Positions 1 to 64,000 of a stretch of DNA of 64,000 bases are shown here, in pieces. The translations under genes were made by a program, and so were the position numbers. Source of the stretch: Candidatus Gottesmanbacteria bacterium (GTDB lineage Bacteria > Patescibacteriota > Microgenomatia > UBA10105 > UBA927); the NCBI GenBank assembly GCA_963701185.1, contig OY969569.1, forward strand, positions 116,392-180,391. Direction: 5' to 3'. The notes beneath the pieces were generated by a model. That model worked only from the letters and a program-made list of their open reading frames with translations. It did no database searches and was not told the origin of the DNA. Within the stretch, counting starts at the first letter, position 1. The number at the start of each line of letters is the position of its first letter.

Positions 1-803
1 GTGATCCCGGTGCTGTGAGAAAGGCGATGGGTGGAAGTGAGATAGTCGTTCATTTTGCCGCAGAAAGTCATGTGGACCGTTCCATTAGTGACCCCGCAAC
101 ATTTGTAAAAACCAATGTAGCGGGGACACAGGTGTTGCTGGATGCAGCGCAGGTCGCGAAAGTTTCGCGGTTTCATCATGTTTCGACGGATGAAGTGTTC
201 GGGTCGCTCACGCTTGAGGATCCGGGTAAATTTAGTGAACGAACACCGTATGACCCCAGAAGCCCCTACTCGGCAAGTAAGGCCGGTTCGGACCATTTGG
301 TACGCGCCTACTATCATACGTTCGGGCTCCCCATCACGATCACGAACTGCTCCAATAATTTCGGCCCGTTCCATTTTCCGGAAAAATTTATCCCGCTTGC
401 CATTACCAATGTTCTGGAAGGGAATAAAGTGCCGGTCTACGGTGACGGGAAAAATGTGCGGGATTGGCTCTACGTCGAGGATCATTGCCGGGCTATTGAA
501 GCGGTTTTGGGTAAAGGAAAAGTCGGAGAAACATATTGCGTCGGCGGAGCAACACGTGACATCAGTAATCTTGACGTGGTGCGTTTGATTCTGCAAAAAA
601 TGGGGAAAGACGAGTCGTTCATAGAGTTTGTCCGCGACCGTCCTGGGCATGACCGCCGGTATGCAATCGACTGGTCCAAAATTAACCGCGAGTTGGGGTG
701 GAAGCCGCAGCATGATTTTGAAGAATGGCTTGTCAAAACCATTGAGTGGTACAAAACGCACGAGTCCTGGTGGAAGCGGTTGAAAAACGGAGTTGCCCAA
801 TGA
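1..803 (+). CDS. rfbB: dTDP-glucose 4,6-dehydratase, 5'-truncated by window edge (C-terminal ~265 aa)
   Basis: Frame is open from nt 3, and the translation contains [51 protein letters not shown], the classic RmlB SDR motifs (YxxxK). The N-terminal Rossmann segment lies upstream of the window. The stop at 801-803 overlaps the next start (ATGA). Confidence 0.9.
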
Positions 804-1642
804 ACATTTTGGGAACAGGTTTATCGGGATTGGTGGGGAGCCGTGTGACCGAGTTGCTTTCCCCTGAATTTACCTTTGAAAATTTAAGCCTCGATACGGG
901 TGTGGATATTACGGACAAAAAGAGCGTGACGGCACGGCTCGAAAAATCAGATGCACCCTGGGTTTTTCACATGGCGGCCTATACCAATGTTCAGAACGCG
1001 GAAAAAGAGAAGGATATGGCACGGAAGGTGAATGTTGAAGCAACCCAAAACATCGCAGATATCTGTAAAAAACTCGGGAAACGGCTTTTGTATATTGATA
1101 CGGATTATGCGTTTGACGGTAAGAAAAAAATATATACGGAAGAAGATGCCCCCAATCCGCTCGGATGGTATGCTCAAACGAAAACTGAAGGCGCAAAGTG
1201 CGTTTTGGCAATCGGCGGTTTGGTTATCCGTATATCCAATCCGTATCGGGCAAATCCCGTGGGCAAGAAGGATTTTGTCCATAAAATGCTTGAGAGGCTG
1301 CGTTTGGGGCAGACAGTTACGGCGCCTGCGGATCAGATATTCGCACCGACGTTTATTGACGATATTGCGGCGGCCCTGCGGGTGTTGGTGAGGCTGGGGG
1401 CAAGCGGCATCTATCATGTGGTCGGCAGTCCGCTCTCACCCTACGAGGCGGCCGGTATCATTGCGCAGGTATTCGGGTGCGACAAAACACTCATTCAGAA
1501 AACTTCTTTTGCAGCGATGTTTGCGGGTCGTGCACCGGTTCCTCAGTATGCCGCGCTGAAAAATGATAAAATACAATCTCTCGGACTGAAGATGCACTCA
1601 TTTGTCGAAGGAATAGCGGAAGTAAAGAAACAAGAAATATGA
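800..1642 (+). CDS. rfbD: dTDP-4-dehydrorhamnose reductase (RmlD-like SDR)
   Basis: ATG at 800 overlaps the rfbB stop (ATGA). N-terminus [16 protein letters not shown], internal YGWYAQTK (YxxxK). Length ~280 aa and position directly after rfbB are typical. Family assignment is from motifs only. Confidence 0.7.
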
Positions 1643-2937
1643 CTATTACGTTCATCGGCCACGGCTACGTCGGACTCGTTACCGCCTCGGTGTTTGCGGA
1701 CCTCGGGAATACCGTATGGGTCGTAGGCCGGACAAAAGAAAAAATCGAGAATTTAAAAAAAGGCATCACGCCCTTTTTTGAACCGGGTCTTGCGGAACTG
1801 GTGAAGAGGAATGTCAACGCCGGCCGGCTCAAATTTACCCTTGATTACAAAGAAGCAGTAACACCGTCCGCGATCATATTCATCTGCGTCGGGACTCCGC
1901 CCAAAGCCACAGGAGAGGCGGATCTGACGAGTGTATTTTCTGCGGCGGAGAGTATCGCAAAATCGCTGGTGGGATATAAAGTCGTCGTAACTAAAAGCAC
2001 GGTCCCCCCAGGAACAAACAGAAAAGTCGGGGAGATCATCAGTACATATAAACCCCAGGGGACATCATGTGCAATCGCATCCGTTCCGGAATTTTTACGG
2101 GAAGGGACGGCAATTGAGGACACACTGCATCCGGATCGGGTTGTCGTCGGAACAACATCCGACAGAGCCAGAGAATTGCTGCTCGAACTTCATAAACCTA
2201 TCAACGGGAAAACAGTTCTGTGTAATCTGGAAACTGCAGAACTTATTAAATATGCGTCCAATTCGCTGTTGTCCACGAAAATATCATTCGCCAACGCAAT
2301 CGCTCTGCTTTCGGAAAAAGTCGGAGCTGACGCGGAATATGTTCTGGAAGCAGTCGGGCTTGACAGACGCTTGGGGCGCAGTTTCCTGTATGCAGGGGTC
2401 GGGTACGGCGGGAGTTGTTTCCCCAAAGACGTCAAGGCGCTTATCGCGATAGCAAAGCACTATGGCTACGATTTTTCACTCCTGAAAGCCGTTGATGAAA
2501 TCAACAGAAAAACCGCCGAGGATTTTGTCGGAAAAATCACCCGCCATTTCCATGATGATCTGAAAGGAAAACATATTGCCGTATTAGGCCTTTCATTTAA
2601 GCCCAACACGGACGATATGCGGGAAGCGCCCTCCGTCTTTATTATCAATCAACTCGTCAAACACGGGGCAAAAGTGACGGCATATGATCCGGTTGCCATG
2701 GACAATGCCAAACGCATATTGCCTGCCTCTGTTACTTTCGCGCGGGACGCGTATGCGGCGGCAACCGGGGCGGATGCGGTCGCGGTGGTTACCGAATGGA
2801 ATGAATTTCAGCAATTGGATCTCGTGAGACTGGCACGCGGCATGAATACGCTCGTATTATTTGACGGGCGCAATATTTATGAACCGGCCAAGGTCAAAGC
2901 GTTGGGTTTCATGTATTACGGTGTGGGGAGAATGTGA
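1639..2937 (+). CDS. ugd: UDP-glucose 6-dehydrogenase (UDP-glucose/GDP-mannose dehydrogenase family)
   Basis: N-terminal FIGHGYVGLVTA NAD fold, catalytic GGSCFPKDV motif, 432 aa. ATGA overlap with rfbD. Confidence 0.85.
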   Translation: MTITFIGHGYVGLVTASVFADLGNTVWVVGRTKEKIENLKKGITPFFEPGLAELVKRNVNAGRLKFTLDYKEAVTPSAIIFICVGTPPKATGEADLTSVFSAAESIAKSLVGYKVVVTKSTVPPGTNRKVGEIISTYKPQGTSCAIASVPEFLREGTAIEDTLHPDRVVVGTTSDRARELLLELHKPINGKTVLCNLETAELIKYASNSLLSTKISFANAIALLSEKVGADAEYVLEAVGLDRRLGRSFLYAGVGYGGSCFPKDVKALIAIAKHYGYDFSLLKAVDEINRKTAEDFVGKITRHFHDDLKGKHIAVLGLSFKPNTDDMREAPSVFIINQLVKHGAKVTAYDPVAMDNAKRILPASVTFARDAYAAATGADAVAVVTEWNEFQQLDLVRLARGMNTLVLFDGRNIYEPAKVKALGFMYYGVGRM

Positions 2938-2955
2938 TAGTATTAAAGGAGGAAT

Positions 2956-3915
2956 ATGGCAGCAAAAAAAGCATTTATTACGGGTATCGCGGGGTTTGTC
3001 GGAAGCCATCTGGCGGAATTACTGCTTACCCAGGGATACGAAGTATACGGACTTACCCGGTCGCGCAGTAAAACGGATTATATAGAATCCATTATTACAA
3101 AGCTTCATCTCGAGGATGCGGACATTTTGGACACGCATAGCCTGTATGCGACCATTTCGCGCATTAAGCCGGATTACATTTTTCATCTCGCCGCACAATC
3201 ATTTGTTCCCACGTCGTGGGTGTCGCCGTCTGTGACGCTTGAAACAAACATCGTGGGATCGGCAAATCTATTTGAAGCGGTACGCCAGGTCGGTATTGAC
3301 CCGGTTATTCAGATAGCCTGCTCCAGTGAGGAATATGGTTTGGTCCATCCCGACGAATTGCCCATTAAGGAGACAAACCCATTGCGGCCGCTTTCACCCT
3401 ACGCGGTATCCAAGCTTGCCATGGACTATCTGGGATATCAGTATTTTCAGTCATATAAGATCAGGATTGTCCGTACCCGCGGCTTTAACCATACGGGGCC
3501 CCGGCGCGGCGATACGTTTGCGGAATCTAATTTTGCCAAACAGATCGCCATGATCGAAAAAGGCAAACAGGAACCGGTCATTCACGTCGGAAATCTGGAG
3601 GCAAGCCGCGACTATACGGATGTCCGCGATATGGTAAAAGGATACCTGGTTGCCGTGGAAAAATGCGATCCCGGCGACGTGTACAATATTTGTACCGGTA
3701 CGACGGTAAAAATCGGGGATATGCTTGCGATGTTGTTATCCCTCTCCAAGACAAAAGTGACCATTCAGGCTGATCAGTCGCGCATGCGCCCTTCAGACGT
3801 GCCGGTTTTATTGGGGGATAACAGTAAATTTGTGGAAAAAACCGGTTGGAAGCCGGAAATCCCTTTCAAAAAAACAATGGAGGATCTCCTCAACTATTGG
3901 CGTGCTCGCGTTTGA
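2956..3915 (+). CDS. GDP-mannose 4,6-dehydratase family SDR (short Gmd/Rmd-like, 319 aa)
   Basis: AGGAGG Shine-Dalgarno 7 nt upstream. FITGIAGFVGSHLAELL, SPYAVSKL, FNHTGPRRGDTF, RPSDVPVLLGDNSKFVEKTGWKP align with conserved Gmd blocks (SPYAVAKL, FNHESPRRGETF, RP.EV..LLGD..KA.EKLGWKP). The short length also fits GDP-4-keto-6-deoxymannose reductase (Rmd). Confidence 0.75.
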   Translation: MAAKKAFITGIAGFVGSHLAELLLTQGYEVYGLTRSRSKTDYIESIITKLHLEDADILDTHSLYATISRIKPDYIFHLAAQSFVPTSWVSPSVTLETNIVGSANLFEAVRQVGIDPVIQIACSSEEYGLVHPDELPIKETNPLRPLSPYAVSKLAMDYLGYQYFQSYKIRIVRTRGFNHTGPRRGDTFAESNFAKQIAMIEKGKQEPVIHVGNLEASRDYTDVRDMVKGYLVAVEKCDPGDVYNICTGTTVKIGDMLAMLLSLSKTKVTIQADQSRMRPSDVPVLLGDNSKFVEKTGWKPEIPFKKTMEDLLNYWRARV

Positions 3916-3924
3916 GCCTACCAT

Positions 3925-5043
3925 ATGAAGGTTGTCGTTATCATTCCCACGTATAACGAACGAGAGAATATCATCGTGCTTCTTGACCGGCTGGAGGCGG
4001 CATTGAGAGGAGTTAAACGGCACACTATTTCCTACCTGGTCGTCGATGATACATCACCGGACGGAACCCAGGATTTGGTGAAAAAATATCAGCAGACACA
4101 CAAAGATGTTCATCTGATTACGGGTAAAAAAGAGGGTTTAGGAAAAGCATTACTGCGCGGCATGACATACGCAGCCACCCGCCTGAATGCCGATATTCTG
4201 CTTCAGATGGATGCGGACTTATCCCACGATCCCGCGTCAGCGCCGGAGTTTTTGCGGGCGCTGGACAACGGGGCCGATTTTGTCGTCGGCAGCAGATATA
4301 TCCCCGGGGGATCAATACCGGAAAATTGGGGACTCATCCGGAAAATATACAGCGTGATAGGGAACGCCATTGTACGGTTCGGCCTCTGGCACCCGCGGGT
4401 TCACGACTGGACCGGAGGGTTCCGTGCCTATACAAAAAAATATTATCTGGATAACAGGGAAAAGGTAAAAGGGTACAGCGGGTATGTGTTTCAGATTGCG
4501 TTCCTGCATAGCGCCATCCATGACGGAGCGAAGATTACCGAGGTCCCGATCCAGTTTACCGACAGACTGTTCGGGCATTCAAAGATCGCACCGGCCGAAT
4601 ATATCTTTAATATTTACAAATTCATCGCGGTTACGCGATGTGGGGAAATAGTGACCGGGCCGTTCGGGAAGTTTCTGGTCGTCGGAGGTATAGGATTTAT
4701 CCTCAATGCCGTACTTCTCGTGATATTTCATAATTGGGTACATTGGTCGGCGACATGGTCAAATCTCATCGGAGCGGGAGTTGCGATATTCTCAAACTAT
4801 AATCTCAATAATATATGGACGTTTAAAAAGAATAAAATTTCCGGTATCGGACAATACCTCGTTAAACTGCTGCAATTTTATGCGACGAGTGCTTTCGGAG
4901 TCATTGTGATACAAACAGGAATAATATGGGTAGGGGTCTCACTGCTGGGAGACAGATGGTATTTTGAATCCTTCCTGTTTGGGACAGCACTTCTCTTAAT
5001 ATGGAATTACATTATGTATTCAAAAGTAATATGGAAGAAATAA
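3925..5043 (+). CDS. GT2 polyprenol-phosphate sugar synthase (Dpm1-like) fused to C-terminal GtrA-like flippase domain
   Basis: VVIIPTYNERENI...VVDDTSPDGT, a DxD-type GT2 core. The C-terminal ~120 aa are 4 TM helices resembling GtrA (FLVVGGIGFILNAVLLVIF...W.F.K). Confidence 0.85.
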   Translation: MKVVVIIPTYNERENIIVLLDRLEAALRGVKRHTISYLVVDDTSPDGTQDLVKKYQQTHKDVHLITGKKEGLGKALLRGMTYAATRLNADILLQMDADLSHDPASAPEFLRALDNGADFVVGSRYIPGGSIPENWGLIRKIYSVIGNAIVRFGLWHPRVHDWTGGFRAYTKKYYLDNREKVKGYSGYVFQIAFLHSAIHDGAKITEVPIQFTDRLFGHSKIAPAEYIFNIYKFIAVTRCGEIVTGPFGKFLVVGGIGFILNAVLLVIFHNWVHWSATWSNLIGAGVAIFSNYNLNNIWTFKKNKISGIGQYLVKLLQFYATSAFGVIVIQTGIIWVGVSLLGDRWYFESFLFGTALLLIWNYIMYSKVIWKK

Positions 5044-6511
5044 AACGCCGCTGGTGGCTTATTCCGCTCATCCTTATTCTCGGTTTTGCCGCATACCTTC
5101 GGCTCTATAAAATTTCCGGCTACATGACGTTTTTGGGGGATGAAGGACGTGATGTATTGGTCGTCATGCACATGATCGTAAACCACAAGTTCACGCTTTT
5201 GGGGCCCACCGCGTCCGTCGGGGGGTTTTTCTTGGGCCGATTTACTATTATTTCATGCTTCCGTTTTTGTGGGCGTGGAAATTAAATCCGGTAGGCCCTG
5301 CCATCATGGTGGCCCTCTTCGGGATTGCGACCGTCTATCTCGTGTTTAAAGTGGGGAAGGAATTCGTCAGCCCGCTCGCGGGCCTTATCGCCGCCAGCTT
5401 GTATGCGCTTTCTCCGTTGGTGATCGCGTACTCCCGCTCTTCGTGGAACCCGAATCTCGTACCGTTTTTTTCGCTGCTTCTCATGTATCTTGTCTATAAA
5501 CAAAAATATCTGGCAGCAGGAGTAATTCTCGGGATCGGATTGCAGCTGCATTATTTGTTTCTCTTTATGTTTGTTGTTGTCGGGCTGTGGATTATCGTCA
5601 CAAAAGCATGGAAAAATATTGTCTTTGTTTTTCTTGGTTTTCTCATCGGCTACTCGCCCTTTCTGGCGTTTGAAGTACGCCACGGGTTTCCCAATACCCA
5701 ATCCGTCATACGGTTTCTTCTGGCCGGTAAAGATACGGGGGTGGCTCCGGGATTTTTTACCACGATTGACGATGTGGTGTTCCGGTTGTTCGGGCGGCTC
5801 CTGTACCGGCTGCCGGACGGGGCATTATGGAAGATAATCCCCGCGTGGCAGCTCTCGTTGTGGTTTGCCGGCATACGGACGACGATTTATATAAGTTTCG
5901 TCTTTCTTGTTTTATTGACGACCCGTCGGAATCGTCCTGCTCAATTATTACTTATCTGGTTCTCCACAGTCATACTCCTTTTTGGTTTGTATCAAAAGGC
6001 GATTTATGATTATTACTTCGGAATTTTATTTACTTTTCCGTTTTTGGCTCTCGGATGGATTTTGTTTACGGTTTGGCGGGTGAAGTACGGAAAAATACTT
6101 GCTCTTTTGATTTGGGCCGGACTTCTGTATTTTAACTGGCAGGGCAGGCCGTTTCTCTATCCCCCGAATAACCAGCTTGCTCAGGCGAGACTTATTGCCC
6201 AGACGGCGCTTGCTCAGACTGCAGGGAAACCGTTTAATTTCGCCCTTATTACCGGATCAAATTCCGATCACACCTACCGGTATTTTTTTGAAATTGCAGG
6301 ACAGGCGCCGGTCACGATAGAGAATACCCAGCTAGATCCCAAACGTACGTCCGTGACGGATCAACTGATTGTGATGTGCGAATTATCAGATTGTAAACCT
6401 CTGGGGCACCCGCTATGGGAAATAGCCGGGTTCGGAAGAGCGGAAATTACAGGAGAATGGGATGTGCCGTTTGTGAAAATATTCAGGCTTGTGCATTATA
6501 CTGGAATATAA
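5031..6511 (+). pseudogene. GT-C fold glycosyltransferase (ArnT/PMT_2-like, 'F.GDEGRD' subfamily) interrupted by a -1 frameshift in a G6T5 tract
   Basis: ORF 5001/5031..5285 (frame 0) and ORF 5255..6511 (frame 2) are colinear with the paralogue 40080..41603 (FLGDEGRD vs FGFDQGRD; GP.YYY block). The frames switch inside GGGGGGTTTTT at 5220-5230. Single-base restoration gives ...SVGGFFLGPIYYYFMLPF.... Confidence 0.7.
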
Positions 6512-6512
6512 T

Positions 6513-7265
6513 ATGGGTAAGATAGATCTTTCCGTGGTCATTCCTGCATATAACGAGGAAACGAATATTCGTTTGGGGGCTCTGGATAAAGTCTCGCGGT
6601 ATTTGGAACATCAGTCATACAAATGGGAAGCAATTATTGTGGATGACGGATCAACTGACGAAACATCAAGACTTCTTGATGCGTTTGTGTCGGCAAACCC
6701 CGGGTTTTCCGTCATCCATAATCCTCATCAAGGAAAAGCCTCAACAGTTATTACCGGGATGCTTGGAAGCCGCGGCAATATTGTGCTGTTTACGGATCTT
6801 GATCAGGCAACTCCCATAAACGAACTGGCGCATGTCCTTCCGTGGTTTGAAAAAGGGTATGATGTCGTGATCGGATCACGAAGCGGCCGCAGGCAGGGCG
6901 CGCCCGTCACGCGGCGGGTGATGGCACGGGGGTTTATGATACTCCGGGGCGTGATGTTGGGTCTTCGTGGCATTGTGGATACGCAATGCGGGTTTAAAGC
7001 GTTCAGGAACGACGTGGCCAAAGATATTTTTCACCGTTTGAAATTGTATGGAGAGAGGCACACGGTCAGCGGATCCATGGTAACGGCAGGGTTTGATATA
7101 GAGGTGCTGTTTCTGGCACGGAAACTGGGGTATAAGATTAAAGAAGTGCCGGTCGAATGGCATTACGTGGAAACCCGCCGCGTGAATCCCGTCATAGATT
7201 CAATTCAGGGACTGACGGATATTCTTAAGATCCGCATGAATGCATGGCGGGGGCTATATGGCTAA
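6513..7265 (+). CDS. GT2 polyprenol-phosphate glycosyltransferase (Dpm1/Alg5-like)
   Basis: DLSVVIPAYNEETNI...IIVDDGSTDETS...DLDQATP. Soluble ~250 aa GT2, similar to 3925 and 48150. Confidence 0.85.
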   Translation: MGKIDLSVVIPAYNEETNIRLGALDKVSRYLEHQSYKWEAIIVDDGSTDETSRLLDAFVSANPGFSVIHNPHQGKASTVITGMLGSRGNIVLFTDLDQATPINELAHVLPWFEKGYDVVIGSRSGRRQGAPVTRRVMARGFMILRGVMLGLRGIVDTQCGFKAFRNDVAKDIFHRLKLYGERHTVSGSMVTAGFDIEVLFLARKLGYKIKEVPVEWHYVETRRVNPVIDSIQGLTDILKIRMNAWRGLYG

Positions 7266-8415
7266 AAAATTGTTTATCGGCTATCTACTCGCCTCAGTCG
7301 GACTCTTCTTGTATTCCTACACGCAGGTTGATTTGGGCCTGACACTGTCGCGAGCCAACATCTATCAGACTCTCGAAAAAGGTTTCCAGCATATCGGGTA
7401 TTTTAACCGGCCGTTGTCCGCAACGCTGTATCTTATTCTTGTTGCAGCATTTTTTGTCATGTACGGTATCGTATTGAATGTCATAAAGAAAAATATCATA
7501 TCTGTCAAAAGTTTCTGGTGGCTTGTCGGCATTACCACTGCAATTCTTATTTTCTCCTACCCCGCGTTTTCCTATGACATGTTCAATTATATGTTTACGG
7601 CAAAAACCGTACTTCTCTATCACAAAAATCCGTACGCTGTTATTCCGTTGCAGTTTGCGGGGGTGGAACCCTGGCTTTCGTTCATGCACTGGACGCATTT
7701 ACCCAGCGCCTATACGCCGCTGTGGATTCTCCTCACTCTCCCCGCATATCTTATGGGGTTCGGGTATTTCCTGCTGATTATGTGGAATATAAAAATACTG
7801 GTTGCCGCCGCCTACATTATTACGACGATCTACATAGGGAAGATTCTCGGCAAACTTGAACCGGGGAAACGGTTGATGGGTATGGCGATTTTTGCCCTGA
7901 ATCCTCTTGTTATTTTTGAATCACTCGTCAGCGGGCATAATGACATGGTGATGATGGCATTCGTCATGATTGCCTACTATTTATATATTACTAAAAAACG
8001 CTGGGCGGCGTGGTTTGCCCTTTCATTATCCGTCGCTCTCAAACTGATGACGATATTTTTACTTCCGGTCTTTTTTGTGGGTTGGCAGCGGAAAATTGCG
8101 CTAGGCGCTATGATCATCGGATTCTTATTGGTGGCTACTCAAAGGGAGATTTTAGGCTGGTATGTGGTGTGGCTCGTGCCGTTTTACGCCTTGCTGCCGT
8201 CGGTTGAGTGGGCGCTCATCGCCGGAAGCGGCCTATCGCTGGGCCTCCTTCTTACCTACGCCCCATTCCTGTACACCGGTGCCTACGATCCGCCGGTCCA
8301 AACCCTAAAATTTTGGGCAATGGTTGTACCGGTCATTCTTGCGTTCTGTTGGGTTGGTATTCGTAAACTCAGTTACCACGCAAAAAGACCACACCATTTA
8401 GATATAGGTTATTGA
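7258..8415 (+). CDS. Polytopic membrane protein, putative GT-C-like (paralogue of 44496..45578)
   Basis: About 10 predicted TM helices. The SYPAFSYDMFNYMFTAKT...HKNPY block is shared with 44496 (SYPALTYDVFNYIATAKV...HENPY). The 8-nt overlap with the upstream GT2 suggests co-translation. Confidence 0.5.
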   Translation: MAKKLFIGYLLASVGLFLYSYTQVDLGLTLSRANIYQTLEKGFQHIGYFNRPLSATLYLILVAAFFVMYGIVLNVIKKNIISVKSFWWLVGITTAILIFSYPAFSYDMFNYMFTAKTVLLYHKNPYAVIPLQFAGVEPWLSFMHWTHLPSAYTPLWILLTLPAYLMGFGYFLLIMWNIKILVAAAYIITTIYIGKILGKLEPGKRLMGMAIFALNPLVIFESLVSGHNDMVMMAFVMIAYYLYITKKRWAAWFALSLSVALKLMTIFLLPVFFVGWQRKIALGAMIIGFLLVATQREILGWYVVWLVPFYALLPSVEWALIAGSGLSLGLLLTYAPFLYTGAYDPPVQTLKFWAMVVPVILAFCWVGIRKLSYHAKRPHHLDIGY

Positions 8416-8449
8416 CTGTCAATAGATAGTAAATGGTATAGTATAGGGA
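8414..8449 (+). promoter_or_regulatory. Candidate sigma70-type promoter for small ORF 8450
   Basis: TTGACT at 8414-8419 overlapping an 11-nt palindrome TTGACTGTCAA, then TATAGT/TATAGG-like -10 candidates about 19 nt downstream. It is the only >30-nt non-coding gap in the first 28 kb. Confidence 0.35.
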
Positions 8450-8701
8450 ATGAAAAAAGCAGTGAGAGTTCTTTCTGGTGATGATGTGAGGGATATTTTG
8501 GATGATAAACTACGGGAAACCGGGTTGGATGAGGTGCCGAAAAGACTCGATATTCTTGATAAAATTTTGACATCAGTTGATAAACTCGTCGGTGAAGTGA
8601 AAGGATATCGGGAAGAACAAACGCTCAATGCTGATAAACTCGCAAAGCACGACGACGTTATCGGAAAAATTGCGAAACATCTCCATTTGCAGGCCCTCTA
8701 A
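8450..8701 (+). CDS. Small acidic hypothetical protein (83 aa), no recognised domain
   Basis: Clean ORF with its own upstream promoter-like sequence. Helical, Asp/Lys-rich (DILDDKLRETGLDEVPKRLDILDKIL). It interrupts an otherwise continuous glycosyltransferase array. Confidence 0.45.
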   Translation: MKKAVRVLSGDDVRDILDDKLRETGLDEVPKRLDILDKILTSVDKLVGEVKGYREEQTLNADKLAKHDDVIGKIAKHLHLQAL

Positions 8702-8722
8702 CGCTTCAGGTATAATTTGAGT

Positions 8723-10216
8723 ATGCGCAGGAACATGGTGCTTCTGATCGTTGGACTCGTAGTACTCTATGCGGTAACCCGCCTCACAAACCTCACGAAG
8801 CTCCCGATATTTACCGATGAAGCCATTTATATCCGCTGGTCCCAAATCGGCAGCCGTGACGCAAACTGGCGGTTTATTTCCCTTGTTGACGGAAAGCAGC
8901 CGCTCTTTACCTGGATTATGATGATATTCCTGCGGTTAATCCGCGATCCGCTTGTGGCAGGCCGGATGGTATCGGTTATGGCAGGATTTTTTACGACGAT
9001 CGGAATGTGGTTCACCGCGCTGGAGCTGTTTAAACGTAAAAACATAGCTTTCATTGCAAGCTTTTTGTATATTGTCATTCCGTTTGGCCTTTTCTACGAC
9101 CGCATGGCCCTGTATGACTCGTGGGTTGCGGCGTTTTCCATTTGGAATTTATACTTAGCGATACTCCTTGTGCGCCGTGTGCGGTTGGACGCAGCGTTAC
9201 TTTTGGGACTGACATTGGGCATGGGAATGCTCAATAAGACGTCAGGGTTTTTGAGTTTATATATGCTGCCGGGCACGCTTCTACTGTTTGACTGGAACAG
9301 AACCGGCAGAATGAGGCGGTTTTTGCGATGGATAGGACTTGCCGCTGTTGCGGCGGTCATTTCGCAGCTGCTGTACAGTGTCCTTCGGCTTTCCCCGCTT
9401 TTCGGCATGATAGAACAAAAAAATGCATTGTTTGTCTATCCGCTGAAAGAATGGCTTACGCATCCGTTTAATTTTCTTTTAGGCAATATTCACGGGCTTT
9501 TTGACTGGGCGATTCATTACCTTACCTGGCCGATTTTTACGGCGGCATTACTTTCCGGTTTCTCGCTGTGGAAGCGTACACGGGAGAAATTACTGTTGTT
9601 GGGTTGGTGGTTTGCACCGTTTTTTGCTCTCGCCGCCGACGGAAGAGTGCTGTATCCGCGGTTTATTCTGTTTATGATACTTCCGCTCATAATCCTGGCT
9701 TCAGCGGCCGTGGACTGGATGTGGAACCGGTTTAAAGGATCCGTCTGGCGTTGGGTATTGATCGGCGTCCTGTTCTTCGGAAGTTTCTATACGGATTTCT
9801 ATATTATTACCAATCCGATATATGCGCCGATTCCCAATGCCGATGCCGGACAATATATCAACGATTGGCCGGCCGGGTGGGGTATTCCCCAGGTGAATGC
9901 ATTTTTATTGGGTCAGGCGGAAAAAGGAAAAATTACGGTATATACGGACGGTACATTCGGCCTTCTTCCGTATGCGGTAGAGCTGTATATGGTAGACAAC
10001 CCGAACGTTACGATCAAGGGGATATATCCGATACCGGGCGACATACCGAAGGAGATGACCGATCAGGCAAAGAAAAATCCGACATTCATGATTTTTAACC
10101 AGAAGCAAAATGTCCCGCCGTGGCCGTTGACGCTTATTGCCCAGTATCAAAAGGGTCAGAATACCGTAAAGTTCATGCGATTGTACGAGATACTTCCTCA
10201 AGCACCTAGTCTATGA
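8723..10216 (+). CDS. GT-C fold glycosyltransferase (PMT_2/ArnT-like, 'FTDEAIY' type)
   Basis: About 12 TM helices. First periplasmic loop has a DE motif (LPIFTDEAIYIRW). A TATAAT at 8709-8714 sits immediately upstream. Start codon is ambiguous (TTG 8717 / ATG 8723 / ATG 8735). Confidence 0.6.
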   Translation: MRRNMVLLIVGLVVLYAVTRLTNLTKLPIFTDEAIYIRWSQIGSRDANWRFISLVDGKQPLFTWIMMIFLRLIRDPLVAGRMVSVMAGFFTTIGMWFTALELFKRKNIAFIASFLYIVIPFGLFYDRMALYDSWVAAFSIWNLYLAILLVRRVRLDAALLLGLTLGMGMLNKTSGFLSLYMLPGTLLLFDWNRTGRMRRFLRWIGLAAVAAVISQLLYSVLRLSPLFGMIEQKNALFVYPLKEWLTHPFNFLLGNIHGLFDWAIHYLTWPIFTAALLSGFSLWKRTREKLLLLGWWFAPFFALAADGRVLYPRFILFMILPLIILASAAVDWMWNRFKGSVWRWVLIGVLFFGSFYTDFYIITNPIYAPIPNADAGQYINDWPAGWGIPQVNAFLLGQAEKGKITVYTDGTFGLLPYAVELYMVDNPNVTIKGIYPIPGDIPKEMTDQAKKNPTFMIFNQKQNVPPWPLTLIAQYQKGQNTVKFMRLYEILPQAPSL

Positions 10217-11742
10217 AACGGGACAAGAGAATCATTTTTACCCTATCGATGCTCGTTGTATTCGGTTTTGCGTTTTTCATTCTGTCAGGGCTTTTCCGCC
10301 GGGGTTTTTTCGTATCCGATGACGGCGGATGGATGATTATACGGCTTAGTGCGTTTTTCCAAAGCCTGCGGGAAGGCCAGTTCCCGGTCCGTTTTCTGGG
10401 GAGGCTCAATTACAGTTACGGATACCCGGTTGCCAATTTCCTGTATCCCGGCTTTATGTATATCGGATCACTGATTCATGTGATCGGATTTTCATTCATC
10501 GATTCCGTCAAAATAATGATGGGCGCTTCCGTTCTCGTCGGCGCGTATTTTACGTTTTTGTGGCTGAAACAGTATTTCCGCGCTATGGAAAGTGCGGTAG
10601 GCGCAATCTGTTTTGTGAGTGCCCCGTATGTGCTGTTTGATCTGTATACACGAGGCTCCGTCGGGGAACTTCTGGCGATGGCGTGGGCGGCAGTGGGGTT
10701 GTACTCGATTGCAGCGAAAAAATCATGGCTCCTGTCGCTCTCTGTGTCGCTTCTTATCGTGAGCCATAATTCGCTCGCGGTTCTGTTTTTGGGATTTTAT
10801 GTTTTGTATATAACGGTACTTGGCCGGTGGCGCGATTATTGGCTCATGTTTTTTCTAGGTATCGGCATGGTGATGTTTTTTTGGTTCCCCGCCCTCTATG
10901 AACGCAAATACGTGGTGTTCGACGCGGTACAAATCGCCAATCCGGCCGCATATTTTATCAGGACATTCAATGCGATGCTTTTAGGATTTGCAGGGATACT
11001 GGCGGCGTGCACCGCGGTATTTACCGGAAAGTCGCTCGCGAAAGAAAAAATATTTTTTCTAATTTCTTTTGCAATCATATTGTTTATGGTATTGCCGGTC
11101 AGTGCGTTGCTGTGGCGGTCGGACCTTCTGATACGCATATTTCAATTTCCGTATAGATTTTTGTCTCTGACGGCGTTCATAGGCAGCTGGCTGGTGGGGT
11201 ACGTCCTCACCCATCATCGGACATTCGTACGGGTTTTATTGGCGGTTCTGTTTGTTGCTTTCAGCGCATGGTCGGTTGTATCTGCGCTCTCAAAAGTCCA
11301 ATACACCGATTCGCCGGAAGGGTATTATGTAACGAATGAAGCCACAACGACAGTTCGTGATGAATATATGCCGCGATGGGTACGTGAAAAACCTACCCAG
11401 CGGGCATATCAGAAACTAATTTTTTATCAGGGGGCGGGTGTGTTTGATGTTAAAAAAATTTCAACTCAATCCATAGACGTTACGGTTACTGCAAACGAGG
11501 ATAGTGTCGTACAAATAAACACGGTATATTATCCCGGATGGGGAGTTTCAGTTGATGATGCGGCCGTTCACATTGATTATAAAAATAAGCAGGGACTCAT
11601 GCGGGTTTCCGTCCCGCAGGGGACCCACCGTCTGGTTGCCGGTTTCAGGGAGACGATTTCCAGGTTTTTGGCCGACAATATTTCATTGGGATTTTTGATT
11701 TGGTACGGTATAGCTGTACTTGTTAAAAAACGACGAAGATGA
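10213..11742 (+). CDS. Polytopic membrane protein, 'HD...GYGYP' family, with YfhO-type C-terminal module
   Basis: N-terminal TM, then DDGGWMIIRL..REGQFPVRF..YSYGYPVANFLYP. C-terminal YYPGWGVSVDDAAVHIDYKN...VSVPQGTHRLV. Paralogous to 11739, 41634 and 45575. Confidence 0.55.
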   Translation: MKRDKRIIFTLSMLVVFGFAFFILSGLFRRGFFVSDDGGWMIIRLSAFFQSLREGQFPVRFLGRLNYSYGYPVANFLYPGFMYIGSLIHVIGFSFIDSVKIMMGASVLVGAYFTFLWLKQYFRAMESAVGAICFVSAPYVLFDLYTRGSVGELLAMAWAAVGLYSIAAKKSWLLSLSVSLLIVSHNSLAVLFLGFYVLYITVLGRWRDYWLMFFLGIGMVMFFWFPALYERKYVVFDAVQIANPAAYFIRTFNAMLLGFAGILAACTAVFTGKSLAKEKIFFLISFAIILFMVLPVSALLWRSDLLIRIFQFPYRFLSLTAFIGSWLVGYVLTHHRTFVRVLLAVLFVAFSAWSVVSALSKVQYTDSPEGYYVTNEATTTVRDEYMPRWVREKPTQRAYQKLIFYQGAGVFDVKKISTQSIDVTVTANEDSVVQINTVYYPGWGVSVDDAAVHIDYKNKQGLMRVSVPQGTHRLVAGFRETISRFLADNISLGFLIWYGIAVLVKKRRR

Positions 11743-13337
11743 AAAAAGCAGCAGGACTCCTCATCGTTCTGGTCAGTTCTGTATTGATGATCCGGTCGTT
11801 ATTCATCGCCGGATATTTCCCCATGCATGATGACACGCAGGTTGCCCGCGTTGTGGAGATGGGGAGGGCGCTCCGTCAGGGGCAATTCCCGGTACGATGG
11901 GTGTCGGACCTGGGGTATGGGTACGGGTATCCGATTTTTAATTTCTACGGGCCTCTTCCGTATTACGTGGGCGGCGCCTTATATGCCCTAGGTTTGACCG
12001 GTCTTACCGCTACGAAAATTATGATGGGAATTGGGTTGGTTCTTTCCGGTGTTACCATGTATGTGGCAATTGCGGATATCAGCGGAATTTCAGCCGGAAT
12101 TCTTGCTGCTGTATTTTATATGTTCGCCCCGTATCACGGGGTACAGGCATATGTTCGCGGTGCAGTCGGGGAATATTACGCGCTCATATTCCTGCCGCTC
12201 ATTTTATGGGGGTTTTGGAGAAGAAAAATTATTCTGACAGCCGTGGGCATCGCGGGACTTATCATATCGCATACGATTCTGGGGTTTATCGGAATGTTTT
12301 TGGTCGGCATTGCTGCGATACAAAGGAAAAAACTTTGGGGTGCCGTTTTGTTGGGGCTTGGACTCGCTGCATTCTTTTGGCTCCCTGCACTTTTTGAAAT
12401 GAAATATACAAGTGTTGCGGGGCAGGTAAACAGCGGATCGAACTTTCGGGATCACTTCGTATGTGTGAGTCAGTTATGGAATTCGGAGTGGGGATTCGGA
12501 GGATCTGCCAAAGGGTGCCTCGACGGCCTGTCATTTAAAGTCGGGAAAGTGCATCTTCTTGCCGCCCTCGCGGTACTTGTGGGCATATTGGCCGGGTTAC
12601 TGCGCGGGAGAAAAGAAAAAATGCTCGTTGTAGTCGGTATGACAATTTTTGCGGCTTCTGTGTTTTTCATGTTGAATATATCCGAATCCGTATGGAATAT
12701 GCTCCCGTTTTTTGCCTACATTCAGTATCCGTGGCGGTTCTTAGCGTTTGCGATATTCGGCATTTCGATCGTCACGAGCCAGGCTGCACACCTATTCCGG
12801 CCGGCTTTCGTACGGTGGGGCATGATCATCCTTTTGGTAGGCATGGTTTTATTTGTTGAAGCAAAACGGTTTGCGCCTCAATATACCTATAGCCGGGCGT
12901 CCAGTGATTTTGAGACAGAACAGGACATCCGTTATCGGGTATCCAAAATTTCCGACGAGTACCTGCCTCCGGCAGTACCCAGGCCTGAAAGTCCGCAGGA
13001 TGTCCCGCATGATACAATACCGCAATCAGATCTGTACACTATGGATATCCAACAATTGTCGGATGTTTACGGCAAGTTCGGATTCAGCACGAGCGAGCCG
13101 GCGGCCGTTCAAATAAACATTGCGTATTTTCCCGGATGGCACTATATCGTCAACGTGACTGATACAAAACCGCGGCTAACCAACGGCCTTCCGGTTATTA
13201 CGATACCGGCGGGAGATACCGTTGTGCAGATGTCATTTGCCGATACGCCGGTCCGCCGGATTGCAAACATCATAAGTCTGCTGTCCGTCGGCATATGTTT
13301 TTATTTATATGACAAACGGAAAAAAACCATCAGTTAA
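11739..13337 (+). CDS. Polytopic membrane protein, 'HD...GYGYP' family paralogue
   Basis: MHDDTQVARVVEM..RQGQFPVRW..GYGYGYPIFNFYGPLPYY. C-terminal AYFPGW module. ATGA overlap with 10213. Confidence 0.55.
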   Translation: MKKAAGLLIVLVSSVLMIRSLFIAGYFPMHDDTQVARVVEMGRALRQGQFPVRWVSDLGYGYGYPIFNFYGPLPYYVGGALYALGLTGLTATKIMMGIGLVLSGVTMYVAIADISGISAGILAAVFYMFAPYHGVQAYVRGAVGEYYALIFLPLILWGFWRRKIILTAVGIAGLIISHTILGFIGMFLVGIAAIQRKKLWGAVLLGLGLAAFFWLPALFEMKYTSVAGQVNSGSNFRDHFVCVSQLWNSEWGFGGSAKGCLDGLSFKVGKVHLLAALAVLVGILAGLLRGRKEKMLVVVGMTIFAASVFFMLNISESVWNMLPFFAYIQYPWRFLAFAIFGISIVTSQAAHLFRPAFVRWGMIILLVGMVLFVEAKRFAPQYTYSRASSDFETEQDIRYRVSKISDEYLPPAVPRPESPQDVPHDTIPQSDLYTMDIQQLSDVYGKFGFSTSEPAAVQINIAYFPGWHYIVNVTDTKPRLTNGLPVITIPAGDTVVQMSFADTPVRRIANIISLLSVGICFYLYDKRKKTIS

Positions 13338-14052
13338 TATTGTCATTCCCGTATATAACGAGGAGAAAGAGTTGGCCGCAAGCGTCGGGACGCTCCGGGA
13401 ATTTTTACGGGATCATCTTCCGGATTTTTCCTGGCGCATTACCATTGCTGATAATGCATCAAAGGATAAGACACTTGCGATTGCCAAGGAACTTAGTAAA
13501 AAATATGCTGAGGTTTCTTTTGTCCATCTTCCACAAAAGGGGCGCGGTAGGGCGGTAAAACACGCATGGTCACTGGACCGCGCCGATATTGAAGCGTATA
13601 TGGATGTTGATTTATCGACAGATCTCGCGCATCTGCCCCCGTTGGTACGGGCGCTTACCCGCGGATATGATATTGCCATCGGCACGCGGAATGCATGGGG
13701 ATCCCGTGTGTACGGGAGATCGACACTGCGCACGTTCACGTCAAAAATGTACATCATGCTTATCAAACTGGTGTTCTGGGTTCACTTCAGCGACGCACAG
13801 TGCGGGTTTAAGGCGGCAACCCGAAGAGTTATAAACGATATCATTCCGTATGTTGCCGACAACGAATGGTTTTTCGACACGGAGCTGTTGGTTATTTCGG
13901 AAAAATTGGGATACAGAATTTATGAAGAGCCGGTGACATGGATCGATAATCCGGGTTCTACCGTGCGTGTCATGAAAACCGCTCAGGGTGACCTTGCCGG
14001 ACTCTGGCGACTGTTTACAACACGTCCGTGGAAAGGGGTATGGAAGAAATAG
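13309..14052 (+). CDS. GT2 glycosyltransferase (Dpm1-like)
   Basis: VNIVIPVYNEEKEL...ITIADNASKDKT...DVDLSTD. Confidence 0.8.
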   Translation: MTNGKKPSVNIVIPVYNEEKELAASVGTLREFLRDHLPDFSWRITIADNASKDKTLAIAKELSKKYAEVSFVHLPQKGRGRAVKHAWSLDRADIEAYMDVDLSTDLAHLPPLVRALTRGYDIAIGTRNAWGSRVYGRSTLRTFTSKMYIMLIKLVFWVHFSDAQCGFKAATRRVINDIIPYVADNEWFFDTELLVISEKLGYRIYEEPVTWIDNPGSTVRVMKTAQGDLAGLWRLFTTRPWKGVWKK

Positions 14053-15485
14053 ATATCGCATTGGTAAAAAAGAGATCGTTAACAGGGGTGGTTGCCCTGA
14101 CGTCACGCACGTTTTTATTGCAGGTTATCGCATTTACGGCAACATTTCTTCTGACCATATTTTTAAGCCCTCAGATCTTCGGAGTTTTTTACGTCGTTTC
14201 GGCAGTCATTAATTTTTTGGGATATTTTTCCGATGTCGGTCTTGCTGCAGCGCTGATCCAGAAAAAAGAATCCCTGACCTCTGAAGATTTAAGTACCACA
14301 TTCACTATCCAGCAAATTCTTGTCAGTGCTGTCGTTATCATTGCGCTTGCCGCCTCCGGTACGATCAGCACCTTTTACGGACTGGACGCCACCGGTTTAT
14401 GGCTCTTGAGGGCTCTCATTATTTCTTTCTTCCTCTCGTCTTTGAAGACGATTCCTTCCATACTTCTTGAACGCAAACTCGATTTTAATAAACTGGTGAT
14501 TCCGCAGATATTGGAAACCTTAGGGTTTTACGTCGTTGCCGTCCTTTTGGCATGGCAAGGGTACGGAATCGTGAGCTTTACGTGGGCAGTGTTAACGCGT
14601 GCCGTTATCGGACTCGCGGCTATGTATATAATTTCACCGTGGAGAATCTCATTGAAACTTTCGCGCGATGTTGCAAAAAAACTTATGCGCTTCGGCGTGC
14701 CGTTCCAATTGAATTCATTTATTGCGCTTCTCAAGGATGATTTACTTACCGTTTTTTTGGGGAAAGTATTGCCGTTTGCCCAAATCGGATATATCGGATG
14801 GGCGAAAAAATGGGCAGAGGTACCGCTGCGGCTCATTATGGATTCCGTTATCCGCGTGACGTTCCCTGCGTTTTCGCGCCTTCAGGAACATAAAGAGCAT
14901 CTGCGGGCGGCAATAGAAAAAACTCTCTTCGGACTGTCGGTGGCAATGTTTCCTATTTCGGTCGGATTGTTGTTTTTTGTTCAGCCGCTCATCGGTATTA
15001 TTCCTAAATATGCCAAATGGGAACCTGCCATTACGGCATTTTATATCCTCACGATTTCATCAGTATTCGCGGGTTTGACGACGCCGCTTACCAACGCTCT
15101 AAATGCCATAGGGAAAATAAAAGTAACCCTGGGACTTATGGTCATGTGGACGGCGCTCACGTGGGCGCTTACCCTGACGCTCATTAAATTTTTCGGATTT
15201 AACGGTGTGCCATTGGCGTTCCTTTTGATCTCAACGACGATTGTAGTCGTGGTCGGGCTCGTGAAACAAGAGGTGCAGTTTTCTTTCTGGAACAGTATTT
15301 TCTGGGCGCTGATTGCAGCTGTCGTTCAGGGGCTATGGTACGGTGTAATACTTCGGATCGTGCCGCACTCACTCATATGGCTCATTCTTGCCGGATCAAC
15401 CGGTGTTATACTGTATGCAGGCGTCGTTTGGGTAGCTGAAAGGAAGCGTATCGGGGATACAATCAGGAGTTTTCAATCACAATGA
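14028..15485 (+). CDS. MOP-superfamily polysaccharide flippase (Wzx-like)
   Basis: 485 aa, about 12-14 TM helices. The N-terminus resembles Wzx/'polysaccharide biosynthesis protein' (KKRSLTGVVALTSRTFLLQVIAF..FLSPQIFG). Confidence 0.7.
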   Translation: MERGMEEIDIALVKKRSLTGVVALTSRTFLLQVIAFTATFLLTIFLSPQIFGVFYVVSAVINFLGYFSDVGLAAALIQKKESLTSEDLSTTFTIQQILVSAVVIIALAASGTISTFYGLDATGLWLLRALIISFFLSSLKTIPSILLERKLDFNKLVIPQILETLGFYVVAVLLAWQGYGIVSFTWAVLTRAVIGLAAMYIISPWRISLKLSRDVAKKLMRFGVPFQLNSFIALLKDDLLTVFLGKVLPFAQIGYIGWAKKWAEVPLRLIMDSVIRVTFPAFSRLQEHKEHLRAAIEKTLFGLSVAMFPISVGLLFFVQPLIGIIPKYAKWEPAITAFYILTISSVFAGLTTPLTNALNAIGKIKVTLGLMVMWTALTWALTLTLIKFFGFNGVPLAFLLISTTIVVVVGLVKQEVQFSFWNSIFWALIAAVVQGLWYGVILRIVPHSLIWLILAGSTGVILYAGVVWVAERKRIGDTIRSFQSQ

Positions 15486-16387
15486 AATCATCACTGTCCG
15501 TTGTCGTTTCGGCATATAACGAAGAACACTCGCTTGGCAGATGTCTTTCGTCAGTGCCGTTTGCCGATGAAATTATCGTTGTTGATAACGAGTCTCAGGA
15601 TAACACGGTCGGCATTGCGAAGAAGTTTACGAAGAGAATCTATTCGCAAAAAAATATCCTGATGCTGAATACCAATAAAAATTACGGGTTTGAAAAAGCG
15701 ACAGGTGACTGGATATTGAATTTGGATGCGGACGAAGAAATACCTAAAGATCTTGCTCAAGAGATTAAGACTATTATCCAATCACATCCCAAAGAAAACG
15801 GGTATTGGATCAAACGGAAAAACATCATTTTCGGGAAATGGATTACCCACGGGTTATGGTGGCCGGATAAACAAATACGGTTGTTCAGGAGGGAAAAAGG
15901 AAAATTTCCCTGCATACACATCCATGAATACGTGAGCGTCGAGGGGCAGGTGGGTGAGCTTGCCGCACCCTATCTCCATTATAATTATGAAACGGTCCAT
16001 CAGTACCTGACAAAAATCGACCGTGCGTCCACAAGCGAAGCGCTATCCCTGAAAGATATGAATCACCAGTTGGTCTGGTACGACGCGATACGATTCCCGC
16101 TTTCGGATTTTTTGAAAATCTATTTTGCACAAAGCGGATATAAAGACGGACTCCACGGCTTGGTGCTGGCGCTCTTTCAGGCATTTTATTCTTTCACCGT
16201 ATTTGCAAAATTTTGGGAGATGGAAAAATTTAGCCAGCGGGATCTGGCTCCTCTTGCTGTTACCAGTGAACTTGAACGCGGAGGGAAAGAGACAAAGTAT
16301 TGGATGATCACATCAAAAATTCAGGAAACGAAAAATATTGTGCAAAAAATACTATGGAAAATACAACGAAAGTTTTTGTCATTATAG
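15482..16387 (+). CDS. GT2 glycosyltransferase (paralogue of 17256 and 43187)
   Basis: LSVVVSAYNEEHSL...DEIIVVDNESQDNT...LNLDADEEI, plus a conserved C-terminal helper domain (GLHGLVLALFQAFYSF). Confidence 0.8.
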   Translation: MKSSLSVVVSAYNEEHSLGRCLSSVPFADEIIVVDNESQDNTVGIAKKFTKRIYSQKNILMLNTNKNYGFEKATGDWILNLDADEEIPKDLAQEIKTIIQSHPKENGYWIKRKNIIFGKWITHGLWWPDKQIRLFRREKGKFPCIHIHEYVSVEGQVGELAAPYLHYNYETVHQYLTKIDRASTSEALSLKDMNHQLVWYDAIRFPLSDFLKIYFAQSGYKDGLHGLVLALFQAFYSFTVFAKFWEMEKFSQRDLAPLAVTSELERGGKETKYWMITSKIQETKNIVQKILWKIQRKFLSL

Positions 16388-17259
16388 TTAACTGGAACGG
16401 AAAGAAGGATACCGAAGCATGCCTGTCTTCACTTGAAAAGATAGAAAAGCCTCATGTGGACCTGCGCGTGATTGTTGTTGATAACGGTTCATCGGATGAT
16501 TCGGTCGCAGCCATCAGAAAAAAATATCCTGGGGTGACCGTCCTGCCTACCGGAAAAAATCTCGGTTTCACGGGAGGAAATAACACCGGCATCACGCATG
16601 CGCTCAAAGACAAAGCGGATTTTGTGTGGCTTTTGAATAACGATACGATTGTTGAAAAAAGTGTTTTAGAAAATCTTTCTCCATTTAAAGACCCCCGTGT
16701 GGGTATTTGCGGCAGTAAAATATATTTTGCTCCCGGTCATGAATTCCACCAGACGCGTTACAAAAAACAGGAGCAGGGGCGCGTGTTTTGGTATGCAGGC
16801 GGGCTTATTGACTGGAAGAATATGTACGCGTCGCACCGCGGAGTGGATGAGGTGGATCACGGACAGTTTGATCACGAAGAAGACACGCCGTTTGTTACAG
16901 GGTGTTCTATGATGATCAAGCGAAAGGTCTTTGATAAAATAGGGATGCTCGACGATAGGTATTATCTATATCTTGAGGATCTGGATTTTTGTTTACGGGC
17001 AAAAAAAGCTGGATTTACGCTGAAGTACGTTCCGTCTTCGATTTTGTGGCATGTGAATGCCGGATCATCTGCCCGACCGGGAAATCCACTCCACGAATAT
17101 TATTTTACCCGAAATAGATTGCTTTTAGGATTCCGCTGGGCATCCCTAAGAACAAAATTTGCGCTTCTTCGTGAAACATTACGGTTTACGTCACCTGTGA
17201 GAAAAAAAGCTGTCCGGGATTGGATGTTTGGAAGATTCGGCAACAGGTTTTCATTATGA
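16348..17259 (+). CDS. GT2 glycosyltransferase (WbbL/rhamnosyltransferase-like)
   Basis: VFVIIVNWNGKKDT...VIVVDNGSSDDS...LLNNDTIV. Start is ambiguous (ATG 16300 or 16348). Confidence 0.8.
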   Translation, partial: NTMENTTKVFVIIVNWNGKKDTEACLSSLEKIEKPHVDLRVIVVDNGSSDDSVAAIRKKYPGVTVLPTGKNLGFTGGNNTGITHALKDKADFVWLLNNDTIVEKSVLENLSPFKDPRVGICGSKIYFAPGHEFHQTRYKKQEQGRVFWYAGGLIDWKNMYASHRGVDEVDHGQFDHEEDTPFVTGCSMMIKRKVFDKIGMLDDRYYLYLEDLDFCLRAKKAGFTLKYVPSSILWHVNAGSSARPGNPLHEYYFTRNRLLLGFRWASLRTKFALLRETLRFTSPVRKKAVRDWMFGRFGNRFSL

Positions 17260-17999
17260 AATTATCCGCAATTATTATTGCAAAAAATGAAGAGGAAAGA
17301 ATTGCAAAATGCCTGAACAGCGTCGCATTTGCAGATGAACGTATTGTCGTTGACAACGGATCTACGGATAAGACGGCAGATATCGCCCGGGCAGAGGGCG
17401 CAAAATTGTTCACCGCCGCGGAAAAAGATTTTTCCGGTCTGCGGGATTTAGGACTAAAGGAAGCAACAGGAACATGGATTCTGTACATAGATGCGGATGA
17501 AGAGGTTGATGAAAAACTACAAAAAGAAATACGGGATACTATTGAAAGTACTGATCAAAATATATATTTTGTCCGTCGTGACACGTATTTTTTGGGGTAT
17601 CACTGGCCGCACAAAGATAAAGTCGAGCGGCTATTTTTGCGAAGCGCACTTCGGGGGTGGCAGGGAACTCTTCATGAAACGCCGCTGTATGTCGGAAGTA
17701 TCGGAATGTTAATGAATCCCCTCATACACAGTACACACCGGACTCTGGAAGAAATGGTAATAAAAACTAATGAATGGTCTGCGGTAGAAGCTAAACTGAG
17801 ACTGGATGCTCATCATCCGCCGGTTGTCTGGTGGAGGTTATTACGCGTCATGATTACCGGGTTTAACAGATCGTTTTTCGCTCAGGGCGGCTGGAGAGCG
17901 GGCACCGTCGGATGGATAGAAAGCATCTATCAGGCATTCAGCATGTTCGTGACATACGCGAAGTTGTGGGAGATGCAGCAGAAGAAAAACACGGCATGA
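17256..17999 (+). CDS. GT2 glycosyltransferase (paralogue of 15482)
   Basis: LSAIIIAKNEEERI...DERIVVDNGSTDKT...LYIDADEEV. ATGA overlap at both ends. Confidence 0.8.
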   Translation: MKLSAIIIAKNEEERIAKCLNSVAFADERIVVDNGSTDKTADIARAEGAKLFTAAEKDFSGLRDLGLKEATGTWILYIDADEEVDEKLQKEIRDTIESTDQNIYFVRRDTYFLGYHWPHKDKVERLFLRSALRGWQGTLHETPLYVGSIGMLMNPLIHSTHRTLEEMVIKTNEWSAVEAKLRLDAHHPPVVWWRLLRVMITGFNRSFFAQGGWRAGTVGWIESIYQAFSMFVTYAKLWEMQQKKNTA

Positions 18000-20191
18000 A
18001 ATTATTTTTTACTAAATTTTGGCCGGTAATCAGTATTGTTGCCTTATGGTTTATTTTTTCATTCCCGTATTTTTTTAAGGGATTGGTGCCGTTCCCGTCA
18101 AAGTATTTAGTCACTTTTTTTCCGCCGTGGAATAGTCAGTACGGCATGCCGGTAAAAAACAACGCGATGCCGGACGTGATTACACAGCTGTATCCGTGGA
18201 AAAAGCTGACGATCGATACGTGGAAGTCCGGGGAAGTGCCGTTATGGAATCCGTATAGTTTTTCCGGAACTCCGCACGCCGGCAATTATCAGAGTGCTGT
18301 GTTTTCTCCTGTTAACCTGCTGTTTTTTATTCTTCCGTTTATCGATGCGTGGAGTATCATGATTCTTCTCCAGCCGCTGCTGGCTGCTTTATTCATGTAT
18401 TTGTTTGTGAGAAGTCTGGACAGGTCAAAAGAAGCATCCCTTCTGGCGTCAATTGCGTTTATGTTCTCCGGGTTTATGGTCGTCTGGATGGCATACGGGA
18501 CACTCGGGTATGCCGCACTTTTTCTGCCGCTTATCTTCTGGGGGGTGCACAAAAAGCATGGTTGGGCGGTAAGTCTGGGTGTTGCCCTGTCCCTTGTTTC
18601 CGGCCATTTTCAGGTTAGTATCTATGTCATTTTGGCTTCAATTGCATATATTTTTTGGAAAAGGCAGTGGCGGCCGCTCCTGTCAGTTTTTTTCGGTCTG
18701 ATGATTGCTGCGCCGCAAATACTCTTAGGACTCCGTTCGTTTGCTCAGTCAACACGCGGCGGTTCAGTGCTGAAGGGAGAGGTTATACCCTGGGCATACC
18801 TCATGACGCTTATTGCTCCTGACTTTTTCGGAAATCCCGTCACGCGCAACGACTGGTTCGGCCATTATGCCGAATGGGCGGGATTTATCGGCGTCACACC
18901 GTTTATGCTTGCAATATTTTCAATCGGAAAAAACAAAGTAAGGGAAATTTTGTTTTTTGTGCTCCTTGCCGCCGTGTCATTACTTTTAGCATTGCCCTCG
19001 CCTCTGAATGATCTCTTGTATATTCTGAAGATTCCGGTTCTTTCCGGAAGCGCCGCATCACGGATCATTATTCTCGTAAGTTTTTCACTGGCAGTGCTGT
19101 CTGCATACGGAATAGATAAATTGAAAGAGAAAAAACGCCCCATCATATTTCCTGTCGCCTGTCTTTGTTTTATCGGAGTAACGTGGCTTGTATTATTATT
19201 CGGCAATCTACTTCCTGCGGATAAACTATCAATCGCGATTCATAATTTTATTCTTCCCAGCGTATTTGTTGTGTTGTCGGCCGCAGCACTGGTTGTAAGA
19301 AAAAAATTCGTTCTTTATCTATTGATCGGTCTGGCGATGTTTGATGTATTCCGGTTCGCAGCGAAATGGATGCCGTTTGATCCGCGGCAGTACGTGTTCC
19401 CGCAGGTAAAATCGCTGACATATCTTGCCTCCCGTGTGGGGAATGACAGGGTTTTCGGCAATATAGGGAGCGGAGAGGTGGGTGCGCAATTTCATATTCC
19501 GCTCGTTGAGGGCTATGACGCGGTGTATCAGGCGCGGTATGGCGAATTTATGAATACAGTTTCCAAAGGGTACGTGTATCCTCCGGGTCGGTCGGTCGTA
19601 CAGTTTGATAAATACGGAGTGTACAAAACAGAAGCCCTGCAGTTGTTGGGCATTAAATACATTTATCACCGGTTAAGTGACGGGAGGAACTCTTGGGTTT
19701 TTCCATACTGGGAGTATCCGGGCATGCGCAGTATGTATAGCGATGAGAAATATGAAATATTCGAATATCCCGACGCCTATCCAAGAGCTTTTCTTGCATC
19801 AGCCTACGTTATAGGTGACATTAATACGCTTTTTTCTCAAGACGTAAACCGGAGAGATACGCTCGTTTTGGAAGAAAAACCGTCACTCGAACCGCAGGCG
19901 GGCACGGGATCGGCGGAGATTGTTTCATATACGCCGGACCGCGTCACGGTACGGACGGATTCGGAGTCGCCCAAACTGTTATTTCTCTCCGACGCGTATG
20001 ACGCGGGCTGGAAGGCTGCCGTTGACGGGAAACAATACCCCGTGTACCGCGCCGATTATGATTTCCGGGCAGTTGCCGTGCCGGCGGGGCAGCATACGGT
20101 TGAATTCAGATACGCACCTGAAGAATTCCGGTGGGGTATAATACTTAGTATTATCGGGTTTGCGGGAATATTTGCCCTGAAACGTATATGA
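17996..20191 (+). CDS. YfhO-family GT-C membrane glycosyltransferase
   Basis: Polytopic. LWNPYSFSGTPH and IAPDFFGNP motifs. C-terminal YDAGWKAAVDGKQYPVYRADYDFRAVAVPAGQHTVEFRY. Confidence 0.75.
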   Translation: MKLFFTKFWPVISIVALWFIFSFPYFFKGLVPFPSKYLVTFFPPWNSQYGMPVKNNAMPDVITQLYPWKKLTIDTWKSGEVPLWNPYSFSGTPHAGNYQSAVFSPVNLLFFILPFIDAWSIMILLQPLLAALFMYLFVRSLDRSKEASLLASIAFMFSGFMVVWMAYGTLGYAALFLPLIFWGVHKKHGWAVSLGVALSLVSGHFQVSIYVILASIAYIFWKRQWRPLLSVFFGLMIAAPQILLGLRSFAQSTRGGSVLKGEVIPWAYLMTLIAPDFFGNPVTRNDWFGHYAEWAGFIGVTPFMLAIFSIGKNKVREILFFVLLAAVSLLLALPSPLNDLLYILKIPVLSGSAASRIIILVSFSLAVLSAYGIDKLKEKKRPIIFPVACLCFIGVTWLVLLFGNLLPADKLSIAIHNFILPSVFVVLSAAALVVRKKFVLYLLIGLAMFDVFRFAAKWMPFDPRQYVFPQVKSLTYLASRVGNDRVFGNIGSGEVGAQFHIPLVEGYDAVYQARYGEFMNTVSKGYVYPPGRSVVQFDKYGVYKTEALQLLGIKYIYHRLSDGRNSWVFPYWEYPGMRSMYSDEKYEIFEYPDAYPRAFLASAYVIGDINTLFSQDVNRRDTLVLEEKPSLEPQAGTGSAEIVSYTPDRVTVRTDSESPKLLFLSDAYDAGWKAAVDGKQYPVYRADYDFRAVAVPAGQHTVEFRYAPEEFRWGIILSIIGFAGIFALKRI

Positions 20192-21201
20192 AAATCGGTT
20201 TTTTCAGCCCGTATTTTGACAGCATGAGCGGCGGTGAGCGATATCTTTTGACGCTTGCCTCTCACTGGTCGCGGGTTCATGATGTATCTCTTTTTTGGGA
20301 CGACCCGGAGATTGTACCCCGGACTCAAAAGAGGCTCAATATTGATCTATCCCGGGTCAGGACGGCGGAAAATGTTTTTAAAACAAAAAACGTTTTTAGA
20401 AAATTAGCGGTCAGCCGCGGGTACGACCTTATATTTTTCCTGACCGACGGAAGCATCCCGACGACGTTTGCCCGCCGCAACATTTTGCATTTTCAGGTGC
20501 CGTTCCGGGATATACCCGTCCATCCGATTAAATTACTCCGATTTCAGGCCATCGTGTGTAATTCTTTTTTTACAAAAGACCATCTGGAACCGCGTGTGGG
20601 TAAACGTTCCCTTGTCATTTATCCTCCCGTTGAACCGGTTAAACGGACGGGGAGTGCGAAAAAGAACGTTATCCTGTCCGTCGGGCGGTTTCATCCGCTT
20701 AAAAAACAAGATGTATTGATTGAAATATTTCAAAAAGGGAAGTTTAAGGATTATACCCTGGTTCTTTCCGGTGGTCTTCAGCCGTCGGATCAGAAGTATT
20801 TTGATTCCCTTGTGTCTCTGGCAAAAAATCTAACCGTAAAATTATTTCCCAATGTATCGTACGAGAAATTGGTTGGATTGTATAACGATGCCCGTATCTA
20901 CTGGCATGCTGCCGGGTACAGGGAGACGCGGCCGGAGCATATGGAACATTTCGGTATCACGACGGTTGAAGCAATGTCGGCCGGCTGTATTCCCGTGGTT
21001 TATAACGGCGGGGGACAGTCGGAAATCGTTACCCGCAATCTCTGGACTACCCCTGAAGAATGCCTTGAAATGACGGAGCATGTCATCCGAAATACAAAAG
21101 GTCAGAATGTTTTACGGGAGGAGATGGTGCAACGCTCAAAAAGATTCAGCGTGCCGGCATTTACAAAGGCGTTTGATGAGTTACTTTCGGATATCACGTG
21201 A
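20188..21201 (+). CDS. GT4 glycosyltransferase
   Basis: C-terminal FGITTVEAMSAGCIPVV...GGQSEIV (GT4 E-x7-E region). N-terminus MKIGFFSPYF..SGGERY. Confidence 0.85.
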   Translation: MKIGFFSPYFDSMSGGERYLLTLASHWSRVHDVSLFWDDPEIVPRTQKRLNIDLSRVRTAENVFKTKNVFRKLAVSRGYDLIFFLTDGSIPTTFARRNILHFQVPFRDIPVHPIKLLRFQAIVCNSFFTKDHLEPRVGKRSLVIYPPVEPVKRTGSAKKNVILSVGRFHPLKKQDVLIEIFQKGKFKDYTLVLSGGLQPSDQKYFDSLVSLAKNLTVKLFPNVSYEKLVGLYNDARIYWHAAGYRETRPEHMEHFGITTVEAMSAGCIPVVYNGGGQSEIVTRNLWTTPEECLEMTEHVIRNTKGQNVLREEMVQRSKRFSVPAFTKAFDELLSDIT

Positions 21202-23390
21202 TGAAACATCTGCTGCGGACCATCCTTTTTCCGGTTCTTCTCATCGCCATCTGTTTGGGATTTTTTTATCAGACGCTGCGTTTCGGACTGCTGCCGGTTC
21301 CGACCGATACGCTTATCGGTTTATACCATCCGTGGCTTGATCAGGCGGCAAAAACAAACCCTTCGGGAGTTCCGTTCAAAAATTTTCTTATTACGGATCC
21401 CATCCGTCAGCAGATTCCGTGGAGAAAAATAGTTGTTGATGATCTGAAAAAAGGAGTGCTTCCTTCATGGAATCCGTATAATTTTTCAGGGACTCCGCTC
21501 TCGGCCAATATCCAGGCAGGCGCGTGGTACCCGGCCAATATTTTCTTTTTGTTCATGCCTTTTTATGCCGCGTGGACTGTCCTTATTATTATCCAGCCGG
21601 TTTTAGCAGCATTATTCCTGTATTTTTATGTACGGAACAAGAAAATTCTTTCTCCCGTGGCCGTATATGCCGGTGTCGTGTGGGCGTTTTGCGGTTTTAA
21701 CATCGCGTGGCTCACGTGGGGAACGATTGTCCAAACCGCCCTGTGGCTGCCGCTCATACTTCTTTCCATTGATAAGATCCAAGATGCAGACAGCACAAGG
21801 ACAAAAATATATTGGTCTGTAGCACTTGCTTGGTCTTGCGCGTTTGCACTTTTTGCCGGTCACGCACAAGTCGCCCTATACATTTTTATGTTTTCCGGCG
21901 TCTACGCGCTGAGAAAAATATCATGGTGGGTTATAGCAGCCGCGGCGGGGGCGGTTGTTATCTCATCTGTCCAATGGCTGCCGATGGTTCGTTTTATCTC
22001 TCACAGTTCGCGCATTACCGACGCGGCGGCCTGGCTCAAAGACGGCTGGTTTTTACCCTGGCAGAATCTTATCCAATTTATCGCCCCGGACTTTTTCGGG
22101 AACCCGGCCACACTCAACTATCGGGGGGTTTGGAACTACGGGGAATTTATCGGGTATATCGGTATTCTCCCGTTACTCTTTGCGCTGTTTGCCGTCGTCG
22201 CCCGCCGCGACCGGTTAACGCGGTTTTTTGCCGTGGCTGCGGGAATCGTTTTCCTTTTTTTGCTTCCGACTCCGATTGCGCGCCTTCCGTATCAAACCCG
22301 CTTCCCTGTCATTTCATCATTACAGCCGACAAGGCTTATGGTGCTTGTTGATATGTGTCTTGCTATGCTGGCAGCCCTCGGACTGGATGCATATGTCAGG
22401 AAGCCCGATAAGAAAATATTCTACATTTGTGGAGTGCTCATTCTAATATTTTTTGTGCTGTGGGGATATGCAGCAAACGCACATCTGGCGGTCTCAAAAA
22501 ATAATCTTATTTTACCGGGCGTACTTCTTGCGGCTAGCATTGGAGTCCTTTTACTTAAACGATGGAAATATGTGATGGTAGCCGCCGCGGTCCTACTCAC
22601 TGTGTTTGACCTGTTCCGTTTCGGATGGAAGTTTACGCCGTTTATCCCTGCTTCGTATTTCTTCCCGGAAACACGGGCGACGTCATTTCTTCAGAGTCAG
22701 CAAAAGCCGTTCCGCGTGATGAGTCTGGATAACCGGATCTTTCCTCCGAATGTCGGGGCGTACTATGGCATCGAATCGATCGAAGGGTATGACCCTATTT
22801 ACGACGCGCGGTATGAAGAATTCATGGCGGCACTCAACCGCCGGGAACCGAATATCACGCCGCCCTTCGGTTTCAACCGCATCATTACGTCACCCACTAT
22901 AGATTCGCCGTTATTTCCGCTTCTGAATGTCACATATATTTTATCCTTCGAAAATCTCAAAACCCCGGACCTGGAATTTGTCTATGAGGAAGGGCAGACG
23001 AAAATTTACAGGTTCCGGAAGGCATTGCCGCGGATATATCCTGTCGAATCAATCGTGCGCGCGGATTCCAAACAAAAAGCCATGGATATGCTCTACGGCA
23101 AATTCTTCAATTCAGCCAAACAGGCGGTCGTTGAAGGGGATCTGCAGGTTTCTCAAGCCCCTGCCGCACAGGATGATCATATTGATATCTTGGAAGAGTC
23201 CGGAGGGCAGATACGGGCAATTTCATCACTGGAAAACGGTCATTTTGTTGTTATCGCCAACGTCTATGATTCCGGATGGAAGGCGTATATTGACTCAAAA
23301 CCGTCTCCTGTATACCGGACGAATTATGTGTTCCAGGGAATATACGTACCAAAGGGCGATCATACGATTTTATTAAAGTTTGAACGGTAG
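21198..23390 (+). CDS. YfhO-family GT-C membrane glycosyltransferase
   Basis: SWNPYNFSGTPL, IAPDFFGNPATLNY. C-terminal YDSGWKAYIDSKPSPVYRTNYVFQGIYVPKGDHTILLKF. Confidence 0.75.
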   Translation: MMKHLLRTILFPVLLIAICLGFFYQTLRFGLLPVPTDTLIGLYHPWLDQAAKTNPSGVPFKNFLITDPIRQQIPWRKIVVDDLKKGVLPSWNPYNFSGTPLSANIQAGAWYPANIFFLFMPFYAAWTVLIIIQPVLAALFLYFYVRNKKILSPVAVYAGVVWAFCGFNIAWLTWGTIVQTALWLPLILLSIDKIQDADSTRTKIYWSVALAWSCAFALFAGHAQVALYIFMFSGVYALRKISWWVIAAAAGAVVISSVQWLPMVRFISHSSRITDAAAWLKDGWFLPWQNLIQFIAPDFFGNPATLNYRGVWNYGEFIGYIGILPLLFALFAVVARRDRLTRFFAVAAGIVFLFLLPTPIARLPYQTRFPVISSLQPTRLMVLVDMCLAMLAALGLDAYVRKPDKKIFYICGVLILIFFVLWGYAANAHLAVSKNNLILPGVLLAASIGVLLLKRWKYVMVAAAVLLTVFDLFRFGWKFTPFIPASYFFPETRATSFLQSQQKPFRVMSLDNRIFPPNVGAYYGIESIEGYDPIYDARYEEFMAALNRREPNITPPFGFNRIITSPTIDSPLFPLLNVTYILSFENLKTPDLEFVYEEGQTKIYRFRKALPRIYPVESIVRADSKQKAMDMLYGKFFNSAKQAVVEGDLQVSQAPAAQDDHIDILEESGGQIRAISSLENGHFVVIANVYDSGWKAYIDSKPSPVYRTNYVFQGIYVPKGDHTILLKFER

Positions 23391-24641
23391 CGGCTTGTGC
23401 CGTATGTAGGAATAGTAAAAATCAAGGTACGATTTGGGATCTCCTTCGGTAAAATTAATCGGCTGTCCCCGCTCCACGCTTTCCAGGACTGTTTTTCGGT
23501 CTTTGATGAGGTTGCCCGGCTGTGTCGAAAAAAATATCTGAATATTTACGGCGGCAAAGTATAGCCAGAATATGCCGATCGCCGCCCGGAGTATAATTTT
23601 TTTCGTTTCCCATATCCAATAGGTAAGATAAGCGAGTAGGATGACGGCGAGATACAGCTGGATATTAAAATAATAATCAGTTATTTCCCCGCTATACGTC
23701 GTAAATACGATCCAGGGGACCAAAATCCACAGCGCGACAAGGTAAAAAAGCTTTAGTGTGCCGGACTTTTTTTGTTTTTGCCAATAGGCGATGAAAAAAA
23801 GCGGGACATAGAAAAACACCGCACTGCGCAGCACCGCGTAGGGTTTCTCCAGAATCGACTGGAATTTAATAAACGCATCGTGGGACAGCTGCAGCATGCG
23901 CCGGAGGTGAAATCCGTGGTAGTAGGACTGAAAATAGCCGGTATAATTCCCGATGCTTTTTTGATTTTTTGCCTGCAGATAATAGAGTATCTGAGGGATC
24001 ATAAAAATGAAAAAGACAGGAATCGCAATAAGGACGTACTTCCATATTTTCTTATTGAACGGAACCAGTGGCAGCGAGAATAAAATAATAATGGGATAGA
24101 AAATCGCGGTAAAGTGAATGTGAAAGGATAGGCCGACGGCAACAGTCAAATAGATGATATATTTTGCGTCGCCGGTCATCACTTTATACAGGAAATAGAA
24201 AATAAGAAGTCCCACGGGTGCGATAAAATTGACGGGCCACTGCATCCGTTCAGCGTTAATGATGAAGGATGAAAACGTATAGATAAAGCAGGAAATGAGG
24301 GCGACCTTTTCATTGAATATCCGGCGTGAAACACCATAGATGACCCAGAAACTGAAGAGCGCGGTGACTCCGGCAAGGATAGGGGAGGCAATCGGGTCGA
24401 GCCGTGTAAAGAAATAAAATACTGCAGCAAGATAATAATAGAGCGGCCCTATATAGAGTCCGCTGTTTTGTTTGGCGACCATTCCCAAAAGCGGATACGT
24501 ATGACTGATAAGGATATGCATGGATGCCCATGCGTTATCTACCTGATCCCAGCCGAATGATGCCCATTTTTCTAAATTATAAAACATGAAAAAAGCATGG
24601 ACGAGGAATAGTACGGTGATGAAAAGGAAATGCCGCTTCAT
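23373..24641 (-). CDS. GT-C fold glycosyltransferase ('F.W/GDQ..D' subfamily, paralogue of 5031 and 40080)
   Basis: Start taken at MKRHFLFITVL (cat at 24639-24641). FGWDQVDNAW and GPLYYYLAAVFYFF blocks match 40080 (FGFDQGRDY, GPGYYYLIAL). The longer ORF to 24779 would overlap the divergent GT2. Confidence 0.6.
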   Translation of the reverse strand: MKRHFLFITVLFLVHAFFMFYNLEKWASFGWDQVDNAWASMHILISHTYPLLGMVAKQNSGLYIGPLYYYLAAVFYFFTRLDPIASPILAGVTALFSFWVIYGVSRRIFNEKVALISCFIYTFSSFIINAERMQWPVNFIAPVGLLIFYFLYKVMTGDAKYIIYLTVAVGLSFHIHFTAIFYPIIILFSLPLVPFNKKIWKYVLIAIPVFFIFMIPQILYYLQAKNQKSIGNYTGYFQSYYHGFHLRRMLQLSHDAFIKFQSILEKPYAVLRSAVFFYVPLFFIAYWQKQKKSGTLKLFYLVALWILVPWIVFTTYSGEITDYYFNIQLYLAVILLAYLTYWIWETKKIILRAAIGIFWLYFAAVNIQIFFSTQPGNLIKDRKTVLESVERGQPINFTEGDPKSYLDFYYSYIRHKPLPFKL

Positions 24642-24660
24642 ATACGTTATACTAACATAT

Positions 24661-25566
24661 ATGTCTGTCTCGATTGTTATACCCAACTGGAATGGCGTAT
24701 ACCTCATGAGGAAGCATTTACAAAACGTGCTCCGCGGCGCCCCGGACGCGGAAATTATCGTTGCGGATGATATGTCCACGGACGGTTCTGCCGATTATCT
24801 TAAAAAAAACTTTCCGGAGGTTATCGTAGTCGCGCGCCGCAACCATGAGGGCTTTGCCTCAAATGTTAATGCGGGAGTATCGCGTGCAACCGGGGATATC
24901 GTTGTGCTTTTGAATACCGATGTTGAACCGGAACGCGCTTTTCTGTCCCCGCTTCTTGCCCGTTTTTCAGACCCGGATGTTTTTGCCGTGGGATGTTTGG
25001 AAAAGAGTGCTGAATCCGGAAAAACCATTTTGCGCGGCAGGGGGATAGCGCGATGGGAGAAGGGATATTACATCCATGCGCGCGGTGAGGTAGACCGCCC
25101 GACAACGGCATGGGTGTCCGGCGGCAGCGGCGCATTCAGAAGGTCCATGTGGAATCAACTCGGAGGCATGGACACACTCTATAATCCGTTTTATTGGGAG
25201 GATATAGATCTGTCATACCGGGCGCGGAAAGCAGGGTGGAAAACACTGTTTGAGCCCAAAAGCGTTGTCCGTCATTATCACGAGGCAGGGAAAATCAAAC
25301 GGGAATTTAATGCGAAATACGTCAAAAAGATCGCATACCGTAATCAATTTATCTTTATCTGGAAAAATGTGACGGATATGAATATTCTTCTGGCCCACGC
25401 GCTTTGGACGCCTATCAGAATCCTGCAGGCATTGCTGCGCGGCGACACTGGTATGATACAGGGATATCTTTTGGCTTTATGTATATTACCGGCTATTTTG
25501 GGACATAGAAGGACTCAGCGGAAGTTGTTGCAGGTTCGGGATTCCCGGCTGGGACTAATGCAATGA
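24661..25566 (+). CDS. GT2 glycosyltransferase
   Basis: SIVIPNWNGVYLM...EIIVADDMSTDGS...LLNTDVEP. Alternative in-frame starts at 24586 and 24619 would overlap the minus-strand gene. Confidence 0.8.
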   Translation: MSVSIVIPNWNGVYLMRKHLQNVLRGAPDAEIIVADDMSTDGSADYLKKNFPEVIVVARRNHEGFASNVNAGVSRATGDIVVLLNTDVEPERAFLSPLLARFSDPDVFAVGCLEKSAESGKTILRGRGIARWEKGYYIHARGEVDRPTTAWVSGGSGAFRRSMWNQLGGMDTLYNPFYWEDIDLSYRARKAGWKTLFEPKSVVRHYHEAGKIKREFNAKYVKKIAYRNQFIFIWKNVTDMNILLAHALWTPIRILQALLRGDTGMIQGYLLALCILPAILGHRRTQRKLLQVRDSRLGLMQ

Positions 25567-27170
25567 GGCGATATATTTGGATTTTTTTGATCGTACTGCT
25601 TGCCGGCTTTTTGCGGTTGTATCTGTTGACGTCCGTACCTCCCGCGCTCAATTCGGACGAAGTCGCCATAGGATATAACGCGTACTCCATACTCAAGACC
25701 GGCCGTGACGAATACGGCATGCGATACCCGCTGACCTTCCGGTCATTTGATGACTATAAAATGCCGGTCTACGTTTACATGGTGGCAGGAAGCATCAAAC
25801 TGTTCGGATATAATGATTTTGCCGTCCGGTTTCCCTCTGCATTATTCGGAACTATCACTGTGTTTCTGACGTATGCCCTTGCAAAACAATTACTGAAACG
25901 CAGGGACATTGCCCTTGTTGCCGCATTTTTACTTGCTCTATCACCGTGGTCTCTGCAGTTTTCCCGGTCCGGATATGAGGCAAATGTTGCGGTCTTTTTT
26001 ATCGTCTTAGGAATGTGTTGTTTTATGAAAGGGCTCACGAAGGGATGGTTTCTTGTCCTTGCATCATTGTCGTTGTCTCTGTCAATATGGACGTATTTAA
26101 CGCCGCGGATTTTTGTGCCGCTTCTGTGCGTCGGACTCGCCGTCATATACCGGAAAGAATTATGGAAACAAAAGACTGCTGTCGTCATCAGTCTTATTTG
26201 TGGTTTTATCATTCTTCTGCCCGTTTTGAGATTGTCTTTGTCCCCCGAGGGGCAGATGCGTGCGGCGGGAGTGAGCGCGTTCGGGAATCCTGACGACATA
26301 AAGAAATCCGCTGCCCGCGCGGTGCGTGACGAAGTGCAGGGGCGAAAAATATTTACTATTTTTGATAACCGAAGAATTACGTATGCCGTAACATTTCTCC
26401 GCGGATATTTCGGGCACTTCGATCCGACCTTTTTGTTTTTAGATAAGTCGATTAACAAATACCGGGCTCCGGATGTAGGACTCTTGTATCTCTTTGAACT
26501 CCCCTTACTTTTGATCGGAGCGTACATGCTGGTGCGCAAATGGTCACAGAGTTCCGCGGTCCTGTTCTGGTGGATACTCGTTTCTCCCGTTGCGGCGGCA
26601 TTTACGCCTCCTCCTCCCCATCCGGTACGGTCTTTGGTTTTTCTGCCTGTATTTCAGATACTATCCGCTCTTGGTTTTATCACCCTGGCGCAGGCAGTTA
26701 TGAAAAAGAAGACAGTTGGCCGTTATATAGTAACGGTGCTTATCGGTGTGGGCATCCTGGCAAATATTGCGTATTATTTCCACCAATATTATCTTGTGCT
26801 TCCTGTCGAGGATGCGCGGGATTGGTATATGGGAAGGCGGCAGATGACGGAAAAAATTAATGCCATGAAAAACGGGTACGATACCGTGTATGTTTCAAAA
26901 TCCCTGGATTTTCCTTACATTTTTTATCTCTATTACAGCGCTGTTGATCCTCTGATATACCAAAAGCAAGGCGGGACAGTGTCCGGCGGATATGAGGAGA
27001 ACCGCAATCACGTAGGAAATATCAAGTTCAGGTCCGTTGACACATCGCTGCAGCAATCGGGCGGCAAAATTCTGTTTGTCGGTTTACCGACTGAAGTATT
27101 CGGCACCTCGAAGGTTATGGATACCGTATACTATCCTGACGGAACTCCTGCGCTGACGTTTTTCCGTTAG
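25563..27170 (+). CDS. GT-C fold glycosyltransferase (PMT/ArnT-like, 'DEx.IGYNAYS..TGRDE.G' subfamily)
   Basis: LNSDEVAIGYNAYSILKTGRDEYG, LALSPWSLQFSRSGYEAN. About 12 TM helices. Confidence 0.7.
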   Translation: MRRYIWIFLIVLLAGFLRLYLLTSVPPALNSDEVAIGYNAYSILKTGRDEYGMRYPLTFRSFDDYKMPVYVYMVAGSIKLFGYNDFAVRFPSALFGTITVFLTYALAKQLLKRRDIALVAAFLLALSPWSLQFSRSGYEANVAVFFIVLGMCCFMKGLTKGWFLVLASLSLSLSIWTYLTPRIFVPLLCVGLAVIYRKELWKQKTAVVISLICGFIILLPVLRLSLSPEGQMRAAGVSAFGNPDDIKKSAARAVRDEVQGRKIFTIFDNRRITYAVTFLRGYFGHFDPTFLFLDKSINKYRAPDVGLLYLFELPLLLIGAYMLVRKWSQSSAVLFWWILVSPVAAAFTPPPPHPVRSLVFLPVFQILSALGFITLAQAVMKKKTVGRYIVTVLIGVGILANIAYYFHQYYLVLPVEDARDWYMGRRQMTEKINAMKNGYDTVYVSKSLDFPYIFYLYYSAVDPLIYQKQGGTVSGGYEENRNHVGNIKFRSVDTSLQQSGGKILFVGLPTEVFGTSKVMDTVYYPDGTPALTFFR

Positions 27171-28886
27171 TTATCTGCTTATATAGACCGTACAGAAACG
27201 CAGCTCCGGAAGCCGTTCAACAGAAAGATCCGTTACCGTTATTCCTGTCGGATACGCATTGAGTTCCCGGCGGCTGCACACGGGATCATTCACGATCGTA
27301 TAGAGTATGCCGCCGTCCGTCAGTTTTGAGATATATGTATTCACGCCGGCAGGCTTTATGTTGCATGTTGCATCGTATATGGACACTTCTCCCTGAGGTG
27401 CCTGCTTTTTCGCATTGCAGTCGGTAAAGTGGATACCGTTGAAAGAGAATGGCAGCCGTGTATCGGCGCGCCTAATATCCGTCATCGTTTGACGATCCAT
27501 GACGTTTGAATAAAAAAGATATTTTGTAAAGAAATCACCGTTCCGTGTAGAGTAGATGGTTATCGGGATATTTTTATTTTTTGCGAGCGTGAGATATCTG
27601 GCGAGTATCCGCATCGGAAAGTCGGCAGACCCGGCCAGCGGATACTGGAAAAAATACACAAAGGCAAAATTGGCGATGTTGAGAGTATAGACGAGGACGG
27701 CAATTCCTAAAGCGATTGAGCGTGATTTCCCTTTGAGAGTGTCTATACAGGCTGCGATGCCGGCGCCGGTCATAAGAATGAGGAACGGAAATATAAGTGT
27801 GAGGTGGCCGGAAAAGTCTCCCTGCGTCACATGTAACAGATGCGGAAGCGTTCCGATCAGGATGAAGCCCGTCAGGATAAAAAAATATGTACGTTTCTTA
27901 CAATAAACAGCCAGTGCTCCCAAAATGATGAATAGAAAATCCGCATAATAAAAGAAACTCTGCCTTGCCGGTAAGAAAAACTGATCGCCCTCAAGAAACA
28001 TGTATGAGGGGGAAAAAATGCGGAATAATTTAGTAAAAAGTATTTGGGTATACACGGTATATTTATTGACAAAAAGGGACAGGAGCGGCGATTGAATAAA
28101 ACTTTTGCGGATTTCATTCACGTGAGACGCGACAACCGGCGAAGACGGCAATAGTAATTCCGCAATTCTGCCGCCGGCCGGTGATGCTTTTAGCAGCAGG
28201 AGATATCCGGCCGTTAATACAGTACAGGATAATATAAGTACGCCGTATGGTTTGAAGGAATTGTGTTTCCCGTTCCGATAGGTGAGGGCGACCGTCAGAA
28301 TGACAAACGGAATAAAAATGAGTTTTGTTCCGATATACGAATAAAATGCGAGCGCCAGCGGAATAAACGACCAGAGTATGTTCCACGATTTCGCCGATAA
28401 CAGAACCCAGAGTGCCAATATATAAAAGAAGGTTGCGGGAGTGGATTCATATCCGGTTCTTCCCATGACAACAAACCATGGATTTACTGCTGCAATCAAA
28501 CCTGTTATCAGCCCCGCAGTACGGCCGAATAATTTCCGGGCAATATCATACAAAAGGATTACGATTCCGATGCTCAATAGTGCAAACGGCAGTTTGGTAA
28601 GAAATAGTGAAAAGGGGAACGGGCCGGAAAAAGGAAGATGGAGAAAATACGGGAGTTCTGCCTGTTGTTCATTCGGCGGATAGCGGAAGAGAAAGATGGA
28701 CAGCGGATTCCATGTGCCGGTTATGTCATGTCCGGTCAGCCATATGGATTTAGCCGTCAGCGCATAATGAAGTTCGTCGCCGCTTATTGCCGTAGGTATC
28801 CGGTCTACATAGACGAATCTGAAAATTACGGAAAGAAGTACAATTCCTATGATCGGAATATATTGCCTTACTGTAGGCCTTTGCAT
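27171..28886 (-). CDS. GT-C fold glycosyltransferase (PMT/ArnT-like)
   Basis: SGDELHYALTAKSIWLTGHDITG, AAVNPWFVVMGRTGYEST. The stop abuts the stop of the convergent plus gene with 0 nt between them. Confidence 0.65.
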   Translation of the reverse strand: MQRPTVRQYIPIIGIVLLSVIFRFVYVDRIPTAISGDELHYALTAKSIWLTGHDITGTWNPLSIFLFRYPPNEQQAELPYFLHLPFSGPFPFSLFLTKLPFALLSIGIVILLYDIARKLFGRTAGLITGLIAAVNPWFVVMGRTGYESTPATFFYILALWVLLSAKSWNILWSFIPLALAFYSYIGTKLIFIPFVILTVALTYRNGKHNSFKPYGVLILSCTVLTAGYLLLLKASPAGGRIAELLLPSSPVVASHVNEIRKSFIQSPLLSLFVNKYTVYTQILFTKLFRIFSPSYMFLEGDQFFLPARQSFFYYADFLFIILGALAVYCKKRTYFFILTGFILIGTLPHLLHVTQGDFSGHLTLIFPFLILMTGAGIAACIDTLKGKSRSIALGIAVLVYTLNIANFAFVYFFQYPLAGSADFPMRILARYLTLAKNKNIPITIYSTRNGDFFTKYLFYSNVMDRQTMTDIRRADTRLPFSFNGIHFTDCNAKKQAPQGEVSIYDATCNIKPAGVNTYISKLTDGGILYTIVNDPVCSRRELNAYPTGITVTDLSVERLPELRFCTVYISR

Positions 28887-28921
28887 ATTTCTATTATATA
28901 ATACATGTCAGACGGATTTAT

Positions 28922-30607
28922 ATGATGCGGCTTCGAATATCAAAATCGCTGATCATACTTTTTATTATTTTTGCCTTGGGGGCGACAGTAAGATTTGCGG
29001 GATTAGGAAATAATCCCGTCGGTATTATCTCCGATGAGGCGGATGCAGGCTATGATGCGTACTCCCTGCTGGTAACCGGGAAGGATCAATGGGCCCAATC
29101 ATGGCCGGTTACCTCGTTTCGTGGTTTTGGCGACTGGCGCCTGCCGGGCTATACGTACCTATCCCTCGGGCCGGTTGCTGCCTTCGGTTTGACACCGTTT
29201 GCCGTACGGTTCTCCTCGGCACTGTTCGGATCGCTGACTATTATTGCGGTGTTTTTTTTCGTGAAGGAACTGTTTGCCCGTTCAGGGGAGACGCTTCCTT
29301 TGTTTTCCGCATTTTTTCTTGCTATCTCCCCGTGGCATATCGGCATGAGCAGGATCGGACTTGAAGAAACAACATCCGTGTTTTTTGTGACCGCCGGCAT
29401 ATGGGCTCTTCTTCGCGGAAGGATGAACGGCAGGGGAATTATCGCAGGGGCAATTCTCCTCGGGATAAGTCTGTACATATATACGGCAAACATTGTGCTT
29501 GTTCCGCTGCTGATTGCACTGGCCGTATATCTTTTCAGAAACGCGTACAAACAATTCCTCAGGCAGATCGTTATCGGGATTGTGTGTTTTATGGTCCTGT
29601 TAGTCGGATTATTGATATCTGCCGGGACCAGTGCCGCCGCAACCCGCACCAGACAGGTTAATTTTACGAATAACCCGACTCTCATAGATACGGTAAATGA
29701 AAAGCAGGGTGCATGCGGGCAAACGCTTCCCCGCGGCGTGTGCCGTCTGATTTTTAATAAGTACAGCGCGTACGGCACAAAATTCATTACGAACTATTTT
29801 AATCATTACTCTCCTAATTTCTTGGCCATATACGGGACAAGTACGCAATTTTCCATACTGCCCGAGCGGGGACTACTGTATCTTTTTGACTATCCGCTTT
29901 TGATTATTGCGCTCATCGGTCTATTTCTTTCTATATCTCCGGCCGGATTATTCCTGATCGGATGGCTGCTTTTTTCTGCAATCCCGGATAGTTTGACGTC
30001 GGACGGACAATTCGGAAGATTTTTCGTTTCGTATCCCGTCTGGCCGATACTGATTGCGATCGGCGTTACGTCAGCGTTCTCGCGCGTCAGGCATAAGAAA
30101 TTATTTTTATCATTATTAGTGTTTGGTTTTTTGATTGCGGCAGGGAGTTTTATTGTTGAATATTGGACGTTTTTTCCGTACCGCTATTCGCGATACTCCC
30201 ATTTCGGTTATCAGGAGTTGGTGCAAAAAATCCAAACGGATCTACACGACTATGATCGGATCGTCGTATCGAGCAGAGTAAACGATTCGAAGCAATACAT
30301 TTACTATCTTTTTTATACCCGGTACGATCCCGCGGCTTTTCAGGCAGGCAAAGATGTGGAAAAGGTCATTGAGTCAGACGGTTGGGTCCGGGTAAAACGT
30401 ATTGGCTCGCTGGAGTTCCTTCCTGCGTTACCCGGTCATGACGAAATTATCAATGAACATATACTTCTTATCGGCGCGCCGTCGGAATTTCCGAAAGCCA
30501 TTCCCGGCGTGATTCCTGCCGCACCCGTTCCGGTTGAATTTACGGTGAAAGATAAAGCAGGAAATATTCTGTTTGAGGGCGTGGACTCATCTAAACTTTA
30601 TCTATGA
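28922..30607 (+). CDS. GT-C fold glycosyltransferase (PMT/ArnT-like)
   Basis: IISDEADAGYDAYSLLVTGKDQWAQ, LAISPWHIGMSRIGLEET. TATAAT about 20 nt upstream in the 35-nt divergent gap. Confidence 0.7.
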   Translation: MMRLRISKSLIILFIIFALGATVRFAGLGNNPVGIISDEADAGYDAYSLLVTGKDQWAQSWPVTSFRGFGDWRLPGYTYLSLGPVAAFGLTPFAVRFSSALFGSLTIIAVFFFVKELFARSGETLPLFSAFFLAISPWHIGMSRIGLEETTSVFFVTAGIWALLRGRMNGRGIIAGAILLGISLYIYTANIVLVPLLIALAVYLFRNAYKQFLRQIVIGIVCFMVLLVGLLISAGTSAAATRTRQVNFTNNPTLIDTVNEKQGACGQTLPRGVCRLIFNKYSAYGTKFITNYFNHYSPNFLAIYGTSTQFSILPERGLLYLFDYPLLIIALIGLFLSISPAGLFLIGWLLFSAIPDSLTSDGQFGRFFVSYPVWPILIAIGVTSAFSRVRHKKLFLSLLVFGFLIAAGSFIVEYWTFFPYRYSRYSHFGYQELVQKIQTDLHDYDRIVVSSRVNDSKQYIYYLFYTRYDPAAFQAGKDVEKVIESDGWVRVKRIGSLEFLPALPGHDEIINEHILLIGAPSEFPKAIPGVIPAAPVPVEFTVKDKAGNILFEGVDSSKLYL

Positions 30608-33000
30608 GGAAGTTACTCCGTTTTGAACTGCTGATCGTATGTTTGAGTGCGGCAGTCATAACGTTGTTTGTATTCCGCCAGTTTTTTTTAGAGGGCAAAA
30701 CGTTATTTCCTTCCAATCTTCTCGTGTCTTCGTATTCACCGTGGAAATATGAACCCCCTGCCGGGTACCCCAACGGGCCGCCGAATAAACCCATGGGGTT
30801 TGACAATATCAGACAGTTTTTTCCGAACAGGAACATGCTGAAGGATGCAGTAACAAAAGGAGTTGTGCCGTTATGGAACCCATACATTTACAGCGGAGTA
30901 CCGTTTATGGCAGCGTTTGATACTGCCGTGTGGTATCCGTTTTCACTGGTTGCGTCGCTTCTTCCGCAAGTTATCGGTTGGGATTTTTTGGTCATTGTCC
31001 AGCCGGTTGCCTCAATGATATTCATGTATCTTTTTCTCAAATCACTCAAGTTCAGGCCTCCTGTCGCGGCGTATGGTGCATTTGCATATGCATTTTCCGG
31101 CTGGATGATCGTGTATTGGCAGGAAATATTAGTGCTGGAGCATAGTTTTCTCTGGTTGCCGCTTGCCCTCTATGCATCGAACCGTTTATGGGAGAGGGAT
31201 TCCGACGCCGTGGGGTTTTTCCTTTTAGTTTTTTCGCTGGCGTTTTCCGTATTCGGAGGATTCTTCCAGATGGCGATATATGTATATTGCACCGTCCTGG
31301 TGTGGAATGTTTATCTGTCCGCGGTCCGCAGGAGAATACATATACGGATTTTAGCCGCTATTGCGCTTTCCGTTCTTATCACATGTATTCAGCTGATTCC
31401 TTCATTGGAGGCATTTTTGTCTTCTCCGCGGGGTGCAGCGGGCGGCGCGGACACGTTCCGCCGGGCGCTGCTGCCTTTTCAAAACATCATGACGCTTATA
31501 GCCCCGGATTTTTGGGGAAGTCCCGCCACATATAATTATTTCGGCGGCTCCGGTTTTTATTTTGAAAAGATGATATTTATCGGCGTCATCCCTCTTTTAT
31601 TTGCCGTATACGGGATGTTTGAAATAAAAAAAAGAAATGTATTCTTCTGGACCATTCTTGCACTCGTAACCCTTTCGATGGGATTTGCCCTGCCGACGAG
31701 TTGGCTCCCGTATTATTTACGCATACCTGTCCTTTCCAATTCCTATCCGACGAGGATTTTTGCAGTATTTGCCTTTTTCATGGTAACCCTTTCCTGTTTT
31801 GGTTTGTCCTCCTTCCTGGCGATACCCAACAGAAAACGGTTGGCGGTCATACTTGCAGGTATAACAGCGGTTCTTCTGGCAGGGTGGTTTGTTGTCGCGT
31901 GGGCGGGAATTCATCAAAATGTAAAAGACGACAGTGTTTTCTATGCAACCGTATCTCTCCGTAACCTGCTGATTCCTACATTTTTCGTCTTGTCAGGCTG
32001 GACGATACTCGTTCTCTCTGCATTTTCCAAACGGTATGTGTATATCTGTGTCCTTTTGGCTACGGTAGCATCGGGAGTATATTTTGCGCATAAATACGTG
32101 TATGTCGGAGAAAAAAGATTTGTGTATCCGGATTTGCCTGTTATTACTAAACTAAGTGAACTCGCGGGATTTGACCGCGTATGGGGATACGGGAACGGGT
32201 ATATAGAAAAAAATCTGCCGCAGTATTTCCATTGGTTTTCAACGGACGGGTACGGGAATTTATCCTCGGCCCGGTATGCACAACTCCTTTCGACTATTAC
32301 CAATGGGGGAAAGTTGGGAGCGGCAGTCAGAAGAAGCGACACTGATCTGTTTGCCGCCTCCGAATGGGATCGTTTCGGTTCCAGCAATCCGTACCGGCTC
32401 CGCATGATGTCGCTGTTCGGAGTCCGGTATGTGCTGGAAGCCAAGAGAGGTGAACTGAAAGACAAAATACCGGCCGGTGCACGATTTCCGTCTTCCGAAT
32501 TTACGCTGGTCTGGGAGGATGAAGCGTGGCGCATCTGGGAGTATACAGGCGCTCTGCCCAGAGCAATGTTTACTTCACACTATCTGGTCAGAAAAAACTC
32601 GCAGGAACTTATTGATGCTCTGTATGATCCTTCGGTGAATCTTGCCGAGACGGTTATCCTTGAGCGTGAGCCGGTTTTGCCTTCTGCCGTGTCAACAGGA
32701 TCAGCGACAATTACCTCGTACGGATTAAATACGGTGACGATTGTAACAAATTCTCCGGTATCGGGGTTTGCCGTATTAAGCGACAATTATTATCCCGGGT
32801 GGGTTGCGACGATGGACGGAAAGTCGGCAGACATATATCGCGCAGACTTTACGATCCGCGCCGTTCCGGTGCCGTATGGTGCGCACACCGTTCAATTTAC
32901 GTATATGCCCGTAACATTCCGTATCGGCGCCGCATTAACGCTTGCCGGAATTCTTTTGACTGCGGGCATTGGCTATCACATAGCCAAGAAAAGAGAGTAA
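30604..33000 (+). CDS. YfhO-family GT-C membrane glycosyltransferase
   Basis: LWNPYIYSGVPF, IAPDFWGSPATYNY. C-terminal YYPGWVATMDGKSADIYRADFTIRAVPVPYGAHTVQFTY. Confidence 0.75.
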   Translation: MRKLLRFELLIVCLSAAVITLFVFRQFFLEGKTLFPSNLLVSSYSPWKYEPPAGYPNGPPNKPMGFDNIRQFFPNRNMLKDAVTKGVVPLWNPYIYSGVPFMAAFDTAVWYPFSLVASLLPQVIGWDFLVIVQPVASMIFMYLFLKSLKFRPPVAAYGAFAYAFSGWMIVYWQEILVLEHSFLWLPLALYASNRLWERDSDAVGFFLLVFSLAFSVFGGFFQMAIYVYCTVLVWNVYLSAVRRRIHIRILAAIALSVLITCIQLIPSLEAFLSSPRGAAGGADTFRRALLPFQNIMTLIAPDFWGSPATYNYFGGSGFYFEKMIFIGVIPLLFAVYGMFEIKKRNVFFWTILALVTLSMGFALPTSWLPYYLRIPVLSNSYPTRIFAVFAFFMVTLSCFGLSSFLAIPNRKRLAVILAGITAVLLAGWFVVAWAGIHQNVKDDSVFYATVSLRNLLIPTFFVLSGWTILVLSAFSKRYVYICVLLATVASGVYFAHKYVYVGEKRFVYPDLPVITKLSELAGFDRVWGYGNGYIEKNLPQYFHWFSTDGYGNLSSARYAQLLSTITNGGKLGAAVRRSDTDLFAASEWDRFGSSNPYRLRMMSLFGVRYVLEAKRGELKDKIPAGARFPSSEFTLVWEDEAWRIWEYTGALPRAMFTSHYLVRKNSQELIDALYDPSVNLAETVILEREPVLPSAVSTGSATITSYGLNTVTIVTNSPVSGFAVLSDNYYPGWVATMDGKSADIYRADFTIRAVPVPYGAHTVQFTYMPVTFRIGAALTLAGILLTAGIGYHIAKKRE

Positions 33001-35241
33001 GGTGATAATACTTACGAATACCCCTGCCTGAAATGATTTGGGCGCATAGGTAAAGACAACCGTTGATTCTCCTTTGGGAACGATGACGGCCCGGAACGCA
33101 TAATCAGCTTTGTAGACATCCGTTTTTTTGCCGTTTACCGCAGCAGTCCATCCGGCATCAAATGTATCGCTTAAAAACAGAAGTTGCATAGCATCGGTTT
33201 GCACGGCAATTTTTACCACATTGGGTGTATATGAAATAAGCTGGGCCGTCCCCGTTCCGGATAGAGTCGGGATAGTGTTTCGGTCCTGCTGCTCCACCAA
33301 TACCGTTTTGTCCGGATGGAAATCGCCGGCGAAGAATTGGGTTTCAAAATCAACTGTATTTTTGTACGGCCGGACATCCGGCGTCAGGAAAAACCTGGGA
33401 GCCGCTTTGAGATTCTCATAGACGGTCCAGTCATCTTCATGCCGGACTATTTTGAACCGGTCAACGGGGAACGTATTGTTGTCTTTCGGATTTTCCGAAC
33501 GGTCGATGACATATTTGACCCCCAGAAGATCCATAACACGGAGACGGAAATCATTGCCGGGTAAGTCCCGCTCTCCGTACCCCGGTTGGATTTGCGCATC
33601 GGACCGGGTGGTTCGGTTAAACGTGATCGCGATGTTGCCTGCGCGGCTTGACTGGAGGAATTGGTTGTACCACCGCAGATTCAATGGATCGGTGCCGTCG
33701 GGAGAGTAGATGTTTTCCTGGGTGGCAAAATTCGCCTCAATCCCTGCAGTGCCGTATCCCCAGAAACGGTCAATACCTGTATTTTTCTGAAGATACGAAA
33801 TGAGTTTATTTTCCGGGTACACAAATGATAGGGGGACAAACGGATTAAATTTAATAAAACCGTAAAATAGTTCCGCAATAGCGAGCGGAATGATTGCCCA
33901 AAGGAATATTTTTTTGAATCTTGCCGCAAAGACAATCAATGTCAGTGTGGCAAATATTCCGGTCGGCACGATCATTGCCCGCTTCAGGGGAGCGACGATC
34001 CATAAAACGGACAGAATGACGGCCGTAATGATGAGTGCCTTGAGCGGCAGCTGTTTTGTCTGACGGATTGCGTCATACCCGAAGCCCGCAAGCAGTGAGA
34101 GTGCAAACGCCAGAATAAACAAATTGCGCGTCGGTGTTCCGGTCGAAAGAACCGGCCAGGGGTAGTGGTAGAGTAGTTCGGTAAGCGGCGTACGGACCGT
34201 GATAAGAAGTATCGTGATTGCTGCCCACATAAAAAACGTTTTGTGCAGGGAACGGTGTTTGGAGAATCGTGCGGCAACTGCAAAAAAGAACCCGACAAGT
34301 CCGACGGAAAGAGTTTTTCCGACATAGTCTCCGGTTATATTAGACTTCGTTGCAGGATTGCCGAAAAAATCCTGTACGACAAGAAGCGGCATTTGCCACC
34401 ACTGGACGAGCATATGCTGGATAATGCCCTGATAATCATGAGCCACCCGCGCGGAATTACGGAACAATTCGATGGTAGGAAACAGCTGTGGTGCAGCAAG
34501 AAAAAACGGAATGACAATAAGAAACAGAAGTGACCATGCCCGGCGGATCGCGATATAAATGAAAAGGAATATGAAAAGATTGATAAAATCCTGCGGATGG
34601 CCGGCGGTGATGGCAGCGTAGAGGGCAAAAATAAACAGTATTTTCTGGTAAAGATATAATGTTTGCTGTTTTATTCTCCGTTCAACGAGATATAGGAGGA
34701 GCGGCAGCCACAAAATCGTGTGCCAGACGGTCGTAAACTCCATCCATACATTTGCAAAACCGGAGAAATTAAATAAAAGTGCAGCCAGCATTGATGCTCC
34801 GGAGCTCAAACCTATTTCCGTTGCGAAGAGATAAAGGAATATGGATCCCAGGACGGGCTGTAAGATTACCATTACCGTCCATGCAGCAATTTGCGGCATC
34901 AGGAAATACAGGAACGTCAACGGATACAACGCCTGGGATTGGTAGTTGGCAAGAAGCGGCGCACCCGAGAAATTATACGGATTCCACAGGGGGAATGTCC
35001 CTTGTTTCAAACCCGCAATAACCTGTGTTTTCCACGGATAGAGTTCGCGTAAAACGTCAAAATACTGGTCCTTGCTCGGAACGGCGCCCGCCACATATCC
35101 GCCGTATGACTGATGACGCCATGGCCCGTATTGCGTTAATAGGAGGTCGCCTGCAAACGGAACCTGACCGGATACGAGAGTTTTATAGAAGAAGACAAGG
35201 CATATGCCGATGAGCGCAAGAAAGGGTAAAAATTTTCTCAT
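32935..35241 (-). CDS. YfhO-family GT-C membrane glycosyltransferase
   Basis: LWNPYNFSGAPL, QDFFGNPATKSN. C-terminal FDAGWTAAVNGKKTDVYKADYAFRAVIVPKGESTVVFTY. The 3' end overlaps the 3' end of 30604 by 66 nt. Confidence 0.75.
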   Translation of the reverse strand: MRKFLPFLALIGICLVFFYKTLVSGQVPFAGDLLLTQYGPWRHQSYGGYVAGAVPSKDQYFDVLRELYPWKTQVIAGLKQGTFPLWNPYNFSGAPLLANYQSQALYPLTFLYFLMPQIAAWTVMVILQPVLGSIFLYLFATEIGLSSGASMLAALLFNFSGFANVWMEFTTVWHTILWLPLLLYLVERRIKQQTLYLYQKILFIFALYAAITAGHPQDFINLFIFLFIYIAIRRAWSLLFLIVIPFFLAAPQLFPTIELFRNSARVAHDYQGIIQHMLVQWWQMPLLVVQDFFGNPATKSNITGDYVGKTLSVGLVGFFFAVAARFSKHRSLHKTFFMWAAITILLITVRTPLTELLYHYPWPVLSTGTPTRNLFILAFALSLLAGFGYDAIRQTKQLPLKALIITAVILSVLWIVAPLKRAMIVPTGIFATLTLIVFAARFKKIFLWAIIPLAIAELFYGFIKFNPFVPLSFVYPENKLISYLQKNTGIDRFWGYGTAGIEANFATQENIYSPDGTDPLNLRWYNQFLQSSRAGNIAITFNRTTRSDAQIQPGYGERDLPGNDFRLRVMDLLGVKYVIDRSENPKDNNTFPVDRFKIVRHEDDWTVYENLKAAPRFFLTPDVRPYKNTVDFETQFFAGDFHPDKTVLVEQQDRNTIPTLSGTGTAQLISYTPNVVKIAVQTDAMQLLFLSDTFDAGWTAAVNGKKTDVYKADYAFRAVIVPKGESTVVFTYAPKSFQAGVFVSIITLLSFLGYVIANARSQKNSGKR

Positions 35242-35276
35242 GCTATAATGATAGGGTTATCATACATGACAGGCAT

Positions 35277-36896
35277 ATGTTTTCCAAGACGTTGTTTATA
35301 GGCATTATTGTACTCTCTATTTTTTTCCGGTTTTGGCAACTTGGTACCGTACCTGATGGATTCCATGTCGATGAAGCGTCCGTGGGGTACAACGCGTATT
35401 CGTTGATGAAAACAGGACGGGATGAATCCGGTGTTTTTCTTCCTCTTACGTCGCGGGGCCTGAATGATTTTGGAGGCACCATCGGCTCATATATCACCAT
35501 TCCGTTTATTTATCTTTTCGGTCTTACCCAGTGGGCCGTGCGTGCTCCGACGGCGGTATTCGGCGTTCTGTTCGTACTTTTAACGTATGCGTTTGTATAC
35601 CGCATATCCAACAACCGCAGTGCGGCGCTCCTGTCTATGGCGCTTGCCGCTGTTTCGCCCGTAGGAATATTGCTGTCCAGAGCTCAAAGCGTTCTTGTCG
35701 GTTTCGTTATTTTTTACGGCGCAGCCTATTTGTGGCTTCTGTGGGCCCAAAAGCGGTCTTTTTGGTACCTGGGGTTGTCACTGTTGGGTATTGCGGTAAG
35801 TTTTTACACATATACGGGCATCCGGCTTTTTGCATTGCCTTTTTTATTACTGATGACTGTATGGCATTGGCGCACATTGGACAAACGATTGAGAGTTACC
35901 GCTGCGGCATTTTTTCTGATTATCGCTCTTTTTGTCGCCGGCTTGTTTTTTTCCCCGGCAGGCCGCCGGTTTTCGCAAATTAGCGTTTTTTCGACCCAAA
36001 ATGTCCAGTTGCCCCTGGATGAGGAAATACGTGAAGACGGCGCCCAGCATCAGCCGATACTGGTGACCCGCATGATTCACAATAAAGCGACTGCATACGG
36101 CCGGTTTTTTCTCACAAATTTCACGGATCATTTGAGTTTCCAGTTCTTATTTTTGCAGGCGAGCCAGCCGTTGCGTGAGAAGGTCCCCAACGCGGGAGTA
36201 TTGCTTCTTATTGAAGGCCCGTTTTTGTTGATCGGCATATATACGGTGATCAGGAAAAAATTATCGTACGGGGTATACAGCATTGTGTGGTTTCTGCTGG
36301 TTCCCGCGGTTATGAGCGTGGGAAGCGAAGAAACGCCGAACATTCACAGATTCTTTCTTGCCATGATTCCGGTACATCTTTTGGTGGCATACGGAATTCT
36401 TGCAACCATGCATGCGGTCAAAACAAAATACCGCCGCATACTTGCTTTCGGCCTGATTCTTTTGTTTGCCGTGAATGTCTTTTATTTTCTGCACGAACTA
36501 TTCGTGCACCAGCCGGTGCATGCGCCGATTTACCGGAACGGCGCGGATAAGGAATTAGCCATCTCCATCAGGGATAGGTATAGTTTCTATGACGTGGTCG
36601 TTTCACAGAAGATATTGCCGCATGTCCTCTTTTTTTGGCCGGTTGATCCCGAAACCTATCAGAAAGAAGGATCCCCGAGAGATACTGATTATGCGTGGTA
36701 CCGGAACATATTTTTTGTGGCAGACTCATGTCCGTCGCAGAGGTCCGACCCGGCAATTGCCGCAGTGCGTGCGTCGCGTGTTTTGTATATTGACAGGGCA
36801 GGATGTACCCTTATGAAGGATGATGTCATTATAAAAACCATAAAATATAAAAATACTCTGGATGTGTATTATCTGGTTGAGAAACGGGTGTTATGA
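35277..36896 (+). CDS. GT-C fold glycosyltransferase (PMT/ArnT-like), first of a tandem trio
   Basis: FHVDEASVGYNAYSLMKTGRDESG, AAVSPVGILLSRAQS. Confidence 0.7.
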   Translation: MFSKTLFIGIIVLSIFFRFWQLGTVPDGFHVDEASVGYNAYSLMKTGRDESGVFLPLTSRGLNDFGGTIGSYITIPFIYLFGLTQWAVRAPTAVFGVLFVLLTYAFVYRISNNRSAALLSMALAAVSPVGILLSRAQSVLVGFVIFYGAAYLWLLWAQKRSFWYLGLSLLGIAVSFYTYTGIRLFALPFLLLMTVWHWRTLDKRLRVTAAAFFLIIALFVAGLFFSPAGRRFSQISVFSTQNVQLPLDEEIREDGAQHQPILVTRMIHNKATAYGRFFLTNFTDHLSFQFLFLQASQPLREKVPNAGVLLLIEGPFLLIGIYTVIRKKLSYGVYSIVWFLLVPAVMSVGSEETPNIHRFFLAMIPVHLLVAYGILATMHAVKTKYRRILAFGLILLFAVNVFYFLHELFVHQPVHAPIYRNGADKELAISIRDRYSFYDVVVSQKILPHVLFFWPVDPETYQKEGSPRDTDYAWYRNIFFVADSCPSQRSDPAIAAVRASRVLYIDRAGCTLMKDDVIIKTIKYKNTLDVYYLVEKRVL

Positions 36897-38476
36897 AAAA
36901 AATAGTACTTCTTCTTATCGTTGCCGCGACACTGGTTCTCCGTGTGTATCATGTGACACAGGATCCTCCCGCACTGTCATGGGATGAAGTGTCCATCGGC
37001 TATAACGCATACAGCATCTTGAAAACCGGCCGCGATGAGCACGGGAAATTTTTGCCGTTTGATGCATTTGTCGCCTACGGAGATTACAAGCCTCCGCTTG
37101 CGGTGTATGCGACGGTGCCCTTTGTCGCAATCTTCGGACTCACGGATCTTGCTGTCAGACTGCCGGCTGCATTTTTTGGAACTCTCACGGTATTGTTGAC
37201 GTATTTCTTAGTGAAAGAACTCCTGAAGCGTGACCATTATGCTTTGTTGTCCGCCGCCGTTCTTGCCGTATCGCCGTGGCATATCAATATCTCCCGCGGG
37301 GGATTTGAGGCAAATATCGCGTTGTTTTTTGTCGTGCTGGGGACCTGGCTTGCCTTGTCCGCCGGGTCACATCCGCGCCGGTGGCTGTTTGCATGGCTTC
37401 CCTTCGTTGCCGCCATCTATACATTCAACAGCTCCAGGGTTTTTTCCGTGTTATTTGTGCCCGCATTGCTGGTCTTTCTTTTCCGGGATATTAAAAAGCA
37501 TGTGAGACTATTTATTACCGGCGTTGTTATCGCCGTCCTATGCGCGGCGCCGATCGTGCCGCATTTATTATCTGCCCAGGCGCGCCTCAGGTTTACGGAG
37601 GTAAATATTTTTACCGATCTTTCCGTTGTTGAAACCGCAAACTCCCGTCTTGCCCGGGAGCACGGAAATGTGATCGGTGAACTGGTGAATAACCGGCGGG
37701 TGGGATACGTCCGGAGCTTCCTTATTCATTTTATGGACAACCTTCAGCCGGACTTTTTATTCGTCAAAGGGGACGGGAATCCGAAATTTTCCATTCAGGA
37801 TGTCGGCCAGTTGTATCTTATTGAGGCGCCGTTTCTGGCAGTAGGAATAGCTATGCTCTTTTTATCGAATCCCGGCATTGCAGCACTGCTTATTTGGTGG
37901 ATCATCGCCGCTATTATCCCGGCAGCAACAGCCAGGGAAACTCCCCACGCCTTGAGAATCCTCAATTCGCTTCCCGCGTGGCATATCTTCGTCGCATACG
38001 GGATTCTGTCGATCTACACGTATATCAAAAAAGGCAGGGTTGTTTACGTTTTATTGCTTATAGTCCTCTATCTTTTCAGCATGACCTATTATTTGCACAA
38101 TTATTACCGTCATTATCCGGTTGAGTTTTCCGGAGAATGGCAGTACGGGTACGCGCAGGCGCTCGAGCGTATCGCCCCTATTGCCCAAAACTATGACCGA
38201 GTTGTGATGACGGACAGTATAGGCAGGCCGTACATGTATACGCTTTTTTATACAAAGACGGATCCTGCAGTATACCTGCGGAGCAAAGATTCATATTTCG
38301 ACGCGGAAGGGTTTTATCACGTTAAGGGATTCCTGAAGTATCGTTTCGGGGGGATGCTTCCGGACGAATTTGACGGGAAAACGTTGTATATATGGAATTC
38401 ATTGCCCGAGGGGGCGACACTCCTCGATACGATAAAATTATTAAACGGCAATCCGGTTTTGTATATTTTTATATGA
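36893..38476 (+). CDS. GT-C fold glycosyltransferase (PMT/ArnT-like), tandem trio
   Basis: LSWDEVSIGYNAYSILKTGRDEHG, LAVSPWHINISRGGFEAN. ATGA overlap. Confidence 0.7.
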   Translation: MKKIVLLLIVAATLVLRVYHVTQDPPALSWDEVSIGYNAYSILKTGRDEHGKFLPFDAFVAYGDYKPPLAVYATVPFVAIFGLTDLAVRLPAAFFGTLTVLLTYFLVKELLKRDHYALLSAAVLAVSPWHINISRGGFEANIALFFVVLGTWLALSAGSHPRRWLFAWLPFVAAIYTFNSSRVFSVLFVPALLVFLFRDIKKHVRLFITGVVIAVLCAAPIVPHLLSAQARLRFTEVNIFTDLSVVETANSRLAREHGNVIGELVNNRRVGYVRSFLIHFMDNLQPDFLFVKGDGNPKFSIQDVGQLYLIEAPFLAVGIAMLFLSNPGIAALLIWWIIAAIIPAATARETPHALRILNSLPAWHIFVAYGILSIYTYIKKGRVVYVLLLIVLYLFSMTYYLHNYYRHYPVEFSGEWQYGYAQALERIAPIAQNYDRVVMTDSIGRPYMYTLFYTKTDPAVYLRSKDSYFDAEGFYHVKGFLKYRFGGMLPDEFDGKTLYIWNSLPEGATLLDTIKLLNGNPVLYIFI

Positions 38477-40083
38477 AAAAAACACTTATATTTTTATTTC
38501 TGATTCTTGTTATTGCGGCGGGGTTCCGGTTCTATCAGCTGGGAAGTGTCCCTCCCAGTCCTGATTGGGATGAGGCAGCGCTGGGGTATAACGCATACTC
38601 CATTCTGAAAACCGGCAGGGATGAATACGGAAACTTCCTGCCGTTGTCCATCCGGTCGTTTGATGATTATAAGCCGCCGCTGTACGTATATCTCACGGTG
38701 CCGTCCGTGGCCTTTTTCGGATTGTCCGTATGGTCGACAAGATTCCCTTCGGCTGTCATGGGGCTTGTGGCGGTGCTGGGGACATATTTTCTGGTAAAAG
38801 AATTATTAAAGAATAATGCGCAGGCACTGCTCTCCGCACTCTTATTGGCCATTTCGCCGTGGTCCGTACAGTTTTCCCGCATTGCATTTGAGGCCAATAC
38901 CGGAGTTACCCTGAATATCTGGGCGGTGACGGCATTTCTTGCGGGTCTCAAAAAACGTGTGTTTCTTCCTGTTTCAGCGGTGTTATTTGCGCTCGGGTTT
39001 TATGCATACCACAGTGAGCGGATATTTTTACCGCTGCTTCTTATTATCCTTGCGGTCGTGTACCGCAACCAACTGTTTGTCAAAAAGCACAGGATGTCAT
39101 TGATTGTGAGTATTATCCTCGGTATTCTTGTGGCCGCACCTCTTATACCGGTTGTTTTTAACCGGACGGCGCTTTTGAGGCTGCGCGGGACAAGTTCGTT
39201 CACGGATCAGACGGGGCTCCTGTCCCGCGATATTACGAAACTTGAACAGGATCAACGGGCAGGGGACCGTATCGGTCAGCTTCTGGATAACAGAAGGATC
39301 GTATTTGTTAAAACCGTTGCCGCAGGATATCTCTCGCATTTCTCGCCGAAATGGCTGTTTTTAACGGGTGATAACCAGCGGCACCATGCTCCGGATATGG
39401 GGCTTTTATACCTCTGGGAGCTGCCGTTTCTGATGTACGGAATATACAGGGTGTTGAAGTATGGAAAAGGTCAGGTAAGCGCTGTTCTTATCGGGTGGCT
39501 CCTTATTGCGCCGGTTGCCGCATCTCCCACGACGGGTTTGCCGCATGCCGTCCGCACACTTGTTTTTCTGCCGGTTTTTCAGATATTTACAGCGGTAGGA
39601 TTAGCACATGTTCTTGTCCGACGAAAATTTCTCATGTCGCTGTACGGCATATGTATCGTTTTTAATCTTTTCTATTACTGTGATATGTATTTCGTTCAAA
39701 TGAATCCGGAGGTTTCTGAATACTGGCAGTACGGATACAAAGATGCGGTGGCGTTTACCGAAAAAGTCAAAACCAAATACCAAAAAATTGTCGTGTCCAC
39801 GACACTGGAACAATCCTATATGTTTTTCCTTTTTTACACGAAGTACGATCCGGCAAAGTATCTGGCCGCCGGAGGGACGCAGTCGGGGAGTTTTGAAGAG
39901 GCCAAGAATCATTTCGACAACTATGAATTCAGGAAAATCGATTGGCCCCGGGAACGGAGAGATGGTACGATTCTCTATGTCGGCGATCCTAAAGACATGC
40001 CGCACGGGAATGTGAGGAACTTTACCTTTTTGGACGGTAAACCGGCAATAGAAATGGCCGACCGGCCCAACGGAGCCCTATGA
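38473..40083 (+). CDS. GT-C fold glycosyltransferase (PMT/ArnT-like), tandem trio
   Basis: PDWDEAALGYNAYSILKTGRDEYG, LAISPWSVQFSRIAFEAN. Start at ATG 38473 overlapping the previous stop (ATGA). Confidence 0.7.
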   Translation: MKKTLIFLFLILVIAAGFRFYQLGSVPPSPDWDEAALGYNAYSILKTGRDEYGNFLPLSIRSFDDYKPPLYVYLTVPSVAFFGLSVWSTRFPSAVMGLVAVLGTYFLVKELLKNNAQALLSALLLAISPWSVQFSRIAFEANTGVTLNIWAVTAFLAGLKKRVFLPVSAVLFALGFYAYHSERIFLPLLLIILAVVYRNQLFVKKHRMSLIVSIILGILVAAPLIPVVFNRTALLRLRGTSSFTDQTGLLSRDITKLEQDQRAGDRIGQLLDNRRIVFVKTVAAGYLSHFSPKWLFLTGDNQRHHAPDMGLLYLWELPFLMYGIYRVLKYGKGQVSAVLIGWLLIAPVAASPTTGLPHAVRTLVFLPVFQIFTAVGLAHVLVRRKFLMSLYGICIVFNLFYYCDMYFVQMNPEVSEYWQYGYKDAVAFTEKVKTKYQKIVVSTTLEQSYMFFLFYTKYDPAKYLAAGGTQSGSFEEAKNHFDNYEFRKIDWPRERRDGTILYVGDPKDMPHGNVRNFTFLDGKPAIEMADRPNGAL

Positions 40084-41603
40084 AGAAAAAATTTATTGTT
40101 CCCATTACTATTATCGTTTTTATCTGGGGGATAGCGCTTCGTGCGATAGAGGTAGTCAACGGAAATTATCTTTTCGGATTTGACCAGGGTCGCGATTATC
40201 TGGCTGCCTACAATATCCTCGTCGGTCATAAATTTACCCTCATCGGCGCGGAAGTCGGGGCAGGGGCCGCAGGATTGTCGCATCTGTTCCATGGTCCCGG
40301 ATATTATTATCTTATTGCACTCATGGAACTTATGTTTCGGGGAGATCCGTACGGCGGTTTACTTCTTATGTTCTTTTTTGGCGTTTTGGCGCTTTTGGCT
40401 GTTTTTATTACAACGCGAAAAATGTTCGGTCAGGCCGTTATGCTCGTCACGTTGTTGTTATTGGGTATTTCACCGCTTATTGTTTCTCAGTCGCGGTTCA
40501 TGTGGAATCACCACCCGTCCACATTTTTCATCGTTATTGCATTGTACTTTGCATACATGATTACGAAAAAGCCGCGGATATATGCGCCGCTTGCGGTGTT
40601 TACTGCGGGCTTTATCTATCACTTTGAGCTTGCCATCGCCGTACCGTTTGTGATCGCGCTTGTTCTGGCACTCCCTCTGGTATTCCGCATAAAGGACGTA
40701 CGGACATATGTGTACAGCGTAATCGCCGGTGTGGCGGCGTTTTTTCCGTTTCTTTTATTTGAATCTCGGCACGGGTGGATGGCGATCCGTTCTCTTCTGG
40801 TATATACGACACCCCAGGGACCCGTAGGGAAAGACGTATGGTACCTGCGCATCATCGATCATATGGGTCCGTATATTAACAGCGCCGCAAATTCGTTTCC
40901 GAATGAGCAGGGATTGCTGCCGTTCTATTTTTATAAAGGTCTCTCGCTTGCGCTGGTTGTCGTCCTTATTATGTTGGCCTGGAGAGTGAAGGATAAACTG
41001 CACAGGAAGTTTTTCCGGTTTCTGCTGCTTTTGACGGCCGCTACGTACGGCGTGATGCTGCTTCTCGAGAACATGATTTGGGATTACTATCTTATTCATA
41101 TACACGTCGTATTCATATACATATTTGCATATAGCCTGATACGCAGTTTCCGCATGCTTAGGAAATCATTGTGGTCGCTTTTTGCTTTCGGCGCATTGAG
41201 TATTTTTCTCGTATCCATGATTTCAGCCTCTGCCTGGCGCATGAAAATAAGCTACACATACGATCTTCATGATTTCGGGGGTGTTGAAAAAATTAAAGGG
41301 AAGAAGGCCGCGATTGATTACGTATATCATGATGCAAAAGGTCAGCCGTTTTCAGAATTTACTTTTATGGCGCCTATTTATACGTACCCGTACGATTATC
41401 TGTTTACAACCTATGGGAAACAGGCCTATGGCTACGTGCCGGGGCGTGAGAAAAAAGGGCTTGTGTATCTCATTATCGAGCCGGACGCCTCCAAACCATG
41501 GACGTACAAAGGATGGCTGGAGACGGTTATTGTCGGGGGAGATATTATCAATACCGCTACCATTTCGGCCGGACAAATCATACAGAAGCGAATATTTCCA
41601 TGA
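40080..41603 (+). CDS. GT-C fold glycosyltransferase ('FGFDQGRD' subfamily, intact paralogue of 5031)
   Basis: NYLFGFDQGRDYLAAYNIL, GPGYYYLIAL. 507 aa polytopic protein. Confidence 0.6.
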   Translation: MKKKFIVPITIIVFIWGIALRAIEVVNGNYLFGFDQGRDYLAAYNILVGHKFTLIGAEVGAGAAGLSHLFHGPGYYYLIALMELMFRGDPYGGLLLMFFFGVLALLAVFITTRKMFGQAVMLVTLLLLGISPLIVSQSRFMWNHHPSTFFIVIALYFAYMITKKPRIYAPLAVFTAGFIYHFELAIAVPFVIALVLALPLVFRIKDVRTYVYSVIAGVAAFFPFLLFESRHGWMAIRSLLVYTTPQGPVGKDVWYLRIIDHMGPYINSAANSFPNEQGLLPFYFYKGLSLALVVVLIMLAWRVKDKLHRKFFRFLLLLTAATYGVMLLLENMIWDYYLIHIHVVFIYIFAYSLIRSFRMLRKSLWSLFAFGALSIFLVSMISASAWRMKISYTYDLHDFGGVEKIKGKKAAIDYVYHDAKGQPFSEFTFMAPIYTYPYDYLFTTYGKQAYGYVPGREKKGLVYLIIEPDASKPWTYKGWLETVIVGGDIINTATISAGQIIQKRIFP

Positions 41604-41633
41604 AAAAAATACTGAAGAGTCCGTTTTTTCTGG

Positions 41634-43205
41634 GTGCTTATTTTTTCATTATTGCCGCTTGCTTCACTATTTCATATAGGGTTGCCCGCGACGCATGACG
41701 GACAGGACCACGTAGCCAGAATTGCCAATTTTTACCGGTCGCTGGCAGAAGGGAATATCATTCCCCGGTGGGCGGGGTCTCTCAATTGGGGCTACGGACA
41801 TCCGATCCTCATGTTTTTATATCCGCTGCCGTCGTACATTGCATCTTTTTTTCATGCTCTGGGCCTTTCATTTGTTGACAGTACGAAGCTCGTGTTCGGG
41901 GTAGCCCTCATTGCCAGCGGACTGACGATGTATATGTGGATGAATGCTGCCTTTGGAAAAAAGGCGGGCATTGTCGGGGCGCTTTTGTATGTTTTTGCGC
42001 CGTACCGGTTTGTGGATTTATATGTGCGGGGTGCCATAGGGGAGCATGTGGCATTTATTTTTCCGCCGCTCGTACTGTATTTTCTCCGGAGACATTCCAT
42101 AATCGGCGTTTCATTTTCCCTTGCCGCGCTTATTCTTTCCCATAACGCCATAGCCATTATGTTCCTGCCGATTATAGGACTGTATGCTTTTTATCTTTTA
42201 CTATTTGAAGTGAAAAATAGGTGGTCGTTTATAGTTTATTGCTTATTGTCCGTCGTATTGGGTTTTGCCCTGTCCGCTTTCTTCTGGATACCCGCGTATT
42301 TTGAGGGTAAGTATACGCTTCGGGATATTGTTACGGCAGGAGATGTCGTGAAACGGTTTGTGCCCTGGTCATGGTTTCTGTATTCGCCGTGGAATTACGG
42401 ACTGGGTGAAACGATGTCAAAGTCATTGGGATTGATGCAGTGGTTTGGAGTTGCTGCCGCGATCTGGGCAATATGGAAGACGAAACAAAAAAACATACGG
42501 ATTCTGCTTGTATCCTTTTTGATAATTTTACTCGGATCATTATTTATTATGACCTCGGGGTCGCGGCCCCTGTGGATTGCCGTTACGATTTTGCAAAAGT
42601 TCCAATTTCCATGGCGCTTTCTTTCAGTATCGGTATTTGCCGCGTCAGCACTGGGAGGAATAGCATGTAGCCGGGCAAAAAAAGCATTCATTATTCCTTA
42701 TTCATTATTCATTATTCTGATTTCCGTCGGTATGTGGCACCCGAAAGCGTATATTTTCCATGATGAATCTTTTTATTCCGGCGTCTATGCCGGGACAACC
42801 GATACCGGTGAGAGCAGTCCGATCTGGTCGGTCCGATTTATGGAACATACCGCCCCGGCTCCGCTTGAGGTTATAGACGGTTCGGCGGTGATAACTGACG
42901 GCTTCCGTTCATCGACGGCGCATGAATATACGGTACAGGCCGCCAAACCTACACTCCTTCTTGAAAATACCGTGTATTTTCCTGACTGGAATGTATATGT
43001 AGACAAAACGGTTATCCCTATTGAGTACCAGAATCCGAATTACAGAGGGTTAATTACGTTTCAGGTTGCGGCAGGAACCCATAGCGTCCGGGTAGTATTT
43101 GAAAATACGAAGTTGCGCACTGTAGCCGAGAGGATTTCGCTCGCCGCTCTTGCTATAATCGCAGTGTCAGGTGTGGTACCTATCTTATGGCGGAAAAGAA
43201 CGTAA
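41634..43205 (+). CDS. Polytopic membrane protein, 'HD...GYGYP' family. The N-terminus is possibly disrupted; an upstream ATG at 41600 is in another frame
   Basis: PATHDGQDHVARIANF..EGNIIPRW..GYGHPILMFLYPLPSY. Carries in-frame repeat copy A at 42226-42251 (VYCLLS). See the finding on the T6 tract at 41642-41647. Confidence 0.55.
   Translation: MLIFSLLPLASLFHIGLPATHDGQDHVARIANFYRSLAEGNIIPRWAGSLNWGYGHPILMFLYPLPSYIASFFHALGLSFVDSTKLVFGVALIASGLTMYMWMNAAFGKKAGIVGALLYVFAPYRFVDLYVRGAIGEHVAFIFPPLVLYFLRRHSIIGVSFSLAALILSHNAIAIMFLPIIGLYAFYLLLFEVKNRWSFIVYCLLSVVLGFALSAFFWIPAYFEGKYTLRDIVTAGDVVKRFVPWSWFLYSPWNYGLGETMSKSLGLMQWFGVAAAIWAIWKTKQKNIRILLVSFLIILLGSLFIMTSGSRPLWIAVTILQKFQFPWRFLSVSVFAASALGGIACSRAKKAFIIPYSLFIILISVGMWHPKAYIFHDESFYSGVYAGTTDTGESSPIWSVRFMEHTAPAPLEVIDGSAVITDGFRSSTAHEYTVQAAKPTLLLENTVYFPDWNVYVDKTVIPIEYQNPNYRGLITFQVAAGTHSVRVVFENTKLRTVAERISLAALAIIAVSGVVPILWRKRT
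42226..42251 (+). repeat. Copy A of the dispersed 'GTTTATTGCTTATTGTCC' repeat (in-frame inside the 41634 gene)
   Basis: Exact 18-mer at 42234-42251, encoding VYCLLS. Flank cgtttata resembles the extended consensus GATTAyTG. Confidence 0.9.
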
Positions 43206-43957
43206 AACTTTCGGTCGCAATTGCCGTTTATAACGAAGAGAAAAATATCGAAGCGTGCCTCGCGTCGGTCCGCGGTTTGGCCGACGAAATCATTGTGGTG
43301 GACGGCGGATCAGGCGACCGCACGGTTTCCCTTGCCCGCGCATTTGGTTCCCGCATCATAGAGACGGATAATCCGCCGATGTTTCATTTAAATAAGCAAA
43401 AAGCACTGGATGCCTGCTCGGGGAGCTGGATACTTCAGCTTGATGCCGATGAACGGGTGACTCCCGCATTAAACAAAGAAATACGTTCGGTTATCAATGC
43501 CGGGTCGTCCGACGTTAACGGCTACTTTATCCCGCGGAAGAATTATTTTTGGGGACATTGGATGCGTAAAGGCGGGCAGTATCCGGATTATGTCATGCGG
43601 CTTGTGCGCCGCGGCAAGGCTCATTTTCCCGCCAAAAGCGTCCATGAACAAATTGATGTCATCGGTGAACCGGGGTACCTCACGGAGCCGATGGATCATA
43701 TTTCCTACCGGACCCGCGAAGATTATTGGAGGAAGGCGGAGAGTTATACAACGCTTGCCGCCATGGAAATGAAAAGAGACGGAGTCGGCAAAAACCCGTG
43801 GACGTGGTTTACCTACAATATTATAAAGCCGCAAATGACATTCCTTTCGTTGCTTATCCGTCATAAGGGATTTATGGACGGTTGGTACGGGTTGGTATTT
43901 GCCTACTTTTCCGCCCTGCATTTTCCGATTACGTATAAAAAATTCCTAAAGTTATGA
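43187..43957 (+). CDS. GT2 glycosyltransferase (paralogue of 15482 and 17256)
   Basis: LSVAIAVYNEEKNI...DEIIVVDGGSGDRT...LQLDADERV. Confidence 0.8.
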   Translation: MAEKNVKLSVAIAVYNEEKNIEACLASVRGLADEIIVVDGGSGDRTVSLARAFGSRIIETDNPPMFHLNKQKALDACSGSWILQLDADERVTPALNKEIRSVINAGSSDVNGYFIPRKNYFWGHWMRKGGQYPDYVMRLVRRGKAHFPAKSVHEQIDVIGEPGYLTEPMDHISYRTREDYWRKAESYTTLAAMEMKRDGVGKNPWTWFTYNIIKPQMTFLSLLIRHKGFMDGWYGLVFAYFSALHFPITYKKFLKL

Positions 43958-44493
43958 AAAAGAAAGTGATCATCTTGTTGATTACTGTTTATTGCTTATT
44001 GTCCACTGTTTCTTCAGTTTATGCCGACTATGTTCTTCCGTACCCGTCCTACATGCCTGGAAATAAACTATACCGGCTCACGAGGATTGTTGATCAATTA
44101 AAAAAGTATTGGTATCGGGGCAACATTGCGCAGACGAAGTATCACCTTGCATTGTCGGATAAGTATCTGGTCGAGGCGAGTACCCTCATGGAATATAAGC
44201 AGTACCTTCTCGGAGCTGATGCGCTGCGGAGATCCGATGCGGAGTTTGCGACGCTACCGGCATACGTTGCCGGCGCCAAAAAAGAAGGAGTCGACGTGCA
44301 TGAGCTGCAGCTTCTTCTTGCGGCTGCAGCCGGGAAACACAGGGAAGTATTAACCGGGCTTCTCCCCGTTGTCCCGCCGGACTTTACCTGGACTCCGGAG
44401 AAATCCAAGCCGACGGCGCTGCCTTTAAGCGACATAATCTCAGCATCAGTTGGTATTAGACAACGTATTGCCAGTGCAACAGGATCCCTATAA
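43954..44493 (+). CDS. Secreted hypothetical protein (signal peptide, 179 aa)
   Basis: MKKKVIILLITVYCLLSTVSSVYA|DY is an Sec-type signal peptide. The mature part is helical and Ala-rich, with no recognised domain. The h-region of the signal peptide is encoded by repeat copy B. Confidence 0.55.
   Translation: MKKKVIILLITVYCLLSTVSSVYADYVLPYPSYMPGNKLYRLTRIVDQLKKYWYRGNIAQTKYHLALSDKYLVEASTLMEYKQYLLGADALRRSDAEFATLPAYVAGAKKEGVDVHELQLLLAAAAGKHREVLTGLLPVVPPDFTWTPEKSKPTALPLSDIISASVGIRQRIASATGSL
43980..44005 (+). repeat. Copy B of the dispersed repeat (26 nt, GATTACTGTTTATTGCTTATTGTCCA)
   Basis: Matches the right inverted repeat of the 50850-51286 cassette at 25/26 positions. Encodes LITVYCLLS of the signal peptide. 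Confidence 0.9.
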
Positions 44494-44495
44494 TC

Positions 44496-45578
44496 ATGGC
44501 ACTCATCGCAGTGTTACTATTTTTAGCGGCAATAGGCATCGTAGGAGTTTTTTCCTACGGGTTTATTGATCCGAATTTGGTTTTATCCGCACACGTCATG
44601 TTTTCCCGGATTGCGGACCGGCCGGCGGCGGCCGTCATATTTTTCGTTATCCTTCTTGTTCTGTTTGCCGCGTACCTGTATTTTCTGAAGCACCCGCCGA
44701 AGTTTTGGGTGATACTGGCGGCGGCCGTCATGCTGGTTTTCTCGTATCCGGCTCTTACCTATGACGTATTCAACTACATCGCTACTGCCAAAGTTACATA
44801 TACATACCATGAAAACCCGTATATCATCATGCCGGTCGAGATCCCGAACGAACCCAATCTGGCATTTACAAGGGCGGCAAATAAAACAGCACTGTACGGG
44901 CCTGTGTGGATCGCATTGAGCGCCGTCCCGCATTATCTGGGGATGGGCAGCGTATGGCAGACAATCATTGCATTTAAGGCCATGAATTTGGCTGCGTATC
45001 TGGGGTTTTGTTATCTCATATACCGGGTCACTAAGAAGACGGCGAATGTTATTTTTTTTGCCGCCAATCCGCTGGTTTTGATAGAAGTGCTTATGAACGG
45101 ACATAATGACATTTACATGATGCTTGCGGCACTCGGAGGCCTGTTGTTGTGGCGTCAAAACAGGAAAGTCAGCGGATTTTTACTCTTCGCTGTTTCATGG
45201 CTGGTAAAGGGCGCGACCATAGTTCTTCTCCCGCTGTTATTTTTGAAAAATATATCAACGGAACGTCTTCTTCTCATTGCTTATTGCTTATTGTCCTTCG
45301 TTTTTTTTGTTATTGCCCCGGTCCGTGAAGAACTCTATCCATGGTATGCAGTCTGGCTTATTGCATCCGCGTCGCTGTTGCCTCTGAAGAACCACCGGTT
45401 CATATTCGGATTCACTGTCGTATTGTCTTTTGCGCTGGAGCTGCGTGCACTCCCGTATATGTGGATGGGATATTATGAAGGACCGGGACCGGCGCTTCGG
45501 CTGATACTCACTCTTGTTCCCGTTGTTGTGTATGCAGCATATACCGGGTTCCGGTATGTCTCTCAAAGAAAAACATGA
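44496..45578 (+). CDS. Polytopic membrane protein, putative GT-C-like (paralogue of 7258..8415)
   Basis: SYPALTYDVFNYIATAKVTYTYHENPY. Contains repeat copy C as an apparent 6-codon insertion relative to 7258. Confidence 0.5.
   Translation: MALIAVLLFLAAIGIVGVFSYGFIDPNLVLSAHVMFSRIADRPAAAVIFFVILLVLFAAYLYFLKHPPKFWVILAAAVMLVFSYPALTYDVFNYIATAKVTYTYHENPYIIMPVEIPNEPNLAFTRAANKTALYGPVWIALSAVPHYLGMGSVWQTIIAFKAMNLAAYLGFCYLIYRVTKKTANVIFFAANPLVLIEVLMNGHNDIYMMLAALGGLLLWRQNRKVSGFLLFAVSWLVKGATIVLLPLLFLKNISTERLLLIAYCLLSFVFFVIAPVREELYPWYAVWLIASASLLPLKNHRFIFGFTVVLSFALELRALPYMWMGYYEGPGPALRLILTLVPVVVYAAYTGFRYVSQRKT
45279..45296 (+). repeat. Copy C of the dispersed repeat (GCTTATTGCTTATTGTCC, 17/18)
   Basis: Encodes AYCLLS. 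Immediately followed by a T8 homopolymer (45300-45307). Confidence 0.85.
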
Positions 45579-47113
45579 AAAAAGGAATAATTATTTTCAT
45601 GATGCTGTGTATTCTTTTTGCCGTGTGGCCGCTGTTTGGCAGAAACTATATCCCGACGCACGACGGAGAATACCACATCATCCGCATTGTCGAATTTTCC
45701 CGTATGCTGGGAGAAGGCTACGTAGTGCCCCGATGGGCGCCGGATATGAACAGCGGCTACGGGATACCGATTTTTAATTTCCATTACCCCCTCCCGAACT
45801 ATATCGGTTCATTTGTCCGGGTTTTCACCGGGGATGCAGTGCGTGCGTTCCAGATGAGCATGGGAGTAGGGTACATCGTGCTTGCCGCAGCTGCATATTT
45901 TTGGTTACTCACCCTGTTTGGCGCCCTTCCGGCTGCGGTGGGAGCCATCGTTGCCGCATTCGTCCCGTACGTTTTTGTTGATATGTATGTGCGGGGTTCT
46001 ATCGGTGAAATCTGGGCGACTGCGTTCTTATTTATATGCTTCTATCTCCTGGAAAAGAAAAAATTTGTTTGGTTTGCCCTTGCATACGGACTCCTCATCC
46101 TCTCGCATAACATCATGGCAATGCTCTATACGCCGTTTTTGTTGGGATATGCGCTGATCCGGAATAAAAAGGCAGCCCTGTGGATGCTGGGCGGAATTGG
46201 TATGTCCGCTTTTTTCTGGATGCCTGCGCTTCTGGAATCCAAATACGTGGTCGGCCTTAATACCGTAAATTTCCGGGAACATTTTGTACAGCTGTACCAG
46301 CTTCTTATCCCATCGTGGGGTTCAGGGTTTTCCGGAAGCGGGTCATTCGGCAATACAATATCATTTCAAATAGGTCTCGTGCCGATACTTGCCTTTGTCG
46401 GAGCATTATATTCATCACGTAAAAAAATTCTTCTGTATTTTATTTTCTTTTTTGCCGTGTGCGTTCTCCTTATGTTGCCCCTGTCGCTGCCGGTATGGGA
46501 ATTTATCAAGCCCCTTGCGCTCATGCAGTACCCGTGGAGATTGCTGTCGTTTGTTATTCCTATAGCCGGTTTTTGTGCGGCTTTTTGGGTATCGTTGATG
46601 AAACGGAAATGGCCAGGGATAGCAATCGCCATTCTTGCAGTTATTTTTGCCGCTTCTTACGCACGTCCGGTTCTCTATGAACCCAGAAATGAAGCCTATT
46701 ATATGTCGCGGGCCAATTTTACCGATGGCACATCATCCATGGGAAATAGTTTTTCTACAATCTGGACGGGGTGGAAGGATACGCGCCCGAAAGATCCGAT
46801 CGTTGTGGAAAGCGGGCAGCTGAGGAAGATCCACCAGATGCGGTATCTTAATAAAACATTTGATGTCATTATGGTCGGCACAGGGCGCGTTACCGTCAAT
46901 ACGCTTTATTTTCCGGGGTGGACAGCAACTGTAGACGGGAAAAACGTACCCATCGATTATCAGAAAGACGGTATTATTCATTTTTCCGTTCCTGCAGGAG
47001 CACACCTGATACGCGTTATTTTTACCGATACGCCGATCCGAAATGCGGGAAACATCATTTCGATCGCCAGCGTGGCTGTCCTGGCCGTTTTAGGGTATAC
47101 TTCTTTACAATGA
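45575..47113 (+). CDS. Polytopic membrane protein, 'HD...GYGYP' family paralogue
   Basis: PTHDGEYHIIRIVEF..GEGYVVPRW..GYGIPIFNFHYPLPNY. C-terminal LYFPGWTATVDGKNVPIDYQKDGIIHFSVPAGAHLIRVIF. Confidence 0.55.
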   Translation: MKKGIIIFMMLCILFAVWPLFGRNYIPTHDGEYHIIRIVEFSRMLGEGYVVPRWAPDMNSGYGIPIFNFHYPLPNYIGSFVRVFTGDAVRAFQMSMGVGYIVLAAAAYFWLLTLFGALPAAVGAIVAAFVPYVFVDMYVRGSIGEIWATAFLFICFYLLEKKKFVWFALAYGLLILSHNIMAMLYTPFLLGYALIRNKKAALWMLGGIGMSAFFWMPALLESKYVVGLNTVNFREHFVQLYQLLIPSWGSGFSGSGSFGNTISFQIGLVPILAFVGALYSSRKKILLYFIFFFAVCVLLMLPLSLPVWEFIKPLALMQYPWRLLSFVIPIAGFCAAFWVSLMKRKWPGIAIAILAVIFAASYARPVLYEPRNEAYYMSRANFTDGTSSMGNSFSTIWTGWKDTRPKDPIVVESGQLRKIHQMRYLNKTFDVIMVGTGRVTVNTLYFPGWTATVDGKNVPIDYQKDGIIHFSVPAGAHLIRVIFTDTPIRNAGNIISIASVAVLAVLGYTSLQ

Positions 47114-48153
47114 AGATAGCCATAGACATAACCCCTCTTGAATCTGCACACCGCGTGCGCGGTGTGGGCGTGTATACGAAGAATCTCGTTGATGCGCTGG
47201 AAAAATATGAAACAGGGCATACATACCTTTATTTTACGGGTAAGCAGCTTGCGCCGCAGGACGCGGATATCGTGCATTATCCGTATTTTGACCCGTTCTT
47301 TCTGACATTGCCCCTGGTGAAACGGGCTCCGACCGTGGTGACAGTTCATGATCTTATCCCGCTGGTGTTCCCGTACAAGTTTCCGTCCGGAATCCGCGGT
47401 GCGCTCAAATGGCAGGTGCAGAAGGTATCACTCCGGAGCGTCCGCCGTATTATTGCCGATTCACTTTCGTCAAAAAACGATATCGCACGGATTGCCGGCA
47501 TCAGGAAGGAGAAAATCGATACGGTGTATTTAGCGCCTGATGCGGCGTACCGCGAGATTTCGGATCCGAAGGTTCTTACGTCCGTACGTAAAAAATATTC
47601 TCTGCCGAAACACTATATCCTTTTTGTCGGCGACGTCAATTGGAACAAAAATGTGACCGGATTACTCCGGGCTTTTACACTGCTGCGGAAACGAAATGAA
47701 CTGGCGCAAATCAAATTAGTTTTAGTCGGCCGGGCGTTTGGAGATTCTGCACTTGCCGAAACACAGGAAATCAACCGGCTTATTGGCGACAACGGCCTGG
47801 GGCATGTGGTTGTCACCCCCGGAAGCATCCCTATTGATGAGCTTGCAGCCGTCTATTCCATGGCTGCGGTTTACGTACAACCTTCCCACTATGAAGGGTT
47901 CGGTCTGCCGGTATTGGAGGCCATGGCCTGCGGCTGTCCGGTTGTGAGTACAAACACGTCCAGCCTTAAGGAAATCGCGGGGCCGGCATTGCAGGTATCG
48001 CCAAAACCGGAGGATATCTGCACGGGTATCTCGGATATGCTTGAGCGAAAAAGAAAGGTTCAGTCGGACCGTCAATTTGAATGGGTTAAAAAGTTTACAT
48101 GGAAAAAAGTTGCAGGGGACACGGTTGCGGCGTATGAAAGGGTATTGGCGTGA
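47110..48153 (+). CDS. GT4 glycosyltransferase
   Basis: MKIAIDITPL..RGVGVYTKNL. C-terminal EGFGLPVLEAMACGCPVVSTN. Start at ATG 47110 (ATGA overlap). The longer 46918 ORF is not supported. Confidence 0.85.
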   Translation: MKIAIDITPLESAHRVRGVGVYTKNLVDALEKYETGHTYLYFTGKQLAPQDADIVHYPYFDPFFLTLPLVKRAPTVVTVHDLIPLVFPYKFPSGIRGALKWQVQKVSLRSVRRIIADSLSSKNDIARIAGIRKEKIDTVYLAPDAAYREISDPKVLTSVRKKYSLPKHYILFVGDVNWNKNVTGLLRAFTLLRKRNELAQIKLVLVGRAFGDSALAETQEINRLIGDNGLGHVVVTPGSIPIDELAAVYSMAAVYVQPSHYEGFGLPVLEAMACGCPVVSTNTSSLKEIAGPALQVSPKPEDICTGISDMLERKRKVQSDRQFEWVKKFTWKKVAGDTVAAYERVLA

Positions 48154-48836
48154 AAAAACTTTCCGTTATCGTCCCCGTGTATAACGAGCAGAATACTGTC
48201 GGTGAAATACTGCGCCGGATTGAATCTGTCCGGGTCCCCGGTTGGTCAAAAGAAATTATTGTTGTGGACGACGGATCGCGCGACCGGACAAAATCAATTC
48301 TGAAATCATGGGAAAAGAAAGTTCATGTTATCTACAAAGAGAAAAATGAAGGAAAGGGGAGCGCGCTGTGCCTGGGATTTAAAAAGGCCGCGGGTGACGT
48401 CATCCTGATACAGGATGCGGATTTGGAATACAGTCCGACGGACTACCCGATACTTTTGGCGCCTTTTGACAATCCGCACGTGGATGTGGTGTACGGGTCT
48501 CGGTTTTTAGGACCGCACCTTTCCACGATGTTTATCTACGCGCAGGGAAATAAGTTCGTAACGCTCGTGACCAATTTATTGTTTAATACCAATATTACGG
48601 ATATGGAAACGGGATATAAAGTTTTCCGGCGCCGGGCATTGGACGGCATCACCATCCGCGCGAAGCGTTTTGATGTAGAGCCGGAAATCACCGTCAAAGT
48701 ACTGAAAAAAGGATGCCAGATTTATGAAGTCCCCATCTCCTACTACGGAAGAAAATTCGCCGAGGGAAAGAAACTAACCTGGCGGGACGGCGTGGTGGCA
48801 TTATGGACACTTATAAAATATCGTTTCGTAAATTAA
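48150..48836 (+). CDS. GT2 polyprenol-phosphate glycosyltransferase (Dpm1-like)
   Basis: LSVIVPVYNEQNTV...IIVVDDGSRDRT...IQDADLEYSP. Confidence 0.85.
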   Translation: MKKLSVIVPVYNEQNTVGEILRRIESVRVPGWSKEIIVVDDGSRDRTKSILKSWEKKVHVIYKEKNEGKGSALCLGFKKAAGDVILIQDADLEYSPTDYPILLAPFDNPHVDVVYGSRFLGPHLSTMFIYAQGNKFVTLVTNLLFNTNITDMETGYKVFRRRALDGITIRAKRFDVEPEITVKVLKKGCQIYEVPISYYGRKFAEGKKLTWRDGVVALWTLIKYRFVN

Positions 48837-50065
48837 TTAACAATAGCCTTGCCAGAAACAGCGCGATTGTTTTTGCCGGATCCATGGCGGCTAACGTTCT
48901 GGCGTATGTGTATCACCTGCTGATGGGCAGACTTCTGGGCCCGGCAGGATACGGGGAGTTTTCTTCACTCGTGTCGATATTTTATATATTTTCCGTTCCC
49001 CTTGTCGTCGCTTCGACGGTGCTTGTAAAGTTTATTTCCGGATTTAAGGCCCGTCATGCAATCGGTCAGGCAAAATCTCTTTTCTGGAGCGTGACAAAAT
49101 TAGTTTTCGTCATTTCTCTTATCGGACTGCCGGTTATGCTGGGAGCCGCGCCGTGGATCACATCGTTTTTGCATTTATCGTCAGGGGTGTTATTTATGCT
49201 GGTATATCTGACATTCGTCATGTCGCTCCTTTCGATTGCGCCGGCCAGCATGCTTCAGGGGTATCAGCGTTTTGTCTGGGTAAGCGTATTCGCGGTATTC
49301 ATGGTTGCGGTAAAAATACTTTTTAGTGTGCCGATGGCCGCATGGGGAGTATATGGAGTGCTGTCGGCTGCCGCCATCGCCGCAGCCGTTACGTATCTTC
49401 TCTATTATATTCCGCTTGGTTTTATATTAAAGGCAAAAAGTGAGAAAAGCACTGTCAGTAAGCGTGATGCATTCCGGTTTGCAGTCCCGACATTGTTGAT
49501 TCAGCTGGGCATGACATCTTTGTATACGACCGATATCATTCTTGTCAGACATTTTTTCCCCGCAGCGGAGGCCGGATTATATGCCGCACTCGCAATTCTG
49601 GGGAAAATTATATTTTATGCATCAAGCTCGGTTTCTCTTGTTCTTTTTCCCGTTTTGTCAGAACGTACGGAGACAGGTGCGGCGACAAAAAAGCTTACGG
49701 CATCAGCTGTCGGCGGCGTCACTGCGGTTTCCGCCGGAGTCACCGCATTATATTTTCTTTTTCCTGACTTTATTGTAGGATCTCTGTTCGGCAACGCGTA
49801 CGCGGGAGCGGGAAGTTTCCTGGGATTGTTCGGCGTATTTCTTGCATTGTTTTCAGTGGGGAGCATTATCGTGACGGCGTGTTTAGCGTTGGGACGAACC
49901 GGCGTGTGGTTCGTGCCGGTCACCTGTGCTATTCTGCAGATTGCCGGTATAGCCGTTTGGCATGAGAGTATCGGAACAGTCATCAATCTGAATATAGGCG
50001 TCTGTACCCTGTATGTTTTGGGATCTGCCGTCTATTACCTGAAAGTCACGTATGCGAAAATTTAG
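48803..50065 (+). CDS. MOP-superfamily flippase (Wzx-like)
   Basis: 420 aa with about 12 TM helices. N-terminal LINNSLARNSAIVFAGSMAANVLAYVYHLLMGRLLGPAGYGEF resembles Wzx N-termini. Confidence 0.6.
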   Translation: MDTYKISFRKLINNSLARNSAIVFAGSMAANVLAYVYHLLMGRLLGPAGYGEFSSLVSIFYIFSVPLVVASTVLVKFISGFKARHAIGQAKSLFWSVTKLVFVISLIGLPVMLGAAPWITSFLHLSSGVLFMLVYLTFVMSLLSIAPASMLQGYQRFVWVSVFAVFMVAVKILFSVPMAAWGVYGVLSAAAIAAAVTYLLYYIPLGFILKAKSEKSTVSKRDAFRFAVPTLLIQLGMTSLYTTDIILVRHFFPAAEAGLYAALAILGKIIFYASSSVSLVLFPVLSERTETGAATKKLTASAVGGVTAVSAGVTALYFLFPDFIVGSLFGNAYAGAGSFLGLFGVFLALFSVGSIIVTACLALGRTGVWFVPVTCAILQIAGIAVWHESIGTVINLNIGVCTLYVLGSAVYYLKVTYAKI

Positions 50066-50843
50066 CTTAATTATTCCTGTATATAAACAGCAGCAGACCA
50101 TTAAACGCGACATTGAGGACGTCATCTCCGTGCTTTCAACAGCAAAGATTGATTTTGAGATTATCCCGGTCATCGACGGGCAGCTGGACCGCAGTTTTCA
50201 GGAGGCCGGTAAAGTGAAAGACAAACGGGTCCGTGTGGTGGGGTATCAGACGAATCACGGAAAAGGGTATGCCGTCCGGTACGGATTTTCCCAGGCCACG
50301 GGAGACGTGATCGGATTTAAAGACGCAGGGCGGGATTTGAAGCCCGATGCGCTGCCTCTTATGATAGCGGAATTTGATTTTCAACACGCAGATATTGTTA
50401 TCGGCAGTAAAAGGCACCCTGGTTCGAAAGTGGAGTATCCGTTCATCCGAAAAATTCTGTCATGGGTATATCAAAAATTTACTAAACTGCTGTTCGGCCT
50501 GGAAGTCAGGGATACACAGGTTGGAATGAAACTATACAGACGTAAAGTGTTGGAAGATGTATTGCCGAGATTACTTGTGAAGCAATTCGCATTTGACATA
50601 GAGATACTGGCCGTTGCATATCACCTGGGGTACCGAAAAATTTACGAAGCGCCGGTTGAGATAGACTTTTTTTCTGCAAAATCAAGTATTGTTTGGAGCA
50701 AGCTCATACGGATCGTTCTTAATATGCTTCGGGACACGCTTGCCGTGTATTACCGGCTTTACATACTCCGTTATTACGATGATGCGAGCAAACGGAAGTG
50801 GCGGTTCGATCCGGAGTTGAACTTTAGAATTAACATAGGGTAA
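50052..50843 (+). CDS. GT2 glycosyltransferase
   Basis: FSLIIPVYKQQQTI...IIPVIDGQLDRS...VIGFKDAG. Cytosolic GT2 core. Confidence 0.75.
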   Translation: MRKFSLIIPVYKQQQTIKRDIEDVISVLSTAKIDFEIIPVIDGQLDRSFQEAGKVKDKRVRVVGYQTNHGKGYAVRYGFSQATGDVIGFKDAGRDLKPDALPLMIAEFDFQHADIVIGSKRHPGSKVEYPFIRKILSWVYQKFTKLLFGLEVRDTQVGMKLYRRKVLEDVLPRLLVKQFAFDIEILAVAYHLGYRKIYEAPVEIDFFSAKSSIVWSKLIRIVLNMLRDTLAVYYRLYILRYYDDASKRKWRFDPELNFRINIG

Positions 50844-50849
50844 AGAAAC

Positions 50850-51286
50850 GGACAATAATCATTAATCAATAATCGAAAAACGGTATGGATGATGCTAGGA
50901 TTGGTCCAATAAATGATCTACTTTTTGCAAAGGCAGATGATTTGGCTCAATTTATTTACGAATTAACCTATTCATTTCCAAAGGAAGAATTGTTCGGAAT
51001 TACGTCACAGCTAAGACGCGCAGTTTTATCATTACCGCTAAATATTACTGAAGGATATGCGCGGAGAAGCGATCAGGATTATCGTAGATTTCTTGATATA
51101 GCATATGGGTCGTTAAAAGAAGTAAAATATCTTTTATATTTTTGTAAACAAAGAAAAATAATTTCATCTGACAATTATGAAAAACATATGAAAATAGCAG
51201 ACGAATTAGGAGGACTATTATGGAAGAAAATATCTACGTTGCGAAGTAAAGTAACGAAATAGATTATTGTTTATTGCTTATTGTCC
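50850..51286 (+). mobile_element. Inverted-repeat-bounded mini-cassette carrying a four-helix-bundle (23S rRNA IVS-protein family) gene
   Basis: Left IR 50850-50875 GGACAATAATCATTAATCAATAATCG. Right IR 51261-51286 AGATTATTGTTTATTGCTTATTGTCC, whose reverse complement matches the left IR at 22/26. The enclosed ORF is visibly AT-richer than the flanks. No target-site duplication is evident. Confidence 0.55.
50885..51262 (+). CDS. Four-helix-bundle protein (23S rRNA-intervening-sequence protein family)
   Basis: 125 aa. LTYSFPKEELFGITSQLRRAVLSLPLNITEGYARRS..DYRRFLDIAYGSLKEVKYLL matches the conserved F...E...L.SQLRRA..S...NI.EG..R.....F..IA.GSL.E..Y.L signature of this family. Confidence 0.8.
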   Translation: MDDARIGPINDLLFAKADDLAQFIYELTYSFPKEELFGITSQLRRAVLSLPLNITEGYARRSDQDYRRFLDIAYGSLKEVKYLLYFCKQRKIISSDNYEKHMKIADELGGLLWKKISTLRSKVTK

Positions 51287-51289
51287 ATC

Positions 51290-52405
51290 ATGAGGATATT
51301 AATTTTAAATTGGCGGGACGTCAGTCACCCCAAATCCGGCGGTGCGGAGCATGTGACGATGGAGCATGCAAAAGCGTGGGTGAGGGCGGGACACACCGTC
51401 ACGTGGCTGACCAGTCATTATGGCCGTGCGAAGCATGAAAGCACCGTAGATGGCGTGAATTTTGTCCGCCGTGCGGGGTCGCTGACGATCTACCTGTATG
51501 CACCGCTGTATCTTATGCGAAATGCGCACTCATTTGACGTGATTGTTGATGAAGCACACGGATTTCCGTTTTTTTCCCCGTTATTTACCCGAAAGCCGGT
51601 TGTGATTTTTATTCATGAAATTGCGGGGGAAATATGGGATTACATGTTTTCCTTCCCCAAAAACGTTATCGGAAAGTTGCTGGAGCGCTGGTATTTCCGG
51701 GTATATACGCATTGTTTGTTCTGGACCGATGCGCCGTCAACCGCAGAAGAAATTTCCTATCGGGGAATTCCTGTGAGCCAATGCGTTGCGATTCCCTGCC
51801 CGATTATAAAAAGTTCAAAGTTTAAAGTTCAAAGTTCTACTAAAGAACAACATCCCACATATCTTTTCGTCTCCCGCGTGGTGCGCATGAAAGGCGTGGA
51901 GGAGGTTATAAAAGCGTTTTCATTTATTGCCAGAGAACGGCCCGACAGCACATTGTGGATTGTCGGCGGCGGGGAGCCGGGATATATTGCGGAACTTGAT
52001 GATATGACAAAGGAATACGGTGTGAAAAACCGTGTGATGTTTCTCGGGACGCTTTCCGAAAAAGAGAAATATGAACGTATGAGCCGTGCGCATCTCTTGC
52101 TGCACGCATCGGTGAAAGAAGGATGGGGGCTTGTCGTCCTGGAGGCGGCATCGGTCGGTACGCCGGCAGTCGTGTATAACGTCAGCGGGTTAAATAGCGT
52201 GGTGAAAGACGGGGAGACCGGTATTGTGTGTAAGGAAAACTCTCCGCGGGAAATGGCCCGTGAGGCGATGATGCTATACAACAATAAAACGACATACCGC
52301 AAATATCAGGAGAACGGACGTTCATGGGCAAAAAGTTTTCACTGGTCGGATGCAGTCAAACAAAGTCTTTCATTGCTGAAACGGGCAACTTACCGTACTT
52401 CATAA
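51290..52405 (+). CDS. GT4 glycosyltransferase
   Basis: MRILILNWRDVSHPKSGGAEHV. C-terminal EGWGLVVLEAASVGTPAVVYNVSG. ATG 51290 is 3 nt after the right IR. Confidence 0.85.
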   Translation: MRILILNWRDVSHPKSGGAEHVTMEHAKAWVRAGHTVTWLTSHYGRAKHESTVDGVNFVRRAGSLTIYLYAPLYLMRNAHSFDVIVDEAHGFPFFSPLFTRKPVVIFIHEIAGEIWDYMFSFPKNVIGKLLERWYFRVYTHCLFWTDAPSTAEEISYRGIPVSQCVAIPCPIIKSSKFKVQSSTKEQHPTYLFVSRVVRMKGVEEVIKAFSFIARERPDSTLWIVGGGEPGYIAELDDMTKEYGVKNRVMFLGTLSEKEKYERMSRAHLLLHASVKEGWGLVVLEAASVGTPAVVYNVSGLNSVVKDGETGIVCKENSPREMAREAMMLYNNKTTYRKYQENGRSWAKSFHWSDAVKQSLSLLKRATYRTS

Positions 52406-54330
52406 ATCTTAATGGTGTTATTGATAAACACTAGGTCTAAAATATTGCTGACGTTGTCTAACACAAGATTTTTATTACTGTCCATATAGATGTACTTAAT
52501 TCTATTTTTTATTAATTCTTCCCTTACTTTTGTTCCATCAGTACTGCTAAAAATTATGTTTACAGATAGTGCTTGCGGGACGAAAGGGATTCCGTGTGTG
52601 ATTAGCTCGTTTCCCGTATTGGAAAGAAACATCGGCCTGTCAGTATAAACCCCTACATAAGGCGCTTCAGAGTTAAGACCGGTAGTTGGCTCCACTAATA
52701 CGATTGAATTTTCCGGGGTTTCGTTTTGCACGAAATTAAATGCTTTTAATTCTTCGTTGTTTATTACATAACCGGCGTGATTTTTTATGTTAATAATATT
52801 TGTTACTACGGACTGAACGGATTCCGGAACGGTGAGAATGATAATTAAGAAAGCAAGGAATGCATACAATTTTGAATTTTTAAAATTCAACCAATGTGAG
52901 CAGGCAAGAGCTGTATAAAACAAGGCGATAACAAAGGCGGTATAGATAAAGAAGATGCTGTTAGCTCCGCCGGGATTTTGAAGAAAAAATAATCCTATAA
53001 ACGAACACACAATAATTCCTGAAATGAGAAATATATGTATCTCACGCGGAAATAATCGTAACGACTTTTTTGATTGTATAAATCCGAGCAAAACGGTTCC
53101 AAAAGACAGAAAATAGAACAGGGTAAACATCAGGTCGTACACGAGGACTTTTGGCCAATTATTATGACTTTGGTACACCAGTCGTGCCAGTTCGTACCGG
53201 GATAAATTAAACATCGGCTGGACAACCCAATCCTCGACTCTCCAGAAACCGGAGTAAAAAAGTCCGCCCGCACCCAAATTGACAGGAGCGTAGATAATAA
53301 TACTCACAAGAATTGCAAGGAGAGAAGGAACTACCAGCTGAAAATTTTTCTTGATGCAGAGATATCCTGCAGTTATCAGGAGACCACATAAAGAAGCAAT
53401 AGCAGTATTGACCTTAAAGCCGATGACGCTGCCAAAAATAAAGCCGGCAAGAAGAGCTGTATACATTTTTCTCTCTTTACTCCAGACAACGAATATATTT
53501 AATTCTCCTAAAAAGACCACCAGAGAAAACGCCATAGGATAATTGACAAGAAAATTTGAAGCAGGAGCAATGACAGAGCTATGGAAAGATAGGGTTTTTT
53601 GCAATAGAAGAATTGTCAGGTACACCGAATCGCCCGTAAAATATAAAAAGAAAATGAGCCATAAAGTAAAAGACTGTTTTAGTTTCAATAACCGTCCGAA
53701 CGTTATTCCCAAACAACCATATAATATACTCAGCAATAACGGAACATACTGCATGGTTGTATTAACTAACGGAAGATGAAATACGCGGACTAATTCAGCG
53801 ACCGCAATGTGTCCCCAGTAGTGATAATTTCTGACTGTTACGCCTTGTAATCCGGGTTCTATCGGAGGAAAATTATGAGTAATTTGGTTCACGTACGCTA
53901 TATGTAAGATGTTATCCCTGGTATCGCCGCAGCAGTAATAAATACCGTCCTTAAATTGGGTGCCTGCGAACCATGTAACAGTTAATTGTGCAACTACGCC
54001 TAACGACAAAAGGAAAATCAATGGGATTATTGACCGGGGTATGATAGGGATGCGGAAGATATGTTTTTCCTTTATGAAAAACCAAAGCCATGTGATACCG
54101 GTTAAAAGCACATACACGTACGTCAGCCATCTCGCCTGCAGGTATCCGAATATCATACCCTGCCAGGCAAGCAAAACAATGCCCACGACCAGGCTCAGCG
54201 AAATATTTTCAAATTTGCTAAGCCTAAGTTTTTTTAGTACGAGTGATCCCGGAATATATACGGAGAAAAAAACTGCGATCCAGAAATAGATGAAATTCAA
54301 CCAAAATTGTACGTTAAGAAACGTTTGCAT
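52390..54330 (-). CDS. Large polytopic membrane protein (646 aa) with C-terminal extracytoplasmic domain. Low-GC, unknown family (GT-C or polymerase-like candidate)
   Basis: About 14 TM helices followed by a ~150-aa soluble C-terminal domain. Markedly AT-rich relative to neighbours. The 3' end overlaps the 3' end of the 51290 gene by 16 nt. Confidence 0.45.
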   Translation of the reverse strand: MQTFLNVQFWLNFIYFWIAVFFSVYIPGSLVLKKLRLSKFENISLSLVVGIVLLAWQGMIFGYLQARWLTYVYVLLTGITWLWFFIKEKHIFRIPIIPRSIIPLIFLLSLGVVAQLTVTWFAGTQFKDGIYYCCGDTRDNILHIAYVNQITHNFPPIEPGLQGVTVRNYHYWGHIAVAELVRVFHLPLVNTTMQYVPLLLSILYGCLGITFGRLLKLKQSFTLWLIFFLYFTGDSVYLTILLLQKTLSFHSSVIAPASNFLVNYPMAFSLVVFLGELNIFVVWSKERKMYTALLAGFIFGSVIGFKVNTAIASLCGLLITAGYLCIKKNFQLVVPSLLAILVSIIIYAPVNLGAGGLFYSGFWRVEDWVVQPMFNLSRYELARLVYQSHNNWPKVLVYDLMFTLFYFLSFGTVLLGFIQSKKSLRLFPREIHIFLISGIIVCSFIGLFFLQNPGGANSIFFIYTAFVIALFYTALACSHWLNFKNSKLYAFLAFLIIILTVPESVQSVVTNIINIKNHAGYVINNEELKAFNFVQNETPENSIVLVEPTTGLNSEAPYVGVYTDRPMFLSNTGNELITHGIPFVPQALSVNIIFSSTDGTKVREELIKNRIKYIYMDSNKNLVLDNVSNILDLVFINNTIKIYEVR

Positions 54331-54385
54331 GATGTGATACTATGATTATATACCTTCAATCGATATTTTCTGCTAAAATCCCACT

Positions 54386-55231
54386 ATGAATCAGCCGCAG
54401 CCGAAAGTGACGATTACGATCCCCACGTTTAACAGCGCAAAAACTCTCGGCATGTGTTTGGCGGCCGTTCAAAAACAGGAGTACAAAAACATAGAGGTGT
54501 CTGTTGTCGATAGTTATTCCTCTGACGATACGGTGGCCCTCGCCAAACAATTCGGGGTAAAGAATATCTTTTTTTACAAGGGCGGGCTTTTGGGGTCGCG
54601 CCTCGAAGGGATTAAAAAAGCACAGGGATCATATGTCTTACTTTTGGACAGCGATCAGGTTCTTGCAAAACAAAGTATTGCGCGGTGTGTGGAGGTCTGT
54701 GAGCGGGAGGGAAAAGACATGGCGGCGCTGGAAGAGGATGTGTATGAGTGCACCAACTGGCTGCAGTGGTTGTTTAAAATGGACAGAAAGATTATTAACA
54801 CCGTGAACAATCTGGATCCGGAAACAGGAGTTATTTTACCGAGGTTTTTCAGGAAAACGATTCTTCTGGCGGCGGCGTGTGTGATTCCCCGTTCTATTGT
54901 CAATTCCGTCGGAGGCCCTGACCACGCTATTTTGTACTACGAATCATGGAAATTGTCGCAAAAGGTGGGCGTGATCAAAAACGCAGTCCGCCATATGGAG
55001 ACGCGGTCATTTGTCCGGTTTATACAAAAATGCTACCGCTGGGGATATACGAGCTATACGGCAAAAACAGTCTCAAAATACTCAACGCTTATGCGCCGGA
55101 AAGAGCGGTTCCGGAGGGGGCTATTTACAAAAGGGCTTGTTGTGGCAAGCCTTGCATCACTGACACTTTTGGTATTAAAAGGCATTCCGTATAAGATAGG
55201 GTACACTGTGGCGCGGATGAAAGGAACGTAA
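54386..55231 (+). CDS. GT2 glycosyltransferase
   Basis: VTITIPTFNSAKTL...VSVVDSYSSDDT...LLLDSDQV. Confidence 0.8.
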   Translation: MNQPQPKVTITIPTFNSAKTLGMCLAAVQKQEYKNIEVSVVDSYSSDDTVALAKQFGVKNIFFYKGGLLGSRLEGIKKAQGSYVLLLDSDQVLAKQSIARCVEVCEREGKDMAALEEDVYECTNWLQWLFKMDRKIINTVNNLDPETGVILPRFFRKTILLAAACVIPRSIVNSVGGPDHAILYYESWKLSQKVGVIKNAVRHMETRSFVRFIQKCYRWGYTSYTAKTVSKYSTLMRRKERFRRGLFTKGLVVASLASLTLLVLKGIPYKIGYTVARMKGT

Positions 55232-55232
55232 C

Positions 55233-55925
55233 ATGAATGTATTTTTAAATAAGATGTTCAACAGGGCGCTCTCCCTCAACAGCCGCAATATTTATGCGAT
55301 GCTGGAGAAAAATCCTAAGGCGAAATTATTGGACCTCGGTTGCTTTGAGGGTGAATTGACGGTGAAACTGGGAGAATGCGTCGGGACAAAAAATCTGTAC
55401 GGCATCGATGTGGTGCCGGAGGTTCTTCGGAATGCAAGGAAACGCGGGGTTCAGATAAAAATAGGAAATCTCAATGAAAAGTTTCCATACAGGAGCAACT
55501 ACTTTGATGTCGTCCATGGCAATCAGGTGATCGAACATATGTACGACTCGGATATGTTTCTGTCGGAGCTCTATCGGGTTCTTAAACCCGGCGGCTATGC
55601 CATTATCAGTACGGAAAATGCCAGCAGCTGGATCAATATCGCGGCTGCGATTATGGGATGGCAGATTTTTTCCCTGACCAATATTTCCTCCAAACGATTG
55701 GGGATCGGAAACCCCCTGGCGATGTTCCGCAACCAAAACATTACGTATGCCTCTTTCGGACATATGCGGGTTTATAATTTTTGGGGTCTTAAGGAATACT
55801 GTGAAGTCATGGGATTTACGGTAGAAGATATCAAAGGCGCGGGATATTTTCCGCTGCCGGCACAACTGGGGAATATCGAAAAAATTCATGCACATTTTAT
55901 GACGTTTAAAATACGCAAAACATGA
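55233..55925 (+). CDS. Class I SAM-dependent methyltransferase
   Basis: LDLGCFEGELT (motif I), VVHGNQVIEHM..D, VLKPGGYAIIS (post-motif II/III). Confidence 0.8.
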   Translation: MNVFLNKMFNRALSLNSRNIYAMLEKNPKAKLLDLGCFEGELTVKLGECVGTKNLYGIDVVPEVLRNARKRGVQIKIGNLNEKFPYRSNYFDVVHGNQVIEHMYDSDMFLSELYRVLKPGGYAIISTENASSWINIAAAIMGWQIFSLTNISSKRLGIGNPLAMFRNQNITYASFGHMRVYNFWGLKEYCEVMGFTVEDIKGAGYFPLPAQLGNIEKIHAHFMTFKIRKT

Positions 55926-56956
55926 AAAATAACCCGCTCGTTTCAATTATTATCGTCAATTGGAACGGAAAACAGTGGCTTCCTGATTGTTTTAACAGTT
56001 TAGCACGTCAGGATTGGAAAAATTATGAAATCATTTTTGTTGATAATGCCTCACCTGATGGATCGGTGGATTGGGTGAGGGGTCATTACCCGAAAGCAAA
56101 AATCCTCATAAATGAAAAAAACTTAGGATTTGCTGACGCGAATAATGTCGGGTTCCGAAAAGCGAAAGGAAAATATGTGTTATTCCTCAATAATGATATT
56201 AGGGTGACCAAAACATTTTTATCAATATTGGTTGATTTTTTAGAACATCATAAAGATGTGGCAGGCGTACAAAGCAAATTATTGCTGATGGATGCACCTG
56301 ATAGACTTGACGCCATTGGCGCATTTTTTACGAATACCGGATTTCTTTATCATTACGGCTTTCATGCGAAAGATTCGGAAAAATTAGACAAAATAATTGA
56401 TATCTATACGACAAAAGGGGCATGCATGATGTTTAGAAAGTCAGCACTGGATAAGATTTCGATTAACGGGGATATTTTTGACCCCTCGTACTTTGCCTAT
56501 TTTGAAGAAACAGATATGTGTCACAGGGTGTGGCTGAATGGATATCGGATACAGTATGTGCCTCAATCGGTGATTTATCATAAAGCAGGCGGCACATCGA
56601 CTACTATGAATAATTCATTTATTCAATACCATTCGTTTAAAAACAGGATACAATCGTACGTAACCAATTTAAGCACAGGAACGTTATTAGTTCTTATGCC
56701 CGTTCATTTAGCATTGACTGGAGGATTTGCGTTAGCGGCGTTTCTCCGCGGTAAATGGCGGCTCGGTTTGTCGGTGATCAGCGCTGTAGGCTGGAATATA
56801 GTTCATATGAGCGCAACCATGGCGAAACGGTCGTACGTTCAAATCCGTATCCGTAAATTATCAGATAAAGAATTACTACCAAGAATTACACGAAATCAGG
56901 GAATCCAGTATTATCGCAAACTTCTTAAAGGTTTATCATTATACCAGCATGAATAA
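55922..56956 (+). CDS. GT2 glycosyltransferase
   Basis: VSIIIVNWNGKQWL...IIFVDNASPDGS...LFLNNDI. ATGA overlap. Confidence 0.85.
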   Translation: MKNNPLVSIIIVNWNGKQWLPDCFNSLARQDWKNYEIIFVDNASPDGSVDWVRGHYPKAKILINEKNLGFADANNVGFRKAKGKYVLFLNNDIRVTKTFLSILVDFLEHHKDVAGVQSKLLLMDAPDRLDAIGAFFTNTGFLYHYGFHAKDSEKLDKIIDIYTTKGACMMFRKSALDKISINGDIFDPSYFAYFEETDMCHRVWLNGYRIQYVPQSVIYHKAGGTSTTMNNSFIQYHSFKNRIQSYVTNLSTGTLLVLMPVHLALTGGFALAAFLRGKWRLGLSVISAVGWNIVHMSATMAKRSYVQIRIRKLSDKELLPRITRNQGIQYYRKLLKGLSLYQHE

Positions 56957-58631
56957 TGCGTTGACCAAAAAGATTTTTCAGTATGGCATAGTGTGTGCGG
57001 TTTACTCGTTTTTTCTTTGGGTAGCCTACCGGTATCTCCCCCAAACCTATTATTTTCATGACGAATGGAGACAATTGGCTCATGTGATGATCTACGGAGT
57101 CGGCTATGAGATACAGGGCAATTCAATTATCGCATTGATGCTGGGAAAAGGTAGGGTGCTCGGAACGTTTATTAATAATCTCTTTTTTTACTATTTTCCG
57201 TTTGACGTGTTGCCGTTTATTTTGTTTTCTGTAATCGGCCACCTCCTTAATTCCGTATTGGTTTTTCGAATAACCCGCCGCATTATCAGGCAATTTTGGC
57301 CTGCCTTTTTTGCGGGACTGTTTTTTGCAGTTTCATTCCGTCACGAGCAGGCGTTATCCTGGATTGGCGCAAACGTACAGATGATTGGTTCGCTCTTTTT
57401 TCTCCTTATGAGCATCGATTTTCTCCTTAGGTACATCCAAAAGAGGGTTAAAAGAAACATCGTATTTTCAGCTATATTTTTTTATATCTCGTATCTTTTT
57501 AAGGAAAATGTGCTTTTTTTCCCAATTGTTATCGTTATTCTCATGGCAACGAGACAAATTTTGATAAGGAAAGTAAGCAAGGCATTTCTTGTCGCTACTC
57601 TCGTTTCGTTTGTTTTAGGAATCCCTATTGCATTTCGCCTGTTTGGAAGTTACACAACAAACACCCTGGGATTTTCCGGATCTGCGATAGTTCTTAAACA
57701 GGCAGTAAATAGTCTGTTTTATCCTATTGTTACGCTCGGGCAATATATTCTTCCATTCCGGTTTATCTACCGTGCCGCCGCGTGGGTGCTTATGATGTGG
57801 TATCCATTTATGGATACGGGCGGAAACATAGAATCTCTCCTGCATTTTCCGCTATCGGACATGGTGTCGCTCTGTATGTCGTCTATTCTTCTTTTAGCAA
57901 TCTTCATTACGTTCATTCGTTACAAGAAAATGCGGTTTTGGATCTATGCAGGGTTTTTGTATTACGTACTAAGTTTCCTTCCGATAGCCTTCCATCTTAT
58001 CCATCGGTATGATACGCAGATCGAATCAAGATTCGTTTACACAACGACCCCCGCCGTCGCATTTTTGTTGGCTTGCGGTCTGTCTTATGTTCTGGGTTTA
58101 CTCCGTAAAATAAAACACATCATATCTGTTGTCATTCAATTACTGATTATCGTCAGCCTTCTATTTATAAATTATAAAATTGCATCAGTAACCCGTCGGG
58201 AAGTAGGCGTATCTGCATATGAAGGAAAAGCGATGACGGGATTTATGACGGCACTAAAAAAGGAAAACCCCACGCTTCCTCCAAAAGCCATTTTATATTT
58301 TGAAAGTGACCGAACGTATTTTTACGATAATAATATCCTGCCGTTTAAGCTTGGCAGCGGGTACATTTTGAGTATTCTCTATTATCATGATGGTCCCATT
58401 CCGGCGGCATCATTATTAAAAGAGCAGCTTCTTGATTTTGGATCACAAGGGATCGTGGAAGGCGATGAAAAAATGTTTGGGTATTACCAAAATAAGGAAA
58501 GTTTAAAAAATGATTTTGTAGAAAAACATTTGTTTTCAACGGACAAGATCAAAGCATTCCGGTTTATCAGTACTAATAACTCAGTAATTGATATAACAGA
58601 CCAAATTCGGAAGTATCTACTAACGCCATGA
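56949..58631 (+). CDS. Polytopic membrane protein (560 aa), unknown family. GT-C-like candidate
   Basis: About 11 TM helices with a soluble C-terminal region. AT-rich. No recognisable catalytic motif beyond an early YYFHDEW loop. Confidence 0.4.
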   Translation: MNNALTKKIFQYGIVCAVYSFFLWVAYRYLPQTYYFHDEWRQLAHVMIYGVGYEIQGNSIIALMLGKGRVLGTFINNLFFYYFPFDVLPFILFSVIGHLLNSVLVFRITRRIIRQFWPAFFAGLFFAVSFRHEQALSWIGANVQMIGSLFFLLMSIDFLLRYIQKRVKRNIVFSAIFFYISYLFKENVLFFPIVIVILMATRQILIRKVSKAFLVATLVSFVLGIPIAFRLFGSYTTNTLGFSGSAIVLKQAVNSLFYPIVTLGQYILPFRFIYRAAAWVLMMWYPFMDTGGNIESLLHFPLSDMVSLCMSSILLLAIFITFIRYKKMRFWIYAGFLYYVLSFLPIAFHLIHRYDTQIESRFVYTTTPAVAFLLACGLSYVLGLLRKIKHIISVVIQLLIIVSLLFINYKIASVTRREVGVSAYEGKAMTGFMTALKKENPTLPPKAILYFESDRTYFYDNNILPFKLGSGYILSILYYHDGPIPAASLLKEQLLDFGSQGIVEGDEKMFGYYQNKESLKNDFVEKHLFSTDKIKAFRFISTNNSVIDITDQIRKYLLTP

Positions 58632-59788
58632 GACTGGAAAAAGATTTTAGTGAAAAAACCGCTGTTATCGTTTGTCACGACGTGATGTTCGGGCCGCCGC
58701 ACGAACTCCGTGATTATTTGCTCCGCCATCAGATAACGGACTTGGTTTTTATCGGACATAGAAATAGAGCGCTGCCGGAAAATGAGATTCACCGGTCTTA
58801 CTGTGCAATATACCGGAAAGGCGCAAAAATACGGATCGCATATGCTCGGGATATTTCGCGTTTCCCTGAATTTGTTGCCTACGCTATCGACTGTTTGTGG
58901 ACATTCTATTGGGTGTTGAAGTTTGCCCGCCGTGCCGATTATTATTTCGGTCTTGGCAATATGAATGCCTGTGTCGGGCTAGTCTTGAAGCTCATCGGAA
59001 AAGTAAAAAAGGTTATTTATTATGTTATTGATTATATTCCGGACCGGTTTTCCAGTCCTTTGATCAACAGGTTGTATATGAAACTTGATTATTGGGCCGC
59101 GATATATGCAGGTGCGACATGGAATTACGCGCCGAAGATGATAGCATTGCGTGAAAAAATGTGGGGGAAAACATTTTTGCGTCAGCATGTTGTTCCAAAC
59201 GGGATACGGATACGCGCTTCAGGTTCGGCAACAAAGGACATGAGACATATTGATTTGATGTATTTAGGAACGATTCACCGTCAGCAGGGAATTCAACTCG
59301 CTATAGAGTCTCTTCCCTTGATTAAGAGAAAAATTCCGCACGTACGACTTCTTATCATAGGTAAGGGTCCGTATAAAGAAGATTTAGGTGTTTTGATTCG
59401 GGAAAGGAAACTCGGGAATCAGGTTCGATTTTTAGGCTACATAGAAGATCCGGAAAAAGCGGACGAAAAACTGGTACAAGGGCACATAGGTGTTGCAACA
59501 TATACACCCGATAACACGATGGTCCGCAATACGGAACCCGGAAAAATTAAGAGGTATTTTGCGTGCGGTCTGCCGGTGATTATGACAGACACAGGGCCAA
59601 TTTCACAACTCTCAGAAAGGACAGGGTGCGGCATTTCAATCCCATACAGCTCCATCATTTTTGCCCGTGAGGTTATTCGATTGATATCTGATAGACAGCG
59701 TTATGAGGAGATGCGTAAGAAGGCAATTTCGTTTGTAAAAAAGTACGATTGGGAACAAATATTTAACCGGAGTTTTCAATCGCTTTGA
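58628..59788 (+). CDS. GT4-family glycosyltransferase (divergent)
   Basis: C-terminal half HVRLLIIGKGPYKEDL...EPGKIKRYFACGLPVIMTD matches the GT4 C-domain. N-terminal domain is atypical. Confidence 0.65.
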   Translation: MRLEKDFSEKTAVIVCHDVMFGPPHELRDYLLRHQITDLVFIGHRNRALPENEIHRSYCAIYRKGAKIRIAYARDISRFPEFVAYAIDCLWTFYWVLKFARRADYYFGLGNMNACVGLVLKLIGKVKKVIYYVIDYIPDRFSSPLINRLYMKLDYWAAIYAGATWNYAPKMIALREKMWGKTFLRQHVVPNGIRIRASGSATKDMRHIDLMYLGTIHRQQGIQLAIESLPLIKRKIPHVRLLIIGKGPYKEDLGVLIRERKLGNQVRFLGYIEDPEKADEKLVQGHIGVATYTPDNTMVRNTEPGKIKRYFACGLPVIMTDTGPISQLSERTGCGISIPYSSIIFAREVIRLISDRQRYEEMRKKAISFVKKYDWEQIFNRSFQSL

Positions 59789-59799
59789 AATAGCTTATA

Positions 59800-60990
59800 A
59801 TGCAGTCTATTATGATTAAGCTCATAAAATCTACGTTCTTTAATGAGGCAAAAACCAAGCAGGAACTTACGAAATTTATTCTTGGCGCCGATAAATTGAG
59901 CATTGGAACTGAATGCCGTACGTTTGAAAAACACTTTGCATCATATCAGGGGAAAAAACACTGCGTATTCGTCAATAGCGGGAGTTCAGCAAATCTTGCA
60001 CTTATTCAGGCGCTTCTGAATACCGGCAGATTAAAAAAGGGCGATCGTGTGGGTTTTTCCGCCCTCACGTGGTCCACGAACGTCATGCCTCTTATTCAAT
60101 TGGGTCTTGTGCCCGTGCCGGTTGATATTGAGCTGGATACACTGAATGTTTCGTCCAAAACGTTTGCCACGCTTATAAAGAAACACCCGGTGAAAGCCTT
60201 ATTCCTCACAAATCTTCTTGGTTTCTGCGACGATATCGATGCGATTGCACGGTTGTGCAGGAAAAACAATATTATTCTGATTGAAGATAACTGCGAATCA
60301 CTAGGGACGGTCTATAAAGGAAAAAAACTTGGGAATTACGGTATTGCATCAACATTCTCATTTTATGTCGGACATCACATGTCGACGGTTGAGGGCGGGG
60401 CAGTGGTCACCGACGATGATGAGCTTGCCACTATGCTGCATTTAGTGCGTGCTCACGGATGGGATAGGAACTTGACGGAAGAAAAGCAGCTTTTTTTGCG
60501 ACTTAAGCATAACGTGAACTCAACGTTTTATTCCCGGTATACATTTTATGACCTCGGATATAATTTTCGCACCACGGAAATCCAGGGATTCTTGGGGAAT
60601 AATCAGCTTCGATATCTTCCGCGGATCGTCCGGTTACGTGAACAAAATTTCATGACTCTGGCAAAAGCAATATATTCACGTACAGACCTCTTTTATCCCA
60701 TACGGTTTACCCATATAGATATCATCTCGAATTTTGCCGTTCCGGTGATCTGTCGAACACGGGCGATTCGTGATCGTTTCGTTGAGGCTTGTAACGGGAA
60801 AGTTGAGATTCGTCCGATTGTCGGCGGGGATATGACGCGGCAGCCATTTTTCCATAAATACTTTCCGCTGCAAAACAGAATTCAACCGGTGAATGCACGA
60901 TTGGTGCATGAACAGGGCCTGTATTTCGGAAATAATCCTGAACTCACGAAGAAAGAAATTCAAACCATTATTAAGATTTTTACCGGATAG
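59800..60990 (+). CDS. DegT/DnrJ/EryC1-family PLP/PMP enzyme with His replacing the Schiff-base Lys. Putative nucleotide-sugar 3-dehydratase (ColD/E1-like)
   Basis: The fold-type I sugar aminotransferase family motif is SF(H/Y)xxKxxxxxEGG. Here it reads SFYVGHHMSTVEGG, with His at the Lys position. 396 aa with no extra Cys cluster, which is closer to ColD than to E1. Confidence 0.65.
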   Translation: MQSIMIKLIKSTFFNEAKTKQELTKFILGADKLSIGTECRTFEKHFASYQGKKHCVFVNSGSSANLALIQALLNTGRLKKGDRVGFSALTWSTNVMPLIQLGLVPVPVDIELDTLNVSSKTFATLIKKHPVKALFLTNLLGFCDDIDAIARLCRKNNIILIEDNCESLGTVYKGKKLGNYGIASTFSFYVGHHMSTVEGGAVVTDDDELATMLHLVRAHGWDRNLTEEKQLFLRLKHNVNSTFYSRYTFYDLGYNFRTTEIQGFLGNNQLRYLPRIVRLREQNFMTLAKAIYSRTDLFYPIRFTHIDIISNFAVPVICRTRAIRDRFVEACNGKVEIRPIVGGDMTRQPFFHKYFPLQNRIQPVNARLVHEQGLYFGNNPELTKKEIQTIIKIFTG

Positions 60991-61051
60991 ATGTATCATT
61001 GTGAGAGTATTCTCTTCTCCCATTAAAAATGTTGGTTATTTCGGCTATCGG

Positions 61052-61825
61052 ATGATAGCACCTCTTTTCGACCCGATTAAATTTTTCTACGGATTAACAG
61101 GGTACGCATGGTTTATCCGTGATTGGATGAGATATAAAAGGTTTGCTCCGAAAGAAAAAATCGCCGGCATCAACCTCTTTCCTATTCTTGACGAGAAAGT
61201 TTCTCTTACGCCGTTTGATGCGCATTATTATTATCAGGAAATATGGGCAATGAAACGGATTTTAGCGCGGAAACCAAAAAAACATATAGATCTGGCGTCA
61301 AAATACAATTTCAGCGGGTACCTTTCCCAGTTTCTTCCCGTAGATTTTGTTGATTTGCGGCCGATTAACGCACATCTTCCGGGATTAACGATCATAAAGG
61401 CCGACATTCTCCGCCTTCCGTATAAAAGTAATTCCCTGTCCTCATTATCAAGCCTACATGTTATTGAGCATATCGGTTTGGGCCGGTACGGCGATGCTGT
61501 AGACCCTGAAGGAACCAAAAAAGCGATTAAGGAAATGATCCGTGTTGTGAAACCGGGCGGTTATATATATCTTTCTTTGCCAATCGGCGAATACAGAATG
61601 TGCTTTAACGCGCATCGTATTCATACTCCCGAAATGATTATTGAAGGATTTACTAAATGTAAACTTGTTGAGTTTTCCGTTGTCGATGATGAGGGAAACT
61701 TATATGAAAAGGCAGACTGGAGAAACTACGGGAAAATCCATTATGGCTGCGGCCTCTTTATTTTTCGGAAAAGAAATCGGGTAAGCCCGCCAAGCAAGAG
61801 AATTCCGGCCTTAATGAAAGAATAA
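61052..61825 (+). CDS. Hypothetical protein, possible methyltransferase-fold (DUF268-like)
   Basis: The ORF is open from 60893 but overlaps the DegT gene. Likely start is GTG 61001 or ATG 61052. VVKPGGYIYLSLPIG resembles an MTase post-motif. No canonical GxGxG. Confidence 0.4.
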   Translation: MIAPLFDPIKFFYGLTGYAWFIRDWMRYKRFAPKEKIAGINLFPILDEKVSLTPFDAHYYYQEIWAMKRILARKPKKHIDLASKYNFSGYLSQFLPVDFVDLRPINAHLPGLTIIKADILRLPYKSNSLSSLSSLHVIEHIGLGRYGDAVDPEGTKKAIKEMIRVVKPGGYIYLSLPIGEYRMCFNAHRIHTPEMIIEGFTKCKLVEFSVVDDEGNLYEKADWRNYGKIHYGCGLFIFRKRNRVSPPSKRIPALMKE

Positions 61826-62694
61826 ATAAAAAGAACATTGTCCGACAGAAGTTTGCCGATGAGGCTGATTAAAAATAGCGGCTTGCGGTAAAAAGGTATT
61901 GTCGATCGTACTATATGCAGTGATCCGTAGTACCAATCACAGAGAAACATTATCGGAAAAAGCAAATATCGAAAAGCTTTTTGAAATAGCATTCCTGATA
62001 GTCTAACCTCAGATAGGTTCTGGTATACGGAAAGATACATGCCATTATCCCGTATAAAAAAAAGATTCTTCGGTACATAAAGCAAATCTCCCTGTAATAA
62101 AAGAAAAATTGCCAGGGAGTTATCATACCCTTTTATTCCGAATGGTCTTTTTTCATGCATGACCCGTCTAAAATTATCAATAAATCGTCGTGTTCTGCGG
62201 TGTATGCCGTAGAGCAGTACCGAAACGCATTCGGGGTGCAGCAGATACGTATAAAAAGAGGCAGTCGGGCGGCTTACGCGCCGGAAAAAAACCGGAATGG
62301 GAAATGACCGGTGCTTTGTAAAAAGCGTTGTGTCAGTAATTGCTGTTGTAGATTTTGGATTTTGCTCTAACAGCGGGATAAGCTCTGATATCCATGTTTT
62401 GCCGCGTATATCATCGTCCGAAGCCCAAAAAAAATATTTACCTCTGGCCTTTTCTAAAACAAATAAGGAATTTTCCCCTACTCCAAGGTTTGCGCGCTGT
62501 CTATAATAGCGAATGCGTCTGTCTTTTTTAAGATATTCTTTACATACGCCTGCAGTAGTATCAGTTGAATGATTATCGGAGATAATTATTTCGACGTTTT
62601 TATAATCAAGGCTCGTGAGATTAGCAAGACACGCTTTAAGATCTTCAGCGCGGTTATATGTCGGAACGCCGATGCTTACAAGTGGCTTATCCAT
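61741..62694 (-). CDS. GT2 glycosyltransferase
   Basis: VSIGVPTYNRAEDL...IIISDNHSTDTT...WASDDDI. The 3' end overlaps the 3' end of the 61052 gene by 85 nt. Confidence 0.85.
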   Translation of the reverse strand: MDKPLVSIGVPTYNRAEDLKACLANLTSLDYKNVEIIISDNHSTDTTAGVCKEYLKKDRRIRYYRQRANLGVGENSLFVLEKARGKYFFWASDDDIRGKTWISELIPLLEQNPKSTTAITDTTLFTKHRSFPIPVFFRRVSRPTASFYTYLLHPECVSVLLYGIHRRTRRFIDNFRRVMHEKRPFGIKGYDNSLAIFLLLQGDLLYVPKNLFFIRDNGMYLSVYQNLSEVRLSGMLFQKAFRYLLFPIMFLCDWYYGSLHIVRSTIPFYRKPLFLISLIGKLLSDNVLFIYSFIKAGILLLGGLTRFLFRKIKRPQP

Positions 62695-62750
62695 AAAAAT
62701 TACTGTTCACATTATATACGAATATAAGTGACATGGTATACTAAACGCGT
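62695..62750 (+). promoter_or_regulatory. Divergent promoter region. Candidate extended -10 (TGgTATACT) for the Fcl-like gene
   Basis: ...GTGACATGGTATACTAAACGCGT ATG. TGnTATACT lies about 12 nt upstream of ATG 62751. Confidence 0.3.
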
Positions 62751-63725
62751 ATGAATAACTTTTTCCGGTCAAAAAAGGTTTTAGTCACAGGGGGTACAGG
62801 TTTTATCGGAAGCCACGTTGTGGAAAAGCTGGTTGCCTTGGGTGCACGGGTGACGGTCCTTGACCGGATACGAAACGGACGGATTAAACATATTCCCCAT
62901 TTGAAGGACAGGGTAAAATTTATCCAGGGCGACTGTGCGGATCCCGCAGCGGCGTTTGATGCATGTAAGAAACAGGAAATTGTCATGAATCTTGCCGCAC
63001 GTGTCGGCGGAATCGGTTTTAACCGCGATCATCAGGGGACGATGCTGTACAACAATTTAGATATTGAATCTACCATGATGGAGGCTGCCCGGAAAGCAGA
63101 GGTGGAAAGATTTCTGGTTATTTCATCCGCGTGCGTTTACCCGCACGATGCAAAAATCCCGACGCCGGAATCGGAAGGGTTCCGCGGTGAACCGGAAGAG
63201 ACAAACGGTGGTTATGGTTGGGCCAAGCGCATGGCAGAGAAGCTTGGGAAATATTATGCGGAAGAATTCGGTATGAAAGTCGGCATCGTCCGGCCCTACA
63301 ATGCCTACGGGCCACGTGATCATTTCGATCCTGCAAGTTCCCACGTCATACCGGCACTCATCAAACGCGTGATGGACGGCGAGAATCCCGTTGTTGTCTG
63401 GGGGAGCGGAAAGCAGACCAGGGCTTTTTTGTATGTGGAAGATGTAGCGGACGGCATGATCCGCGCGATTGAAAAATATCCGATACCTGACCCCGTGAAT
63501 CTCGGAACTGACGAGGAGGTATCCGTAGCGGATCTAATAAAAAAGATTATCCGTATTTCAGGAAAGAAAACCATTGTTCGGTTCGACCGGACAAAACCGG
63601 ACGGCAGCCCGAGACGCAATAGCGATAATACAAAAGCGAAAGAAAAAATAGGTTTTGAAGCTTCTACACCGCTGGATGTGGGCCTTCAAAAGACAATCGA
63701 CTATTATTGTATGATTGATTCATAA
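62751..63725 (+). CDS. GDP-L-fucose synthase family SDR (Fcl/GMER-like; ColC-like epimerase/reductase candidate)
   Basis: [14 protein letters not shown]. Blocks [67 protein letters not shown] align with conserved E. coli Fcl blocks ([67 protein letters not shown]). Confidence 0.8.
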   Translation: [324 protein letters not shown]

Positions 63726-64000
63726 TACTTCTCATATCTATATTTTTTAGCAAGAAGAAGAGATTTTTTCTGGAAAAGAGGATATTTCTGCATCAGTTGA
63801 TGTACCGCACCGACGAATTCCGCCGAATGATATGGAATAACTATTCCGGCTTGGCTGCGGGAGATTTCTTTCGAAAAATCGAATACGTTTGTTGTTATGA
63901 CTGGCAATCCCACCTCGATATATTTTTTTATTTTCGATGGGTCGCTGTAGTATGTTACGTTCGCTTTATCGGGGACGTAAGGAGCTATTCCGATATGACA
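63704..64000 (-). CDS. GT4 glycosyltransferase, C-terminal fragment (N-terminus beyond window end)
   Basis: The minus-strand frame is open to nt 64000. ...IGIAPYVPDKANVTYYSDPSKIKKYIEVGLPVITTNV... is the GT4 C-domain motif. Overlaps the Fcl-like gene's 3' end by 22 nt. Confidence 0.6.
   Translation of the reverse strand, partial: CHIGIAPYVPDKANVTYYSDPSKIKKYIEVGLPVITTNVFDFSKEISRSQAGIVIPYHSAEFVGAVHQLMQKYPLFQKKSLLLAKKYRYEKYYESIIQ

Follow-up and report, generated by a model that had tools for sequence, protein, structure and literature searches.

A low-GC insert between two glycosyltransferase genes

The window, i.e. the whole 64,000-nt stretch of DNA that was analysed, contains an operon in which the genes for a GT2 and a GT4 glycosyltransferase are separated by a short insert with a gene of its own (Table 1). 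The junction reads TAA-agaaac-[arm..ORF..arm]-atc-ATG. The true start codon of the GT4 gene is ATG 51290 (MRILILNWRD), not TTG 51281, because the orthologues begin with MNILILNWRD right after the GT2 stop codon. The GC content of the insert is 0.318, compared with 0.453 for the GT2 gene and 0.489 for the GT4 gene, in agreement with a preliminary description in which the ORF was noted to be AT-richer than its neighbours.

No terminator-like site was found flanking the cassette. A weak promoter-like match at 50830–50859 overlaps the left arm, so that independent transcription of the cassette may be possible. Rfam searches retrieved no match and no rRNA within the window, ruling out a known RNA family, and the window contains no tRNA gene. 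Intervening sequences (IVSs) lie inside the 23S rRNA gene (helix 25 or 45), whereas the flanks of this insert are the GT2 and GT4 genes.

Table 1. Features of the insert, its host genes, and repeat copies in coding sequences of the window
Feature	Position	Strand	Remarks
Degenerate 41-nt copy	38039–38079	+	80% identical to 43977–44017; in ORF 36893–38476
Half-array, right-arm type	42226–42251	+	GTTTATAGTTTATTGCTTATTGTCC; in ORF 41634–43205; encodes FIVYCLLS, membrane segment
Half-array	43979–44004	+	TGATTACTGTTTATTGCTTATTGTCC; in ORF 43954–44493; signal peptide or membrane anchor (LITVYCLLS)
Half-array	45279–45296	+	GCTTATTGCTTATTGTCC; in ORF 44496–45578; encodes IAYCLLS
GT2 glycosyltransferase gene (upstream host gene)	50052–50843	+	263 aa; PF00535, E=4.8e-22
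Whole insert	50844–51289	+	446 nt; between GT2 TAA and GT4 ATG
Left arm	50850–50875	+	GGA + CAATAAT CATTAAT CAATAAT + CG; GGACAATAATCATTAATCAATAATCG
A-rich leader	50876–50884	+	9 nt; AAAAACGGT; without clear Shine-Dalgarno motif
Four-helix-bundle gene, S23p type	50885–51262	+	125 aa; profile matches to PF05635 and TIGR02436
Right arm	51261–51286	+	AG + ATTATTG TTTATTG CTTATTG + TCC
GT4 glycosyltransferase gene (downstream host gene)	51290–52405	+	PF00534, E=6e-38; also PF13439

The encoded four-helix-bundle protein

The ORF had been assigned to the four-helix-bundle or 23S IVS family, and the profile searches placed it there well above the cut-offs. PF05635 matches residues 15–112 of 125 with E=3.5e-31 and 108 bits (cut-off 33.8), and TIGR02436 matches with E=1e-30 and 106 bits (cut-off 24). 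The helix 2 motif R-x3-S-x3-N-x2-E, a conserved polar motif that has been reported for the PF05635 family (PMC3936711), is present, and its residues R45, S49, N53, and E56 are invariant in an alignment of 24 sequences. The relative in the PDB is XCC0516 (2gsc, E=1e-18), an entry with five chains that has been described as a homopentameric toroid (PMC4990558). The dN/dS values versus the orthologues range from 0.06 to 0.16, showing that the gene is real and under strong purifying selection. In profile searches, no transposase, recombinase, or nuclease was found to be encoded by the cassette, and the protein does not contain such a domain. PADLOC yielded no match for the ORF, and a component of a defence system was thus rejected.

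The protein shares a superfamily with Avd of the diversity-generating retroelements (DGRs), as indicated by matches to PF22296 (E=8.6e-7), NF033474 (E=4e-7), and a PHROG family termed “Avd protein of DGR” (E=1e-8). However, the scores are below the curated cut-offs (29.9 vs. 40 for PF22296 and 30.3 vs. 80 for NF033474). Avd genes neighbour a reverse transcriptase gene, whereas the neighbours of this ORF encode glycosyltransferases, and the window contains no long near-identical direct repeats that could form a template/variable repeat pair. For these reasons, a DGR Avd was rejected.

Two inverted heptamer arrays and a predicted stem

Each arm consists of three tandem heptamers, CAATAAN on the left (50853–50873) and NTTATTG on the right, capped by GGA and TCC, respectively. 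The reverse complement of the right arm, GGACAATAAGCAATAAACAATAATCT, shares 22 of 26 positions with the left arm, and a repeat finder reported an inverted repeat of 25 nt with 88% complementarity (22 of 25 positions paired) and a distance of 387 nt between the arms. The position of the left arm and the extent of the match had been given in the preliminary description, as had the location of the repeats 9 nt before the ATG and over the TAG of the ORF, and all of this was recovered from the sequence. The right arm shares 2 nt with the TAG (51260–51262), and 3 nt separate its other end from the GT4 ATG. The leaders of the orthologous cassettes are also A-rich and devoid of a Shine-Dalgarno motif.

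Chance or low complexity can be ruled out as the origin of the complementarity. Shuffled versions of the window contained no match to either arm, and the score of 35 for the complementarity of the upstream and downstream regions was reached by ~2% of 288 control genes, several of which proved to be unrecognised PF05635 genes.

When 50840–51295 is folded, the MFE and centroid structures both contain the expected long-range stem that closes the cassette. The predicted duplex of the arms has an energy of −23.9 kcal/mol, and the pair probability is ~1 in this context, 0.4 with 300-nt flanks, and ~0 with 600-nt flanks; we treat this last value as a probable limit of the prediction rather than as a disproof. 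The predicted stem is AT-rich and contains three mismatches. Among the arm mismatches, changes compatible with G-U pairing on the sense strand are not in excess (48 vs. 66, p=0.11), which therefore gives no specific pointer to selection at the RNA level. Pairing of the arms by itself leaves their periodicity unexplained.

Empty sites and orthologous cassettes

At least 80 orthologous GT2 loci were retrieved among the matches listed. The distance between the GT2 stop codon and the GT4 ATG is 1–46 nt in 41 orthologous operons, and 1–8 nt in 37 of these. The closest locus among the matches listed (L091, with flanking genes 81–93% identical) reads TAAcgtATG and is free of a scar. Because the stop codon and the ATG nearly abut in ~40 orthologous operons, the insert is a discrete indel with an arm near either end; its boundaries lie 6 nt beyond the left arm and 3 nt beyond the right one. 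The comparison with orthologous loci that had been proposed for the insert thus revealed empty sites, with boundaries at the arms. No target-site duplication was detected, i.e. no bases are duplicated in nine of nine cassettes (TAA agaaac[..]atc ATG compared with TAA cgt ATG).

In a GT2 tree, the cassette is present in at least four separate clades, and these are interspersed with 39 empty junctions, among which they are nested; it is found in the window as well as in the sister locus L002. The ranks of cassette identity and GT2 identity differ, e.g. 77% vs. 58% for L004 and 66% vs. 72% for L005. The nine orthologous cassettes among the matches listed have amino acid identities of 66–85%. In all nine, the arms consist of 1–3 modules per side of GGAC+(CAATAAR/CAGTAAR)3-4 and its complement, and these modules have been kept although the synonymous sites are saturated. 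The repeat recurs in every related cassette found as well as within the window. Among the matches listed, this lineage of nine occurs in the same operon type only, a pattern that long residence with repeated loss could likewise produce. The cassette gene was found in two different slots, and it is inverted between its arms in L003. The closest relatives of the genes among the matches listed are from Patescibacteria/CPR metagenome bins.

The same junction is filled by other PF05635 lineages with other heptamers in L122 (GATTAAN) and L155. It is also occupied by ORF-less heptamer hairpins, i.e. in L002 (3826–3998) and in L104, where a single operon harbours two copies, and L095 has an ORF-less hairpin at the neighbouring FLIP/GT2b junction. 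In L005 (8270–8375), a complete hairpin lies in frame inside the GT2 gene and adds ~31 residues, so that heptamer hairpins are able to add in-frame residues to proteins.

The ORF-less hairpins are built of the same repeats and lend support to the earlier proposal of a MITE-like unit with cargo. The terminal inverted repeats are a feature that the cassette shares with MITEs. MITEs and Rickettsia palindromic elements (RPEs) are short, palindromic, non-coding, multi-copy, and intergenic. The ORF-less heptamer hairpins are likewise short, palindromic, and located at intergenic sites, and they may be non-coding, multi-copy derivatives as well. RPEs reportedly also occur in frame within protein-coding genes, like the L005 hairpin and the half-arrays of the window. 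In contrast to both element types, the cassette has internally periodic arms, lacks both a target-site duplication and a known transposase partner, and in its full-length form carries a gene that does not encode a transposase. Concerning the copy number, the window contains one ORF-bearing copy and four half-arrays, and ORF-less copies are present in relatives.

Repeat copies inside coding sequences

Four coding sequences of the window that are not homologous to each other contain copies of 18–41 nt (Table 1). Solo copies elsewhere had been taken as support for mobility; the copies are real, but they are located inside plus-strand coding sequences. An interpretation as free intergenic repeats was therefore rejected, because the copies are coding, specify membrane segments, and occur in the stop-free orientation only. 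A comparison of one solo copy with a 33%-identical paralogue revealed a gap of five residues at the copy, at which the alignment is ambiguous. An array in the linker of the GT4 gene was rejected as an insertion, because the length equals that of the orthologues and the linker is hypervariable. The arrays within coding sequences look like the outcome of a behaviour at the DNA level.

Inverted arrays are typical of PF05635 genes

For comparison, 76 PF05635 homologues from many phyla (among the matches listed) and 288 control genes were analysed. The median score for upstream/downstream complementarity is 32.5 for the PF05635 genes and 16 for the control genes (p=2e-27). Values of at least 30 were obtained for 67% of the PF05635 genes, but for only 3% of the controls, and four of the nine control outliers are PF05635 genes themselves. 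Inverted tandem arrays of 7- or 8-mers were found at both ends of 67% of the 76 genes, compared with 3% of the control genes. The period is 7 or 8, mostly equal in both arms, the copy number ranges from 3 to 15, and the density of arrays is 22-fold higher at the ends of PF05635 genes. A few loci (L181, L042, and L066) have arrays in direct rather than inverted order.

The genes are typically located in sense orientation between co-directional neighbours (59 of 71), and none of the 71 is an antisense gene within an operon at short gaps (<150 nt). The arms begin a median of 0 nt past the upstream stop codon and finish a median of 0 nt ahead of the downstream start codon. Protein identity and arm similarity are correlated with a rho of 0.28; arms are shared by 37% of the pairs with at least 70% identity, compared with 2% of the pairs with 30–40% identity.

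The family also resides in unrelated operons, including cas, conjugation, and rRNA operons; examples are genes between cmr2 and cmr3 in Picosynechococcus PCC 7003, between cas6 and cas4 in Anabaena 90, and beside traM in Nostoc. None of the 80 matches listed was located in an rRNA gene. The 80 loci listed from the genome collection do not include the source genome. In the literature covered, largely outside subscription journals, a search for a general description of repeats around the PF05635 family yielded only the Coxiella study (PMC4990558).

Comparison with rRNA intervening sequences and STRRs

A stem–ORF–stem design like that of the 23S IVSs had been suggested for the insert, and the IVSs of Coxiella and Azospirillum indeed share the heptamer anatomy. 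The 23S rRNA of Azospirillum lipoferum (RF02541, 2086 bits) contains a PF05635-like ORF flanked by GACAGAG/GACGGAG heptamer arrays in inverted order. In the Coxiella IVS, three to four copies of GACAGAT adjoin the ATG, and cleavage by RNase III takes place at the first of these (PMC4990558). The IVSs of Coxiella burnetii, Leptospira, and Azospirillum have an ORF of the same S23p/PF05635 family as the cassette and complementary termini of ~25–30 bp. The heptamers of the 5′-arms end a few bases before the ATG, i.e. GACAGAT in Coxiella, GACAGAG/GACGGAG in Azospirillum, and CAATAAN in the window, and heptamer 5′-arms are also present in relatives of this cassette (GGACAGTAA and GGACAGAAAA). The repeat number varies among strains for the IVS and among relatives for the cassette, and the leaders of both are poor in Shine-Dalgarno motifs (PMC4990558 for the IVS).

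However, the host of the IVS is rRNA (helix 25 or 45), whereas the host of the cassette is the stop/start junction of a polycistronic mRNA. The ORF of the cassette is under strong purifying selection, while that of Coxiella has been reported to be decaying and probably untranslated. In addition, excision by RNase III has been demonstrated for the IVS, whereas it is a prediction for the cassette.

Short tandemly repeated repetitive sequences of the STRR type consist of 7-bp units in tandem and form hairpins that separate co-transcribed genes, e.g. hupS-hupL, and roles in transcript stability or translational coupling have been proposed (PMC2670836). The cassette likewise has tandem heptamers in a predicted hairpin between co-transcribed genes. 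In contrast, STRRs have been described as ORF-less, as units STRR1-3, and in heterocystous cyanobacteria, while the unit here is CAATAAR and the genome is of the CPR/Patescibacteria type. On Nostoc plasmids, STRR-like (GGGAACA)n and (CTGTTCC)n arrays flank PF05635 genes in inverted order; no publication linking STRRs to PF05635 genes was found in the literature search.

A candidate mobile cassette, probably tolerated through an RNA stem

With a probability of about 0.6, we interpret 50844–51289 as a discrete IVS-type cassette that is mobile, either horizontally or locally, and the insertion of which is made tolerable by an RNA stem. It consists of a presumably promoterless PF05635 gene between two inverted tandem-heptamer arrays and is inserted precisely into the former 1–8-nt junction of two glycosyltransferase genes that are probably co-transcribed and translationally coupled. 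Its gene would be transcribed within the host operon. In the transcript, the arms would pair in vivo to a stem of ~22–25 bp with the ORF looped out. The stop codon of the GT2 gene, 6 nt ahead of the stem, would thereby come to lie beside the start codon of the GT4 gene, 3 nt behind the stem. The stem could thus render the insertion tolerable, as for the ORF-bearing IVSs in helix 45 of 23S rRNA that are cut by RNase III. The stem might be an RNase III site that separates the cistrons. Alternatively, it might mask the GT4 start until a ribosome finishing the GT2 gene melts the outer stem, so that the coupling would be preserved.

Three other explanations were weighed against this cassette with an RNA stem. 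The arms could act mainly at the DNA level, as recombination or transposition ends in the form of terminal inverted repeats or of hairpins on single-stranded DNA, in which case an RNA stem would be a by-product. The same anatomy is compatible with this explanation, which differs in what selection maintains. The ORF-less copies at several junctions, twice in one operon, the complete in-frame hairpin in the L005 GT2 gene, the 18–41-nt copies in four coding sequences of the window that share no homology, and the missing G-U bias on the sense strand all point to it, as does the inverted ORF of L003, which is the expected product of recombination between inverted repeats. Nevertheless, we regard it as unlikely: the cassette encodes no transposase, recombinase, or nuclease and lacks a target-site duplication, and DNA ends alone would not lead one to expect that genes within operons lie strictly in the sense direction (59 of 71, with no antisense case in operons). 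Moreover, arm sequences diverge fast across related cassettes, yet the two arms of each cassette stay complementary to one another, and thus selection on pairing fits better than a fixed protein-binding end. It is very improbable that the gene is an old, vertically inherited operon accessory, e.g. a regulator, that was cleanly lost many times and is not a mobile insert. All nine members of the lineage among the matches listed reside in the same operon type, purifying selection is strong, and both the window and its sister L002 carry the gene. Against these stand the ~40 related operons, including L091, with a scar-free 1–8-nt junction, the two different slots with one inverted copy, the unrelated PF05635 lineages and ORF-less hairpins in the same junction, the presence of the family in unrelated cas, conjugation, and rRNA operons, and the GC content of 0.32 compared with 0.45–0.49 in the flanks.

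The heptamers could also form a binding array for the cassette's own protein, on RNA or DNA, with pairing of the arms being secondary. Because the solved relative is a pentameric ring, one repeat would be read per subunit, and the array might serve to regulate the gene's own expression, to protect the transcript, or to propagate the element. The periodicity of 7 or 8 nt with 3–15 copies, for which pairing alone does not account, is suggestive of such an array, and nine cassettes have retained the heptamer unit and the GGAC/GTCC caps although their synonymous sites are saturated. In diversity-generating retroelements, the homologous protein Avd acts together with RNA. The relative XCC0516 has been described as a homopentameric toroid (PMC4990558). 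The correlation of arm similarity with protein identity agrees with binding, but it is equally expected from common descent. Furthermore, proteins that are ~76% identical lie between different units (CATGAAA, CTTGAAA, and CTTATAA), the copy number is not linked to five, and ORF-less arrays persist far from any PF05635 gene, so that we consider a binding array rather improbable as the main function.

An IVS-type element in mRNA operons is a variant of the known 23S IVS design. The comparison suggests that the rRNA IVS is a special case of a general element in which a PF05635 ORF lies between two periodic stems. This element is suggested to live mostly between co-transcribed protein genes, in sense orientation, and its arms would directly adjoin the stop and start codons of the neighbours. 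PF05635 genes in cas, conjugation, or glycosylation operons would then probably be passengers and not functional partners. We only tentatively propose that the PF05635 cassettes, the short ORF-less rRNA IVSs, the STRR hairpins, and the in-frame heptamer hairpins form one widespread superfamily of “self-insulating” hairpins that invade structured RNAs and operon junctions. The pentameric protein might be a factor, encoded by the element itself, through which the periodic arms are recognised or propagated, and thus the autonomous partner of the ORF-less forms. These considerations touch puzzles that are ~30 years old, i.e. the 23S rRNA IVSs, their S23p/four-helix-bundle proteins, and the cyanobacterial STRR heptanucleotides. 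They predict cleavage within the arms, a dependence of the downstream gene on arm pairing, and binding of the protein to its own repeats. Cultured carriers include Nostoc, Anabaena 90, and Picosynechococcus.

A four-helix-bundle gene between inverted heptamer arrays

The observations of the preliminary description, i.e. an IVS-like, possibly mobile cassette (IVS, 23S rRNA intervening sequence), were confirmed, and its reading is supported by the analyses below. The left arm (GGACAATAATCATTAATCAATAATCG) and the reverse complement of the right arm agree in 22 of their 26 positions. The left arm stops nine bases short of the ATG at 50885, and the TAG at 51260-51262 lies partly within the right arm. 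Shuffled sequence yielded no chance matches to either arm. Each arm consists of three tandem heptamers, CAATAAN on the left and the complement NTTATTG on the right, with the caps GGA and TCC, a feature that the preliminary description did not mention.

The assignment of the 125-aa ORF to the four-helix-bundle family held in profile searches, with E values of 3.5e-31 (PF05635) and 1e-30 (TIGR02436), far over the curated cut-offs. Models of Avd, the accessory protein of diversity-generating retroelements (DGR), also match, but below their curated cut-offs, and the only relative of solved structure found by sequence is XCC0516 (2gsc). The AT-richness noted earlier corresponds to a GC content of 0.318 in the insert, compared with 0.453 and 0.489 in the flanking glycosyltransferase genes GT2 (upstream) and GT4 (downstream). 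Folding predicted pairing of the arms at 22 of 25 positions (-23.9 kcal/mol); the predicted stem lost robustness when long flanks were included. The flanks of the cassette contained no terminator-like sites.

For comparison, 80 metagenomic loci with GT2 orthologues (50-83% identity) were used. The GT2 stop is separated from the GT4 ATG by at most 46 nt in 41 of the 80 loci, and by 1-8 nt in 37. L091, the locus with the flanking genes closest to those of the window (81-93%), has an empty junction (...ATAGGGTAAcgtATGAAT...), whereas the sequence in the window is TAA-agaaac-(left arm ... ORF ... right arm)-atc-ATG. The additional 446 nt hence extend beyond the arms by 6 nt on the left and 3 nt on the right. 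Orthologous loci without the insert thus exist, with indel limits just outside both arms, and comparison with these loci shows the segment to be a discrete, arm-bounded insertion. No target-site duplication is visible between filled and empty GT2-GT4 junctions. Because GT4 orthologues start with MNILILNWRD, the true GT4 start is the ATG at 51290 and not the TTG at 51281 offered by an ORF list.

Coordinates of the cassette and of related arrays in the window
Feature	Position	Strand	Location
Left arm	50850-50875	+	cassette
Right arm	51261-51286		cassette
Right-arm-type half-array, degenerate	38039-38079	+	inside coding sequence
Right-arm-type half-array	42226-42251	+	ORF 41634..43205
Right-arm-type half-array	43979-44004	+	ORF 43954..44493
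Right-arm-type half-array	45279-45296	+	ORF 44496..45578
5-unit heptamer array, ATTCATT/ATTCCTT type	42685-42719		ORF 41634..43205
Four tandem heptamers, AAAGTTC/AAAGTTT	51809-51839		GT4

Distribution of the cassette and other occupants of the junction

Close relatives of the 125-aa protein share 66-85% identity with it, and nine cassettes of this lineage were examined (window, L002, L003, L004, L005, and L168-L171). Upstream, all nine have one to three modules of GGAC followed by three to four heptamers (CAATAAR, CAGTAAR or CAGAAAA); downstream, all have complementary modules with GTCC at the end. Synonymous sites of the ORFs are saturated (pS 0.66-0.83) and dN/dS is 0.06-0.16, so that the protein is under purifying selection and the arms are conserved better than silent sites. 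The protein is translated and selected, and arms and ORF are inherited together.

The operon type is the same for all nine cassettes, but the position differs: six are at the GT2-GT4 junction, those of L002 and L169 lie one junction upstream, between flippase and GT2, and the ORF of L003 runs against the direction of the operon, with the arms in place. In a GT2 protein tree, the loci with a cassette belong to four or more clades interspersed with 39 empty junctions, and the rank order of identities differs between cassette and host genes. Movement, possibly via recombination in conserved flanks, accounts for this better than purely vertical inheritance. Clean loss on several occasions may also be compatible with the patchy distribution; that the gene is a long-standing resident lost many times is very improbable.

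ORF-less relatives occur in the same operons. The GT2-GT4 junction of L002, with the ORF-bearing copy one gene upstream, holds a 172-nt hairpin of GGAC-type modules only (three left; two clear and one degenerate right), and L095 has a mini-hairpin of this kind at the flippase-GT2 junction. In L104, one hairpin is present at two junctions of one operon (1598-1770 and 3790-3934, ends (AACCAAG)12 and (AACCAAG)8), with the T-rich arm leading, the reverse of the order in ORF-bearing cassettes. At the GT2-GT4 junction, L122 and L155 have PF05635 genes markedly different from that of the window (32-34% identity), with GATTAAN and GGTCGTA-like heptamers, respectively, and L098 has a 957-nt minus-strand pair (3793-4749) of an AbiEii toxin (PF08843) and DUF6922. 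Selfish modules in general seem to use this junction as a landing site. An ORF-less but complete heptamer hairpin of L005 (8270-8375) sits in frame within a GT2 coding sequence (7961-8878), which it extends by about 31 residues (TMSNKQKELQDRKQKTENRKQNCSLLIAHCP); it can be likened to Rickettsia palindromic elements.

Half-arrays within coding sequences

Solo copies of the repeat had been taken as support for mobility. The repeat does recur, which supports spread, but the copies are not free solo elements, as all lie inside plus-strand coding sequences. All four half-arrays encode membrane segments or a signal peptide, and three share a reading frame that yields the peptide (V/A)YCLLS. At these sites the host proteins lack homology to one another, but stretches of up to 41 nt share 63-80% of their bases, which argues for copying at the DNA level. 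The common orientation of all copies is explained by its being the only one without stop codons in all three frames.

Inverted arrays are typical of PF05635 genes

A survey with one genome per species yielded, among the matches listed, 80 loci with homologues (42-57% identity), mostly labelled Patescibacteria/CPR, but also Omnitrophota, Planctomycetota, Bdellovibrionales, and Gammaproteobacteria; none of these 80 is inside an rRNA gene. To score complementarity, the 100 nt preceding each gene were aligned to the reverse-complemented 100 nt that follow it. PF05635 genes (n=76) had a median score of 32.5, and the 288 other genes from these loci one of 16 (p=2e-27); scores of at least 30 were reached by 67% and 3%, respectively. 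Of the nine control outliers, four were themselves PF05635 genes.

With few exceptions, the arms consist of tandem repeats with a period of 7 or 8, usually equal in both arms (e.g. CATGTAA, CTTGAAA, CTTATAA, CAGAAAA, GCACAAGA, and CATTTTAG), and tandem-array density is 22x higher within 120 nt of PF05635 genes than elsewhere. Fifty-nine of 71 genes lie between same-strand neighbours (median gaps 44 and 38 nt), none of the 71 is antisense within an operon, and the arms start a median of 0 nt past the upstream stop and end a median of 0 nt short of the downstream start. Arm relatedness tends to follow protein relatedness (rho 0.28); even so, the arm unit differs between proteins about 76% identical, and each cassette still keeps its arms complementary. 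Judged from these loci, PF05635 genes are almost always found between inverted 7- or 8-nt arrays within operons, and ORF-less relatives exist. This wider pattern, including the resemblance to cyanobacterial short tandem heptanucleotide repeats (STRRs), is the main value of the analysis.

Cultured cyanobacteria also contain heptamer-armed PF05635 cassettes, i.e. between cmr2 and cmr3 in Picosynechococcus PCC 7003 (L176) and between cas6 and cas4 in Anabaena 90 (L174), and Nostoc plasmids have PF05635 genes with (GGGAACA)n/(CTGTTCC)n arms. Exceptions are Calothrix (no arms), Nostoc 7120 (disrupted by an IS), and Pseudanabaena (composite). The Pseudanabaena plasmid (L181, 900-1610) has an ORF-less TAGCTTT/AAAGCTA hairpin, then (AAAGCTA)15, the ORF, and (AAAGCCA)10; the ORF-flanking arrays are direct, not inverted, as in L042 and L066. 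PF05635 genes within cas operons have been noted earlier and taken as a possible functional association (PMC3936711), which probably reflects passenger insertion.

Resemblance to rRNA intervening sequences and STRRs

In a 23S rRNA gene (RF02541, 2086 bits) of Azospirillum lipoferum 4B plasmid AZO_p2 (L182, 13192-15885), a PF05635-like ORF forms an IVS at ~1140-1615 of the locus, after ...GAAGCUGCGGAUUC, with inverted GACAGAG/GACGGAG heptamer arrays around it; the PLSDB gene table, which omits RNA genes, lists no features at this ORF. The Coxiella IVS has terminal inverted repeats forming a 28-bp stem, and three or four tandem GACAGAT heptamers, variable in number between strains, right before the S23p ATG; the first repeat is the RNase III cleavage site (PMC4990558). 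In its anatomy, the cassette of the window thus equals a true ORF-bearing IVS, here placed in an mRNA; strictly, it is no rRNA IVS, its host not being rRNA. It shares the build of an rRNA IVS and probably its mode of action.

The arm design is also similar to that of STRRs, tandemly repeated 7-bp units that fold into hairpins between co-transcribed genes, for which roles in transcript stability or translational coupling have been proposed (PMC2670836). Our literature search, covering few subscription journals, found neither periodic inverted arms as a general PF05635 trait nor a link of STRRs to this gene family.

Possible role in the operon transcript

We favour, with a probability of roughly 0.6, the reading that the cassette is RNA-insulating. 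It is supported by the sense orientation in operons, by the arms abutting the stop and start codons of the neighbours, and by the occurrence of this arm-ORF-arm design in rRNA, from which RNase III is known to excise the insert. In the operon transcript, the paired arms would loop out the ORF and place the GT2 stop and the GT4 start at the stem base. RNase III might cut the stem, by analogy with rRNA IVSs; compatible with this, the stem might mask the GT4 start until a ribosome terminates at the GT2 stop. A ribosome at that stop, 6 nt before the stem, would melt the outer half, so that the coupling of the uninterrupted junction would be kept.

Several results count against RNA insulation, i.e. 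the fragility of the predicted stem in long flanks, the absence of a sense-strand G-U bias among the arm mismatches, and the periodicity of the arms, which pairing leaves unexplained. The in-frame hairpin and the half copies, which also count against it, point to spread at the DNA level and would favour a role of the arms mainly at that level, which we regard as unlikely. Still less probable is that the arms are a putative binding array for a pentameric PF05635 protein.

Further arrays and neighbouring genes

The heptamers within GT4 fall in the hypervariable linker between its domains, where they encode KSSKFKVQSS; arm-type arrays (..CAGAAAGCAGAAAG) are also present in the GT4 linker of L005 and L105. 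Upstream of the glycosyltransferase genes, five paralogous large membrane proteins are encoded in tandem (36893-47113), 16-33% identical to the member at 41634..43205, whose L003 orthologue has a weak PTPS_related match. The first and the fourth paralogue contain one half-array each, and the ORFs with the other two lie between the fourth and the fifth. Downstream, the plus-strand glycosyltransferase run is broken by a minus-strand gene for a 646-aa multi-pass membrane protein (52390-54330, GC 0.386), which may be a separate acquisition.

Follow-up and report, generated by a model that had tools for sequence, protein, structure and literature searches.

Close to the end of the 64,000-nucleotide stretch of DNA analysed here (the window) lies a gene that databases label, like its homologues, as a DegT/DnrJ/EryC1/StrS aminotransferase. 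Does it encode such an enzyme or a sugar 3-dehydratase and, in the latter case, on which activated sugar would its product act? Judged from its sequence, the gene encodes a 3-dehydratase of the ColD family, free of Fe-S and with histidine in place of the catalytic lysine; enzymes of this family strip the 3-hydroxyl off an activated sugar. We consider it rather likely that, together with an Fcl-like SDR encoded nearby, it makes a 3,6-dideoxy-L-hexose from GDP-4-keto-6-deoxy-D-mannose, for a surface glycan.

All three open reading frames on which the initial annotation was built are present where it placed them. That of the 3-dehydratase comprises 396 residues, a version also called in a public genome (P0241); position 59812 is the likely start of the gene (392 residues), matching most relatives. 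The Pfam family DegT_DnrJ_EryC1 (PF01041) covers the protein over its full length (residues 19-393, 217 bits, with the cut-off at 19.8). ColD is the GDP-4-keto-6-deoxy-D-mannose 3-dehydratase and E1 (DdhC/RfbH/AscC) the CDP-6-deoxy-L-threo-D-glycero-4-hexulose 3-dehydrase, and among solved structures ColD is the top match (2gms, E 7.5e-60), with E1 at E 6.8e-45 (3bcx). The sequence identity to E. coli ColD (35.5%) is just above that to E1 (32.0%), which counts against a route to GDP-colitose, and the best NCBIfam model is RfbH, whose 220 bits are far under its cut-off of 423. A neighbor-joining tree with E1 as its root places the CPR family as sister to E. coli ColD.

The first histidine of the motif SFYVGHHMSTVEGG (60358..60399) aligns with the catalytic His188 of E. 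coli ColD. In the alignment to solved ColD chains, this column holds Asn in 3b8x and Lys in 2r0t, which we take to be the mutants H188N and H188K and which therefore identify the column as that of His188. In the window's protein it holds no lysine, and the His-His pair is invariant in 84 of 84 aligned CPR homologues, bearing out the histidine that the initial annotation had seen at the PLP-lysine position. The same annotation had preferred ColD to E1 on account of the size and for want of an Fe-S motif, and this, too, agrees with our comparisons: of the four cysteines in the [2Fe-2S] motif of E1 (C193-X57-C-X-C-X7-C) three are missing, Cys251, Cys253 and Cys261 being paired with Arg, Leu and a gap, and the CxC motif is absent from every CPR homologue aligned. 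The protein thus shares the fold and the catalytic histidine with E1 but lacks the cysteine loop and is about 40 residues shorter.

The ColD residues His188, Arg219, Asn248, Glu329 and Arg331 are all kept, as are Asp159, Glu162 and Ser183. The segments HGWDRNL and VEIRPIV, which contain Arg219 and Arg331, presumably the pyrophosphate anchors, are unchanged throughout the CPR family and in E. coli ColD. Across every CPR member and E. coli ColD, 50 columns are invariant, including the ColD-specific Glu329 (Gly in E1) and Arg219 (Cys251 in E1). The protein thus resembles ColD (WbdK, E. coli O55 / Yersinia pseudotuberculosis O:6) in its DegT fold, its length of about 390 residues, its two successive histidines, its lack of Fe-S cysteines and the Fcl/ColC-type partner nearby; yet the region from Arg219 to Asn248 is largely unlike, and in the window's clade Thr replaces Pro251 of the GYNxRP loop.

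Table 1. Features of the window that bear on the predicted dideoxysugar pathway.
Feature	Position	Strand	Basis
Short Gmd/Rmd-family GDP-sugar SDR	2956..3915	+	PDB matches; 57 kb from the 3-dehydratase
GT4 glycosyltransferase, conserved upstream neighbour in the sub-lineage	58628..59788	+	Pfam Glycos_transf_1
ColD-type PMP-dependent NDP-4-keto-6-deoxyhexose 3-dehydratase (predicted)	59800..60990	+	Pfam DegT, PDB match to ColD, ColD residues kept
Catalytic His codon (His192 of the 396-residue frame = ColD His188; position of the aminotransferase Schiff-base Lys)	60373..60375	+	Translation, alignment
DUF268/Methyltransf_11-type SAM methyltransferase, 257 residues as called in relatives	61052..61825	+	Pfam DUF268, E 1.6e-13
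GT2 glycosyltransferase, between dehydratase and reductase	61741..62694	-	Pfam Glycos_transf_2, E 3.6e-27
Fcl/ColC-family NDP-4-keto-sugar epimerase/4-reductase (predicted), 324 residues	62751..63725	+	NCBIfam, PDB, catalytic residues

Fcl is GDP-L-fucose synthase and ColC GDP-L-colitose synthase. The assignment of the second enzyme to this family, made earlier from motifs shared with E. coli Fcl, holds in a MAFFT alignment, where it keeps Ser107, Cys109, Tyr136, Lys140 and His179 of that protein; from the GMER literature we take Ser107, Tyr136 and Lys140 to be catalytic and Cys109 and His179 to be the epimerisation pair. Its best solved matches are GDP-fucose synthases (E 4e-51), with GDP-mannose 3,5-epimerase at E 1e-42. 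The NCBIfam model GDPFucSynFcl scores 207 bits, under its equivalog cut-off of 500, and so indicates family-level membership only. Identity is 36-38% to the Fcl homologues that flank ColD homologues and 32% to E. coli Fcl, from which the protein differs by a long N-terminal Rossmann segment resembling GDP-mannose 3,5-epimerase (GME) or UDP-xylose synthase (UXS); this N-terminus and the score below cut-off count against GDP-colitose as the product. The gene lies about 1.8 kb from the 3-dehydratase, separated from it, unlike in ColD systems, by the methyltransferase and GT2 genes, whereas most relatives have the two directly adjacent (3-7 nt apart in most clade members).

The nearest homologue outside the CPR, on a Streptomyces plasmid (53.4% identity), is set in the order gmd - DegT - GDP-L-fucose synthase, and that of Chelatococcus in manC - gmd - fcl - DegT. 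Two CPR homologues of 64% identity (L059, L074) are preceded, at 4-17 nt, by a true Gmd gene and followed by an Fcl homologue. The pair of ColD-like and Fcl-like genes is thus also found within gmd-colD-fcl operons of Streptomyces, Chelatococcus and basal CPR members.

Unlike the known ColD loci, the window has no manB, manC or true gmd in its 64 kb, so that the genome search for manB and manC proposed in the initial annotation came back empty for the window, and none of the three is seen in about 17 kb downstream in the related loci L001 and L089; this counts against the GDP-colitose route. That annotation had drawn the route from GDP-mannose to GDP-L-colitose with the short SDR as the Gmd-family dehydratase. 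The ColD-type enzyme and its Fcl/ColC partner stand, whereas the Gmd step is not supported as drawn: the short SDR is encoded far from the other two (Table 1), scores 191.6 bits with the Gmd equivalog TIGR01472 (cut-off 415) and, aligned with E. coli Gmd, lacks both the RR loop specific to Gmd and the insertion at the C-terminus. Its best solved match is the reductase Rmd (2pk3, E 6.5e-85), followed by C. jejuni GDP-D-glycero-D-manno-heptose 4,6-dehydratase (7us5, E 1.4e-64) and Gmd (1db3, E 2.4e-49), with identities of 45% to A. thermoaerophilus Rmd, 41% to the heptose dehydratase and 37% to E. coli Gmd. It reads the dehydratase-like NHTGPRRGDTF where both solved Rmd chains read NHIGPGQ, and is a possible source of the 4-keto-6-deoxy substrate; the presence of a GDP-sugar SDR of this family implies GDP-4-keto-6-deoxy sugar metabolism in the organism.

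The same contig continues past the window (with a 100% identical overlap). Three kb beyond the window end are genes for a glucose-1-phosphate cytidylyltransferase-like protein (RfbF-like; TIGR02623 272.5 bits, cut-off 300; PDB 1tzf, E 1.5e-58) and for a 4,6-dehydratase-like SDR that matches the CDP-glucose 4,6-dehydratase model best (RfbG-like). DmpF (acetaldehyde dehydrogenase) and DmpG (4-hydroxy-2-oxovalerate aldolase), both over their cut-offs, come next, and then a ThDP enzyme with the YerE-like JanthE as best PDB match (E 1.2e-123). This erwiniose-type island also holds a small SDR and an extra class I/II aminotransferase, and reaches as far as the gene of a family B DNA polymerase. The RfbF/RfbG-like pair, of the kind found with E1, is the only sugar-activating pair of the conserved cluster, which counts against GDP-colitose.

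The ColD-type enzyme might thus be the 3-dehydratase of a CDP pathway, deoxygenating CDP-4-keto-6-deoxy-D-glucose made by RfbF/RfbG without Fe-S or E3, with the product entering the module of DmpF, DmpG, YerE-like enzyme and SDR, perhaps also the Fcl-like enzyme, to give an erwiniose-type acyl-branched sugar. We regard this as unlikely, for all that speaks for it. DmpF, DmpG and the YerE-like enzyme make up the published erwiniose set, whose acceptor is CDP-4-keto-3,6-dideoxy-D-glucose (PMC9306805), and 16 Microgenomates loci combine the ColD-like gene with RfbF/RfbG-like ones. Measured against the erwiniose/yersiniose clusters (ErwE/YerE, ErwF, ErwI, ErwJ and ddhABCD), the region past the window has DdhA-, DdhB-, ErwJ-, ErwI- and YerE-like genes and the small SDR, but the window's lineage has no DdhC (E1) in its island up to the polymerase gene (about 80 kb viewed), nor an E3-type reductase such as DdhD (Fer2/FAD_binding_6/NAD_binding_1) in the gene lists of L001-L004 and L088-L090. 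An erwiniose-type module with no visible E1 counts against the GDP-colitose route, and because the RfbF/RfbG-like genes adjoin the window and the 80 kb hold no E1, GDP stays unproven as the carrier.

Yet relatives of like cluster layout (L092, also L024 and L081) carry a genuine E1 (His and CxCx7C, 434-476 bits) besides the ColD-like/Fcl-like pair, so the CDP branch has its own dehydratase there. This parallels Yersinia pseudotuberculosis O:6, which produces both colitose and yersiniose A (PMC5399914). The ColD-like active site does not change systematically between RfbF/RfbG-linked and Gmd-linked members: only two of about 390 columns distinguish 29 Microgenomates-clade sequences, 16 of them with RfbF/RfbG in range, from 13 Gmd/ManC-linked ones. 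Further, it is the Fcl-like gene, and not the CDP genes, that is constant as direct neighbour, two clade members (L013, L031) have GDP-type modules in place of the RfbF/RfbG-like genes, and the YerE-like loci L109 and L134 are without any E1, so that a non-3-deoxy acceptor is possible. Since the nearest non-CPR and the basal CPR homologues lie in gmd-colD-fcl operons, the ligand residues are invariant across gene contexts and relatives have a separate E1 for the CDP branch, we favour GDP over CDP as the carrier nucleotide. On these comparisons, the substrate would most likely be GDP-4-keto-6-deoxy-D-mannose, from which GDP-L-colitose or a closely related compound would arise.

3,6-Dideoxyheptose has been described for Campylobacter capsules, and the enzyme might instead convert GDP-6-deoxy-4-keto-heptose to such a sugar, with the short SDR, whose second-best solved match is 7us5, as heptose 4,6-dehydratase. 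L013 has an HddC-GmhB fusion and a short Gmd-family SDR in the RfbF/RfbG slot, but this context occurs in only one of 80 loci and the window contains no GmhA, HddA, HddC or GmhB, making the idea improbable. A sugar aminotransferase or an inactive relic is very improbable: against the database name and the aminotransferase side activity of SpnQ without its reductase (PMC8987622) stand the conserved histidine, the 50 columns shared with ColD, the lack of transferase activity of ColD and E1 in comparable conditions (PMC8987622) and the more than 120 homologue clusters at at least 69% identity, which indicate strong purifying selection.

By analogy with the family, enzyme-bound pyridoxamine phosphate would be joined as a Schiff base to the keto group at C4 of the NDP-4-keto-6-deoxyhexose, the histidine would take the C4' proton in place of lysine and the 3-hydroxyl would depart. 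Hydrolysis of the enamine would yield the 4-keto-3,6-dideoxy sugar and ammonia, and glutamate would recharge the cofactor, so that neither an Fe-S cluster nor an E3 reductase would be needed. The Fcl/ColC-family SDR would then epimerise C5 and reduce C4 to give the 3,6-dideoxy-L-hexose, which the adjoining GT4 and GT2 enzymes would transfer to a surface glycan and which the DUF268 methyltransferase may methylate. The GT4 gene is found in equal position, and the GT2 gene is conserved, in L001-L004 and L016. The methyltransferase, for which we took the start from the L001 gene call (the longest frame begins at 60893), has no PDB sequence match and is confined to the window's sub-clade and L068. 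The region had been described as low in GC and probably acquired; its GC content is indeed lower (0.423 over 50001..64000, 0.476 over 1..50000), but acquisition found no support, as no tRNA was found as a sign of it and related Microgenomates have the block in syntenic position.

The 3-dehydratase is an ordinary but so far undescribed member of the ColD family, of a kind that is common in Patescibacteria and, given its gene's position near that of an Fcl-like reductase, the cell is likely to produce a rare sugar resembling colitose.

All three reading frames on which the initial annotation had built a GDP-3,6-dideoxyhexose pathway are present in the window. The product of the first, a putative sugar 3-dehydratase, matches DegT_DnrJ_EryC1 over its full length (217 bits). 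Its best solved relatives are chains of E. coli ColD, the GDP-4-keto-6-deoxymannose 3-dehydratase (2gms, E 7.5e-60), followed by Yersinia E1, the CDP-sugar 3-dehydrase (3bcx, E 6.8e-45), and by sugar aminotransferases (E 1e-31 or weaker). Most relatives start four codons later, giving 392 residues; the 396-residue call is also found in one public genome (P0241). The motif of this ColD-like protein reads SFYVGHHMSTVEGG. The column of its first histidine is occupied by Asn in chain 3b8x and by Lys in chain 2r0t, which we take to be the H188N and H188K mutants of ColD, so that the catalytic position is securely aligned; as had been proposed, the PLP-lysine position is indeed occupied by His. The fold is already settled by 35% identity to a solved structure, and the chemistry is expected to be that of the known kind of enzyme.

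ColD and E1 differ in cofactor. The [2Fe-2S] cluster is present in E1 and SpnQ and absent from ColD, and ColD uses glutamate to regenerate PMP, whereas E1 requires its partner reductase E3 (PMC8987622). In the alignment with E1, the query has Arg, Leu and a gap opposite Cys251, Cys253 and Cys261, and of the E1 cysteines only the position of Cys193 is retained, which ColD retains too; the Fe-S motif is thus absent, and none of 84 homologues has a CxC motif. Arg219 and Arg331, the pyrophosphate anchors of ColD, are conserved, and 50 alignment columns are invariant over all homologues from Patescibacteria (CPR) and E. coli ColD. As the protein is 35.5% identical to ColD and 32.0% to E1, we group the CPR family with ColD, as a lineage of its own. 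Within it, the Microgenomates clade is marked by Ile35 and Thr258 (numbering of the 396-residue frame), whereas these positions are Phe and Pro in the remaining CPR members and Met and Pro in E. coli ColD; residue 258 belongs to a GYNxR(P/T)xE loop that is next to the conserved Asn248. The pair is not a marker of E1 loss, since one relative (L024) combines both residues with an E1.

The best solved matches of the Fcl-like partner SDR are GDP-L-fucose synthases (E 4e-51), then GDP-mannose 3,5-epimerase over the full length (E 1e-42). Ser107, Cys109, Tyr136, Lys140 and His179 of E. coli Fcl are kept in the alignment, and the N-terminal segment is longer than in that enzyme. Its assignment to the Fcl/ColC family therefore stands as far as catalytic residues and closest matches go, but not at equivalog level, where it scores 207 against a cut-off of 500. 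That it would act as an epimerase and 4-reductase on a GDP-type 4-keto sugar is a reasonable inference.

The SDR near the start of the window, taken initially for the Gmd-family dehydratase of this pathway, is poorly supported in that role. It lies 57 kb from the ColD-like gene, adjoining genes for RmlB, RmlD and Ugd, and its best match is a 4-reductase, Rmd of A. thermoaerophilus (2pk3, E 6.5e-85, 45% identity), ahead of C. jejuni GDP-heptose 4,6-dehydratase (7us5, E 1.4e-64, 41%) and E. coli Gmd (1db3, E 2.4e-49, 37%). It also falls below the gmd equivalog cut-off and lacks both Gmd-specific insertions. One motif is dehydratase-like: NHTGPRRGDTF resembles NHESPRRGETF of E. coli Gmd and THSGPRRSDVF of the heptose dehydratase, whereas both solved reductases have NHIGPGQ. 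A further Gmd chain (7kf3) has SPLR. Among CPR copies, one beside a true Gmd (locus L070) has GPGQ, and PRR occurs in those (L013, L031) that accompany a guanylyltransferase as the sole Gmd-family gene. The motif after the NH dyad, (S/G)PRR or GPGQ, may be usable to discriminate dehydratases from reductases. Whichever of the two it is, its presence implies that the organism metabolises GDP-4-keto-6-deoxy sugars.

The whole window forms a single, very large glycosylation island. Positions 5255-50843 encode at least 11 membrane proteins of PMT_2/GT-C type, four of YfhO type and two of the PTPS_related kind, as well as two flippase-like proteins and many enzymes of the GT2 and GT4 families, nearly all on one strand. 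A scan of every ORF of at least 150 aa not inside a longer one found no manB, manC, true gmd or second DegT gene in the 64 kb. The part of the island that holds the ColD-like gene had been described as low in GC and probably acquired; GC is indeed lower at 50001..64000 (0.423, versus 0.476 upstream), but horizontal acquisition is unsupported, as the window contains no tRNA and relatives keep the gene order of the ColD-like block, with 71-78% nucleotide identity. Directly after the dehydratase gene, the window's sub-lineage has a methyltransferase of the DUF268 family, otherwise named for Caenorhabditis proteins, which has no sequence match in the PDB; the family also occurs, with a lower score, in locus L068.

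Features of the window and of related loci (L001, same contig; L089, close relative; L002, L013 and L016, further relatives)
Feature	Locus	Coordinates	Remarks
Gmd/Rmd-family SDR	window	2956..3915 (+)	
Membrane protein and glycosyltransferase region	window	5255-50843	
ColD-like gene	window	59800..60990 (+)	396 aa; probable start 59812
Ile35 codon	window	59902-59904	
ColD-like motif	window	60358..60399	
Catalytic His192 codon	window	60373..60375	ColD His188
Thr258 codon	window	60571-60573	
DUF268-family methyltransferase	window	61052-61825	
Fcl-like SDR	window	62751..63725 (+)	324 aa
Erwiniose-type module	L001	14755-18667	3-7 kb past window end
Erwiniose-type module	L089	1-5274	
GT4 and GT2	L001		first after Fcl-like gene; both on minus strand
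373-aa protein	L001		after GT4/GT2; unassigned
Glucose-1-phosphate cytidylyltransferase-like (RfbF-like)	L001		after 373-aa protein; TIGR02623 272.5 bits, cut-off 300; PDB 1tzf E 1.5e-58
4,6-dehydratase-like SDR (RfbG-like)	L001		next; best model CDP-glucose 4,6-dehydratase
Acylating acetaldehyde dehydrogenase (ErwJ-like) and 4-hydroxy-2-oxovalerate aldolase (ErwI-like)	L001		next; both above cut-offs
600-aa ThDP enzyme	L089		continuation; best solved match JanthE, YerE-like, E 1.2e-123; acetolactate synthase 1.7e-76
Class I/II aminotransferase, small SDR, two GT2 genes	L089		in this order after ThDP enzyme
Family B DNA polymerase	L089		after GT2 genes; island end
Same polymerase gene and adjoining gene	L089	7294-9714 and 9720-11138	adjoining gene with cyclodipeptide synthase and solute-binding domains
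DmpG-MptE fusion	L002/L016	about 19181-21179	P0123, P0126; 578-582 aa
Short Gmd-family SDR and nucleotidyltransferase-GmhB phosphatase fusion	L013	16504-18820	GDP-heptose type

Locus L001 matches positions 52324..64000 of the window at 100% identity and extends 6,990 bases further. The published erwiniose set comprises ErwJ, ErwI, ErwE and ErwF together with the genes for CDP-4-keto-3,6-dideoxy-D-glucose (PMC9306805). The window's lineage shares with it RfbF-like, RfbG-like, ErwJ-like, ErwI-like and YerE/JanthE-like genes and the small SDR, but differs in having neither E1 nor E3; its module also includes the class I/II aminotransferase. Judged by its gene content, a near-complete module for an acyl-branched sugar of erwiniose type is thus predicted in this lineage.

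Downstream of RfbF/RfbG, the branching chemistry appears to vary between relatives. In two loci (L002, L016) the DmpG-like aldolase carries a fused MptE-like domain, and genes for a 4Fe-4S protein and a HAD hydrolase come before it; two others (L003, L004) have a split transketolase instead. Since the RfbF/RfbG slot itself holds GDP-heptose-type genes in L013, the sugar-supply module has apparently been swapped between relatives.

For the carrier nucleotide, we surveyed 80 genome loci around ColD-like homologues and 64 metagenome loci around YerE-like genes, and on balance we lean towards GDP. The nearest non-CPR homologue, on a Streptomyces plasmid (53.4% identity), lies between gmd and a GDP-L-fucose synthase gene, and in Chelatococcus the order is manC, gmd, fcl, DegT. 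Within CPR, the ColD-like gene directly follows a true Gmd and precedes an Fcl homologue in two loci (L059, L074); in nine more, most of them under the title Saccharibacteria, a true Gmd is found within 10 kb. In the Microgenomates clade the Fcl-like gene is the constant direct neighbour, in most members 3-7 nt from the ColD-like gene. Only columns 35 (Ile/Phe) and 258 (Thr/Pro) split 29 sequences of this clade, 16 of them with RfbF/RfbG in range, from 13 Gmd/ManC-linked ones. The GDP-sugar route initially proposed is therefore favoured by the operons of homologues, but the window itself lacks manB, manC and true gmd, and an RfbF/RfbG-like pair lies past its end.

This pair, followed by the erwiniose-type module, first pointed to CDP. 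The island of the window's lineage also favours CDP, as it looks complete with the ColD-like gene as its only 3-dehydratase; E1 was not seen over about 80 kb there. Canonical YerE loci have the order RfbF, RfbG, E1, YerE, with an E1 that carries the His and CxCx7C. We downgraded CDP, initially favoured, because three loci (L024, L081, L092) hold a genuine E1 besides the ColD-like/Fcl-like pair, so that the two modules are independent there, and we now regard a CDP role for the ColD-like enzyme as unlikely. A parallel is Y. pseudotuberculosis O:6, where colitose and yersiniose A occur together (PMC5399914). The ORF after E1 in L092 is a GT4 and not an E3 reductase. It is accordingly rather doubtful that the ColD-type enzyme, as the only 3-dehydratase of this Microgenomates lineage, serves a CDP-hexose pathway, alone or beside a GDP pathway, and feeds CDP-4-keto-3,6-dideoxyglucose to the YerE-like ThDP enzyme for an erwiniose-type sugar. 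If it did, CDP-3,6-dideoxyhexoses would be made by a route that needs neither an iron-sulfur cluster nor E3 and that, to our knowledge, has not been described before. The locus makes a clean test case for a ColD-type enzyme replacing the E1/E3 pair on CDP sugars, as the window's lineage apparently retains the full branched-sugar module but no E1.

The candidates scored included 7,206 relatives of the ColD-like protein. At least 120 protein clusters have at least 69% identity, and those few with a source name are all from Patescibacteria; genome loci with the enzyme are also found in many Microgenomates, Saccharibacteria and Parcubacteria. The only names that sources give to the homologues are DegT-family aminotransferase and, where a name was transferred automatically, E1. 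Many genome records with a Patescibacteria-type cluster (L005, L006, L008, L009 and others) are titled 'uncultured Gammaproteobacteria', which looks like a problem of MAG labelling.

3,6-Dideoxyhexoses are rare sugars, known chiefly as antigenic determinants of Gram-negative pathogens, and a literature search returned no report of colitose or dideoxyhexoses in Patescibacteria among its best-ranked matches. The conservation of a ColD-type enzyme in more than 120 clusters and many loci suggests that sugars of this kind decorate the surface of these ultrasmall bacteria, which live attached to hosts; this would bear on their recognition by hosts and phages.
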